A DNA stretch of 62,348 nt, the filler included, from Sluysia triapertura (taxonomy: Eukaryota), in assembly GCA_046118255.1 (NCBI GenBank). It is 5 parts of 5 records of this genome, joined end to end, with 100 filler letters (N's around TTAATTAATTAA, not from the genome) between each part and the next. Parts side by side here need not be neighbours in the genome. Positions count along the whole stretch, not along the records: positions 1 to 13,211 come from JBJNIA010040025.1; 4 more parts are not named here. One strand, 5' to 3'. How positions within the stretch are numbered: the first letter of the stretch is position 1; each line of letters starts with the position of its first letter. Positions 1 to 62,348 of this stretch are shown here, piece after piece. The notes under the pieces are model-generated. The model searched no databases, was not told where the DNA came from, and saw only the letters and a program-made list of their open reading frames with translations. A program made the position numbers and the translations under genes.

Positions 1-2766
1 TTATCAAGGTTTCAAGAATACTTAAAGGTTAATAAGGTCTTAAATGATCTAAAGGTTCTAAAGTTCAAAAGGTACCTCATTTCTCCAAAAGTTTTTCAAA
101 TCCATCTCAAGCTCCCACAAGGTCTCGAACCCTTATATAGGTCTTTGGAACCTTAAGATATTCTTTAGCTCTTAAGATTATTATAAAAGTTTTCTTTCTT
201 GATTCTTTTTTCAACAATGTTTATAGTACTTCATCTATCACTTCTCATCAATTCTTTCTTCATTTGTAATTCTATATATCTTTTACTCGTTTCCCAAACC
301 AAATTTGGACAATCCCAACAATAATATAATAACAATAATAATAATAACAACAATAATAGTAATATTTTGATTAATATGTTAAATACTTATTTTTGTATTT
401 TGACTTGTGATTTTAGAAGTCTTTAAAAAGATGTTTAAAAGACTTCGTTTTATTTTTTCACTTTCGTTACAGAAAAGGACGCTGAATTATGCATCTGACT
501 TACTAAGTGAATAACATCCTTTAAGCAGTTGATTTGAAGAACCAAAATTTCCAAGATAATCAATCAAAACTATCTGCGCGGCATAGTGTATCCAAATGAT
601 CCACACTGTATATAGTAATAAGAATATCTTGCGCTGGGTCTGGTAATAAACGATTCAGTATTTCATATAGTAATAAAATCGCATGATTTGAGTACAATTT
701 TTGTTTTTAAGATTTTCAAAAATTATTGTAATGTTGTGCCTTAAACAAAAATTAATGATTTAATTTCTTTTAAATTAACTTTAAATTCAAGGCTTAATAA
801 ATCAAAATTAAATTGCGATACAAATACTATAATTAAACAATTATCACAAACAAATCCAATTTCACAATTATCGATTAATTCTAGTAAGTCTAATATTCGG
901 AATCCAAATTCATGGATAATTATTGTCCCTTGTTTTGTAAAATTCTTAAGTATTCCATTTATACTTTCTCATAATACAATAACTCCTGAATTTCACAATT
1001 AAACAAATTTCTCTCACACAAATAATTACAACATCCTTTGAGGATTAGGCCGACAAGAGATTTGACAATTACTTGGTACGGCTTGTACCTTATTAGGTAC
1101 AGAACAAAAAAATTGATTAATGATTAACTAATATTTTATTTAACTCCACTCGATCTTTTTACTTAAATTACTTCTCACATAAAAATTAAACATCATTAAT
1201 AGTGTCAACATACATAAAAATAATGAATTTAACTTCAGTTTTTAGAATTCAATCTATTTTCATCTTTCAAATTAAATTTTCTCATTATCAGACAAAACAC
1301 TCCACAAATATTTCAAATATTCTTCTTTCATAGCAATAATCACATTCAATTCATCAGCCTTTCATTATTCTAAATATTAAAAAATTATATTTGAGAATTA
1401 AAATTTAACTTTGTTCACTATAAAGCTTTCCTTGCATGAACTCGGTCGAACTATGCCTCAATCGAAAGACCTTTTAAAAACAAATACATTCACAATTACA
1501 ACCTTGACATAACATTCCACATTCAAATATTATTCAAGAAACGTATATTTCCTCATTTAAATTAATTAATCTACTTTTAGTTTTTATGTAAATGTTGTTT
1601 AGTACTTTATAAAGTACTTAAGGCTTTAGATGCTTTCACCTTCACTATTCTGAATCATTTTTCTCATTATTAATGCACCAAATTTATCTGTAATACTAGC
1701 AACGATGATTTTATCTCTTGATTCTGTCTCAATAGCTCACCAGGGTACTCAAACACTAATGAAGGATTCAGATCTTAAATGGTCTTTTATTGCTTAAAAG
1801 CATCGTCTTACTTCAAGCCTTCCAAGTACAAGACAATATGAATAATTGTGGTTTTTTGAATCATGTCGCAACCTTTCTTGCTAAATCCATTTATTCGAAT
1901 AAGATTTCCTTCACCACTCAGAATTATCTCCGAAAAAAACTCATTATCATTATCGTTTATAGGATATTCATATTCTAACACTTGAGTTTTTTCTTATTGA
2001 TTTGGTTCACTTTTATTTCTTATTAAGTGGTATATATTTCTATTTATATAGATGAGCACAATTCTAAATTTTACATTTTATTATTCTTTTGAGAACTCTT
2101 ATTAGTCAAAAGGAATTTATCATTTCGAAAGCTTTATTGTTAAATATCTTTACTATACTTTAAATTTGCTCCTTGACATGATGCACTCATCACATAAATG
2201 AATAACATGCATGCGAAACCTTCTAAAATTATTACAAAAAACTTTTAATAATTATTTTAATTTTGTTAGCTTATAAATTGAAAGATAAATTACCTTTGCA
2301 ATGTTATATACGAGATTCTCAGTTTGCATTTGTTAAAATATAAAATTTATTTTGATACTTTTTATTTGTCTAATTATATAACGTATCGTTAAAAAGAAAT
2401 CGAGTAAATCGCCTATTATCATCCTTCATACTAATGTATCTGGTAAATAACTACAACATATTGTGAATATAATTTATATTATCAATATCGAATTCAAAAT
2501 AAGTAATCAAATACACTTAGAACAAAGCTTTTTAAATATTTCATATTTCAGTAATTTAACATTCACCGCAACTAATTGTATATTTTTTAAATATACTACT
2601 TGGTTTATTATAGTTGATTTAAATATTTCTATTTTTAAACAGGAAAAAGAACCCAATCAAAAACTTATTTCAATGAACATATCAGAAATTATAAAAAATT
2701 TATTTATAAAAAATAAAATACTTCAAAATAATGTTTAGACTAGGTATTATTAATATCACATACTAA

Positions 2767-3057
2767 TTATTTTCCGAGTCTTCTAACAACCCATAATTGC
2801 TGACATAAGGGGCAATTATTATTCTTTTTGATCCATTGCGAAATACAACAATTATGAAACACATGATTGCATTCACCCCAAACCAAAATGCAGTCATCTA
2901 AACGATTATCATTTTGACAATGAACACAAGGTTCCATTACACCATTACGACAAATTGCGCAATTTTCGCTAGTACATTCCCAACTCCATAAGCCAACTAA
3001 GTTCCATTTTTTGAGAGTAAACAAACTCTTTGGTTCATTACATGAACTTTCGGACAT
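2767..3057 (-). CDS. RNF7: RING-box protein 2 (RBX2/SAG/RNF7), RING-H2 subunit of cullin-5 E3 ligases; intronless CDS
   Basis: Intact 96-aa ORF with FTLKKWN..LWSW..CAICR..C..C..C..VWGECNH.FHNCC..W.K.NN.CPLCQQ.WVV.R.GK; the WGECNHxFHNCC and CPLCQQxWVVxRxGK end fit RBX2 rather than RBX1. Confidence 0.95.
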   Translation of the reverse strand: MSESSCNEPKSLFTLKKWNLVGLWSWECTSENCAICRNGVMEPCVHCQNDNRLDDCILVWGECNHVFHNCCISQWIKKNNNCPLCQQLWVVRRLGK

Positions 3058-4329
3058 TAATTTAATGTACTAAACTAAATATAAAAAGATAAGCAATATA
3101 AAAATTAAACTTGAAATTATTAAACTTAATGATTAAATTATTTACAAAAATCATGTGAGTAAATATTGAAATCATTACTTGTATTAAACCAGATAATTAC
3201 TTAAAATTAATATTTCATTCATAAAAATATAATAAATAAAATTTTTAAATAATTAAAACAAAGCATAAATATTTAAAAAATGTAAATTTCGGTAATGATA
3301 TTTAACTTCCACAGAAATTGTATATATTTAAAATCCTTTAAACTGTCAAGGTAAAAAATTGAATTACCTGAAATTATAAATTACATCTAATAATCATTAT
3401 AATAGCAGCAGCAATAATATTTTAGGGTTAATAACTTTACCTGTTAAAGCTTAGTATAATGATTTAATACCATGCTTGTTTTAAATAGTATTTAAAGAAT
3501 TTTTAAATGCAAAAATTTGCTATTTAACCATTAAACAAAAAATCATTAAAAAATTACTATGCAAAAAATCGTACGACAAAAATTTGTCTACCACAAGTGA
3601 ACATTTCTATAGAAAATAAAATTAAATTTTATAAACACCAAATTTGATAATCCAGATTTAATTAATTTGATCATTTTGATTCAGTTTACACTATAATGGT
3701 CGTAAGGCGTTTATTTTGATTAATTTAGTTATATTAAGAAAGAAAAATGAAATGGAAAAGTTTGATGAGATTCTGACTTAAAGACCTGCGAATTGTTATT
3801 AAATTTGTGAATTGGAGAAAACTTTAATTTTATTAAAATTAACAAACAAAAACTATAATTAAAATTAACACAGAAAAATAAAATTAAATAACTAAAGTCG
3901 AAATGTATTGAGCGCGAGCAAAAAACATAAATTTAATGTTCATGCAACCTGTCGTTCCTAACTTCGTAAGAATTTCGAATACACGTTGCAACAAGTCAAC
4001 ACGAGTTCTGAACCTGTAGTAATCGCACCAGAATTTTGAGTCTGTCCTGCAAAGAGTGGCCATTGAGATCACACAATCCATAACTTGTGGAGAGAGAGAC
4101 TCGAATTAGCATAAGCTTTGACTCTATTAGATAGGATGTAATGAGTCTTTCTACTGACAGACTCTTTAAGATCCATATTTGAAAAGATATGTTGAGCATT
4201 GATAAGTTCACAACATCGAATCAAATGACTAAAAGATAAAAGTTAAAAATAAAAATTATAAAGAATGATATAAGACAAAAAAAAACTTAGATGTTTGAAC
4301 AATAGAAATCCGTCTTGTAAATCGCCGAC

Positions 4330-4582
4330 AAGATCCAAAGACAACCTTGTTATCTTCTTCTGCAGTTTTCACGGATTTTATATCAAAATTTTCTAAATTC
4401 ATTCCAACGATCGGCGTCGTTTTTGCATCACCTTAGGCAACTTTTTGAAAATGAACACATTGATAAGTTAAAATTAATCTGTGAGCTTGAATCTCTAAAT
4501 TCGTAATTCTGCTGGTAACATCGGTCAGAATTTTTTCTCTTTGAAAGTCAAGTATAAACGAGTTTCTTTCTTCCACATAACT
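4330..4582 (-). pseudogene. BTB/POZ-domain pseudogene fragment
   Basis: Manual translation: DFQREKILTDVTSRITNLEIQAHRLILTYQCVHFQKVA*GDAKTTPIVGMNLENFDIKSVK (TDVT..AHRLIL..F signature, internal TAA); decayed coding-like sequence continues to about 3884. Confidence 0.7.
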
Positions 4583-4881
4583 TTAACATTTTTCAACATT
4601 CAAAAATTTTTTAAACATTAACAAAGAATTGAATATTAAAACAAGAACTTAAAAAACATCATAATCACATAAAGTCATTAATATTTTACATCAAAATTTT
4701 ATTTACGGATATTTTTGCAATACAAGTATGTATGTCACCTGCAAAATTTAATACATATACAACTCGAAATAGATAAAATGTGAATGAAACAGAGCAATTA
4801 AATTGATATAATTCATAAGAATTGGAATTTTAACTTGAATAAGAAAAACATTTTTTATTTTACTGACATTTTATTATGTAG

Positions 4882-5020
4882 ATGACCAAACCTGAACAAA
4901 ACGCTGAAGAATTCCGAAATGGTTGTGTTTATAATTTTCAAGAATTAACTTCGTGTTAAGTCATTGAAATAAATTTTATTTTCATCATAGCACGCATTCG
5001 TACTCATGTACAGTATTTAT
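4882..5020 (+). pseudogene. Decayed ORF of unknown family upstream of motif pair 5310/5509; similar to 54761-54900
   Basis: CVYNFQELTSC*VIEINFIFIIARIR aligns loosely with CVYKC*KIFSLDFSLECYILIIRIR at 54761-54900. Confidence 0.3.
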
Positions 5021-5309
5021 AAATTTATAAATTTATAAATTTTCCTTCTAAATATCCTTCAGTAAATCAAGTAGATAGTCTGATTAAGTTTGATCAATCT
5101 AATTATTGTTGAAATAATTTTAAAATACAGACATATACATGATAAACAACAGGGAGAATTAGAATTCTAGGCGTGTTGCCAAAATGGACGAAGAAGGCGA
5201 TATCAACCAGAACACCTATGATTCATTTATCATTAATATAATTTGTAGATTACAATGATTTTATATATTGCAAGAAATGATTGTGGAGAATAAATATAAA
5301 TTAATTAAT

Positions 5310-5361
5310 GTGAGTTCACCAACGTACTGGACTTACCAGCGAGGGCCAGCTGTTGGATTTT
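5310..5361 (+). ncRNA. Candidate structured RNA motif M, copy 1
   Basis: GTGAGTTCA CCAACG TA CTGG ACTTAC CAGCGA GGG CCAG C TGTTGG ATTTT; P1 CCAACG/TGTTGG, P2 CTGG/CCAG. Confidence 0.55.
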
Positions 5362-5508
5362 AACGTAAGAAAAAGATACTTAACTTTAAACTATGGAGAT
5401 TTTACCTAACTCCTTAATTCTGGAAGTAAATTCTTGAAAATTTAATTATATGTCAAATGTTCGGTTTTCTTACTACTCGAACAATTATGAATAAATTTTT
5501 TAAGTTGT

Positions 5509-5562
5509 TGGGTCCGCCTACGCTAAACGATTTACCTATAATGGGCGTTCACGTATGATTTT
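5509..5562 (+). ncRNA. Candidate structured RNA motif M, copy 2
   Basis: TGGGTCCG CCTACG CTA AACG ATTTAC CTATAAT GGG CGTT CA CGTATG ATTTT; P2 AACG/CGTT covaries with copy 1. Confidence 0.55.
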
Positions 5563-6122
5563 AAAGCTTTGTCAAATAATAGCTGAAGGTCACAAGAATA
5601 CTATGTTCTTTATCTTTTCTTTAGAAAACATATTCTTTAATTTATATTTTTAATTCTGTATTTCAAATTCTTTATACTATAAAAACCTTTTTACTTTTAA
5701 TTTATATTTACTAGTAACAAATTACAGTTTTATGAACCTTATTCAATGACTCAATTACTTTATCAAAAATCTTTAATCTTTTTATCTTCTTTAATATATC
5801 TTAATATATTGTTTAAAATTTTATCTTAGTTCCTTTATATGTTTTAATTCAAACTTTTTATTTCACACTTGTTAATTTAATTATTCTTCTAAACTTTATT
5901 TAGTAATTCTTTAATTGCGAAAACTTAATAAATCTTTTTAATCAAATTCTTACTCGTAATGATAACAAAGAAAAAACAAGGTAGTCTCTGAACTTTTATT
6001 AATAACAACTTTTAACTATATAAAAAATTATTAATATACACAAACGAAATATACAAAAGACTCAAATAATGATAACGCAATAAAATATAATAAAAATATA
6101 TATATATTTCAATTTTGAGTAT

Positions 6123-6185
6123 GATTTTGACCCAGAAGTTACTTTTGGGTTTTTGCTAAAATGTTTATAAAGATTTTAAGTAGAA
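6123..6185 (+). other. Conserved downstream hairpin motif C
   Basis: GATTTTG ACCCAGAAG tta CTTTTGGGT ... AAAATGT ... GATTTTAAGT; homologs near 16752, 23640, 31900, 33036, 55693. Confidence 0.55.
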
Positions 6186-7262
6186 TATTAAGACCGTTAA
6201 CAAATCGGGTCGAAAATCTTAACATTAAAAGCTTACTTAAAATTTAATAAAAAGGTTGTCTGCTGGTTTCCACTGAATACGATTGAGCCAAATATTACTG
6301 AATGCGACCAAGTTAAATTGGAATAATTGTGAGTTAAATCAAAGCGTACGTAATTACCAAATTTGTAAATTGAACAAATATATTTTATCAAATCGACCAA
6401 AATATATCGAACCAAGTATATAGAACCAATTATAAATCGACCCAATTATATCGAACCAAAATTTCAAATCGTTATTCAAAATTAATTTTAAAAAAATTCC
6501 TCCTTTTATTTGTGCTTGTACAAACTTCTGTATCTATAAATTGTTATTCCTCTTAAATAGTAAATCCAGACCTTTTATACTAATTTGACGTTTGATTGAC
6601 TGATAATATTTTAATTAAATGTTTATTTAAATATTAGACTTCCTTTTTTCAAATATATTTTGTATAAACATAGATATTCGATTAAATAAATAATTTAATT
6701 TAAAATTTTACCATATCCGTTTGACTTAATTATGAACAATTAAATAAATACAGTCATGTTTTACTAAATTATAAACAATTTATTTCCTTGATTCTGATTT
6801 ATAATAAAATTATAAATTTATTTTCTTAATGCTAAATAAAATTAATACTTTTAATAATTACAAAAATTTCTTTAAAATTTAATATTTCTAATTTGTTATA
6901 TACAAAAATATAATTACAAAAATTTCTTGCTAAGATTATTTTATTTACAATACGAATGCACATTTATCCCTCATTTTAATATTTTTTCACTATTTCAAAG
7001 TACTTAAGTCATAACCTTTACACTCTATTAACATCTTCAGTTACAAACATTATTCCATCTTAACATTTAATCTCCATACACCATCAAAGATACCTAGTTT
7101 GTTTAAATAGATTGTAATATCTTCAGAAGGTAAACACATAAAAGAAAGATCATGTGTAATTCACAGAACCAGAGAATTTATGCGTTTTTAGGATAATAAT
7201 AATGATAATATTTTATTATTATATTATTATTACCATTTTTATTTTTATTAACTTTATTTATT

Positions 7263-7410
7263 AGGTAACTACCACTACCAGTGGTGACTGTATTAATTTA
7301 CATTTACAGTCAATGTCACCGCTGATAATTTGTGTGTCTATTGGCCATCCAACCAAAACAAGTATCACTGATTTAATCAGTACAATACTTCTGGTTGGAT
7401 GACCAATCAA
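7263..7410 (+). promoter_or_regulatory. Double-hairpin / CCAAT-rich repeat E, copy 1
   Basis: CAGTGGTGAC..GTCACCGCTG hairpin followed by TTGGCCATCCAACCA..TGGTTGGATGACCAA hairpin; homologs at 12000-12192 (+) and 21110-21285 (-). Confidence 0.5.
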
Positions 7411-7606
7411 TACTTACTTTTTTACCATTGAGAATTTCTATGCTATTATTGTACAAGCAGTCAATAATCACAATATCTAAAAATTATTTTCTCAATTACA
7501 ATAGTCATACACTAGTTAATTTGGTAACAATTTTACGGTATGAAAAATTTTTCAACTAAAAGATTAACATTACGGATATTTATTGTACATTAAATAACCA
7601 ATTATT

Positions 7607-7840
7607 ATGGATATTCCTACGTCTTCATGTAGTTCTGACTATGCTTGTTCTGATAATAAAAAAGATCATGACTACAGAGCTAACCATTATAAAGATGATG
7701 AATCACAAGGCAATTTATGTCAAACTCGTTGGCTACATGCGGATTCTGATGCGTCTATTTGATACTGACAAAGAAGGAATTTGTGTCAAATAAGGGAACG
7801 GCTGTAATTATGCCCATACAGTAGAAGGACTGATGAATTC
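7607..7840 (+). pseudogene. Unkempt-type CCCH zinc-finger pseudogene, copy 1
   Basis: MDIPTSS..NHYKDDES, then frameshift to YMRILMRLFDTDKEGICVK*GNGCNYAHTVEGL, resembling the Unkempt finger pattern YKT..C..ETD..G.C.KNG..CAFAH. Confidence 0.55.
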
Positions 7841-8032
7841 GTACACCAATTCGTTACTAAACATCAATCATCTTTACTGGATCGGTAACATCCTAAGATC
7901 CTTCGAAACATCAAAATCTGATACGATTTTGATAAGGATGTAATTAAATTTTACACTGATAATAATATTATAATTTTTTAGTTTTTTTAGATAGCGGAGT
8001 GGGACATACTACTCGGGACAGTATTTTTATCT

Positions 8033-8034
<2 letters not shown>

Positions 8035-8067
<33 letters not shown>
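8035..8067. repeat. (TA)n microsatellite
   Basis: Perfect TA run. Confidence 0.95.
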
Positions 8068-8070
<3 letters not shown>

Positions 8071-9134
8071 TCGAATAAAATTTTGTGTTAATTTTATCTA
8101 TTACCGTATGTTATAAAGTTTAAAATAATATTTTTAATGAACCAATTTTAAAATATAAAAAACCCCAACACAATATACGTAAGGTATTAAATAAATTATA
8201 ATCCAATATTATTAACAATGCAATTTCATGTGACAAAATAATGTTACTATTTTAGAAGTTAGAAGAAAATATTTCAATTATAATAAATAAAATTTCTTGT
8301 TGTTTAATCACAAAAAAAGACAATAAAGAATTTAAAAATAAACACAATAAATAGAAAATAAACAAATAAATAATCTCGAATAAAAAAATTAAAATTTAGA
8401 TTTTTTAATTTTAATTAAATTTTTAAATAAAACATTTGATATTATATTTTTTTTATAATTAAATCTAATAAATAACTAATCAATATTATTAAATATTAAT
8501 TTGAAATACAGAAAATGTTTTCTTAATTGCAAATATTCAGTTAAGCATGTAATTAAATTAGTATTTTTTGAATTAAAAATTAATTTATAATTAATTTATA
8601 ATTAATTTATAATTTATATATAAACTTGATTAATGTTGAACGGAACGATATATCAATCTAGAATTTGTTGCTAGGTTTAAACAATTATAAATATGATCGT
8701 TTATTTAGTAAATCATTCTTTACCTTTCGATTAGCATTTTTTAATGTTTGACAATGATCATTTTTAAGAATAATTTAATTAATACTTATTTTAAATAATA
8801 ATGATAATAATACAATTCAAAACTTAATAAATCTAAGGAATTTGCTAAGTATTTATTTTGAAAAAGAATCTTCTTCAATAAAGCATACATCGATAGAAAC
8901 AGAAGACATGTTTGAATACAAATTTTATAAATTATATCTGTGTATTTCTGAATCAATTGTTGTCTAAGCATTAAGAATATCTTATAGAAAGTTTGGAAAA
9001 TTATGTATGATTAATTTTTGAGTAGGAAAGTACATATTTATTTGTTGATTTAGCTGATTGGTGTCGTTACAATACTTATGTCATTGTAAATTCTTATTGT
9101 GATCACAGTACGAACAAATTATATTATTAATTTC

Positions 9135-9335
9135 TGTTTTGTTAGGTTGTCATCACAACCCTATAAAATCATTTACATAGTCATAATAACACTTTACAAT
9201 CATTGAAAAATTTTATTTTCCAAAAAAAGAAAATTCGCTTCTAAAAATAGATTAGACTTTTCTAAAATGTTCTAGAACGGTCCATCGATTTTCATTGACT
9301 GATGACTAGTATATAAACTAGCATCACTTTACTCA
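9135..9335 (+). repeat. Dispersed promoter/LTR-like repeat, homologous to 53170-53365 (-)
   Basis: TTGTTAGGTTGTCATCACAACC ... CCATCGATTTTCATTGACTGATGACTAG TATATAAA matches the reverse complement of 53170-53365. Confidence 0.6.
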
Positions 9336-9759
9336 GAATCGCCATTTTGAAGTTAGTCGCCATTTGCAATTTTTTCGTTTGGTATAATTTTTCAGCATCA
9401 TTGTTGACAATTTGGGAAATATCAACAGAAGAACAACTAATCAAAGTCATTCAATTTATTGGAAAATTAATTTTAGAAGTTGAAATTATAAAATCAACGT
9501 AAATTTTTAAATTATTTATAAATTTTGAAGTCCTCGATATATTGATGGATAATATACACTTCAATTAATAGATTAAACGCTGTTGAAGTTTTAATCCTTA
9601 AAATAACTTTTTATTATTTTCTTCTGTTTGTTTTTGGTATTTCGTGAATAAAGTTGTGTTTATTTAATTATGAAAAGATCTAGGATAAGTTATTAAAATT
9701 TCATAATTTGAGCATTTGTTAAAGACCCTAACTACAAAATATTTATATTTTAACGATTA

Positions 9760-9830
9760 TTGACGTTTATTGTAACCGGACCCTGCTCAAAAAATAATTT
9801 GACTTAGGTTAAGTGTTAGAAAAACACAGC
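9760..9830 (-). repeat. Motif D plus 5' half of motif M
   Basis: rc: GCTGTGTTTTTCTAACACTTAA..GCAGGGTCCG GTTACAA TA AACG; a further partial copy with the 3' half lies at 10218-10282 (-). Confidence 0.5.
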
Positions 9831-10296
9831 ATTTTAAACTAGCATCAGTTTAAAGTCATTTTGAAAATGTCTAGTTAAGTTATTTTTATTATGGTCAGTA
9901 CTATTAGTAAAATATTAGTATCATAAATACACGTAAATATTTCCATTTTTAAGTGAATATTTATTAAGTTTCCTCGATAAAATCCACGTAAAATTATTCT
10001 AAATGCAAATTAAAGATCATTGGTGGTTTAAATTTTAATAATTGTATGTTTTTGTTGCTACTTTATTCTTGGAATATTAAATTGTGAATTTATTGGTTCT
10101 TATTTTAGATTTAATAAATATATTGCATAAGCATTAAGTAAATACCCTAATTAACATTCGATCGATTAGTAGATCCGAATGATAAGATTAAAATTAAATT
10201 ATTTATTAAATTAGCAAGTTACATGAACATCCACTACACAGTATAAGACGTTCAGAAATATGCAGTGTTAGAAAAACTGCAACAGTTTATCAAATC

Positions 10297-10297
<1 letters not shown>

Positions 10298-10340
<43 letters not shown>
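10298..10340. repeat. (TAA)n microsatellite
   Basis: Pure TAA run; similar runs at 34943-35020 and 52138-52200. Confidence 0.9.
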
Positions 10341-11254
10341 CACAATAATAATAAATCAGGTAAACTAATCACATTTGATTTGTCTTATAATAATAATATA
10401 ATGATAATATTAAAATAATAATAATAATAATAAAACAAAACAATTATTTATTTACAAATATAAGTAATTTAGAATTTGATTTTTGAAAAATTTCTTATTT
10501 TTAAACAAAAAGATAAATAAATAAGTTAGTATCCAGCAAAACAATATGGATCAAAGTAGGGAAAATCCTCCAAAAAGTAAATACAAACAAACAAGAGAGA
10601 AAAAACTGGTTATGTAGCCATAATAAATGAACCATTGCATATCAATTATTATAGAATTTAGTCGGATAGTTAATAAGATGACAACAAAGGAGGGAAGCTG
10701 ATTATCTAATTGATAATTTATTTCTAGTTAGTATTATTATTATTAACCCCCTTAACAAGCTTGCACGAGTTAATTCGAGCGCTCTAAAAGGCCAAACTGC
10801 TCACATTCGAAATAAATGGAGTGTCCTAGAATAATGATAGTGTAATTGACTATAAAAAAACAAAATTGTTAGCTCAGTTGCTAGATCATCGAATGGCGCT
10901 GGAAGAAGAGCCCGGGTCAGTCCATTATTATTTGTTGAATTTAGTGAATTTATATGAAGATCATTGTTTCGTATATTTTACGATTTAACGTCTTATTTTA
11001 TATAATAGTTTAGTGTCGTAATCTTTTTAGATGGTTAGTTGTTTTGTGATTACAGAAAATAATATTGTGTTGACTGGATATTTATACAATTAATATATTT
11101 CCTCATTTTCAAATTATTATTATTATTATTATTATTGCAATGTTGGACTATGTGCGGTTATGAAAAATACATTCTGATCAAGAATACAAACCATGCAAAA
11201 AATTCCAGATAACAAAATGAATTCATTAAATCATTAGAAAAACAAATATCTCAG

Positions 11255-11612
11255 TCTCATTCGGTGAGATATTCTTCGTCATAATCGATCACTTCCTTCC
11301 ATCATTCTGGCAGTTTGTCAATCCCACGTTTGAAGAAGCTTGGTGATTTGTGGTCGAAAAATTCTTCAATCCACGTTGTTATTGCTTCCTCATGTACAAA
11401 ATATAAGACCAGAAAGATTGTTCGACATGAAGTTGATTCAGGAAATGTTCATTTTTATCTACCTGACACTCTATTTTAATTTGGGTAATGAAAGTGAAAG
11501 TTAGTCTAAAATGATTTAAATAGATAATTCAGCTGAATGAATTTAACTCAAGAAGTTGGTGTGTTTTCTTTGCATCAAATAAAACCGCACGAATTTATAC
11601 ACCGACTCAATG
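11255..11612 (-). mobile_element. Mariner (DD34D) deletion derivative
   Basis: rc translation EEAITTWIEEFFDHKSPSFFKRGIDKLPE*WKEVIDYDEEYLTE* is a mariner transposase C-terminus; mariner-type TIR ATTGAGTCGGTGTATAAATTCGTGCGGTTTT at 11581-11611. Confidence 0.85.
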
Positions 11613-11999
11613 CAAAAGAAAATTTTGAATAATTTTTATGAAATAAATATTACTATTATTATTATCGTTATTTCTGTTGAAAAAATAAAAATTAATATTT
11701 TTACTGATAAAATATCAATTACAAAAGAAAGATAATAAAAGTCGATGTACGAGTAAGATTGTAATACTCCATTCTTATCGGCAATGTGGATTAAAATCCA
11801 AAATTACTGTTAAAATTTTGATTGTTTTTGTATTTTTAGCCAAATCAAGGTTATAAAAGGTTTTTTTTAAATAAAAAAATGATTTTTTTGACGGATCTTT
11901 TTCAAAAAACGTGTGCATTAATTAATTTTGCGTTTTGTCGTAACTCATTGTTGTGTAACCAATTTACGAAATATTGAGTAATCAACTGTGTAGCTTTCA

Positions 12000-12192
12000 T
12001 CAATGACAATGGCAGTTCAGCCTACATATGTAATTCGGTGTCATTGTTAATGCTGGTTACCAGTACTATTGATTCAAACAGCAGTAATTTGATCAATTAT
12101 TTCAATTAAGTAGATTAACTGTTCCTATTGGCTGTCCAACCAAATCAATTATCACACTGTTTGCTTTTAAGCGATTCTGATTGGATAACAAA
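12000..12192 (+). promoter_or_regulatory. Double-hairpin / CCAAT-rich repeat E, copy 2
   Basis: GACAATGGCA..TGTCATTGTT hairpin, then ATTGGCTGTCCAACCA..TGATTGGATAAC. Confidence 0.45.
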
Positions 12193-12396
12193 TTATGAGT
12201 ATTGTGATCATCAAAAACTTTTATTCACAATTATTTTTAACTGAGCACAAATTATTGGCAAAAAATTACTGATCACTTTTTCAATTTTTAATCAACTTCG
12301 CTTCTCAAGAATGTATAGTTGGCAGAAAATTTTCAACAATTTAACAGCTCAATTTATTTTGTGAAGACTTCAACTATAAATAATATAAATATATTC

Positions 12397-12835
12397 ATGT
12401 TTTCTCTTAAATCTGAATGTCATGAAGAATCAATAAACGACAATGACGTTAACAAAGACAATAAAGTAAATGACAAAGTGGCTACCTGTCATAATGATGC
12501 TAACAATGAGTTTAAAGTTTATAAAAATGATCATTATAAAGTTGAATAATAAAAAGATGATAGCAATGATGTGAAGCATTATAAAGACGATAAGTATAGC
12601 GTTGAAGAATATAAAGACTACAATATTAATATTAATAATAATATTAAGCACTACAAAGATGATGATTGTAAAGTCAAACGTAACAATAATCATCACCACG
12701 AAGTTAATGTAAGTAAACAAGATGCTTACAAAGCTAAAATGATCGCCCTTTGCTCATTCTCCACAGATAATTATGGAGTGTGCATAAAGAATGGAGTTAA
12801 TTGCTGTTAAACCCATACGGCCTGCGAATCAGAAA
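12397..12835 (+). pseudogene. Unkempt-type CCCH zinc-finger pseudogene, copy 2, with HYKDD repeats
   Basis: ORFs 12319-12549 and 12571-12810 are one frame split by TAA TAA; it ends YKAKMIALCSFSTDNYGVCIKNGVNCC*THTACE; shares a downstream acceptor/exon AG|ATAGCGGA (12955) with copy 1 (7991). Confidence 0.6.
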
Positions 12836-13211
12836 CTAAAGAATTAGTCGAGAGGCTTAGTTTCTGGACAAGGATACCTTTTGGCAATAAATCTATTATG
12901 AAATTAATTCACTTACTCATTGTAATAATATTATAAATAATGTTTTTTCTTCAGATAGCGGAACAGTGACACACACAGAAGATCGAGCTTAACATTTATA
13001 ATTTTTATGAATAGCAATTAATATACATGTTGTGTTTTATCTCTTGACAAGATTTTAAGGAGTATGCACAATTTTTAATTATAAAGAATAAACAAATGAA
13101 ATTTAATGAATGTTTTGCATATTTATTAAATAAATACTGTAATAATACTGGCGATTGTACATACACTGTAACAGATGTTAAGAATTAGACATTATTATTA
13201 GTGCAGGCTTT

Positions 13212-13311
13212 NNNNNNNNNNNNNNNNNNNNNNNNNNNNNNNNNNNNNNNNNNNNTTAATTAATTAANNNNNNNNNNNNNNNNNNNNNNNNNNNNNNNNN
13301 NNNNNNNNNNN
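13212..13311. other. Artificial contig spacer
   Basis: N44-TTAATTAATTAA-N44 (stops in six frames). Confidence 0.99.
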
Positions 13312-13351
13312 GGCCGTTAATTCAGTAAGACCAAGACGTTGGTGAACTCAC
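13312..13351 (-). ncRNA. Motif M copy 3 (truncated by contig edge)
   Basis: rc GTGAGTTCA CCAACG TC TTGG TCTTAC TGAATTAA CGG CC. Confidence 0.5.
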
Positions 13352-13509
13352 CTCTTAAGTTACATTTATTCTCGCAGAATAGACATACTTTTTAATTACA
13401 CTTATCTTTCAATTATATTTTGCACCAATAAGAAAGTAACTTTAGCAAAATACATTCAAAATTATACATTCTTTTATACCTCCACCACTTGCATTTTTCT
13501 TTAAAAAAG

Positions 13510-13566
13510 GCTAACATGTATGCATCGGCCCTTAAGTACGTAAGCCCGGTGTCTTAGAGGACTCAC
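13510..13566 (-). ncRNA. Motif M copy 4
   Basis: rc GTGAGTCC TCTAAG ACA CCGG GCTTAC GTACTTAA GGG CCGA TG CATACA; close homolog of 30726. Confidence 0.5.
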
Positions 13567-13883
13567 TAATACTTATATATAAGCCAAAATATATTATTGT
13601 TTTTTGAATCAAATTCTCAAATAATACTTGATATTTCTTTTTCTGTCTTGATATAGAAAAGTATGATAAAATATTTTATAATATTGAATGTTTATTTCAA
13701 TCTTAAAACCAATTAGTAACAAATTGAAAGAATTTATTTCATTATTATTCCAAAATTTACATTATCATTGAATGAATTAAATGTTGGTTTAAAATAAAAC
13801 TTGATTTCATTATGAGATATAAATAATCGTGTAATTTTATCTAATGCTTTACAAAAGGGAAGGACCTCCCCCAATTATTGAAC

Positions 13884-13937
13884 TTAACTCCTTAACGCGC
13901 AGAAACGTATTAACACGGGCGTGCATTAAGGGGTTAA
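13884..13937. mobile_element. Minimal piggyBac-like element
   Basis: TTAA-CTCCTTAA...TTAAGGGG-TTAA (TTAA target sites, inverted termini); related end TTAACCCCCTTAA at 10743. Confidence 0.45.
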
Positions 13938-15124
13938 TAAAGACAAAGAATTCTTTCTTCACAAATTATTTACGCATTAAAAATTAACTTGATAAAAAAA
14001 TATATTATAAACGCTTACTAAAATGTTTAACTACAAATTTAATTAATAAGCGTTACATCAACACCTTGAACAGCAATGTAATCATCTCAATTCTGGTATT
14101 TACCTTTCTTTTACAAGAATTGTAGTTCAAATTTGAACAGAATTTATGAAATTATCATCTGAAAAAAATGAATGCCACACAACAGGTATATCAGTTAATG
14201 GAACTGTTTTCTGTTCCAAACCTTAACACTTTCTAAGAGTCTCATTTAATTTTTAACTCACTGGTGGGTAAATCTTTACATGCACATGAACATAAATTTT
14301 TATCTGAATTTAAACGTATATTATCGAGATAATAAGACAAACCTTTCAGAGCGTCTAAATTGATTTATGTTAAATAATCTTATTCTGTTTGTCAACTTTT
14401 GACAACTAAGCCTTTTAAATTAAACTTAAATTTAATTAAGCTGCTCCAATGAGATGTGTTTTGACAACTTATGTATTTCATTTTTCATTGAGCAGGCAGC
14501 AAAGTAGTTAGTGTTAATGAAATGTCACATTAGTGTTATTGATGATTTAATGATTAACTGATAGCATTGATTATCCTGAGGACTAAAATGATTTGTTTGT
14601 CATTTAAATTATTATTAATATAAATGTTAATATTATTATACTATTTATTATTGAAATTATTTTTATTATTTTAAAAGCTATTATTATTAAAATCAAAATA
14701 AAGCTAAATTGTCATAATTGCGTTACACTATAACATGCTATAAGAATTGAATTGAGCCATGTTAAAAATAAGGACAAGGTTCTTTTTGTTTTTAGATTAT
14801 TTTACTGACAGGTTTTTGTTACGCTCTTTGAGATCTTAAGCGTTTTTGAGAACTTAATAAATTTAGAATTTCTAAAGCTGTAATAGTTAGAGTTATAGAA
14901 TGATATTGAATAGTATAACGTAAACTGTTGAAAGACTTCTGGTAATTTTTTTTGAATAATATTATTTATTACAAACTTTATAATTGAATAGCTTGAAATC
15001 AAAATGCTTTAATAAGTAATGCTGCGAATTAAATAGTAAAGTATTGATTGCCAAACAGAATTTACAAAGGAATACAGAATGATCCAAAGACATGTGATAA
15101 CAAGATTAATTTATTGAATTAGAT

Positions 15125-15416
15125 CAGCCATGTCCAACCCAAATTACTCTTCGGGCCAAAATTTAGGAATGTACAAGGCACTAGGCCGCTACTCACTTGA
15201 ACAAAAAAATTTCAATTGTAGCGCACACTCGCGCTCAAATGAGATACGTACACACAAATTAACATGTACGCAGATATACACAAAAATATATAGGTATTTT
15301 AGTAAATTACAGCAGATATTTAATATGAAACTTATTTATTATCGATTATTAAAATTTAAATATTAATTTGTGTGATTTCCTTTTTTTGTTATCGGGCCGC
15401 ACGTTGGACATGGCTG
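15125..15416. mobile_element. Complete non-autonomous hAT (Buster/Charlie-type) MITE, 292 bp
   Basis: 14-bp perfect TIR CAGCCATGTCCAAC / GTTGGACATGGCTG with perfect 8-bp TSD AATTAGAT (15117-15124, 15417-15424). Confidence 0.93.
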
Positions 15417-16465
15417 AATTAGATTGTAATTTAAGCTGATTTATGGTATTTTATGAGTTATCAAGTGATTATATGCTGTTGTAGAAATAAAATCGTATAC
15501 TATGGAGTGATCCCCTATATGTATAAATAAAATAAAAATTCTACAATTCCATAAATATTTTGAGTTTTTTAATAATACTAATTTTAAAACATATAAAACT
15601 AATAGTTCTCTTAATAATAGTCATTGTTTTATTAACAAAAATAAGCACATATCACTAAAATGAAATAATATTCTTTTTAGTTATGCATAATATAATTTCA
15701 TTTGTTTTATATATCTATTGTGTTTTTTCTATTCATTTTTATTTACTAAACAATTAAACTGTTTTTAATATATCTATTATCAATTTATGCTTCATAATAG
15801 ACCTTTAATAAGGAGATATTATGTTTCTGGAACAAAAGAAAATTACAATAACAATTGTTTTATTATTCTAGTTTAATGATATTTCAATATTTCAATTTTC
15901 GTAAATAAGAATTAACATGTTTGAATTGTACACAAAAAATGAAGTATTTCTTGTTATTAAAATTTATTTATAGTTTTAAATTTGAATAAAGAACTAAAAA
16001 TACCTAATTTTATAATGTAATATTTAATATTATTATATTATTTATTGTTATTGAATACATTGCAAAGTCATGCTCTTTAAATGAATAAAATTAAAATTTA
16101 TGTTACAAAAAATAACAAAATTTCGTTCTGCTACTAGTCCACGATAAATTTATTAATGATAATTATAAAAAGGATGTTTAGTCAACATTTTCTTGAAGGA
16201 TTAGGTGTAAACAAGAGTGTCAATCGTTGATAAATTATACTTGTTAATTAGTCATGTTTGTGATAATTGAATGATATTTTGAAATGAAAAAGACGGAAAG
16301 AGAAAATATTTCAAAAGATTTAACTTCCTAAAGTATAAAAATACACTGATTTAATTTTATTAAAATTATTTCGACTCACTCATAATGCAAGCCTGTATTT
16401 TATAAAGGAAACTTTACGTATTTATTTCTCACTAATGACGCCTTGCAAAATTTGATTTTCACTTA

Positions 16466-16543
16466 TGGGTTCACCTATAATATACGCTTTACGTTACATA
16501 CGCTATAATATACGTTATATTTAATGACGTACCTACGGGATTT
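16466..16543 (+). ncRNA. Motif M copy 5 (loop expanded by internal duplication)
   Basis: TGGGTTCA CCTATAA TA TACG CTTTAC ... TGA CGTA C CTACGGG ATTT; motif C follows at about 16752. Confidence 0.45.
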
Positions 16544-18099
16544 AAATATCTGGCAACTACGTTATGGCAGAAGATTCTGAGGGTTATTGTTCAAATTTTA
16601 AAGACAATTAAAGCTTATTGATTTATTTTTTATGCATCGACAACAAATATAAAATATCATAATATTATCTAAATAAAATTTACAATATAATGAATAGATA
16701 AATAGTTAATAAACACTTTATTTAATATAAAAATATGTAATTTTAAGAATAGATTTTATGACTGGCTTAAGTCAGCTAAAAATTGTACAGATAATGTAAG
16801 TAGAATATTTCGCTTTACTTTCACTAATGTATTTAATTTGTTTTTATGATTTCAGCAAGTTTTTCCAACTTTCACAAATTGTTAACGAACGATATGTGTG
16901 ATTTCTAATAGAGTATTCGTAGTATTTTTATTTTTATTTCCGAATAATTTTGTCCGTACGCATAGATATATAAAATAATTCGTAAATTACATTTTATTTT
17001 ATGTGGTTAAATAAATCGCATTTCATTAAAATTATTATTTGTTAAATTTGTGGTTATTAAAATCATTATAAAAAATTTTTAAATTTTGTACAGTTTTCTC
17101 TACACTCTGACATAAATAATGAAATACAATGAAATATAATGAAATATAATGCACTCTTTATTTCCTCCTGACAAAATGAAATAATTTTTGTCGCATCAGT
17201 TACAAAAATTAAGTGTTTTTATAACTGTTTCAGCTTATTTCGAATATTTAAATTCATAATTATTGCTACTAAAAATAACTAGTTGAAACCAACACATATC
17301 TTTACTGGTATCTTTATTTTAAAATTCATCTTCCTGATATCATGTGTCAAAGCTATTTTGCTAAATTTTATCAGTGTCTGTGAGAAATAATTATGGTCCA
17401 CGATTTATTAAATTATTTATGTTTGAAAGATAAATGAAAGTATGTTCTGACATTTATGATGTCTGTTAAGTTTTACTGCAAATATGATAAAAAAATTTAA
17501 TCAACTTAATATGATGTTACACATACACACTTCCAATTGGATAAAAAATAATTGATAAAGGGATGTATTTTAAAAAATCTGAAACAAGTTTCATATCATA
17601 ATTTTAGTTAAAACATTTTGCTACTGCAATTTATCAATTCTTTGCCCGCCATTTTTAATTTGGATCCACGAAATATGACTACATTAAGATGTAGCTAATG
17701 AATTTACACTAAATCAAAATGATCCAATCAGCACATAATAAACTTAATATTAACCAATTGAATTTTATTCTATTTGTCGAGTTTTGATATTTATTAATTA
17801 ATTACAGATTAACACACTTCCTGTTCTCATAAAATTACAAATTGTTATAAGAATAACTTTAGTATTTTATTAATTTTTTGAAACCATCTGTTTATATTTT
17901 ATAGGGATATTAACATTATATTCGAACTACCTCAGTCGATCAAGTTCTGTGACCTTGAGATGAACAACAATTGTCGGAAATGAATGAATAGTTACGGTAT
18001 GCATCAATTTCAAGTACGACATATTTTTAAATCGTCGGCTAATTTTACGGAATTTGAAATAAAATGAAATAACACATCACTTTTTATCAAATTTTCACA

Positions 18100-18570
18100 C
18101 GATTTAAATAAGTGGATAAACTCTTTTTGCTTCCAACGCTAGTCTACAAAGCTCATGTTAATGCGGGACCTTTTGATTGGTTGGTGATATGTTAGTTATT
18201 TGTGCAAATGAAAGCGACGCAGTAGCAAATTCTTCACTTTTATTACTTCATCGTCCCTTTCGGACAAAGTTGATATTGTTTATTAACTTATGTAAAATAT
18301 ATTAATGCGCATTTATTTTTAGTTCTATTCCTAGATTTTATTTGTTCACGAAGATGGTAAGCCTATTTGTCATCGATAATTCGTACTTGAAGTACTAAAC
18401 TATGCAGATTTTCAAGAATTTGTGCTCTTAGATTCTGTGATATTGTTTCATTTATTTCCGTTGTGTTCGTGCCATTATTGCAATACTAATAGGATATTAT
18501 TACTTCATTAGTTATCAAGAGAGCATTTGTTAAAGACAGTACTTTAACATCATTAAAGTAAATATTTTAA
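18100..18570 (+). pseudogene. Probable tyrosine recombinase pseudogene (Crypton/DIRS/virus-type), possibly intron-containing
   Basis: Ordered decayed motifs LFASNASLQSS..LVGDML (box I, Arg position is CAA), VPF/KVD, LFVHEDGKP after an AG acceptor, FHLF/RCVRAIIAILIG (HxxR box II), VIKR. Confidence 0.45.
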
Positions 18571-19738
18571 ATTTATGCACGTTATAATGCGATAAGAATA
18601 AAACATAATTATGCTATGTAAAAATTATCTATTTAATTCTAGCTACTAAGTGTTTGAGATTGAAGAAATTTTATTGATCATTTGTTTTTCCTGACAAAGG
18701 AATTGCTCTTTTTATTTAACATCACCGCAGTCGAATCAAAATATTAAATGAACAAAGATGAAAATGTAAATAATTTTTGGTTTTGTTAATCGTTAAATAC
18801 ATGAATGATTAACGTGATACTTAATATCTAAGAAATTGATGGTGTATTTACAAAAGTTATATGATCATTTAAATTTAAGTTCATGATTTATATCAAATTT
18901 GTTGATTTTGTATTAAATCGTACCGGAATAATGATTTCTTTTATTCTTGTCAAGATTTACGAGTATGTTTTGTTCAAGTTGTAACAATAGTAACGTAATA
19001 AAAATAAATTTTAAATAATAATAGTATACACTTATGCATAAACAAAATGACATCTAGGACTTATGAGTAAATTAACAATGTGTCAAAGTTAATTTTGGTA
19101 TAAAGTTATTGAAGAATATTAAATTATTAATTGATAAATGTTCATTAAGATAATAATTATTAACATCGATTATTAAAATATATCTATTTTGGGAAATTAT
19201 TTTTTTGATACCAATTTAGGAAGTTATATTTCAGACGCCAGTTTGAATTATTTAATTTATGAATATGTGATAAATTTTGAGGTTTAATAATATGGTGTTT
19301 ATTTAAAATTTTGGATTCGAGTTCTATAAGTAATTTTAAAGAATTGGATTCGAGTAGTTTACAATAATCTACTATATGTTTCTTAATTGTCATGTTTTTA
19401 ATTAAAGCATTTTTATAGTTAATAGTAAGAAGATGGTTCGTATAATTTGGAATGTATGATTAAGTGATCGATATTTCGATGTAATGCTTGAGTTATTATT
19501 CATCATCATAGTGTTAAATAGAGAGGTTAAATAAAAGTGAAAATTGGCTGCTCTCAGATTTGGAAGCCCGTAAATGACATTTGCTAATATTAGTATGATT
19601 ATTTGTTTATAGTTACAAATTTCATGGAAGATTTTAAATATGATCGCTTTAAGTTTCCAGGTGATTTCTCCCTGCTATCCTTTATAAGAGACAATTAAGT
19701 TAATTATTGATGACGAGTTTTGAATAATTTTATTATCA

Positions 19739-20933
19739 TTAACAAAAGACATTGAATTTAATTGAACAAATTTTATTATATATGAACAAAGGTTTGAATT
19801 CTAAAAAATGTTCTTCTACTAGTTGGAAATTTTTCGATATTACACGTTGCTGCATTGCACAGATCCTAATTTTAAACACGTTATCTAAAAAGTAAAACAT
19901 TATCAATTTAAAATTAAACTTTACATATAATATCTGATTGTGAACTAACTTTATAATAGGTTTCCATGACTTCGTTATACATATAGCTGTTCGAGTAGTT
20001 ACATCTATAATCAATAATGTAGAAATGTATCGACCAGACAAAATTAAGTTAATTCTTTTAATTCGTGAAATATTGAAACATTTTACTATATCTTCTTTTA
20101 TTTTTGAAACTGTCCGTATACTTGACATCCAATTAAGAATCTTCACTGGAATTTTTGATAAACTAAGCATATATATAATATGACTCGCATCTAATGGATT
20201 TGATGAAATTACGAACTCGTCATAGACATGTATAGTGCTCAAGGAAGTTCACAACGAATGATTGATTTCATGGCTACAGATATTTTCTTCTCTAATATTA
20301 CGACTAAATTAATTTTTTCTTTGTGAAATAATGATCTATGCATAGTTGATGAAGGATCCTTTAACACGTTCAGAAATTTCTGTTTGAGATTTCCATTCAT
20401 GTAGACTAACACATTATTTTTGTGGAATTTACGAAGTATGTTCATGGAACTTTTGTCTTTATACAAATTTTCACCAGAATCATTGGATATATCATAGTAA
20501 TTTAATAAAAGAATTATAAACTTTCTAACAAAACGAAAGAGGTTACTTTTAATAGCGTCTGATGTTAAACAATGTATAATTAACTCATTTGCGTTCGTTC
20601 GTGTCGATATTTCAGCATGTGCCTGTTGTAATTCATCATGAGTAAGTGAAACTTTATAACTTCGATATGCATAATATTGGTTGCAGGCATTACTTAGACT
20701 GTTATGAAAGTCTTTATTGTTATAAGTTTCTATGTCATTATCCGATAAGTTTCTAGTTTTACATTATCCGATTGATTGGTTAAGATTTCACAAGTTAGAT
20801 GAAATTTTTGATGAACTTGTTCATTTGTTAATTTTCCTTGTTCTGGTTTAATCGATGAATTTTCAATATAAGAAGGTGACATTCGATGTACATCACTTTG
20901 CACGATATCTAGATCACTATAAATTGTAAATTT
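19739..20933 (-). pseudogene. Decayed ~390-aa ORF of unknown family
   Basis: The 75-aa ORF frame stays open upstream to about 20785; a small tandem duplication (TCGGATAATG..TAGAAACTTA) shifts frame to a segment starting after a TTTTTAG acceptor; a frameshift near 20240 joins the 167-aa ORF. Confidence 0.5.
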
Positions 20934-21109
20934 CTAAAAAATTTATCTATAAAAAATAAGATTTTAGATCAATTTCTCGATATTTAATTTGTTTGACGAA
21001 ATAAATGATAATCTAAGATTAATCTTTTTGAGCGATAATTAAGAACAATCTTTTAATTGTTATTTTTAGCAAATCTTGATTCTATTTTTGTTATTTTTTA
21101 AGCATGACG

Positions 21110-21285
21110 TTATCATTGGTCATCCAATCAGGTCTTTAATAATGATTAAAGCGAATGATAAGTACTGATTAGATGACGTATGATTTAAGTGAGATTATTG
21201 ATCTGATGATTGACCATCATCAGTGTTGGCACTTTAATGAAAAATATAACATATTGTGTCAACACTGGTGATGGTAGTAACCAGT
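21110..21285 (-). promoter_or_regulatory. Double-hairpin / CCAAT-rich repeat E, copy 3
   Basis: rc GGTTACTACCATCACCAGTGTTGACAC..GTGCCAACACTGATGATGGT plus ATTGGTCATCCAATCAG..CTGATTAGATGAC; upstream flank AAAGATCATGT..ATTTATGCGTTTT shared with 7140-7190. Confidence 0.5.
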
Positions 21286-24200
21286 TTAATCGACAATTGT
21301 TTAATTTGAAATTTTTTAGTATTTTAATGATTTGATAATAATAATAATGATAAAACGCATAAATCTTGTCTTTATAAATCTTAACTACATGATCTTTTCT
21401 TTCTAAATCTTGATTTCTTACATATTAAAATAAAATTGAGAAATAAAAACTATTGATATAATGTGAAGGAGCAACGGTAACGTGGTATACTATGCTTCAG
21501 CTATCGTTCTTGCTTCATCATAAGGAAATGAATTTATTAAAGCTGCATTAAATTTATTTTTGAAGATAAAAGGAATGATTTATGTTGTAAGTGAAATGAA
21601 GGATGTTAGAATAAATTCTTGAGATTTATTTAAAGTTTGTAGTTGAAAATAAGGTTTAAGCATTGGATATAATGATTTGGAAGGTTATAGTTTATTGAAT
21701 TTAAAGACAATTACAAAATAAATCTTGGCGTATTTACAATGTTGTAAAATGTTGTTAATAGTTATGTGTAGATGAAATGGGTTTGAATTAGTATAATTGA
21801 TTCGAGATTGTGACATAAATGTTTTCTACGTTTCAGATACTTGTTAATGTTGTTGAATGGTGTTAATGTGTTTGTGATTTAAATATTATATGTTGTGGTT
21901 GTGATTTGGTTTGGGAGGATGACTATTGAGTGAATGTTTGAGAGCATTAGACGAATTGTTTGAGATGAATATGTTGTTGAATTATTATAAATGTCGAATA
22001 TTGTTTATGATGAATCAGTTCATGTAATTCGATAGTGTGAGAAGTGATTGATTTAGATGTTATGTTTTGTGTGAACCACTTGTTGTAATTTGATAATGTT
22101 GAGTGTGATTGTGATTTAAATGTTGTGATGTTTTGGTGAATTTTGAATTATGGGTGTTGGCCACTACACGAGTTACGGTTAGTCCACAGGATTTTAGTTT
22201 TATTTGAAATGGAGGTCAATGATTTTCTTATAATTGGTTTTTCTTACAGTTGAGTTTATGAAAATCTTAATCAATGAAAGCTCGCTATAATTTTCCTCGT
22301 AACTAACAAATTTAGTAAATAGGATTTTTAAGACTTCTCTCTTATTTTAGTAGATTCTTATAAATAGTAGATTCTCTTATAATAGTAGATTCGTGTACTA
22401 ATAATCACGTGTATTCTTTGAAGAATGTTTCTACCGTATAAATTAAAATACACTTAAGTTCGAAAAATGATATTACTGTCGGTTAAATAATTTTTTAATT
22501 TTAGATTATAAATTAAAAAGATCCTTGTAATATCAACTCTTTAATAATGAACACTTGTAAGAATCTCTAAAGTTTATTAATTATAATGTGACAAATTACA
22601 AAAAACTATGTATAAAAATATAAAAGATAATAGCCAAAATAACCGATTATTATTATATAATCCTATTTATATTTTAATAAAAAATATTACAAGGACCGTT
22701 TTAAAAGATCTCTTTAAAAATTAATTACAGATTTTACTTAAATTTTATTTCAACTTAAAATATGAATAAACTTAGAATAAATCCAACTAACGATTGTTCA
22801 AATTTTAAACAAATTAATGATCAACGACTTTGTGACACACGATATCAAAATTCCATGCCTTAGTATATGTGTGTAAGATTATTTTGAACACATTAATTTA
22901 TATATGATTTGTGATCTCGAAAGGTCAAATGAATTTAAATTTGTTCATTTAATGTTTATTTCAAATTTATCATAAACTTTAAAATTTATTATTAAATTAT
23001 TATTGTGATTATTACTATTAATATAATTTACAAAATTTAATCGATATTACATATAATATAATTATTATTAGTATTTATTTTATATTTGCATAAACATACA
23101 CAATAAATATTCAGATGTTAAATTTAGATATTTGATTCAAAATTAGATTTGATATTCGACATTTTGAAAATTTATTTTGCTTGATTTGTCAAACATCTTT
23201 CGAAAGAAATTATTAGAATAATTGTTAGAGTATTATTCACCAATGAGTTGATTATATTAATTATGTTATTTTCATTTGGATATATTGAATATGCTGTGGT
23301 TTTTATAACACTTAACTTACGTCGCAATTCAGTAATTCTTAACTTACAGGTTATCTTAATTATTACTTCGATTCATTTATAAAATCTTGACTTATGAGTG
23401 TAACTAGACTGTACTTTACTGGCCTCCAAATAATGGCTCCTCTTTAATTATGATTTTAAATACTTTTAATGTAATTCTTTATTGTCTACTTGATCTTATA
23501 CTTTCTAAAATTATTCTTTAATGAAAATAAAAATCGAGAAAGTGCTTATATTCACCATGTACAATGTATTAAAAAATTTTTATAACAATATTCTATTACA
23601 CTGATACATAAAATCAGATTAAATAATAAAACAATGATTTAGAGTTAAAGTTAAAACCACATGGGTTTTTCATTTATTTTAATGCAGAAATTTAAATTTA
23701 AGTCTATTTTACCCATCATTAAATCAAGGAATTAAATATGTATTTATATAAATGATTTTGAGATGCTAATTATTATTACCTTACAACAAATAACTTAAAA
23801 AATTCATGAACTAATGGATAAAAATTGATTCCAGTCGAAAGCTGTTGTACTTAAAGGGTACTTAAATATCGGTAGTGTAAATATTAAAAGATCAAGATCA
23901 TCAATAAAACAAATTTAAAGAATTAATTAATAGAAATTAGTTAGTGCAAGTTTTAATGAATTAATTAATTAACATAGACATTAATCAGTGCAAAATTTTA
24001 ATTTTAAATTAGATAAAAAAATTACGTGTAATTATCTTAGATAGAAATCATTATTTTAGAAAATCGAATAATTATAGATGAAAATCGTACTTTTAAAACT
24101 ATTTTACTAAAATTTAATTAATGATTTTGAAAATTTGATTTTTTAATATTATATTGATAAATAGACACATATAAATAGCTGAACATTTTGTTAAATTGAC

Positions 24201-25370
24201 ACAATAGTTAAAGACAAATTTTTTAAAATTTTTAACGAGGAAGACGGTTGACGTTATTTTGGAAAATATCGATAGTGGATAAGTTATTTTGAAGTCGCTT
24301 GAAGAGATTATATTGGATCATTCAAAAAACTGAAATAGACATTTCTTGTTGTAAAGAATCAGTTTTCTATTGGGAAGTTCATTTTTAAAGGATCAGATTC
24401 TATTGGAGTTCATTTTGTTGGGAATAGTCATTTTCGATTTATTGGAAAGGATCAAACTTAATTTTTGACAAGAGGATCAATCGAATTGTAGAAATTAGTA
24501 AGCTATTTATATTAGGTTTACACACGAATAGAACTATGTTAAAATCACACTTAAATTCTTTACATTTGCACTCAAGTATATTTTAAATTCTATGACTAAT
24601 TATAATTTATAAATTATAGAGATGGAAATGCAGTTATTTTATAAGTTCCTTTTATAGGGGTTAACAATCCTATATTAATTCTATATTAAATATGCGTAGT
24701 TGTATATTAAATTAATCGAAAATTTTTTTAGAACCCATGAGGCAAAAAAGGTTCGAAATGTTATTACAAAAGAGACTTCTGATAACATTATTTCAATGTT
24801 TACGACAAAAGGTCAAACAATTCAAGAAATATCTTCATCTCTCCATGTCAAGAAAATTTGTTTCAAGCTTTAGGAGATACACCATACTAAAATTTCAAGG
24901 TCTAAAATGAATATTACAAGAAAAAGGCTCTCTCGTACCCGAAGAACAAAATATTATCGAGAAAATTAATTGTATAAATTTTAGTTATATGTTAATATAG
25001 GATTGCAAAACCCTGTAAATTAAAGTCAAATTTCGAATTAACTTATATTATTCGAAACATAATCTTTTACGTTATGAATACAATAAAAATTTCCACATTA
25101 GAAAAATAATTTTTTTGATAAATTTTTATTTTAAAATATAATGCACTTAATTAAAAATGGGTGCACATTTGTAAAATCCAAAAATTTAATAATATCCAAC
25201 GAATTTAATTATTGTTCCAGCGAACCTCTAATGTTTATGTATTATTTTTTCCTACTTAATTTTCATCATATAATCAGTGCCAAATATTTCAGTTTTTACT
25301 AACTAACCATTTTAACTCGACAATTATTTTTATGCAATGGATCTTACATTATGGCCCTATAGCCAGTTTT

Positions 25371-25460
25371 TTCTATATACTAATTAATTACAATTCATAT
25401 TTCTATATACTAATTAATTACAATTCATATTTCTATATACTAATTAATTACAATTCATAT
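25371..25460. repeat. Tandem repeat, 3 x 30 bp
   Basis: TTCTATATACTAATTAATTACAATTCATAT repeated three times perfectly. Confidence 0.95.
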
Positions 25461-27390
25461 TATCGTTTTACAATACTAATTAATTATCGTTTTGGAAAAG
25501 TATTTTCACTTTATTATAATTCATTTTATAATTCGATGTACAAATTAATATTTGTTTGTCTCTGCTAGGATTCGTTTTTTTAGCGATTTTCCATGTGTTA
25601 TTGGTATAAAATTTTGGAGATTAATTCGTTAAATTTGAATATCAAATGCACTTTTTCTTCTAAAAGCTTAAGGTAATGAATTAACAAATCTTTTAGAACC
25701 AATTTTATTTTTCTTTAAATTTTGCTGGGTGATTTACACGAAAACATGTTATAATATGCAGAATAATATACATGAAAACTAACAGTAGTAATAGCAGTTA
25801 AGTCACTTGAGAAGTTATAGCTAATTCCAGAATTATGATCTAAAGTATTATTCAAATGACCGTAAATATTAGCTGATGTCGAAATTGGCTTTTTATTGAT
25901 AGGTGCATTTAGAGAAAATAGGACTATCTTTACAAAAACTCCAAAAGGTTTTTATATCACAGTAATTACTCTGTTCAGATTCGTCAGTTTTTAACAAATG
26001 ATTGCAATAGATTAATTCCCTTGCTGAATCAGCTACAATAGATTGATGACTTGAACAGTCTACAAGAATGAAAATTAAATAATAGGTAGTAAATCAGTAA
26101 ATCGTCAGAACGAAAATAAATGAATGTTTACTTTTGTAATCTAAATTAATAAACTTTTAATAAAAGAGACAGTTGTTAATTTTGGAATCGCAATTAATAA
26201 TTTCACTTTAGATTTAGACACATAATTTGCCTTAAACATATCTAAATAAGAAATGAGTATTTCATCAATTTTAACCTTTAGCTGTTCAAATAATTCTATT
26301 GATGAGTGTAATTCATATAGAGGAGTTTTTCTTAAACCATACGAAATAGAATGCGTATTTACATTTCATAATCTCTATATGCGAATAAGTCGGGTTGCAA
26401 TCGTCATTATCTTTTATTAGCTTTTCAAGCAACAAGAACCATGAATATTGTATTTAGAAATTAGAGCCAACATTTGAACATGTTAATTCTTTTTCATTCA
26501 TATTCATAGAATGTGCTTGAATAAAAATCATTTGATATAAATACGTAGGTAAAATAATAATAGCGGTAAAATAACGTAAAATAATTATGAAAAATGACAT
26601 CAGTACAGCTTATTCAGAAACCGTGAAAGAATTATAGTAATATAAAACGATAGAACGAACAATGATGCAATAATAAATGTAAAGATTTGCAAAGTATATT
26701 TTGTATAATATGCATAATTTACAATAAAAGTTTAATACTTAGATTCATTAGAAATTTAATGGTTTTAATAAAATTTATAAAAGGTTTTTTGACCAAAATA
26801 ATACAATTTATTTTAATGATAATAAATATGGTATAAACGTTTAATTGGATCAGTATAGGATGTACGAATATAAATATAAATAACAGTAAAAATCGCACAG
26901 AAAACGATTTCACATTAGAGTTTTATGTCGTCTTACAGAATTGCATTGTAGATGGTTGAGTTTATTAGATCCATCCTTACTTTATGCTTCTTTATTCTTT
27001 GATACCTGATATTGGTGAGCGATTTTTAAATAATAGATCACAAAAAACATTATATAAAAGTTTATAATAATTTTGACAAATTATTTCTTAAACATTGTTA
27101 TAAGTTACAAAACTTATTCAATAATAAATGAACGAAATAAATTTAATTCAATATTTTAAATTAAAATTATTAATTCTTTTCGAATATTTTTATTTTCTTT
27201 TAAAATAAATGCCTGAAGTAGTAATGAATAATTTATATATTTATAGATAAAATATGGCAATAATCAATCATTATGAGACCTTGATTGATATTTTTTAAAA
27301 TTGATTTAATATGGCAATCTGAAACTTTGTTATTAATTGAATTAATAACGTAACAAATGCACTTTTATTTAATTATAAATTCTGTCTTAT

Positions 27391-27490
27391 NNNNNNNNNN
27401 NNNNNNNNNNNNNNNNNNNNNNNNNNNNNNNNNNTTAATTAATTAANNNNNNNNNNNNNNNNNNNNNNNNNNNNNNNNNNNNNNNNNNNN
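27391..27490. other. Artificial contig spacer
   Basis: N44-TTAATTAATTAA-N44. Confidence 0.99.
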
Positions 27491-28479
27491 ATAGAATAAC
27501 CTTCAGATATAATCGAATTTAAATAAAGAGATAAAGGTTAAAGACCGAAACAGATTTTCACATTGGTATAAGTTGTAAAATAATAAATTATATATCTATA
27601 AATTAAACCGTATAAAAATATTTATTACAATATCAACAAATGAATGAAATTTTAATCAACGAAGATTTTAATATGTTTCGTAAAAGTGAACCAGAAATTT
27701 TAAATCGGGATTTTAATTAGGCTCAATTCAAATTTTAATTAATAATAATGAAATACTAAATTAAGATGAAATTATATTAAATAAAATAGATACAAGTTTT
27801 AACTAGATTACTAGAAAATAATCTTAGGGTAATATATTTAAAAAATATTTTAATTAGCTACTTTAATAAAGAATATATTAATTCAAAAAAGATTTTTCGT
27901 GGAAGAATTCCTAATTAATTAAACTAATGATAAAAAGATACAATCTTTTCGATTTTAGTAAGACAGTTCTGGAACGCGGATTTGTTTTCTAAAATCATTA
28001 TATAAAAATTTTTAAGAATTTTAATTGTGTATTGATTTGTGTAAGTATTGGTACAATGTTCTATCTTAAATATCAGAAAAGCGACCTTGAAAGTCAATAG
28101 TTATTTTAAACAAAAACGATAACTATTTTAAACAAATTAGAATAATAAAAAAGCAATTTTAAATTCTTGTATTCCCATAAATTAAATTATTTTATATTGT
28201 TATTTATAAAAATGATTTTAAGTATATTTTACTTATTATTTATAAAATGATTTTAGAATTAATTAAAAATATTTTACTTACTTTAAAATGTTAAATTTCC
28301 GTTATTAAAAATCAATAAATCTGACAAACTAATCAATATTGAATGAATTAAAATATTGTTCTTTTGTGTATGAATTAATATACATACTGACATTGTTACA
28401 TATTTTCATAAATCGATATTCTAAATATAGCTGCATATTTACATCATTATGCCATTCGGGAAAATTATTCTCTAAAATG

Positions 28480-29385
28480 TTATTCAGAATGTCATAGTCA
28501 TAATCAATGTTATCTTCGTCAACTTCTTCTTTGTTAATACTTTCCTTCTCGCTGGATCGTCGCTCAGGTCGATGACATCGAGATCAACTGTTGAATCTGT
28601 GCTCAATCGTAGTCTCTTTTCTGGAGTCGTTTCTTCGACATTGGTAGTATGTTATATCGGTTTGTGATGTATGTTTTCTGGAGAATAAGGAAGTGGTGTT
28701 GAGAACTTATATTTATTGTATGTGTTATCAGCACAACAATCGTCTTGTATGTATGATGTTTCTAAATTAGAAGAAGAAGGTTTTTGCGATGTAGTTATGT
28801 TGTGTCAAAAAGTATCAGAAATAGCAGATAAAGTTAAAGTATTATCGACCTGCGGTAAAAATGAGGAATCCCTAGATATGATAGTGTCATATAAAGCCAC
28901 TAAGTCTTTTTCTAATTGTTGGCATTTAACCAATGGAGGGAAAGTATATAATAATTTCATAACTTTCCTAGTTTTAGAAATCTGCTTCAGTGAAGTTTGC
29001 GCTATTAAATTGGTGCATATATGATTAATGATCCCTTTAACCATCCGTATGGGATGTGCAGTGTTTTAATTATTATTTCTGGAAAAGGCGATACTATAAT
29101 CTTATTATAAATGGCAGCCAACCAATCTGAAATAAATATTTGGCTCTCTTTAAATGTTCTTCTTTCATTCTATGGTCGATAGTCAAGAATTTTTTATCCG
29201 AATTCTAGTCTTAATAGTACTTCTCCATTGAATAGTTTCTGATAGGGTATGGAGCACATTTTAAGTACATGATACCTAACGAAAATTACGTGGAGACAAA
29301 GATAAGATGTTTGTAGATCGTGTGTGTATGTTACATCTTCCTTCCAATTGTATAGGTTAATTTCATCCTTATATATATAATAATA
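28480..29385 (-). pseudogene. Unknown P(F/Y)GWLKG-family protein, decayed copy A
   Basis: YKDEINLYNWKEDVTYTH..YNKIIVSPFPEIIIKTLHIPYGWLKG/IINHICTN..ISKTRKVMKLLYTFPPLVKCQQLEKDLVALYDTIISRDSSF aligns with 56525-57829. Confidence 0.75.
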
Positions 29386-30573
29386 AACTTTAGTGATTTT
29401 GCAGTTTTTAAATTAAATTATTTTACGCAAATAAATCCTAACGACCGTCGTGAAGAAACGTTAAAATTGTTTAAAATTATATTTTGCAGTAAGGTAAGCT
29501 TAAAAGAAAATTTAATTAATTTAAATTAATATTTACGTAACAAAAATAATACGTACAGAATAATACAGATGATGATAATCCGACAAATTTTAATAATAAA
29601 ATTTCGACGATAATTTCCGTTAAATTTCCGTTGACTCCAGTTTATCATCTTCCAACAATTACTCGAAAATAATTGTTTTTTGACCAATAATCATTTTATC
29701 TTATTAACATAATACTATCAAAATTTAACGTGGTTATTATAAAAATGTGCACTGTTTGAATAATATATCAATTTAAATTAAACATAGAATAAATTAATTA
29801 CAAAACTTATAATAATTCTTAATACTTTAATGCGTTAACAGTATGTTAAACGTCGATTTCAATAACATATTTGATTTGGTATCTTAATTCGATCTATACT
29901 TTTATCATAAATAAACATTGCAACATGTATAAATTTAAATTTATATTACAGAAAAACTTTTTACGTTATGTATATCGATGTGTTTCGTAACATTTAAATA
30001 TTAGTAATACTGATAAATTTTAGCAAAGATATACGAAATCAAAGCAATTTTTAATTGAGTTAATTAATAAATGTACTTTTATATGTTCAAGAAAAAGACC
30101 TTATAGATGATTTTTTTTCTTCGTCTATTTCTTCCTTTTTATTTTAATTTAAATATTTTACAAACGTACCCAATTAACTCTCGTTTTGTTCTTATATTAT
30201 AAGCTATAACACTCATGTTTACTTTCATTTTAATATTTTAATATTCTTTGTTTTTTGTCTTTAAATATTTCATATTATGTTTTGTTGGTTACTTAATGAT
30301 AAAAAATATTGACATTTTCAAGCAATTTGTTGAAGCTTGTCTTTCTTTTGTATTAAAATGATTATAAATTCCTGAAATAGTACAAAGAAAATGTATTCCC
30401 AACATTCTCGTATCACAAACAGTATCTAACAATGGAAGAGCATGGCAACATTTAATAATTTGAATTACTGTTCTAAAACATTACAAAAATATTAGGTTGT
30501 AATTTTATTTTGCAGCTACTAAATTATTACTGTGGTTTCTTAACTCTTAATCTACGACAAAATATTTTCGAAC

Positions 30574-30626
30574 AGGGTCCGGCTACAGTATAGGATTTAT
30601 GACATGAAGTGGACGCATCTGTAAGT
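30574..30626 (+). ncRNA. Motif M copy 6, preceded by motif D at 30528
   Basis: AGGGTCCG GCTACAG TA TAGG ATTTAT GACATGAAGT GGA CGCA T CTGTAAGT; P1 TACAG/CTGTA, P2 decayed. Confidence 0.5.
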
Positions 30627-30725
30627 AAAGCTGACAGTATTCAATAATAATTTGCGTTGATTCCTAAAATTCTATAATTTATCTGTGAGAATTTTAAATT
30701 TGTTTTTTGAAAACTAATAATATAT

Positions 30726-30776
30726 TGAGTCCTCTATGACACTGCGCTTACGCACTTAAGGGCCAGCACATAGATG
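30726..30776 (+). ncRNA. Motif M copy 7
   Basis: TGAGTCC TCTATG ACA CTGC GCTTAC GCACTTAA GGG CCAG CA CATAGA; P1 TCTATG/CATAGA perfect. Confidence 0.55.
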
Positions 30777-31123
30777 TCAGCAATAAGATGAAATGAAATT
30801 GGAGGTGAAGGATATATTGTTTTTCAGTTTTTCTGCTATTTTGAATGAGATTTTAATTCTGATCTAGCAAGATCTTATTTAGAATATTTTATTTTAACAA
30901 ATACTTTAATAGTTTTTTAATTTATTATTTTTCGGAAAGAATGCTTTACAATTGATTCGAATTCTTATATTCTTTCTTCAAGTAATATATTCAAAACAAA
31001 AAAAATGCACAATTATTAAATTAATAATACAATGTAATTAAATTAACAAAATATATATGTATGTAATTTATCAATAAAAATATTATATAACAGAATAATA
31101 GTAATTAATTAATATAATAATAA

Positions 31124-31154
<31 letters not shown>

Positions 31155-31899
31155 TTTTCAATTTTAAATTAAATTGGCGAAGAAAATTTTGCACAATTTA
31201 AATTTAGATTTTCTTAACTTTTTATAAAATGTTATAACTAAATTAACAACTTGAATCAACTAACGATTGAATTAGATTATGTCTAAATTCAGTAGCTCGA
31301 TAAACTCCTTTGTATAATTTTACAATCGATAAATTTCTAATTACCGCATACAATTTTAAAAATCCTCCAACAAATCTTTATAAAATTTTCCTTTGTTAAA
31401 TCATATTGTGTAAATTTTTGTGAGTTGTTATCTATCAGTAAGACAATAATAGTTATATTTTATGAGAATTATTTCTACATGAATGCTAATAATATGTATT
31501 TTTATAATACTAGTAATATACTTTTTTAATAATATTAATGATAATAATAATTAACAATAAATAATAATTTCAATAACAATTATTTAAATTTAAACATTTT
31601 TATATTTGCACATTAATTTTATATTTTTTATCTGACATCTCGTTATACCGTGTAAATCCTAATCAAAACATATAATTAATACTCAAAAATCAATGTGTAA
31701 CTTCTCGAATGTGAGATTTTAATCAAATGGGTGTGAATGTATCTAACTTTTATTTTAAAAAACTTATGAATTTTTACAAATTTACATATTTATAATTAAG
31801 AAATAAGACAACATAAAGAAAATGAAAATAAAAAACACAATAATTTAAAATTAAAGCCTTGTTAGGCCTTTATTTATTGCTTTTGTAATGTTAAAAATA

Positions 31900-31963
31900 G
31901 ATTTTGACCCTAATTACATGGAGGTTTAAAATGTGTATTAAAAGTGATTTTGAGTCTATTTTG
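31900..31963 (+). other. Motif C hairpin
   Basis: GATTTTGACCC..GAGGTTTAAAATGT..GATTTTGAGTCTATTTTG. Confidence 0.5.
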
Positions 31964-32713
31964 TCACAACACACATGTCATCACTAACTTTGTTAATCGT
32001 CACACACATGTTACTAATTTTATAAAAAATCAATAATATATATTAATTTGTATAGGTGAATAATATTTGTTGGATATTTGGATATTTATATTAATATTTC
32101 GACAGTTAAATAATATTTCTAGTTGGACATTTGATAATAATTTGTTAATTGTTGTGAGTAATTTTACATTTATAAATTTTATATTAAAATAAATTTCAAA
32201 AAAGAAAAAGTTGACTAACATTAAACATCTGAAGGTTCTAACTTAAGAGAACCTTCGTGTTCTAAATAAAACAATTAAGATCTAAATAAGATCTGGAGAC
32301 GTGTTCTAAATAAAACAATTAGATTAAAGTTTTAAAATCTTTACAATTTTAATGCTTAAACTTCTAAAGTTAACAAAAATAATTATTAATTAAAGCAAAT
32401 CCGAAAAATCCAATTTCTACCAGGATAATTAAATGGAATTGTATATTTTTGCTTCTAACCAAATTGTTTTAAAATCTTGTTGCCATCAATTGATGATTAA
32501 ATTAATTAATTTAACACTTAATTAAAACTTATTTAAGAAAAACCTAATTTATATTTTAAACTGGTTCTGGTCATCTCATCTACATTGCACAAATTCTAAC
32601 TTGTAGTAAGTGTGTTTATAGTCCAGGTTGACAAAGCAATTTAAATAATTTAGTCGTACATTATTGTGCTGTGGTTTTCTTAACTCCTAATTTACGGTAA
32701 AATAAATTTTAGC

Positions 32714-32765
32714 AGAATACTGTTACAGTAAACAACTTACTACGTAGATTGGGCATTCCTGGAAC
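32714..32765 (+). ncRNA. Motif M copy 8 (decayed), with motif D at 32668 and motif C at 33036
   Basis: GTTACAG TA AACA ACTTAC TACGTAGATT GGG CATT C CTGGAAC. Confidence 0.45.
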
Positions 32766-33402
32766 TACAATTTACAAATTTCTTAAATGAATGATTATCT
32801 TTTATTTTTTATTTAGAAGATTCACTTACTCTGGCTTTCAAATTCAATTAATTATCCTTCATATTTTCTGTACCAAATCTACTATAATCCAATAAAAATT
32901 ATATCAATGACACGAACTTTTATTAACGTTAATAATTATAAAATAAAGGTAAAAAACAGAATAAAAATGTGTCGTTAAAATTTAGAATTAAACTTCTATA
33001 AGCTTTTAATATATACAATTTAACTTTTTAAATTAGATTTTAACCCTAAGTAAATCTGGGACTAAAAATATAACAGTTAGACTAAGTATAATTTAGTATT
33101 TCATCTTTTGAAATAACATACCAAATTACAAATAAATAAACAATTCCGCGACGACAAAATCAAATTGTCCCACATAAAATAATGATTGTAATTATCAAGA
33201 AATTTAAATTACTACGAAAAATAATTGTTAAAAGTCTGGAAATCGATATCTTCAACTTGTAAAGTGTCTTTGTCTTGATTAATTATGGTCGTTTACGATT
33301 TTGCTGTGTCAAATTGATTTCTAGAACTGTCTTGAAAATTCTTTTTCTTTTTTCGTAAATTAAAGCAAAAATTAAAAATTAATTGATTATTTTTTATATT
33401 AG

Positions 33403-33507
33403 GACGCTAACGAATCAGTTCCATTGTTTGTAGCAGCAGAAAACGGTCATTTGGCAGCAGTCCAGTTATTATTATCATATGGTGCTTCGGTGGATTTACT
33501 TTCGAAA
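33403..33507 (+). CDS. Ankyrin-repeat gene, internal exon
   Basis: AG|DANESVPLFVAAENGHLAAVQLLLSYGASVDLLSK|GT, phase 0, no stops. Confidence 0.9.
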
Positions 33508-34087
33508 GTACATTTATGATAACATTACCAAATCATATTTCATATAAAACGTAATCATAGCCGTACTACTAAAATATGTGCAATTAGTAAAGTAAAGTTT
33601 AGATAAGTAACGTTTACAACAAAAGTTAACTTAAATAAACTATAATTTACAGAAATTTCTATTTTAAAATTGGTTTTCGAGACAACAAATATAATTGCTT
33701 TCAGATTTATTTATTTCCAGTTCAAGGTCATCGCAATTTTCAAATTGAGCATTATCATAAATATTATGTCATTCAATTTTAAATGATCATCAAAAATATG
33801 TTTTCATTATTTTTTAATTAATTAACAATTTTGTGTGTACATTCGAATATTGCATAGTGTTGGCATCAAAATTTCATCAAGGTAAAATCTCCATTGGATA
33901 ATATCATTAATCATCACACGTTGATTCTGCTTTCAGAATTAATTATTATCTATATTGAAATTTAATTATATTAATTATGAGAGTTTAGAACAAATTATTA
34001 TTACTTTTATCATTATCATATCACTATTATTACTGTTATTATTATTATTATTCTTATTATTATTATTAATTATTATTATTGTTTTAG

Positions 34088-34186
34088 AATATGACCACAC
34101 CTTTGCAGATTGCCTGTCAAAAAGCTTACAAGGATATAGTTAATGTCTTGCTTGATAATAATGCAAATATCGACGCTCAAAATGAA
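34088..34186 (+). CDS. Ankyrin-repeat gene, 99-nt internal exon
   Basis: AG|NMTTPLQIACQKAYKDIVNVLLDNNANIDAQNE|GTAAGT, the typical one-repeat phase-0 exon. Confidence 0.92.
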
Positions 34187-34303
34187 GTAAGTTTAGCTCT
34201 TCAAAATCAAAATATAATTATTACAATATTATATAATTATATATTTAGAAAAGAAATCTATTACTTATTACTTAACCTACCACTAAATGATTAGAAAATA
34301 TTA

Positions 34304-34358
34304 TGAGTTAGCCTATGATCCTAGACTTACACACTGAAGGGCTAGTTCTTAGGATTTT
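34304..34358 (+). ncRNA. Motif M copy 9 (just 3' of an ankyrin exon donor)
   Basis: TGAGTTAG CCTATGA TC CTAG ACTTAC ACACTGAA GGG CTAG T TCTTAGG ATTTT; P2 CTAG/CTAG. Confidence 0.55.
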
Positions 34359-34942
34359 AAATATGAAATATTGACAAAATATTTGTGGAATTCATTGTAA
34401 TTGATTAGACTTCTGCTTTCAAGGTGAGATTAAAAATTGATATTTTATATCTCATCTATAGAAAATAAAATATTTTACAATTTGGCCTTAAAAACCGATT
34501 ACATGCAGTAATGTGATTTTAAAAATTCATTTGAAACTATAAAAGTTAGATTAAGATTCCGCTTAATGAGATTTTAAGTAAGATCCTATTGAAAAGGATA
34601 ATGATAAATAATTTATGTTAATATCGGCTTTCTTGGTAATGTTGATTTGGTAACGTAACACTGATTTGGTGGATTATTCTACCTTATATAAAAACAGCGT
34701 TATAGTAATAATTTATTATTTAAATAATGACGTATTTTACTACCGATTTAAAATTTGGTTATGAGAGTAATGTTGCTGATAATTGTAGCAGATAAGTGTT
34801 AAAAGATCAATCAATTTTCTGATCAACTAGTTCCCATTTTTAATAATCTGTTTTGAGAATAGTATTTATGCCAGTTTTAAGGTCATCATCTTAGATATTT
34901 TAACATGATCCAGCATGATTCATTTTTATAACTTAAATACAA

Positions 34943-34995
<53 letters not shown>

Positions 34996-37900
34996 TATTA
35001 TTATTACTATTATTATTATTAGATTTTATACAGATTTTTATTATTCTAAAATCATTAATCGTTAGCTTTTTTTTAGCTTAAATTCATTTTCTAAATAAAA
35101 TATATATGGATTAAATCATAAAAATATAAAAATAATAAACATATATACAAAATTATTTTAAAAAATACATAAAAATATACATATGTACAAAGTTACCGTG
35201 ACACATGTCATCGTGGTAAGCGGTTAGATGTTATTTTTCTATTGGCAAAGATTAAATGAAAGTTTAAGCCATTTTGAATTACGTTTGTCTCCCCAAATAA
35301 TTTGGCCAATAACTTCGGAATTCTACTATCATTTTCAGAGTAGAAGTAAAATATGCCCAAATAAATTGTTAAACGAATTATATGTTATCTCTACACTTAT
35401 AAACTTCCATTATTATGTTACAATGCTTGCATAATTGCTTTATCAAAATTGGTACTAGATACAATTACTCGCAGATACTTCGAGATGATGTTCACTAAAC
35501 CTTAGTCTTGTATGAGGTCATCTTAAAATGAAAATTTGAATATTAGGCTAACGTTTTCCAAACAGAATGACTGACGAAGGTTCTCGTTGATAAGCATTAT
35601 TGCCAATTCGTTTAAGAAATAACATAAAATAACTCTATTCTTAATCTAACTGAACACGTTTCTTTAATTAGTTGTACTTCGTGTATTTAGTCTTTTTTGA
35701 AAACAATAACCGAATAATGCTAAGAAATTGTTTAAATAGTGACGCTGCTAGTAAATAATCTATGAAATTACTTAAAAGAAAATTTTATTATTTCTTTTTA
35801 TGTAACATTTGGTTCTTGTCCAATCACCTCAATCTTAAAATACAGGAAAATATGGTTTATTTCCCATATTAAGTTAATTTTCCATTTAACATATAATACA
35901 TATTATTGATTTTGAATATATTTAATATGCATTTTATTGTAGACTTTTTTGTTTTTATTTTATTATACTAATTAATTGGTTTTTCAACATTTATTTCTAA
36001 ATTAGACATTCAAATAAATGTTAAATTAAGCAGAACATGTTACAATATCTCAGTTATTGATAAAATTCAGAATTAAATTTAAAATAAATTCGTATTATTG
36101 GATCAATTATTTTGTAATTTGGTATGCCTGCATTTACAAAAATTAATTAAAATTAAACAAAAATTAAGATAATTTTAAAATAAATAAAAACAATTAAAAG
36201 ACAATTAAACAAATTACAGAATGAACCAAATTCAATTATATAAATTACAAAACAAGCAAAATTCAATTATACAAATAATAAATAAATTTATTATTTATTT
36301 TTACAAACACTAAGTACTTAACAAAGTAGTACTTAAAGAGAAGTAAATTTTATAAAAACACACAAGCAGTAGCTAAATTGGAAACTTATTCTCTCAATTT
36401 CAATTAAAGTTACATACTGTGTAAATCAATATATCAAAATCCGTGATTGAAAAGGCACATTTTTGATTTATAAATTTGTAAGTTTTTAGTAATAAGGTTT
36501 ATGGTAAAGATAAAATCGACTTTAACTTTTAATTATTTCGACGGTTAGTTTAAACTAATCAAAAAATCTAATTAATATACAGTATATGCAATAATATTTA
36601 TTATTATTACAATTGTTTCTAATTTTAGTGTGAATTTAATTGTTGAATTAATATTATGTTTAAATTAATATTGAAAAATTTCATTTACGATAATCAAAAT
36701 AAGTAAATTATGTATGATTAAAATTAAATTACACATGTAAATTATAAAATTAAAAATAGATTATAAAACAAAATTTTTTACGAGGAGAAATAATCGAGTA
36801 AATATTTAATACAAGAACAATATTCAATGCAAGAACAATGGTCCTAAGAGACTGTAATAATAATGATACCTATGGTAATGGTAAAAGTAATGACAATAGC
36901 CTATTGTTATTATCGTCGTTATTAATATTACCAAAAGCAAATAGTCAATAAAAGTATCTATTGTAAAAGTAATGATAAAAACCTATTATTATCATCATTA
37001 TAGCAAATAGTTAATAAAAGTATCTATTGTAGTGGTAAAAAGTAATGCCAAAAGCCTATTGTCATTATCGTCATTATTAATATTACTAAAAGCTTATTAT
37101 TTTATGAGAGAAATAATAATCAATGTATATTATAGAGAATAATAATAAACACGTAATAAATAAATTAGATTACAGAAAAGGACGATAACCATTAGTTTAA
37201 AAAAGCGTATTTAAAGAAACAACCAAAAGGTATTTGGTTCAATTTGCAATTATTATTTGGAGTTATTTGGTTCCATTTGAAATTATTATTCGAAGAATAT
37301 TTATTGAAGAAGAAGCTACTCGTTGAAGATAACAAAACTGCTGTTCGAGTTAAAGGCATTTGTTATATCCAGCTCAAGGTATTTGAATAATTGACAATTT
37401 ATAATTTTACTATTTAACTGAAAATTTCATCAGAATAACATTTTAAAGTGAAGTGTTAAATTTAAATTTAATTTTAAAAGAAGTTTATAAGCACCCAAAA
37501 TGTAACTACGTGTGATACATTTTATATTGTGAATATTATCCGAACTATTTTTGTAGACTTTGTATTCGTTACTTAAATTTGTTGAATAAACTTTTAGCGA
37601 GTTTAGTTTATATTATTTGATTTTTTGAGAGAGGAACTTGAATTTTAACGTTAATCAAACAAAATTGCACTCCCATCTCTGACACCAGAGACGGGTGAAC
37701 AGTAACCTCCAGATATTATTACCAATGCTAGAATAATCATCTTAAGCTCAAGTTATAATTTTAATATCTACAATTCAAGTAGAAGTCAAAGACATAAAAT
37801 TCCATAAAATTATAATTATTCTAATAGTCTGATAAAGGATCTAAAATTTGTAATCCGAGATTTCCTGTAAGAGTAAAGATACTGACGTTTCCATTGTATT

Positions 37901-38360
37901 TTGGGATAAATTGTTAAACAAACAATCTACGGTTCGTTCCGTTACTATATAAACATCACATTACGATATAGGTATCTTATCATGGAACAACCACGATCAA
38001 TTTTAGCGATCATCGAGATTCCTTAAAAACACATCCAGCAGAATTATCAAGTTTTTTTAATTTAATGTTTCATCCTAAATTGAATTTAAAAATAAAAAAA
38101 TAAAATATATTAATATTTTGTTGCTAACTTATTGTTAGTAATAAAATCTGTTTAAAATACTATAAGTATTAAGAAATAATCTTAATAATATAATCTTATT
38201 ATTTGTCATAGTGTTATAATGATATTTCTTTCTTGACTTCATTTCGTATATTTTAGTTATATTGCTATATACTTATAATTTTCTACAATATTTGTAGAAC
38301 GTACTTTAGAATTTTGTTTATAATTCGTATAATTTAAAAGTTAACCTAAATATAGAAAGT

Positions 38361-38417
38361 AATCAGAGTGATTACACCTTCCTTAGAAATATAAAATGTT
38401 CACTTTAGGCGAACCCA
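38361..38417 (-). ncRNA. Motif M divergent copy
   Basis: rc TGGGTTCG CCTAAAGTG AACA TTTTAT ATTTCTAAGGA AGG TGTA ATCACTCTG ATT; D-like GCAGGGGTTTTATTAA upstream. Confidence 0.35.
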
Positions 38418-39548
38418 AAATTAAGTTATAAAATTATTGTGCAAGTAGTTCTTTAATAAAACCCCTGCAATATAAAATTGTAACACAATAATTAAATAAA
38501 AAAGCACAACCAAGTCTCATTGGTTCGATTTTGCTATTTGATTTGTAAATTTAACTTTATGTGATTAAATGTAAATTCTCTTTGCTTCTGTTTCTAATCT
38601 TTTTATTTGTACTTTTATATAGAACTTTGAGTGTGTCTGAATATTGTTTAATATTTTAGATATCTTGTACGTACTTGAAAAATCTTTGTCTTCTATTACA
38701 TACTTAAACGTTTGATATAATATTCTAAACTTCTATGTTAATGTTATCACGTTGTATTAAACTTAACTGGAGGTATGAATTATTATACTCGTCCTCGTAG
38801 TTCAGGATAGAAGTGCTCAATAATAACCTTTTAACTTTTCAAATATTAATTTATTCTAAATTTTATTAAATCATTCCGTAATGACTCATTCCTTGTTTAA
38901 ATGTTTTAATATGATTATATGGGCTCTAATATCAACCCCTTTCATTAACTAAAAGCTAAAAAATATGCGACAAATGTTTAATTCAAGTAAAACTTAAAAA
39001 TATGTAATTCTACTAAATCAAGATAGTTAAGGTTATTTGTTAATTATTACAAATATAATCAGTATACTTATATTACTAAATTTTATGAATTCTTAATCTT
39101 AATTTATTATTTTAACTTTAGCTGAATAATTAAAAGTAGATCACAAAATGTTTAAAAATTTATGAATAAATCGATTTTAAAATTCGGACTAACAAAATAA
39201 TGATTATAAATTACCTGATCAATGGTAATTCATCAATGAATTCAGTAATACGGTTCACTACTGTCTATTCTTGCTGATCAAATATAAATAATCTTTCAAT
39301 ATATATGATTTCTCAGAATGAAATATCTTCGATCCGTTTTACTTATTACTGTATAATTTTTGTGTTTTTGGGCTTTTATACTCGCCGTTTAAATAATTCG
39401 CAGTAATATTTCAATTCAGTTCAATTTAGTTAATATTATACAACAATCAAGTACAATTTGTTAATGTAATAATAATTTATTGTACAAATCAAATAAATAA
39501 TTAATAATATTCCAACTCGATTCGATGTAACAATTTGTTAATATAATA

Positions 39549-39621
39549 CAGTGGAATCCGCTTAATCGGACCACATCTGGACACAATTTTTTTGGTCCGA
39601 TTAAGCGGCTGGTCCCATTAA
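39549..39621 (+). mobile_element. Tc1/mariner-superfamily (pogo/Tigger-like) left terminus at contig end
   Basis: TA|CAGTGGAATCCGCTTAAT with internal palindrome CCGCTTAATCGGACCA..TGGTCCGATTAAGCGG. Confidence 0.7.
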
Positions 39622-39721
39622 NNNNNNNNNNNNNNNNNNNNNNNNNNNNNNNNNNNNNNNNNNNNTTAATTAATTAANNNNNNNNNNNNNNNNNNNNNNN
39701 NNNNNNNNNNNNNNNNNNNNN
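39622..39721. other. Artificial contig spacer
   Basis: N44-TTAATTAATTAA-N44. Confidence 0.99.
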
Positions 39722-41300
39722 ATTATTAAATATAATTACTTATTAATATAAGTATGATATACATTTCTTTTTTAGTATTTATATATATAAATGTTAATAA
39801 AAAACATTAATTAAATAATTAATAATAATGATAATAATAACTTACTTCTTCTTCGATATATTCTACATTGATTAATATTTGACTATTTGGTATAGTATTA
39901 GTAATAAAATATCCATATTTTAGTAAAATAAACATGATACATATTTTCATTAATACTAATGCTAAACAATAACGACGACATTTTGAATTTAAACCACGTA
40001 CAAACATAGTTTAAAAATGTTACTATTTTTGAAACAATAATTTTATTGGTTAAAAGGATTAATTATTCAAATTTTATAAAACGATTACTAAAATTACATT
40101 TTTAAAATAAATAAATAATTCTAATAATAAAAACAGATCTTAAAAAAATGAATATCAATTTCAATGTTATTTTAGTCAGTTATCTTAGACAGAATCAAGT
40201 TAAAGATTCTATTTGAAGTTATAGAAAATTCGTAAAATTGTATAAAATAAAACTTCTTCTCAGTGTTCTCATTTATTGTAATCGTAAGTGGAAAGATTAT
40301 TCTTAAATGATCCACGAGTTGTAGTAGAATTTAGAAAATAAATTCTCAAAGAAATTTGATAATTGTTTACAATTTTGTATTTCGAATTGAAGTTGATAAT
40401 TATGATATATGTTGTTGAAAGAAAACTTTTAATTGTGGTTTGAGATTACAGATATTATTATACTTTATTAAAACCACAAATAAAATTAATTTACTTTTGT
40501 TAAAAATTGTAATCGAAAATTGATAATTATTTTTACAGTTAAATTAAAAATAAGAACTAAAACTATTTATTTTATAAAAGGCAATTATGCTTATAAATTG
40601 TTTTGTCATTCTTTGAATATGATTCATATTTTTTTCTAAACAAATGTAAACATAATATTCATTAATGTCTTTCTAAAATCAGTTTAAAATAAAAATATTA
40701 TCATTAAATTTATAAGGCTTTTTAACAATTTAAAAGAGTAAATATAAAATTTAAATTTTTATAATATAAAGTCCGAAATAAAAAATAATAGTCACTGACT
40801 ATTATCATTATTGTGATTATGATTATCATTGTATCTATTATTATTATTATTATTATTGATAAAAGTTACATAATTAAAATTATATATAGAAATATTATTA
40901 CTGTAAATAATTTATATGGATGAAAATTTATGTACTTATTAATATTGTATACAGAATTATTATAACATACTAAATTATTGCTGTGAAAAATTTTTATGAT
41001 TAATTACACATACTGTCACATATAGAATTATTACATTTATAAATTATTATTGTAAACAAGTTATTTGAATTACACATAGCATTGTATATAGATTATATTG
41101 AATTATCATGTATGATTAATATTATAGCAAGAAATTAATTAAAGGATATATAAAAAGAACCTAAAAATTGTGATTTACCATAAGTATCTGGTATAACATA
41201 TTAAAGGATTTTGTACGGGTATAAAAATTAGTCGTGACTAATCATTATTATCTGGTATTCGAAGTCAAAACAACAAAGAAAATAAAATTAACTACAAGAT

Positions 41301-41306
<6 letters not shown>

Positions 41307-41346
<40 letters not shown>
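41307..41346. repeat. (AT)n microsatellite
   Basis: Perfect AT run. Confidence 0.95.
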
Positions 41347-41349
<3 letters not shown>

Positions 41350-41784
41350 AGTTACGTGTTACAAAAAGAAATAAATAATTTGTTGAGTTTGTTCTCTTTT
41401 ATATTGTTAAATTGAGAGTAGTACCGCTAAAAAGAACGTTTCGTTAGATAGAATATTTCCATTCCGGACATCTGAACGAGTCTTAGAACTCTGATCCTCT
41501 TATATTAATAAAAGCGCCAAGTGACTAAGAAATCTAGAATGACAATAGATAAGTAAGAACACAGATAAATATTAATAAACATGGAAATATTTATAAGAAT
41601 ATAAGAAAGAGAAAACATCAATTTCTATAAGCATTTGCATTAGAAATCTGTTAACTTAAATTTATACATTTAATTATATTTTTTAATTGTGAAGTGAATT
41701 CAGCGTTTAGATTAAGTTTTGTGAGTTACGATTTTAAAATCTAACACAAATATAAGAATATAAAATCATTTAGGTCGATATAAA

Positions 41785-42215
41785 TCAAAAAAAGATCACT
41801 GGATCGGATGGGACATTAGTACAACTATTGTTGATAATATTAGCAACACTATTACATAGATATTGTATATCTAGTCTGATTCTAAAGGTTGATATTAGAG
41901 ATTTCATTCTACCATAATGATCATTGAAAATTGCTGGATAACCAAGAACATCACTGAATTCGTAAAAATGCGTGGAAATATCTACAGTTCTTGCCATATC
42001 TGTAACATTCGCCAGTTTGGGTTGTTTTATATAAACAAAAAACCATCTTGTAATGTTTTTGAACTTTCGCGCGACAAGTCTGTCCTTAATGATGTTACTT
42101 TATTTGTCACGACAACTGAATCAACTAATTTAAGAACCGTTGGAAATAAACTTATAGAAATTTCTATAACTTGTTCGTCGACTGTTACAATTAATCTATC
42201 TGTTGTGACTTAAAT
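41785..42215 (-). pseudogene. Decayed ORF, weakly BTB-like
   Basis: TDRLIVTVDEQVIEISISLFPTVL.. then frameshift into LANVTDMARTVDISTHFYEF.. Confidence 0.25.
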
Positions 42216-43886
42216 CCAAATTGGTAACAAGAATTTAATAATTAAATTAATTCTAAATTAGTAAAATGGTTACTAATTGTTGATTATCCTCTAAATTTCA
42301 ATATATTCGCAGAATAAATGAAAATTCCAATTTGTATATTAAAATCCTTGAAAATTCAATTAACAAGTACAATTTATCACCAATTTTCTTATTCAACACA
42401 AACATTTTTTAAATTATTTTTAAATTAAAGAAAACCACTCAATGCTATATTAAGTCAAATATATAACATGATTAGGTCTTCAACAATATCAATTAAAATA
42501 TCATTATCCACAGAAATTAAAGTCAGTAGCAATTGTATTTGTGTCTTGTCAAATGACTTTATTTTAACTTAATAACCAAAAAAAACAAATTGTAAAAATA
42601 ATTTGGGCAGGGAGTCTCCCATTATTCAATTAAAATCAACAGCTAAAAGTTAAAAGAATCAAAATTCAATCTTAAAATAATAGTTAAAAGAATAGTTAAA
42701 TAATAGAAATTCGTCTTTATTCTTTAAACACGATCTTTCTTCTTTTTAAAAACGAATATAAATATTTCTTGACATAAAAATTTCCTGATATTAAATTAAT
42801 TGAATTATTTAATTACTTAAATAAATTCTTTTTTCAAATATAAGTAAATGTCTTCTTAAAGATGTTAAAGAAACTCCGTCTTAATAGTGATGTTAAATTG
42901 GTTTTAAATGTGAATTTGATGTTTTTCACTGATGATAATGATTGAGTGTTAAAATATTGTGAAATTGACAAATTTTGAATTAATTTTAAGATGTATTTTT
43001 GAAAGCTTAAGATGTAAATTGTAATTCTGGTGTTGTGAAATTGTGGCTTAAATGTTTTGAATTTAATTTAATGTGCGTTAATGATTTTGATATTGTAAAG
43101 TTGTAAATTTACAATGTTTTGGAATGAGAATAGTTTTAGTGGATCTAAAAAAATAAAATATAGAAAAGGTTTTGATACTTTCTGAAAAGGTAATTGTACA
43201 ATGTTAACTAAAGTAATTTTGATTATAATGTTAAAAAATTATGAGTTAAAATGTTTTAAATGAATTTTTTAACTATACGTTATTAATCTGAAAGTAAATA
43301 TAATTTTAATATTATAAAATTATGAAATAAAAATGTTTTGAAACGTTTAAAATAAGGTTTTAGTGGATGTAAAAGGTAGAATGTAAGATGTTAGGAGATA
43401 ATATTTGTGTGATTTAATAATTTTAATTTTAAATGAGAGGTTATCCACCATAGTAATAAATAAATTTATAAGAAATAACACCTTAGATCCTTTAAATGAG
43501 TTTACTAATGGTATAGGGCCTACAATGTCATAAATTTAGCGATGTACAGAAAGATTTGTGTGATTATATTTTTGAATACGATAGTATTGCATAGACAAAC
43601 GATTGGAATGAAGCTGAGAAAATTAACTGTAGTGTTAAAGAGATTGATAATAGACACACAAAATTGGCAAGAATTTTTAAATGCTTTTACTGAAGAGATA
43701 GCAAGTAAGTATTACGAAAATATGTTTAATTTAGCAGACAAAACCCTATGAAACTGTTTATGAAAACTCATGCGCATAGATATCTGAGGATAAATTTAAA
43801 AATATAAAGACTATAAAGAACCTGAGGGCGTAAGAAATTCATAACTTATGCAAAGTCTGGATGACAATTCAATCTCTTCTCTATGT

Positions 43887-43998
43887 GTCGAATTTGTCCA
43901 ATTATTTGTCGAATTTGTCCAATTATTTGTCGAATTTGTCCAATTATTTGTCCAATTATTTGTCCAATTATTTGTCCAATTATTTGTCCAATTATTTC
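43887..43998. repeat. Compound tandem repeat (21-bp and 12-bp units)
   Basis: GTCGAATTTGTCCAATTATTT x3 followed by GTCCAATTATTT units. Confidence 0.9.
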
Positions 43999-44605
43999 TC
44001 TATTTGTCGAATTTTGTAAATTAAAAATGTTTGTAATTGATGGCTTTTGTGGATTTAAATTTTTGTTAGGAGAATAAACATTAATTTCATTTATTATGGA
44101 TGACATAATTGAGCCATTTTCGTGGATGGTATGCAAAAAAATGATTATAAACATGTCAACAAATAAAACACAATTTGGAATAAGAATAGAGAATAAAATA
44201 TTAATCAAACTTAGTTATACTGTATAGAAAATTGAATGGTGTGGTGTCACAACCGTACGAATCATTTTGTTGTTAAATTCATCCATTAATAAGCAGACAT
44301 AAGCACAAATACAATTCACTCTAATCTCATCCATATCATAATATCATCATATCTCGCCAAACTTATAAATTCGTACGACTAAATCATTAGCATGCAAAAG
44401 TTTTATTATTTATAAATTAGTTGTAGCATTTCTGGCCGATGTCGCTTTCTTCCTCCTCATTTGCAGCACCTATCAAATTTTAATTTTTCATATGTATATT
44501 AGAAAAGTTTATACTATTTGTGATTTGTTCCAAAATTTAAAATTCCTTTTTTTGAGAATTCGTTATTTTAATATTGAATATGTCTTATAAAAGAAGATTT
44601 TTTGT

Positions 44606-45138
44606 TTGAATTTTCATACTTTTCTAATTTTTTCAAATCTTTCAATATTAGTGAGAATATCAATTTTTATATATGAAAATTTCGAAATCGGTGAAATTAT
44701 TTCACCTGAGATTTTACTTAATTGTTACCCGAAACTTTTTGGTTCGAGATTTGTACAAACTATGCGAGATGTTACTAAATTTTGTTGTAAACCCAACTCA
44801 GTTGATGATAATGATGCACTACAACTTAGCAAGATTTCACATTTCATCGATCCTACAGTATCAGCTGTTCAAATTCGATCCTAACTTTACAAATCACTAC
44901 CGGAAATTGCTACAGAAGTCGATTCATCCAAATACGTGCTACCAAAGCTTATCCTTATTCTCTATGTGCCACAACTATTTTAAATAGTGCTTACAAACTC
45001 ACAAGATTTGAACTTCATGATGAGCAAATTTTCTGAGATAGAATTGAAGAGTTACATTCTTCCAATGGCGAATCAAGCTCTTGAAATCTACAATAGACAA
45101 ACCGTGCTTAAAGATTCTGCCAAATGTAGCTCAGTTTA
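44606..45138 (+). pseudogene. Decayed ~175-codon ORF, unknown
   Basis: 92-aa ORF frame continues through two TAA stops: ..VQIRS*LYKSLPEIATEVDSSKYVLPK..F*IVLTNSQDLNFMMSKFSEIELKSYILPMANQALEIYNRQ.. Confidence 0.4.
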
Positions 45139-45770
45139 GGGCATTCAACGTTTTAAAAATTGAAATATTTGTACGTTTTAACGTAATCTGCTTAAATTGC
45201 CAATTTACTAAGATGAAAGTGTCTTGTTTAATGTGTACGTAAACTGTCAGAGTGCAAAATTAAGTGATTCGTATTTGAAGTGTGGTGTCACTCCTATCTT
45301 AACAATTTCGTCACCCTCAAAATTTATAAAATTTCATATTCAACCTATTCACTTCAAAGTTACTTTTCTACATTAACATAAACTATAAATCGTGCTCTTC
45401 AAACTCCAAACCTCACACTAAAATCATTTTTATCAACATCGAAGTTCTTTCCCTTCTGATTATCATCCACACCACCATTATCATCAGACTCAATGTTGTC
45501 ATTACTATTTTATAATTTTTATTATTTTTGTTTATATCTTTGCGATGGCATTAATTTGTGGAAAAATGACCAACGACTGCCAAATATTTGAATTATCTTT
45601 TTTCAATCAAGGAAAATTTGTCATTTAACGAAGGCTTTAAAAGCATAATATATATATTTTTCCTTGCATCGTTATTATCATCGAATAATATTCATTATAT
45701 GTAATTTTTTAATTATAAGCTATATAATTTTACAAAATTTGAATCATTTTAAATCTGACTATCGAATCAA

Positions 45771-46388
45771 ATGACCGATGAAGTTGAAGGTAAGATAAAT
45801 CATTTAGAATTTACTGCAGTATATCTTAAAGAAAAGTTTACTCAAAATTTGCCAGCAGATTTAACCACTGGTGTTTTAAAGAAGTTATTAGAATGAAAAT
45901 TAAATGTTCCCTTGCTAAATCATAAATTAATCTTACGTGGGATACTAGCTGATAATGTTACTCTACGTGAATTAAAGTCAACGAAACCTTGTAAAGCAAT
46001 TCTTGCTGGTTTATCTCAAAATGAAACTGAACGTATATTTAAAATGGAAGCTGATGTTGAAGCTGTTTTGTCTGCTCATTGGGATAAACTAATTAAAAAT
46101 ATTATGATATTTGAGACACGTCATATGAATACAAATGTAAATAAAGCATTTACTTTTGACGTTATTATGATATATCATGCTAAGGTAATTAAGACAGAAA
46201 CCTTCGATTATGGAGCTCTGCAAACGCAGATTAATCTTCGAGACGCGCAACTTTATGTTCTTGTCGAAGTTCTTGCCAGTAAGACTTTTATCGATTCAAA
46301 TTTTAATTTTTCATCAACGACTGATGTCATACTTTTTATGGATTATTATTATTTTTATGAAAACTTAACATCTGTGCGAAATAGATAA
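45771..46388 (+). pseudogene. Intronless ubiquitin-like (UBFD1-type UBL) domain gene with unrelated C-terminus; one internal TGA
   Basis: MTDEVEGKINHLEFTAVYLKEKFTQNLPADLTTGVLKKLLE*KLNVPLLNHKLILRGILADNVTLRELKSTKPCKAILAG, in frame with the 158-aa ORF. Confidence 0.7.
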
Positions 46389-48336
46389 ACCGAGTCTTTA
46401 TTTTGTTTTATATTCTTTAATTAAAAAGTTCATTTTTGGCCTTAAACCTATGTTTTGTTTTGAATCTCAAACATTCGGTACGGACCTTAAGTCCAAGCTT
46501 TTTAAATTAATTTTAATTAATTTGATCAATATATTTTTTAAATTATTATCATTTTATGTTAAGCACCTTCTAGTTATTGATTTTTTAACACAAACTTTCC
46601 AATATGATGCCACTCGACCATTGCAGGAAGAAGTACTAGAAGCACTGTTTCAGTGTCTTTATAACATTTTTATTATTCCGCAATATTTGAATGTTCTTCG
46701 ATTATTAGTTTTTTTTACTGTTATAATTGTTTCGACACTTATTTGATTAATAATTATTTAAATGATTCTTGCCCTAATGATTTAATGCAGGACCTTAAGT
46801 CCTTCTTTTTTGCAATTCGAATTTAAATTTAATTTTCAATTTTCTTAAAATTTTCCGCCCAACGGCCATTATAAATTGCACGGCTTTAACAGTGATAGTG
46901 AAGACTTTACTACAAGTTCTGTTGGCTTATATAGATACTTAGCTGTATAACGTTCTGGTAAAAAAATGAAAATAATAATGATGAAAATAAAACAATAAAA
47001 ACGATGTTAATTATTACCATGATTAATTACGCCATTATCTACGATTGTTATTTGCCTAATGTTTGAATTGAGTGTAAGTGAAGAAAAGTGCAAAGTAAGA
47101 GTGAGACGTGTTATTGTTATTAATAATTTGTTAAGAATTAAAACTCGATATTGTTATAACGTGTTATGATGGATGCATTTAATGTAATTTTATTAATTGT
47201 TTACTTAATTTGTGAAGATTGCTTAAGTGGGTTATTTCTGTTTTATATGGATGGATAGCGCAGAGCGCATGGGTCAAGTATCGATGTATATGGTGTAATT
47301 TGTTAAGTAATCAATGTCGGTGTTACGAGTATCAGTTTCTGTAGAAGAAAGTGATTAAGATTGTTGGAATTTTGGAATTTTATGCTGATCGAATATTGGT
47401 TGCACCCTAAATGTTTTGGTCTTTGTTGAAGTGAAAACCCTTACATAATAAGTCTGTGCAAAAGAAATGCATTAACTTTTATAGAAATTGTGGGATCTGG
47501 ATTTATTTTTGTGTTGAATAATGTATTGATTTGTATTTGTTCTTTAAATGTGGCTTTGTCTTAGGTTTTGAGTTTAATATCCGTTTTTGTAAAATTATTA
47601 TTCTTAGATGTTGAAGAACGATCCAGGTTTATCGTGAATATTAGTTTGGTGAGAAGAAATATTTGTTTTAACTTATCAATTTAGGTTGAGTTAGCTTGGT
47701 TCTAGTTGAAGTGATTTTTGATGTGCTGTTTTGATTTGGAAATTCTATTGGAGTTCGTAGCGAAATATTCCTTGGTTTTCATTCCAGCGAATTTGATTGA
47801 GATAAACCCTGAAGCAGGATCGTCTAGGATCCGAGCATCACAGGCTTGCGCTTCTGATTACGCAGAATTCGTTTGAAGTCCTCATAGAAGCTTATTTGTT
47901 ATTGTTCTAAGTAGGCATTTTGGGTTGTGTAGTTTTATTTTTATTGACTGCTTTTAATAAGGTTGGCTTTAGAATTTTTGAGTTTGTAGAACTGGAACCA
48001 TAACCTAGGATTTTATTATTTTTATACATAGGTGTAGTTTATGGGTAAGTTTTGCTGTTTTATCCGTTGACACTATAATATGTATAGAGTTTTATTCTTC
48101 AAATATGTAATTTTCTTAGTTTATTAAGTTGTTGAAAACATAAATAACAGTTGTATTTAAAGTTTATAAGATTAATATTTAAACTAGCATCCTGACACCA
48201 ATCATATAGGTGGTTGATGTTCGAGCTCTCATTATTTTTTAATTTTTCGATTAGCTTTATACATATAAGAAAATTTTATTTAAGTTTTTATGATTATAGA
48301 TTAAATTAATATTTTCACGAAAGGTTAATTTAGTTA

Positions 48337-49400
48337 TTAGATATAATTATCTAAGTTTGCATCAAATTCATATGTTGTTTTTACTTCACAAAATTCTCTT
48401 TTATACAAATTGAAATAAAAATAAAGTGCAACTAATTTATAACAGATGAAATTTATAAAGCGTCTTGAATATAAAATTGAATATGGTTTTACCTTCAAAC
48501 ATATTAAAGTACATACGCTACAACGTTTAATTAAGACAAATGAAGAACAATAAATCAATATTTCGTAGTTATAAAAATGCATTAATAAAAGTGAAATATA
48601 AAGATATATCTTTAAATAGTTATTAGAACAGTGGACCTTGAACAAAAAGATAATAATAATAATACTAATACTTGAATCGGACAGATTTTGATACAGATGT
48701 TTCGCATTTGTCGATATAACCATTTGGTAACAATGAGTAGATGGAATCGAGTTGACAACGTTTGTTATATTGAAGGATATAGAAGTTTCTTCTGGTTCAT
48801 TGATAATAGTTATCATCTTTTTCTTTTGTAGTTTATTCATTAATAGTATTTGTTCGAGTCTTATCGATATTGCTTGTATCATTGACTATATCTGCTTCAA
48901 ATTCAGTTCGTGATCATTACCTAATTCATCATTGGTTATGCCGATCAGGTCATAATCATTAACATTTTTAAATGACTCTTTAAAATTCTTATGATCTGTC
49001 ATTGTAAATTTTCAATAGTTTCTTTTAAATTCTTAATTTCATTTTGTGATTCGTATTGATTACAGAATCCCATTGATTCTAATTTAGGTTCTAAAAGATC
49101 ATTTAGTAAATAAGATGAATGAAATGATTGATAACTAAAAGAGATATTGATTGACCTATCGGTTGCATATGATTTTGAATAATGTAGACTGTCACAAACA
49201 TAACTAGCAAGGTAATCTGTTGTATATATATGTTTGGATTACAAGCTGATTTATAGAATTTCTAGAACCATTTGATCAAAAGCATAACTATAAACAGATT
49301 TTTGTATTTCATTTTCTATCAAATACATACATGGATTGCTTACCAAGATCTTTAATGTAACCTCGAACTATAATACCATCATTTTAGTTTTTGACTTTCC
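48337..49400 (-). pseudogene. Decayed tandem ORFs joined by an ATGA overlap
   Basis: Upstream frame ends ..KETIENLQ-TGA overlapping the ATG at 49002 (MTDHKNF..), which is in frame with the 181-aa ORF across one TAG. Confidence 0.4.
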
Positions 49401-50983
49401 AATAACATTTTTAAATTGTAATAAAAAGTTTTTACTGACAGAAAATTTAGCTCTAAAGTGATAATAACAAATAGAATATCATAATAACATGTATTATAAC
49501 TACCTTTCGATGGAGATACTTTTATTTGATGAATATGGTGAAAATTTATCATTACCGTTAAGTAGAAAATGAATATTTTTAAAAATTGTAATAACTACAA
49601 TAATTGTGTTTTATTTTCATATATCGCTGCGTATGTGTTTCTATCATCAGGAAATATGATATTTCATTGGTTAGCCAATGAAAGTTGCCATTAAAATTAC
49701 AAAACTAGCTTTATTGGCTATTTGACAGCTCACATAATTAATAACATAAATAATAAAAATAATAATCAATAATGATAATAAAAATGCAAAATATGGACAA
49801 TAATAATAATAATAATAATAATAAAAATATAATAAAATAAATAACAACTAAAATTCTCTACATAAATATCTTTATTCTTTTTCTGAAAAACGAGCTTGAG
49901 GTATTAAATCTATTTTTTTGAAACGCTCATATGATTTTCTTCTAACGTTTTAAGGTGACCAATTGTTTGTTTGAAGAACAAAGATGTTCGAGCAACCATA
50001 GTCATATCTAGTGGACAATCAACATGTAAAAGACGATCTTCATGTTCAAAGTTAGAAACTGAAGAGATACATAAAATAAAAGATAAAATAGATTTATGAA
50101 GGAGTGTCATAAGAGAGTATTACATAGATAGAGGTATAAAAAGAAATTCCATTTAGTTTATTGTTTTAAAATAAATTTAAAATGCAAATTAGTGATTTTT
50201 GATGTTATTTATGGTTTTAATGTTGTAAATTTGTGTGTTGTAATGTTAATTAAAATTTTGAATGATAAGATTGGCCACCACAATAAGTTCCATCATATGC
50301 CTTAGGTAGATTTAAATCCTTTGCTTTCTTAGAACTGTAGTACGTTTCTTCATCACAATCTAGTTTTACATCATCACTTTCAAATCAACTCGACATCGAT
50401 TTATATTACTGCAATCGTATTTAATTATTTTATGAGTGGTATGTATAGATCGACAGTTCGTATCATGAATAATTACACAATCACTGACAGAAGAAGAAAC
50501 TCTAGAAACCTAACGATATACAAAATTAAAGTCATTGAAATTTTTAATAGGATAAAATTGATTAAATTATTAAATATTTTCAGATTCCGCTTAGTCATTT
50601 TATCTATGTATTAACACTTTTTTTGTATACACACAGTTGATTGGATAAAAAATACAAGCATGCATATAATAATCAATCAAGCCGAGTAGTGATAAAACGT
50701 TTTGTCATCATCAGACCGAGCTACAAAATGACGTTCTTCAGCTTCAATGATGTATTTTCTGTTTTCATCCACTTTAGATTTAGTTTTTTAACTTCTGGTT
50801 CTGTTTCTTAAACTGACATACTTGAACATGCATCTCAAAGATCTGTTTAAAACTTTAATTAGATTGATGCTGTGAACCGTAATTAGATCCGACTCGAGAT
50901 TGATTGCTCATTTGAATTCAGTTAAAAACGAATCCGCTGGCAGTAGAAATATTGGCATTTTGTTGTAGCAGTTTGAACTAGAA

Positions 50984-51153
50984 CAGTGATGGCGAACCTA
51001 TGACCCACGGGTCAGACACTGACCCACGCAAAGATTTCAAGTGACCCACAAGTTGTTTTATTTTTGATAACACAGCGAAAATTGAAAATATTATATTAAA
51101 CGTGCCGGATTCTTTACCAAGTAATTTTACATCAATGAAAATAATAGCTAATG
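50984..51153 (+). mobile_element. hAT (Buster/Charlie-type) terminus at contig end
   Basis: AACTAGAA|CAGTGATGGCGAACCTATGACCCACG with subterminal TGACCCAC repeats. Confidence 0.8.
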
Positions 51154-51253
51154 NNNNNNNNNNNNNNNNNNNNNNNNNNNNNNNNNNNNNNNNNNNNTTA
51201 ATTAATTAANNNNNNNNNNNNNNNNNNNNNNNNNNNNNNNNNNNNNNNNNNNN
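51154..51253. other. Artificial contig spacer
   Basis: N44-TTAATTAATTAA-N44. Confidence 0.99.
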
Positions 51254-51328
51254 ACTAAAATTCGGCGGCACATTTTTAGAATTTCGCGGCACACAAAAGT
51301 GCCGCGGCACATTGGTTGAGAATCACTG
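51254..51328 (-). mobile_element. hAT (Buster/Charlie-type) terminus at contig start, different family
   Basis: rc CAGTGATTCTCAACCAATGTGCCGCGGCAC, with GCGGCAC subterminal repeats and flank ATTTAGTA. Confidence 0.8.
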
Positions 51329-52155
51329 ATTTAGTAGATCGAAAATATATATATAATAAATCTATACATAAATGTAACCTATTTGGAATGTTAAATTATC
51401 TGTTAATATAATGAAACAACATTATTGATTCAATGAACGGCCTTTTCATATTAGATTAATCTACTTTTTATATTGTGCTGTAGATTTTATGGGCATTTAA
51501 ATTGAATAAGTGAGCTCTGCATTCAGTAATATAATAATATTAATTATTCTATTTTCTTGTTTATAGAAAAAACGATATTGTTTAATAAGTGGGTTGACAT
51601 AAAATCAATAAGTTGTTATACTAATAAAATAAGTTCAAATCTGACTACAAATTCCAAAACATCGTCTATTAGTTCATTATATCCATTTTTGTGTACGTGC
51701 AGGGTGTGCAAACAAAAACAAAACAAACAAATTTTTTTCTAAAAACATTGTTTTTCTTATCAATGATGTTTTGATATATAAAAAATCAATATATATTTTT
51801 GTTTGTGTTGCATAGTTACGCCCTACTATGAAATGAAGCAACAATTGAGTATGAAGAGAAATACAGTTAATTGAGCATTTTGATTTTGTCTGTGATGCTT
51901 TATATTTATAAATGTTTCTTTACACCATGCATTTAATTGTAGAAAATGTAAACATTAAAAACATTCAAGAGTAAAAATTATTTTTATTTTTATGTAACTT
52001 GTACTTTTAGCAACTTTAAACACAAACACTGCTCAAAAATTGCGCGTGCGTGTTTTATTTAAACATTAATTTGAATATAATGCGCTATGAATTTTAGTGA
52101 AAGCACAACAGCTGGGAAAACATTTTGTGTGATACTTTTATTATTATTGTTATTA

Positions 52156-52200
<45 letters not shown>

Positions 52201-52214
52201 GTTGTTCCGATTAG

Positions 52215-52359
52215 GATTCAAAATCCTTTGGATCGACCATCATTTTGTGATATAAAAGCAAAGCTAGATTTATACTTTGAAGATATTGCTAGAATGAGCG
52301 ACGATACTTATCTAGATCTTCAAAAATCATGGACCGAATTTGTCGATCGTGAATATCGG
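52215..52359 (+). CDS. Receptor-tyrosine-kinase-like gene, kinase C-terminal exon
   Basis: AG|G-IQNPLDRPSFCDIKAKLDLYFEDIARMSDDTYLDLQ..EYR|GT: subdomain XI (W)..P..RPSF..I...L plus a YLDL tail; possible last exon 52621-52662 (GKIDISKGWLYIK*). Confidence 0.75.
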
Positions 52360-53169
52360 GTTTGTTATATTGATTTTTATTTTCGAAGTATGCCCGAGTT
52401 TATAACATATAATAAAAATAAATATTTTTGTAAATATTTTAGCGAATTTTATTTATTATATTTTTTGGGATTTTGTATTTCTATGTTGAGATAGCCATAA
52501 TATAATTTTCAAAATGTATTGTTTTAACACTTGTTTAGAAAAATTCAATGTATATTTATATTTAATGTTTATTTTGTTTGTAAAAATTGATTTTGTTTGT
52601 TTTCTTAACTACAGTTATAGGGCAAAATAGATATTAGCAAGGGCTGGTTATACATTAAATGACTACTTTAGTAATTATTTTTACTCTGTAATAATTAGAG
52701 TGTTTTATTCTTGCCATCTATAGCGCAATGTAATCTACTCCAAATTATATTTTTGGTAAATTTATTATTTCAAATATTTCACTAATACTTTTCGAATTTA
52801 ATTGAATATAATTAATAACAAAGAACTCAAAAATAATATAAGGTAAATTATAATAATAATTAAAATTTAAAGTATAAGTATTATAATTAATAATAATAAA
52901 ACCTTTTCAGGTCTTTAATTTTGAATATCCCTAATTAAATCGGGATGGGAAAATAAATTACAAAGAAATTTTGAGTAAGATTTTATTATTTTGACTGCTA
53001 CAGCCAAAACGAACTTACCGAAAAATAACTAATAATTAAGAATAATCCAAAGTCCTAGAGATGTATCGGAGTATGAATTGGGTAATTGACCTGATCGGAT
53101 GTCTTGAAGAATAAATTTAAATCGAAGAAATAGCAAAATTTTTTTAAATGATGAATGACTAATTTTTGT

Positions 53170-53365
53170 TATGTAAACTGAACTGATGCTAGTCATCAGC
53201 CAATCAAAATCAATGGAAATTTCTTGAAAATTATAGAATATTCACGAATTTACGACTTCTTTTTTAGAAAATTATTTTCTTTTTTGGAAATTAACAATTT
53301 TAAATGGTTTCTTTTATGAAATTTGATAATTTTAGGTGGTTGTCACGACAACTTAACAAAATTTA
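53170..53365 (-). repeat. Dispersed promoter/LTR-like repeat, homolog of 9135-9335
   Basis: rc TTGTTAAGTTGTCGTGACAACC..CCATTGATTTTGATTGGCTGATGACTAG. Confidence 0.6.
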
Positions 53366-55230
53366 GAATGTAAGAAATGTAACAAGAGAATCACAATTGT
53401 TTAATGTGAACGTTACTGAAAATCGTCCGAATCATATTGGTCTACATCGGAATGTAGGGCGTCGGTTGGCTGGAACCATTCTCAGAGTTATCTAAATCGA
53501 CTCCTGGAAAGAGGTGTCACTTATTAGTTTGTTCGACGAGACTCTGGATATTAGTAGTTTGGTTGAGAAGGAAAGAGGGCGTGGAAAGCGTCTAAAAATT
53601 GATCAGGAGTTTCTGATTGTGTAGAGTTGACAAGTTGGGGGAGAATGGGGATTAGAATAAGATGGAGATGACAACTGAGGGAATTAAAAGAAGAGCAAGA
53701 GGTGCAGGCAGGTTTTGAGGAAGGGAAGATGGGTCATTTGCCTTAATATAATCTGCTGGCTTTTATACGGAAAGATTTATCCTAGCAAGAAGTCTAGAGG
53801 TCAGTTCTCCTAATAAGCATTTCTTATACCTATGAAGTTGGCGTCCTATTAGGATTTTTCAAAAAATTAGTCACGTAGTTGTTTAATTGGAATAGCAACG
53901 TTTTACGGTACCTATTATGTTAATTCAATTAAGAAGTTGTACTTGAGCTATGTTCTAGTCAATAATATAAAGATTAAGCCAGCCTTTTTACGGTCAAGCA
54001 AAAAAACAAAGTATTTTAGAATATTAAGCTAGCCTTTTACGGTCTAGCAAATAATAAAATATTTTAAAAATTAATAACAATACGTCTAGACCCATAAAAA
54101 TATATTATCTACAACTAAAAGTTTATACAGATAAAATTAATTCACAATAAAGAAAAATAATTATAATAGTAATATTGATTTTAGATGAATACTTAAGATT
54201 ACGTATCTTAATACTTAAATGTATTTTACGTTAAGATTGACCTAGCATGTAAGGTCTAGGATGAAAATGCTAATAAGTTTATGTAATAGTTTAAATTTCT
54301 CCTATGTAAAGTGAGAAATATTATAAACCTATTAAAATAATCTTATTCATGCATGGATTTAACATCTTCGTCATATATGATCATAACAATTCCTTGTCGA
54401 TTTTTTGTACGTGAAATAATTCCAAAATTTTTGTTCTACTTATAAGAATAGTTTAGCGGCCATGTTTATTTATTAATTGAAACGAAATTGATTAGTTAAA
54501 ACAAAAATGCTTAAATTAAAAGTATTTTATTTTTATTTTATATACCAAAATTAAATTAAAAATTTCATTTTATATTTACAATTTATAATTAAAAAATTTT
54601 TAAAGCAAAAGTATTTAAATTTAAAATTATTTTATTTTTATTTTATTTACAATTTTTGGTAATTTACAAGTTTTAGCATTTATACAATTATATACAATTT
54701 TATACACAATTTTCAGTATAATAGAAGTATGGATTTTATATAACTTTTCTACTCCAACAAATCGAGCAACGAAATAGCATTCTTAATGAGGTCGATACAT
54801 GGGTAATAAAGGGATATGAGATGTGCGTTTATAAGTGTTAGAAGATATTCTCTTTAGATTTTAGTTTGGAATGTTACATATTGATCATTCGAATTCGATG
54901 ATTAAATTATTGGATAAATCCAGACTTCCGATTGAATATTATTGAAAATCTTATAAGTACAATATCCTGAAGATAAATTATAATTAAAATAAAATTATTC
55001 ATTACATATTATTATTTACATTATTATTTTAGACTTAATCACTGTAGGAATAAATTTGACTTTATTTGAGATTCTGAAAAAAATTGTATTCGCAATTCTA
55101 TCTCTGATATCAGAGACTAGTTAGAAAAACAACTTCACACATAACAAGAACTTATATCAAGGTTTATAAAATCATTCGATATGTTCAACTTTTTCTAAGT
55201 CTGAAACAATTATGATATTAATAAATGTAC

Positions 55231-55286
55231 TGGGTCCGCCTGTGATATACGATTTATATTGCATAAAAGACGTATTCACAGGATGT
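55231..55286 (+). ncRNA. Motif M copy 10
   Basis: TGGGTCCG CCTGTGA TA TACG ATTTAT ATTGCATAAA AGA CGTA T TCACAGG ATGT; P1 7 bp perfect, P2 ATACG/CGTAT. Confidence 0.55.
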
Positions 55287-55692
55287 CAAAAAACTACGAA
55301 AGGATTCATTAAACTTTGCAGCAATGAGGGTCTCAATCACTTAAATTTTTGAACTAGTCAGTTAATCCTATCTTAATAATTGCTTAATTAACTCTTTAAA
55401 AATTTAATCAAAATTTATCTTTTATTTTATAATGTTCGAGGAATACTTTGTTTAATTTTCTCTTTTTAATAAAATTTCTCGTAATAACTTTATTAAGTTG
55501 GTTTATAACTTTATTCTTCTACCAATTTTAAACTAGAATTTCTTCCAAAAATTATTCCTTTAATGAAAAACTGTGTAACTAAACGAAGTATTTATTATAA
55601 AGAAAAACAATTTAATACAAGTCGAGTATGTATTATATATTATATATTATAAAATAAATAAATAAAATAAATAATTCGTGAAGTTTAAGACA

Positions 55693-55752
55693 GATTTTGA
55701 CTCAGGCGAATGCTTGAGTTTCGAAAATGTAACGATTTTAAGTCTATTTTGA
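55693..55752 (+). other. Motif C hairpin
   Basis: GATTTT GACTCAGGC gaat GCTTGAGTT TCGAAAATGT..GATTTTAAGTCTATTTTG. Confidence 0.55.
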
Positions 55753-56524
55753 GGCAAACTATTGATGCCGAAATTAAAAATAAATATCCTACTTATTCAT
55801 GTCATATGAATATCGAAATAGAAATGTAGTCCACTATAGTTCCAGAAATTGACGACAATAGTAATTTTCTCCATAAAGATTTATGATAGTTTTTATTGTT
55901 GACACGGTAGTTTTTTCACGAAAATTATAAAGAGTTTTACCGTTGATAATAGTAGTTTTTTCTCCGCAAAAGATAATCTTCCAGTTAATTGTTAGAAACT
56001 TATAAAGTTATTTATTTTTTTGTTGCCTTCGCTCATGAAGAGATCGCCTCTATTTATATGCAAATAAATGATTTATAATAATTTACCAATAAAATATTTA
56101 TTTTCCGAATCCGGTATTATAAATGATTTCGAAATATAATGTAAATACTTAGTTCAAGGTTTAAATCACTAAATAATACAAAAATTTTAAATAAACAATT
56201 ATTTATATAATATACATATTTAATAGTTTACTTTTGTAAAGGTCAAATTTCAAAATTAATTAAAATTTTCGAAGTTAATTAATGTATATTTTTAATTTCA
56301 CAATTTTTAAATATTTTAAAATTCTTTAATTACAATATTTATACAACATTTAAATTATAAAATTTACATTAAAATTTTAAATTACAATATTTACATTACT
56401 TCTCCGTTAGGGAAGAATCGTCTCGAATCGAATATAATAAAATCATATAAGTCAATATAGTAATATAAAATCACAATAAAAATTGAATGTAAACATCAAA
56501 TCATCAGAATAATGCATAAAAACG

Positions 56525-57829
56525 TTAATTGTCTAAATCGACGTCACTATCGTCATCCAAAGGTGACGGATAGGCAGGGCTTGACATTGATTAATATCGT
56601 CCATTTTTCCATGGTTGAAAGAACGTGTTTCCTCCATACGGAATGTGAATTGAACTTGGAGATGGACATCGAACCGTAGGCTGTTTGGTTAACGGAGAAA
56701 CTGCAGGTTTTATATATTTCGCGGGCGATGATGTAGATGGTAATGATGATTCAGGTACTAACGATGGTATTGATGATGATGGTGTTAGTGGAGCCAGGAT
56801 AGCATTACTAGAAATAGAAAAGAGTGAAGGAGGAGGTGCAGAACAATTAGAAATAAAGGACAAGTCCCTCTCACGGATCAGATCTAACAGTGAAACCAAC
56901 TCAAAAGCCATCCTTGAGCAGGTCATACGGGGTGGTACGGTATATAATAATGTGAAGGTCTGTCGTCCACGTGAGATTGCGTCATCAGTGCGTATGATAG
57001 AAGGTTGATGTTAGATAAGTTAATAAACCTTTAAGCCACCCAAAAGGCAAGTCAATATTCTTAATGATAAAACATGGGTTTAGAGATACCATGATTTTAT
57101 CGTGCAAATGATCTAGTAAGAAGGGGCGGACATCATCGATATCCTTAACCCCAGAGATGTCCGAATCATTGATCTCCTGGATATCTCTCACAAAATTCTT
57201 TACACGTAACCGCGGCTTAATATTGATGTCAGTATGGAATTGCTTTGAATATGGGGTACAAGATAGATGTGTTAAATGCGGGCGGTCAAGGAAATCGAAG
57301 GCGTAAGAGTATGCGATAAAAACTAAACGATTTTCATCGTAGGCAGTCATTGGAGGAATATGAGTGAAAGATGTTCCGTTCTGCCATCGCGGCATATTTA
57401 CAGTGTCATCTTTGTACAAATTTGGGAGAAAAGACTGGAAGATGGACGGAGGTAAAGGAGAAAGCAACGCAATCGAAGTGGGATACTCTGTTGCCTCTAC
57501 TACAACATTACACTTCTCATGCAAGTTGGTAATGTGTAATGATGTGAAACTATGGACACGAGTTAGAAACGGTGCACCGCTGTCCATCAAAGTGACCTTC
57601 ACAACACAAATAGAGAGAACTTATAGATTCTGGGACTTGTGAAAGGCCATCGAATGAAATGAATGACGACTCAGGTTTTAACGAAAATACATGAGTTGCG
57701 TGATTCAGATTAAGCTCAGATTTTAAGGTGATAGATGTTGAGACGGAATCACAGAAAAAGGCAGGAGTAATGCTTTCGTGACAATATCGTGACAATTTTT
57801 TTCTGGTTTAATATCCGGCTTGAATGTGA
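56525..57829 (-). pseudogene. Unknown P(F/Y)GWLKG-family protein, copy B (~430 codons, two frameshifts)
   Basis: Strong acceptor TTTTTTCTCTCTTTCTTTCAG ending at 57830; ORFs 57550-57795, 56985-57602 and 56591-56926 join by frameshifts; Ser/Pro-rich tail reads through TAA to ..DDDSDVDLDN*; homologous to 28480-29385. Confidence 0.75.
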
Positions 57830-57945
57830 CTGAAAGAAAGAGAGAAAAAAACCATACATATAAAAATAAAAATTTAAATAAGTAGGCTATTCTTTATCTA
57901 AAATTCATTCATTATTATATAATACTAAATAAAATAAATTAAGAA

Positions 57946-58380
57946 CTAATTTTTTCTTTTCAAGAAATGATTAAAAGGTTTCAGAACTTTAGACATTTTA
58001 GCTTCCTTTTCCTTATAAAAATGTTTTAATTGACGCCTTCGTTTATTGCGTCTTTGCGATTTGGACAAACCTGACGAAAAGTTAGGGGAGGTCTTACCCC
58101 TCCGTTCTTACTAAGACTGATAAATATCAATACCGGGTTCCTCGGAAGCATCCGTTATATACTTAACGGTAAACGTATATGATCGTCGGAAGGTACGTTT
58201 ATAGTAAATGTCACATTCAAGAATAGTTGCTCTACATAATGGGCAAACAGGCAGAGGGAAAGGAGAAGACTCAAAAAGATGATACAGACAAAAGAAATGA
58301 AAACGGTGAAAGCAAGGGGAAGTCTTAGCGAAGTATTTTCAAAGAGAACGAAGACATATGGCACACGTAGAATACGACAT
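57946..58380 (-). pseudogene. RING-finger gene (viral ICP0/IE-style) with basic NLS-like tail
   Basis: caacaATG: MSYSTCAICLRSL*KYFAKTSPCFHRFHFFCLYHLFESSPFPLPVCPLCRATI..; TGA at codon 14, TAG TAA at 58108-58113, then in-frame QRRNKRRRQLK. Confidence 0.8.
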
Positions 58381-58758
58381 TGTTGGGTGCTTTAACTAAA
58401 ATAAAAAATTAACAAATATATACGGTTATAAATATGTAGTATTAGAAATATTAAAAAATCCTAAACCTAGATAAAAATTAAGTAATATTTTAGTTAGTCA
58501 TATGCACGATCCTTACTATTTATAATAACATAATTAATATTAATCCTTATGATTTTAATATCGCATGTGACCCTAAGTGAATGGGAGTGCCTTCACATAT
58601 GGTCAATTATGCAATATGTATTAAAATTTATATGAAAAAATGAATCCTATGCCTAATAAACAAGTAGAATTTTGGAATAATAAAATTAATTATTAACGTT
58701 ACTAAAGAAATTATTGTCAAAATATAGTTAATTGTTATGGTGAAATTATTGTTGGATT

Positions 58759-59246
58759 TCAATATTCAATATTTTCCTTGCTTACATTTGTATTTGTAGT
58801 GTTCGAACTTATATTCATGTTTATGTTAGAAAACATATTCGTAAAATTGTTATTGATTTTAGACGTTTTCTCTGATTTCGTATCCGAATCATTTTCGTAT
58901 TTATCTATAACTGGTACTTGCACAACATGATATCTGATTGTTGGCCAAAATCCTTTTGAATTGTTTTTCTTAATATCCAAAATTTGATAAACATGAGTTT
59001 ATTATTCGGAATATGATATAAACGAATGGTATCGTTAGGCAATATCATTCCGTAACGTAAACCGTTAGACTGTTCGTATGCAATTATCAATGTATTATTG
59101 TATAGTTGGTTATGAATACGTACAACATTTCCGAAATAACGATGGATGATCATTGGAAATTCAATTACTGTTGATGATTGTTGGAATGGTTTAGTTCTTA
59201 TCTTATAATACCATATTAAGATAGTCCTTGAGTCACTCTGAGTCAT
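58759..59246 (-). pseudogene. Virus-like hypothetical protein (113-aa and 73-aa ORFs, probably one frameshifted gene)
   Basis: ATG overlaps the upstream stop (ATGA at 59243-59246); frames overlap at 58905-58980. Confidence 0.45.
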
Positions 59247-59773
59247 ATTCCCAGTTCCATAGTTATCGTTACACTAATTAGTTGATATTCAGCAAGATCA
59301 ATGCAGGATCTAAACAAGTAGAAATCCTGTTTACTTGCCCTTACTTCAATTTCACACCAATCCATTATACAACATCTTATTTGAACGGAAAATGACCTAA
59401 TTTTATCTATCAATATTCTAGCGTAGACATCTTTCTGAGTATATACTAAAATTATTCTAGGTGTGGTATTTTCTGATAAGTAACTTGTACTTGATATACA
59501 AGATAGATACATATCAATATCGTAGATTTTACTTGAGTCATTTGTGGCATATTCATAAATTGGAGGTGAAAGTATTGTTTTACTTTGTGGAGGAGCGTAA
59601 TTGTTTCGATGTGGAACTGTATACACGTCGTCATTATTATCATTGTTATGCGGTAAATATGGATATCGGCATTTATTCGAAACAAACATAATAATAGTCA
59701 ACACCACTATGGCTAAATCGATTATGAACAATATTGTTGCTACGATTAATATTACTGGGCTGGCTCGCTTCAT
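59243..59773 (-). CDS. Virus-like hypothetical membrane protein, 176 aa, N-terminal TM helix
   Basis: Long ORF in AT-rich DNA; hydrophobic VILIVATILFIIDLAIVVLTIIMFV; ATGA overlaps at both ends. Confidence 0.6.
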   Translation of the reverse strand: MKRASPVILIVATILFIIDLAIVVLTIIMFVSNKCRYPYLPHNNDNNDDVYTVPHRNNYAPPQSKTILSPPIYEYATNDSSKIYDIDMYLSCISSTSYLSENTTPRIILVYTQKDVYARILIDKIRSFSVQIRCCIMDWCEIEVRASKQDFYLFRSCIDLAEYQLISVTITMELGI

Positions 59774-60096
59774 AATGTTTCCAATATTGTTAGTTGTTTC
59801 CTGGTTCCTTTTAGTGCGAAATGTAAATATTTTTCCGAAAGATATATTTTCGTAATTATATGCCTATCTTCTGTAGGTAATAAATCGGAACATACCGTCA
59901 CTGGATAATTTAAATTATCGTTAATATAATTTTCGCATATTATCCATGTACTAAAATTAAGTCTAACTGGTTTTAGGCATGCAAATCTAGCGTGAATATT
60001 ATTTATTGTTTTAACTTTTACTTCGTTATCTATATTATAAAACTCGAAATGTTCTGTCTTAAAAGAGTATTCATGACATTGAGTTACTGTGATCAT
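59770..60096 (-). CDS. Virus-like hypothetical protein, 108 aa
   Basis: cacaATG start; its TGA overlaps the next ATG (59770-59773). Confidence 0.5.
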   Translation of the reverse strand: MITVTQCHEYSFKTEHFEFYNIDNEVKVKTINNIHARFACLKPVRLNFSTWIICENYINDNLNYPVTVCSDLLPTEDRHIITKIYLSEKYLHFALKGTRKQLTILETL

Positions 60097-60258
60097 TGTG
60101 ATTAAAATTAAGGGTATGAGATTTTTATTATTCCTAGGAACCTGTACTTTCCTACCTATTTGAAATAAATAGAGTATGGTCCAAAGTATATATATAGTAC
60201 CGTGAAGATTAGTAATATTATAAAGAATTTATAAGAGTGAACTTATCTAATTCGTATA

Positions 60259-60662
60259 TTAAAGTAGATTCACCTGTATCGCAACTTGTATGTCCATTCT
60301 ACAAAATGATCTAGACATCATTGTTCCTTTTTCAATATCAAAACTTTAATTAAAAGATTTTAAGCTTACTACAAAAGTTTCTTGAGCGACGACATTATGA
60401 TAAATTTTTCTCTCGTACTCGATTGATACTTGTTCACATGTTTCATCTGTTAGTACGTTTCCAGCAATTCTAATATTATAGATAATTTTTTCATTATTTC
60501 TTACTCTCAGTTTATCACCTTTTACCAATCCGATATATCCAGTTTCAAAAGCCTCTACAATTATTTGGTAAAATTTTAATTGGTTTTAATACATATGGTA
60601 ACTCTATTATCGATGAATGGCTATGATGGCCACAATACCATATTGCCGCTGATCTTAAACAT
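60259..60662 (-). pseudogene. Decayed virus-like ORF
   Basis: 60-aa ORF extends upstream (IIVEAFETGYIGLVKGD) and through TAA into SFDIEKGTMMSRSFCRMDIQVAIQVNLL*. Confidence 0.35.
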
Positions 60663-62088
60663 GTTATTTTTCCTGTATTATATTTTCAATAAAAATTTAC
60701 GAAAAATAACATTGAGTATCGATAATCTTTGAGCTTATTATCGGATTTTAATAGTATGAAAGATGATAATAACAATAACATGTGTTAGTTTAATATTTTA
60801 AAGAGATTAAAGATTAATAGTAATAATAAGTGAAAATAATAATTTACGATTACTTAAACAATTAATATTTATTATTTTAAAAGTTAAAATTTTGTCGACA
60901 GAGATATGGGAGTTGATATAATGCTATGTAATAATGTATGTCGAGCGTGTTCTAATGTGTTCAAAATGAAATTCTCTGAGATATTGATGATGTTTGTAAT
61001 TGTGACACCACAATTAGGTATTGATTGATCCAGAAGGTATATATTATGTTAAAGCAGTGTTTGTTTTACTTATTCTATTAGGTTGATTAAAAGATTAAAT
61101 TTTTATTGAATTTCTTTCAATAAAATTATACATCTAGATAAATTAAAGACATGTGTTTTACAGATCTACTACTAATATCTACAAGTATACTTACTATTCG
61201 TATTTAAATTGATTGTATGCAATCATGTATTGTCGCATTCAAAATGGATTACTTAATCAATTTATACAAACTATCAAATAAACTTGTTACCCATGACATC
61301 TGAACCTGAAATTTTTTCTACCCTATTTTATTTGAAATATAATTTTCGTGTGTCATTGTATTTTTAAGCCGTAAAGTTGTCTTGGAAGTAAGCACTTAAG
61401 TATTAGTAAAAAATTAAAAGCGAATTAGTCTTATTTCTAGTTGTTAATTTCAAGTCAAAATCATATTAATAAATTAATGTAAGTATCAAATCATTTAATA
61501 CCTTTTTGTAAGGAACTTATAAATTTTAAGTAAAAGTTATCACATTAAAAATTGTTAAAGATGATGACTAAATGGAGAGTACAAACTACAGAAGAACAAA
61601 TAATTTGAGTCCGAAAGAAAAGTTGATCCATTGGACGTCACTAGAATTGATGACCAATTGAACATAAGTATTTCGTAATTTTATTTTTTCATAGATGTGA
61701 ATTAATTACATCTTTTTAGAAGAAATTGAAAATTTTTTTATGAGGACTAGTACAGCGACTATTTGATCAATATAAATGAAAATTCAATATTAATCAAAGA
61801 ACGCGTCATGGAGCAGATCAAATTTATTCTCATTTAATGGTTTCTTCGATAGAAATAAGACATCGGAAGCACTTCTTAGGTATCACGGAAATCACAACTA
61901 ATAACCGAACGAATAAGTAACTTATCTATCATTCTTTTGATATGTTTAAAATGGTAAATGAAACTATTTTATGAAAATCAACAAGGAAATAATATTGACT
62001 AACCATCAACAACAAAGGACATTTAATTTTTTTACTTAATTTTTATACTAGATTTTTTCTAGTCTTCAGAATAAAAGATTAATTATAA

Positions 62089-62139
62089 TGAGTCCACCAA
62101 CGTACTAGGCTTACCGATTAGGGCCAGCCGTTGGATTTT
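62089..62139 (+). ncRNA. Motif M copy 11
   Basis: TGAGTCCA CCAACG TA CTAG GCTTAC CGATTA GGG CCAG C CGTTGG ATTTT; P1 perfect. Confidence 0.55.
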
Positions 62140-62348
62140 AGAAACAGGTAAGAGGTCAGATACAAAGTTAAAATTGAATTGAAGAGCAGTGGGTGATTTT
62201 ATATTCTTTAGTTTATTATTAATTGCACATTTTTTTGTTTCAGAAACTTTTAAAATGATTAAATAAAATCGATTAATTAACCTAACTATTAACAAAAAAG
62301 GCTTATGGCCTGAACTGTCTAATAAAAACAACATTAACGAAAAATACG

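Follow-up and report, generated by a model that had tools for sequence, protein, structure and literature searches.

A covarying two-stem motif at the core of the terminal module in a very large superfamily of mobile elements of Sluysia triapertura

What is the short motif that recurs here with constant linkers and changing stems, and what does it do for the sequences that carry it? The window, by which we mean the whole stretch of 62,348 nucleotides that was analysed, consists of five parts joined from the Sluysia triapertura assembly GCA_046118255.1 (eukaryotic, 619 Mb in 263,945 contigs, 25% GC). The piece of it that holds the two copies described below, copies A and B of motif M, is contig C40025, eukaryotic nuclear DNA with a G+C content of 25%. 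Neither a tRNA nor an ORF of more than 96 aa (code 11) was found in this piece, and its sole Rfam match was a sub-threshold MIR827-like hairpin at 7327-7417. This hairpin, on the minus strand, is long and near-perfect (ATTGGTCATCCAACCAG...TTGGTTGGATGGCCAAT). It scored 30.8 bits (E = 0.02) against a gathering score of 65 and is probably a foldback repeat, not the plant miRNA MIR827. At 2770-3069 of the window (minus strand), a 100-aa open frame contains an RBX1-type RING-H2 finger (zf-rbx1, E = 4.6e-21; zf-ANAPC11, 1.6e-12). This frame, which lies about 2.2 kb away from the M elements, probably represents an exon of an RBX1 or APC11-like host gene.

Copies of M were detected with a covariance model built on 45 copies. 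With E <= 1, the model returned copies A and B only from the piece that includes 5311-5562 (Table 1), and these are the full copies that a first-pass annotation had placed at 5310+ and 5509+. Copy A reads, in order, TGAGTTCA, CCAACG, TA, CTGG, ACTTACCAGCGAGGG, CCAG, C, TGTTGG and ATTTT, and copy B reads TGGGTCCG, CCTACG, CTA, AACG, ATTTACCTATAATGGG, CGTT, CA, CGTATG and ATTTT. The same annotation had listed partial or divergent sites at 9785- and 10260-, and both turned out to be fragments (about 9831-9761 and 10284-10221). The former, from a third family, lacks the remainder of M and was not detected by the covariance model; two copies in locus L090 match it. The latter is preceded by a (TTA)n run at 10297-10330. 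The count of about 11 copies given at first pass was a gross underestimate, as the genome holds roughly 10^4: a degenerate M pattern matched 11,764 times, compared with 307 times for the reversed control. A stricter B-type pattern gave 2,211 matches against 172 in the control, and the covariance model recovered 82 copies from 195 kb of fetched loci. The A-type and B-type cores had zero matches in metagenome scans, and a text search of the literature for the motif sequences returned unrelated mycobacterial primers only.

Table 1. Positions of M, of the elements that carry it and of coding neighbours. Plain coordinates are those of the window; coordinates with a locus name are those of fetched loci.
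Feature	Position	Strand	Description
Family A element	5269-5457		189 nt at sharp terminus TGCAAGAAATG...; BLAST to 9 other copies, flank alignment
Box AGAATAAA	5287-5294	+	About 22 nt before M; conserved in A-type families
Motif M, copy A	5311-5361		Covariance model, 69 bits
Copy A, leader TGAGTTCA	5311-5318		
Copy A, P1	5319-5324 / 5351-5356		CCAACG / TGTTGG
Copy A, TA linker	5325-5326		
Copy A, P2	5327-5330 / 5346-5349		CTGG / CCAG
Copy A, apical loop ACTTACCAGCGAGGG	5331-5345		Holds invariant TTA and GG
Copy A, ATTTT	5357-5361		
Block CTGGAAGTAA	5420-5429	+	Local form of CTGRAGGTRA
Family B element	5458-6245		About 790 bp; terminus TGTTCGG at 5458; far end (6245) approximate, set where k-mer depth falls and copies diverge
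Terminal hairpin of B	5458-5483		TGTTCG, 14-nt T-rich loop GTTTTCTTACTACT, CGAACA
Box ATTATAAAA or AATAAA, B-type families	5490-5495 here		The same ~22 nt before M
Motif M, copy B	5509-5562		Covariance model, 61.5 bits
Copy B, leader TGGGTCCG	5509-5516		
Copy B, P1	5517-5522 / 5552-5557		CCTACG / CGTATG; one mismatch
Copy B, P2	5526-5529 / 5546-5549		AACG / CGTT
Copy B, ATTTT	5558-5562		
Copy B form of CTGRAGGTRA block	5583-5592		CTGAAGGTCA
Third-family fragment	9761-9831	-	Terminal module TGCTGTG..., leader AGGGTCCG, 5' half of P1
Fragment	10221-10284	-	Terminal hairpin TGTTGCAG...CTGCA and degenerate loop region
R2-superfamily LINE, C-terminal part	L014:2470-3036	-	Frameshifted; RHN motif, FFVGALGSWNPEN block
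Gypsy-like element	L059:1-1493	-	Degenerate Ty3/gypsy-like gag-protease-RT; RVT_1 E = 5e-10

The two-stem structure of M is real. In the model alignment, 89.9% of the P1 and P2 cells pair, compared with 22-41% when the partners are slid. Both sides changed in 11 of the 12 stem pairs, and none of 500 shuffles matched the observed P1/P2 values. These results bear out the stem covariation reported at first pass. Stem variants in the printed copies include CCTGTG/CACAGG, CCTGAAG/CTTCAGG, CATGTA/TACATG, CTAATTAG/CTAATTAG, ACACG/CGTGT and TTGTG/CACAA. RNAalifold, given one copy from each of 14 families, recovered P1 and P2 together with an apical YUU/RGR helix that has two conserved U-G pairs and one UA/CG exchange; it returned no structure for the 82-row model alignment, for which gaps and cut rows are probably to blame. 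The fold is a single extended bulged hairpin of ordinary stability (z -1.2 to +0.9). About 14 positions of M are invariant, and they lie in the leader, in the TTA and GG of the loop and in the 3' ATTT.

The first-pass annotation had further proposed that M acts as a single strand of defined polarity and that its leader pairs with the loop as a pseudoknot. Both proposals are unproven, because the energy, wobble and leader-loop tests were null. The mean folding energy of 70 distinct copies was -12.5 kcal/mol on the plus strand and -12.4 kcal/mol on the minus strand, P1 contained 12 G-U against 7 A-C, and the covarying stems were unbiased. Leader-loop pairing was compatible in 98.7% of cells, which is no higher than in shuffles (98.9%), and 0 pairs changed on both sides; the alternative GUYC/GGRC pairing was no better supported. 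We also considered a spliced-leader or U1-like origin, given the GTGAGT and ACTTACC of A-type families, and rejected it, as B-type families have no GT donor. M is a genuine, covarying structured motif, previously uncatalogued.

M very probably represents the core of a terminal module, conserved over about 200 nt, that is shared by many non-coding interspersed families, about 10^4 copies in all, and the superfamily that bears it seems to dominate the repeats of this genome. Flanks were compared around M for the ~75 copies listed. M started 45-50 nt from a base-sharp terminus in every family examined and was the most conserved part of the module. The elements are about 0.8-1 kb long, AT-rich and devoid of ORFs, and their bodies are wholly different between families. 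They begin with TG(T): A-type families with TGTRAGAAA, and B-type families with TGTTCGG, which pairs with CGAACA about 20 nt further on as a hairpin that is conserved among B-type copies. An AATAAA or TATAAA box lies about 22-24 nt ahead of M at a spacing kept in both types, and a CTGRAGGTRA block is conserved 60-90 nt past M, also in both. A tRNA-derived head or a Pol III B box was looked for and rejected (ARAGORN was blank in the piece that holds copies A and B and in 34 loci, and the elements have many T runs). Near one divergent M copy, at L076:424-933 on the plus strand, a ribosomal protein L24e domain (E = 6.6e-22) was noted within an open frame.

In the window, family A ends at 5457, where it is cut by the family B terminus at 5458; elsewhere it extends 0.7-1 kb further right. 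The repeat of copy A has more than 1,000 near-identical relatives. For family B, 179 exact termini were found, all with unrelated upstream sequence. The insertion sites of family B showed a loose TA-N preference, and several were in (TAA)n or (TTA)n runs; M-bearing elements as a whole favour TA-rich and (TAA)n sites. The base before the B terminus was, by eye, a mixture of A, T, C and G, with T not fixed. Copies are 94-97% alike, which implies recent activity.

M is a branch point that fragments this assembly. The k-mer depths, taken from one contig-level sequencing run, were about 50-fold higher over M of copy A than over its flanks (~431,000 over M and 3,000-8,600 beside it), and in copy B they were 71,000 over M and 450-870 in the body. 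Contigs diverged exactly at the M edges of copy A, 5305 and 5361. We noticed many contigs that stop 10-90 nt past an M facing outward (for example C454, C584, C1393, C246 and C596). M-bearing elements also often stood head-to-tail, either 150-400 nt or about 1-1.5 kb apart, as at 5307-5563 of the window and in loci L024, L027, L029 and L090. Such proximity is far commoner than a density of one per tens of kb predicts, which suggests nested or targeted insertion into kin.

The two ends of the elements behaved differently. The M-side terminus was always intact, and it carried no A-rich or regular tail. The far end of family A varied between copies. A perfect 14-bp palindrome, GTTTTAATCTGACC TT GGTCAGATTAAAAC, lies about 720 nt from the M-side terminus of family A; 9 of 40 copies ended at its centre, and other copies ended at varied points. 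The palindrome is at L059:1494-1525, and the same site was recognised in L053, L054, L057, L060 and L061. Unrelated DNA followed the palindrome centre in the two sequenced cases, L058 and L059. In the single case of L059, the A copy ends at the palindrome centre and shares a 5-nt microhomology, CTTGG, with a gypsy gag target. The k-mer depth along the family B body was flat, and thus there is no 5'-truncation gradient in B. No duplication of 9 nt or more was found around ends of which the far ones are known inexactly; a possible 3-4-bp duplication was seen in two of five family B copies. Searches for terminal inverted repeats and LTR pairs found none, the terminal 40 nt had no inverted match within 3.5 kb except for one weak case in L049, and reuse of the stem sequence as a subterminal inverted repeat was not found.

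Given these properties, M is the cis-acting core of an end module that a very large superfamily of mobile elements has in common, and its hairpin is most likely recognised by the enzyme that copies the elements. The first-pass annotation had offered either a new ribozyme class or a signal for reverse transcription, packaging or stability. The second half of that proposal is close to the evidence, in view of the fixed 45-50 nt between M and the terminus; the ribozyme half is not (see below). The intact M-side end, the variable far end of family A that stops at a hairpin and the one microhomology junction favour reverse transcription that starts from the M-side end. Microhomology is seen at the 5' junctions of target-primed insertions. 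If reverse transcription starts there, the minus strand is the sense strand and the complement of M lies in the 3' tail. We therefore lean, tentatively and with less than even confidence, towards M being a stem-loop in the 3' tail of minus-strand RNA, to which the reverse transcriptase of a partner LINE would bind.

Under this mechanism, the M-bearing elements would be non-LTR retroposons, and the minus strand of the window would represent their RNA sense strand. About 45-50 nt from the 3' end of this RNA, the reverse complement of M would fold into a stem-loop with bulges, to which the reverse transcriptase of an autonomous LINE partner would bind to start target-primed reverse transcription. 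The stems would covary because they need only pair, and the bulged and looped positions (TA, TTA and GG, with ATTT and TGRGTYC in the flanks) would stay constant because the protein reads them; we counted this combination of covarying stems and invariant unpaired bases in favour of the mechanism. Unrelated bodies could then hitch-hike on the common tail, much as LINE tails are used by SINEs and by elements with internal deletions. Several observations count against it. No autonomous element with M was found. The depth of B is flat, clear target-site duplications are lacking, and there is no A-rich or regular tail. The apical U-G wobbles, if they are real pairs, favour the plus strand. Finally, the AATAAA/TATAAA box could be a TATA box, which would put M at the 5' end of an RNA.

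A candidate partner would be an abundant R2-superfamily LINE with a restriction-like endonuclease. Fragments of R2-superfamily LINEs are numerous in this genome. The C-terminal domain of the LINE in L014 can be aligned to the restriction-like endonuclease domain in R2 proteins of solved structure. Homologues of this LINE have an RT in the centre and lack an AP endonuclease, and in the PDB they match R2 proteins best. The best genome matches included at least 30 copies of its coding part, and the LINE is thus not an rDNA-only element. In L014, an M-bearing element of the same sense starts 86 nt downstream of the LINE ORF. L014 was nevertheless rejected as the autonomous partner: the ORF and the M repeats belong to separate repeat families, and no second copy was found to span the two. 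At L014:2515-2540 (minus strand), the last LINE ORF codons contain a tRNA-like T-arm, GGGTTCGATTCCC, just past the end of LINE similarity and about 95 nt before the M-bearing element; ARAGORN called no tRNA at this site. In L062 (reverse strand, 576-1693), the far end of a family A copy is adjoined by a 5'-truncated L2/CR1-like LINE that has a YADD motif and, at its C-terminus, a HWLPIKARIEFK block; no M was found in the 3' region of this LINE. Homologous LINEs of other organisms (L093-L095) were tried as M carriers, and no M was found in them.

It is also possible, though doubtful, that M works as a hairpin in single-stranded DNA, is recognised by a Rep or a transposase and belongs to a non-autonomous DNA transposon, with DINE-1/HINE as the nearest model. 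Helitrons and Helentrons have a palindrome 8-35 bp from the 3' end. DINE-1/HINE elements combine a palindrome at the terminus with a core conserved over about 90 bp and a variable body with microsatellites and no ORF; their stem-loops keep pairing by compensatory changes, and their insertion sites are T/A-rich (PMC2374699, PMC4067079). Helentron-type marks are 12-15-bp subterminal inverted repeats and 5-11-bp palindromes (PMC2374699, PMC4067079). The M-bearing elements resemble this layout (PMC2374699, PMC4067079) in that a terminal hairpin, TGTTCG...CGAACA, a nearby conserved core and unrelated bodies are combined, and further in their AT-rich microsatellites, T/A-rich insertion sites and the absence of a long duplication. 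The covarying stems favour neither strand, the flat depth of B indicates that the copies are mostly full length, and the possible 3-4-bp duplication would fit as well. However, Helitron_like_N (PF14214) is near-absent from the genome (15 candidates, 4 weak fragments, best E-value 3e-6), although the likeness of the copies implies recent activity. The subterminal inverted repeats were not found, T is not fixed before the terminus, and insertion between T and T (or A and T) was not the rule. The A copies truncated at the palindrome, one of them with a microhomology junction, suit reverse transcription better.

A third reading keeps M in RNA but reverses the strand: M would be a plus-strand structured element at or near an RNA 5' end, like a TAR-type leader or the R2 5' protein-binding RNA, and the box would be a TATA element about 25 nt upstream. 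We regard this as unlikely. The box-to-M spacing is conserved in both superfamilies, but AT-rich boxes are cheap in a genome of 25% GC. The conserved U-G wobbles of YUU/RGR become A-C mismatches on the opposite strand, each variable position of the leader and the loop is compatible with wobble pairing on the plus strand, and CTGRAG|GTRA, 60-90 nt downstream of M, looks like a splice donor. Against this, the leader-loop pairing lacks covariation, retroposition would strip an upstream promoter from anything but an LTR or DNA element, and retroposon 5' ends are usually truncated, yet the M-side end is always intact.

It is very unlikely that M is a small Pol III-type hairpin RNA gene with a TATA-like box, a transcript of about 55 nt and an ATTTT terminator. 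The box stands about 22-24 nt before M and the ATTT(T) directly after P1' is near-invariant, but several families have ATTTG, ATTCA or ATTAT and thus not four T. In addition, a total stem of about 13-15 bp is too short for Dicer-type processing, known small-RNA families were unmatched, and neither the fixed distance to the terminus nor the conserved 90 nt past M would be explained.

We give hardly any credence to M, alone or with a leader pseudoknot, as a new self-cleaving ribozyme that processes element transcripts. M is compact, combines about 14 invariant unpaired bases with covarying stems, resides in a mobile element and is absent from Rfam. Among the Rfam 15 ribozymes (hammerhead, HDV-like, twister, twister-sister, pistol, hatchet and hairpin), none matched the piece that holds copies A and B (cut-off E <= 1) or 64 kb of sequence with at least 20 copies of M (cut-off E <= 0.5). 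However, M is a linear bulged hairpin with no multi-helix junction, its pseudoknot shows no covariation, its stability is ordinary, and it sits 45-50 nt inside the element and not at a processing boundary; moreover, invariant bulges with free stems are the pattern of protein-binding hairpins too. The related idea that M and the wobble-compatible leader-loop pairing make up a new plus-strand catalytic or autonomous RNA fold, which self-cleaves or self-primes element transcripts, appears just as remote. M is not currently evidence for a new ribozyme.

Equally improbable is that the repeats are solo LTRs with M as a hairpin in U3 or R. The TG(T) starts and 0.7-1 kb sizes would suit LTRs, and in L059 one A copy directly precedes a gypsy-like gag-protease-RT that runs in its orientation; TGG stands where the two meet, as an LTR beside a primer-binding site would look. 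About 35-45 related gypsy copies are present in the genome, and in other copies the gag coding sequence continues upstream of the L059 junction point. The junction is thus mid-gag and the A copy interrupts gag, for which reason the LTR reading of L059 was rejected; no CA 3' ends, like pairs at LTR spacing or primer-binding site were seen.

M unifies what appears to be the dominant repeat superfamily of this genome, at whose copies the assembly breaks. As a 52-nt handle with covarying stems and about 14 fixed bases, it can be used for repeat annotation, for the search for an autonomous partner and for tests of template recognition. Should the partner prove to be an R2-superfamily LINE without rDNA specificity, M would offer a compact, natural tag by which enzymes of that class recognise their template.

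Three known systems invite comparison. Ribozymes of mobile elements include the hammerhead in Penelope-like elements and retrozymes and HDV-like ribozymes in R2 and RTE. M is like them a small structured RNA-like motif in thousands of repeats, but it has no Rfam match and no hammerhead core (CUGAUGA...GAAA), its helices follow an order that does not match the nested double pseudoknot of HDV-like ribozymes, and it is not at the element boundary where HDV-like ribozymes cleave. With DINE-1/HINE, the M elements share the terminal palindrome, the core near one end, the variable microsatellite body, the compensatory stems, the T/A-rich sites and the lack of an ORF. They differ in that no 12-15-bp subterminal inverted repeats were found, in the lack of a strict TT target, in the near absence of a Helitron-type Rep from this genome and in that M is longer and more elaborate than 5-11-bp palindromes. 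Stringent LINEs have 3'-tail stem-loops in common with their SINE or deletion-derived parasites, as in eel UnaL2/UnaSINE1 and the R2 3' UTR. Unlike in these, no LINE with M was found and the sense strand of M is only inferred, 45-50 further conserved nt follow M, with a second terminal hairpin in B-type families, and a regular short-repeat tail is absent. As in these, a short structured segment lies beside a fixed terminus and is common to unrelated non-coding families, its stems change in a compensatory manner, its loop and bulge bases are fixed, and no poly(A) tail is present.

Follow-up and report, generated by a model that had tools for sequence, protein, structure and literature searches.

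Exonuclease-like genes, fusogens and cargo in known and proposed invertebrate retroelements

Precedents exist for element-encoded genes of the kind considered here, in rotifer LTR elements, Terminons and Burro. Bdelloid rotifer LTR retrotransposons (Juno and Vesta) and Terminons are described, in the available text of the sources, as carrying a DEDDy ORF3 with intact catalytic residues (PMC5408684, PMC6431247), and the Burro giant gypsy elements of planarians as combining env with ubiquitination-related cargo (PMC6431247). Envelope proteins of gB type, related to the chuvirus glycoprotein, are widespread in metazoan Ty3/gypsy elements and in mosquito BEL/Pao elements, according to the accessible parts of PMC13524379. 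Inactive DEDD proteins that retain RNA binding are reported from piRNA pathways in the sections available of PMC5408684, and TREX1 and PML restrict retroelements without need of catalysis (PMC10123124).

The gene at the locus examined here was formerly functional and exists in multiple copies; its centre is DEDDh-like, and it follows env-like and RING genes. The gene is most likely an accessory pseudo-exonuclease, not a core gene of a new DNA virus.

The window and its host

The window, the whole stretch of 62,348 nucleotides analysed from Sluysia triapertura, joins five contigs through N-linkers. Copy A of the gene lies on contig 5 (51254-62348) and copy B on contig 3 (27491-39621). GC is about 0.24 in the window and ranges from 0.24 to 0.26 in the genome. 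Because an intact RBX2 gene and ankyrin-repeat exons occur in the window (Table 1), the host is read as an AT-rich animal.

Weak matches to BTB (4436-4582, minus strand, E 0.0037) and to a CCCH zinc finger (12553-12807, plus strand, E 2.8e-4) are probably host exons. Adjacent overlapping open frames of 70-175 amino acids, without Pfam match, occupy 19184-21424 (minus) and 45897-46746 (plus) and are possibly other decayed elements or divergent genes. A short tandem repeat (43846-44010) reads as IIGQ repeats on the minus strand. Contigs 5 and 1 have a dispersed repeat in common (53186-53361 and 9137-9312; 70% identity, E 5e-16), of high depth in a sequencing run designated X1; considered as a part of the element, it was set aside as a separate dispersed repeat. 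The ends of contig 5 (51254-51623 and 61984-62348) lie in very deep repeats, at about 30,000 in run X1, which are unrelated to the finding. The tRNA search of the window returned none, and the Rfam search no match.

Table 1. Coordinates of the features discussed, counted along the window
Feature	Position	Strand	Remarks
RBX2 (RNF7/SAG)	2767-3069	-	Intact, apparently single-exon; E 9e-38 versus human RBX2
Copy B	28480..29385	-	Contig 3; more decayed; without the N-terminal part of A; tail with KRLR, VDLD and VIDLS
Ankyrin-repeat exons of a host gene	33403-33516 and 34088-34291	+	Contig 3, same contig as copy B
Repeated block with copy A, RING and env	55694..60873		Summed X1 contig depth 79 to 69,447 per bin; left limit uncertain
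Copy A, whole	56525-57829	-	Contig 5
Copy A, acidic end with VDLD	56525..56590	-	Stop between tail and acidic end
Copy A, C-terminal helices of the domain, then Ser/Pro/Thr-rich tail	56594..57010	-	45% identity to B over 42 aa; aligns with the ends of P0001 and P0002
Copy A, 211-codon open frame with most of the DEDDh-like domain and PFGWLKG	56988..57620	-	Best-supported part about 57057-57239
Copy A, piece of the N-terminal domain	57553..57807	-	57759-57661 versus P0001 residues 35-65: 14/31 identical, score 47, nulls 28 and 33
Splice-acceptor-like tract (pyrimidine run, then CAG)	57830..57851	-	Directly before copy A; 14/14 pyrimidines
RING-H2 finger gene remnant with basic tail, stops inside	57946..58398	-	zf-RING_2 E 6.7e-5, 23.5 bits, below the cut-off of 27.3
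Overlapping open-frame pieces (152, 206, 122 and 79 aa), no assigned family	58762..60228	-	One with a strong transmembrane segment
Chuvirus/gB-type (class III) fusion glycoprotein fragment	60349..60585	-	PF24664 Monjiviricetes_fusion, E 7.2e-4

Two decayed copies of one gene

A reading made earlier from the DNA letters (the sequence-only reading) had described a protein family present twice, on different contigs, and all the peptides that it quoted are found, on the minus strand of contigs 5 and 3. The motif P(F/Y)GW(L/V)(K/R) has exactly two occurrences in the six frames of the window. In-window tblastn links the copies over 57419-57021 versus 29376-29026 (28% identity) and 56977-56852 versus 28981-28856 (45%), with E-values of 1e-8 to 3e-7, and blastn gives no match between A and B at the DNA level. 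Similarity at the protein level despite a different base composition, also claimed in that reading, is thus borne out (GC 0.41 in A and 0.33 in B, with 0.26 in the flank). A profile built solely from P0001 and P0002, two database relatives of copy A, scores 186 on A and 100 on B for a null maximum of 43, and detects no third copy in the window.

Over 74 aligned codons, A and B are identical at 0.58, 0.69 and 0.24 of first, second and third codon positions, pS is 0.92 versus a pN of 0.37, and different codons are used at 23 of the 35 identical residues. Because of the codon-position identities and of pS relative to pN, the proposal that the two copies diverged as working genes under purifying selection and broke afterwards is supported. 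The frame changes just after GWLKG in both copies. Further breaks are found near 57610 in copy A, together with a stop near 56592, and at 29100-29230 and in the tail in copy B. Tiny introns were considered as the cause of the shared break and rejected, no GT-AG pair of suitable size being seen by eye at the break in A.

The tails of both copies are rich in Ser, Pro and Thr (47% in A, 29-34% in B) and contain VDLD (at 56542 in A and 28588 in B), as had been noted, though they do not align to each other. P0002 ends with a similar CDLD, and P0001 is without such an end. The KRLR and VIDLS words in the tail of B look like motifs for nuclear import and SUMO binding. No detectable copy includes the third VDLD of the window. 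The stretch 53400-54070 (minus strand), richer in GC (0.42), contains VDLD as well as a TATA-like word and a run rich in pyrimidines; tried as a third copy on the strength of its VDLD and a GWL-like word, it was rejected, being not above the protein null and having a DNA score of 159 where shuffles average 180. It could represent a further accessory remnant or a piece of an LTR.

An orphan family of four members

An exhaustive HMMER search of 1,835,955,588 representative proteins with the 211-residue frame of copy A yields two relatives, P0001 (365 aa, E 1.3e-11) and P0002 (176 aa, E 7.1e-5), both unnamed singletons, on contigs of 1,964 and 720 bases. P0001 aligns with A over residues 35-327 (73/269 identical), N-terminal piece included. 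With copies A and B, the known members of the family number four. Word-index protein searches confirm none of 73 candidates for copy A and, when longer proteins were sought that contain the env piece, none of 29; with an alignment as query, one of 2,868 candidates is retained, P0001 itself. IMG/VR, scanned with copy A and env and also with two alignments and two frames of no assigned family, yields no confirmed relative. The same holds for JGI metagenome scans (0/220 and 0/528 stretches confirmed), and tblastn of P0001 against phages gives one match at E 2. A GTDB candidate (L109), the one of 41 that passes tblastn, was rejected as a chance match: it is interrupted by a stop and lies on the strand opposite an unrelated gene for a 312-aa membrane protein. 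Among the sequencing runs listed as matches there is no RNA run, and run X2 accounts for a small share only. In the literature accessible to the search, no description was found of the family, nor of an inactive DEDDh gene beside a gB-type env and RING.

A DEDDh-like centre with altered motifs

Three sequence tests place the core of this family, called unrecognised in the sequence-only reading, among DnaQ/DEDDh exonuclease derivatives. Searched against PDB sequences to a limit of E 10, a four-member profile matches one entry only, 2p1j, an exonuclease of PolC type (E 0.002). An hhalign comparison with 26 DEDDh proteins from bacteria and phages reaches 71.5% probability (E 3.6e-5, 54 columns), where controls (one reversed and 39 block-shuffled) do not exceed 0.6%. 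A DEDDh profile matches P0001, P0002 and A separately and in the same register, with P of about 1e-4 to 1e-5 (about 1e-4 for A), and does not match the short included stretch of copy B. In NCBIfam, the third test, A, P0001 and P0002 match DEDD models only, again in the same register: the 3'-5' exonuclease model NF005289 (E 0.0031) and PolC (E 0.19) for A, and NF005906 for P0001 (E 0.076) and P0002 (E 0.082). The three tests share one central stretch of about 54-68 columns and are not fully independent. ESM Atlas features also lead to DEDDh exonucleases, with scores below 0.9 that make this a lead only. Pfam RNase_T (PF00929) matches no member, and single-sequence PDB searches find nothing for A, P0001 or RING and one unrelated match for env (E 1.6). 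Structure prediction, a check proposed in the sequence-only reading, is uninformative: two AlphaFold models have pLDDT values of 32 and 33, and Foldseek and other fold searches give no match. On balance, a DnaQ/DEDDh-derived fold at the centre of the family is probable.

In the well-aligned ExoII region, HN...D is kept in 20-23 of the 26 references, while all four members have (S/T/A)P(D/F)P or SLNP in its place; N-x3-D, kept in 23 of 26, is likewise replaced in 4/4. For ExoI, no D-x-E is present on the matching strand in P0001 and A, where alignment confidence is low, and P0002 and B do not cover the region. No H-x4-D is seen for ExoIII, in a region aligned with low confidence across a 19-column gap. 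Should the fold be DEDDh-derived, catalysis has probably been lost. Judged by its motifs, the family is predicted to be of DEDDh-like build without the acidic metal-binding motifs, and would fall outside the catalytic DEDDh exonucleases.

Neighbours of copy A and the repeated block

On the minus strand, the order is env fragment, membrane-protein remnant, RING-H2 and then copy A. The acceptor-like tract before copy A is the only site of the window, on both strands, with 14/14 pyrimidines, and four sites have at least 13. In the RING-H2 remnant, the first two Cys are encoded by the in-frame piece ahead of it, the tail has 36% K+R and an acceptor-like tract precedes the ATG. Upstream, the frame at 59246-59863 contains a transmembrane segment (hydropathy 3.2 over 19 residues), and the frames of this part have no significant match in Pfam, NCBIfam or PHROGs. 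The env fragment comprises 79 residues and matches its profile weakly (18.1 bits versus a cut-off of 27; profile positions 114-181 of 653). Its identity with PF24664 had been guessed before the scan; as one of 351 Pfam queries, the match would otherwise be marginal. Stops interrupt RING, env and copy B as well.

Exact pieces of contig 5 occur in run X1 at depth 10-28, so the run comes from the same or a very close organism. The contigs of X1 matched to contig 5 number 7,831, of which 5,726 are <95% alike, and the block belongs to a repeated, divergent family. Summed depth, which is not a copy number and comes from one run, amounts to 79-1,087 over A and 1,115-69,447 over 57914-60873, and falls to 33-76 in the next three bins beyond 60873. 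As this depth is uneven, env may be common to, or part of, a larger family than A. The joint occurrence of env and A is seen in this copy alone, bridging X1 contigs being few and short-sided.

All 86 frames of contig 5 of at least 36 residues (low-complexity ones dropped) were without match to RT, RNase H, integrase, gag, pPolB, ATPase, protease, capsid or terminase. On contig 3 (86 of 95 frames, low-complexity ones likewise dropped) there was no RT, RNase H, integrase, gag, pPolB, ATPase, capsid or terminase, and no RING or env beside copy B; 150 further frames from the other contigs gave no retroelement or DNA-virus core match. A short frame at about 30360-30440 (plus strand), some 1 kb upstream of B and on the opposite strand, reads by eye like what we take to be an LTR-retrotransposon integrase remnant. 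Contig 5 has no LTR pair and no long direct repeat; its inverted matches are of low complexity only, with no convincing TIRs. A short purine run followed by TG lies near 56395-56405 (minus), 3' of copy A, and the same 10-mer is found inverted at 52429-52438 (plus), 4 kb off and near a depth edge; the pair might mark where an element ends, or be a coincidence of AT-rich DNA. Taking 52429/56395 as LTR or TIR ends was rejected, as were the long-range X1 joints, with 7/8 position pairs at or below shuffled nulls and the eighth marginal.

Nature of the element

The reading that we favour, with confidence near the midpoint, takes A and B as paralogues, now decayed, of a gene that served an env-bearing multi-copy element as an accessory. 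That element would most probably be an LTR retrotransposon, a Ty3/gypsy errantivirus or one of the BEL/Pao group, whose env is of the chuvirus/gB type. As the searches gave neither an RT, integrase, pPolB or capsid match nor an LTR, we infer the class of the element. An accessory role agrees with the location of the gene, which follows env and RING and has a splice acceptor just before it. The present copy would lack the 5' part of the retrotransposon, and a spliced subgenomic mRNA made through the acceptor at 57830 would express the gene of copy A, the RING gene being expressed likewise. The predicted protein has an N-terminal domain, a DEDDh-like domain without metal-binding acidic residues, a disordered Ser/Pro/Thr tail and an acidic end. 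By analogy, and more tentatively, it might bind 3' ends of RNA or cDNA without cutting, and so might shield the RNA or cDNA of the element or serve as a decoy or scaffold that counters the small-RNA and exonuclease defences of the host; the RING ligase could then be a second counter-defence gene. Several observations count against the favoured reading. Contig 5 gave no RT, RNase H, integrase or gag match and no LTR pair. The env piece (~80-120 codons) is far deeper than A (69,447 versus 79-1,087), so env and A may sit in different repeats, nested here; the env and RING matches are both below the Pfam cut-offs; and copy B is without env or RING neighbours. A bolder version, an undescribed enveloped endogenous virus lineage of an invertebrate in which a gB-type env is followed by spliced accessories (membrane protein, RING-H2 ligase and a dead DEDDh protein with a KRLR/VIDLS tail as in copy B) as an anti-silencing module against piRNA- and SUMO-dependent repression, is rather improbable.

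The sequence-only reading had seen in the family a core gene of an undescribed DNA virus or giant mobile element. The multi-copy, virus-like mobile element is supported; the DNA-virus core gene is not, no capsid, pPolB, terminase or ATPase remnant having been found in 86/86 contig 5 frames. A Polinton/Maverick-like or other integrating animal dsDNA virus, with gB-type fusogen, RING and membrane proteins and with the pseudo-exonuclease still as an accessory, is unlikely. Contig 5, as a decayed partial copy, also gave no protease match and no convincing TIRs, scans of IMG/VR with the element proteins gave no relative, and the very deep env coverage would better suit a high-copy retroelement. This is weighed against the compact, co-oriented small genes with acceptors, RING and membrane proteins, which are typical of DNA viruses, the fusogen of nematode Polintons (available text of bioRxiv 10.1101/2023.08.22.554363), the RING and exonuclease genes of malacoherpesviruses (PMC5552708) and the fact that no retroelement core was found on contig 5 either. 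A negative-strand RNA virus origin is still less probable. Here, an endogenised and amplified nucleoprotein-like gene would be involved, as in arenaviruses with their NP with C-terminal DEDDh, RING and glycoprotein, a gene set that the block resembles (available text of PMC3509680). ESM Atlas ranks arenavirus nucleoprotein first for P0001 (0.76) and third for A (0.88), the fusion family is named for negative-strand viruses and P0001 comes from a contig of 1,964 bases. However, both Atlas scores are below 0.9 with few shared features, neither Arena_nucleocap nor Arena_ncap_C matches, and the PDB profile search up to E 10 finds PolC and no arenavirus NP. In addition, the RING is of the cellular H2 type, all the genes share one orientation and have splice acceptors, and no remnant of an RdRp turned up.

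That the gene is not an ordinary multi-exon host gene agrees with its two relatives in 1.84 billion proteins, the repeated divergent block of X1 and the env and RING neighbours. A fast-evolving host family, of Maelstrom/EXD1-like dead DEDD proteins of small-RNA pathways, with pseudogenes lying beside repeats by chance or captured by them, is improbable. The canonical acceptor before A, the absence of viral neighbours around B and the inactive DEDD derivatives in animal piRNA biogenesis (available text of PMC5408684) would suit it. Yet the gene is an intronless stretch of ~1.3 kb with GC 0.41 in a genome of 0.24-0.26 where host genes are split by introns (ankyrin exons), A and B are both broken while RBX2 in the same window is intact, the two protein relatives are singletons on short contigs, and divergent X1 contigs cover the very bins of A. 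Pfam gives no Maelstrom profile match, and the family alignment has no conserved Cys/His corresponding to the Cys-His-Cys zinc motif of Maelstrom as described in the part of PMC5408684 available. Assembly errors in genes that are in fact intact might be suspected from the frame change at nearly the same place in A and B and from the other X1 contigs that differ in length near that place. This is very improbable: exact, gap-free X1 pieces (56608-56911 and 57461-58032) span the break near 57610, although X1 may be the source sample, and stops occur in RING, env and B while RBX2 is intact.

An orphan family of four known members gains a probable fold and a context. If the favoured reading is true, env-bearing elements of invertebrates have accessory cassettes comparable with the ones in complex retroviruses, and these cassettes include a proofreading-type exonuclease reused in inactive form. 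The known cargo (active DEDDy, GDSL, RING, BIR) would then be extended, and P0001 would be a naturally intact candidate for element-encoded counter-defence. The finding gives no evidence of a new DNA-virus class.

Comparison with known systems

With the DnaQ/PolC-type DEDDh domain (PF00929; 2p1j; NF005289, NF005906), the family shares pattern and spacing from the third strand, via two helices, to the ExoII strand. It differs in the replacement of HN...D of ExoII in 4/4 members and in showing no DxE or H...D at the expected places, where alignment confidence is low, and it adds an N-terminal domain, a Ser/Pro/Thr tail and its own P(F/Y)GW motif. Maelstrom/EXD1 and the C-terminal exonuclease of arenavirus NP are comparable, in the sources as far as available, in that a DEDD fold is reused without, or apart from, DNA proofreading, and they provide a model for a dead domain acting by RNA binding; unlike these, the family has no Pfam or PDB-sequence match to Maelstrom or arenavirus NP.

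Among elements, errantiviruses with HSV/gB-type env and BEL/Pao elements with chuvirus glycoprotein resemble the present block in the Pfam family of the fusion protein and in being multi-copy in animal genomes. They are described as gag-pol-env or gag-env-pol, whereas gag and pol were not found here (accessible parts of PMC13524379). The main text of that source is without the words 'exonuclease', 'RING' and 'DEDD', and its readable supplements without 'exonuclease' and 'DEDD'. Burro elements are likewise env-bearing giant LTR elements of AT-rich animals with ubiquitination and apoptosis cargo and accessory ORFs, but their cargo is mostly in one polyprotein, their env, of gypsy/F-like type, is placed between gag and pol, and the available text mentions no exonuclease (PMC6431247). 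In the DEDDy ORF3 of rotifer elements and Terminons, as described in the accessible text of the sources, a DEDD-superfamily exonuclease also forms a 3' accessory ORF of an invertebrate retroelement. The rotifer protein is RNase D-like, of DEDDy type, intact and encoded in place of env; in contrast, the present one is DEDDh-like, apparently dead and located downstream of an env remnant and a RING gene.
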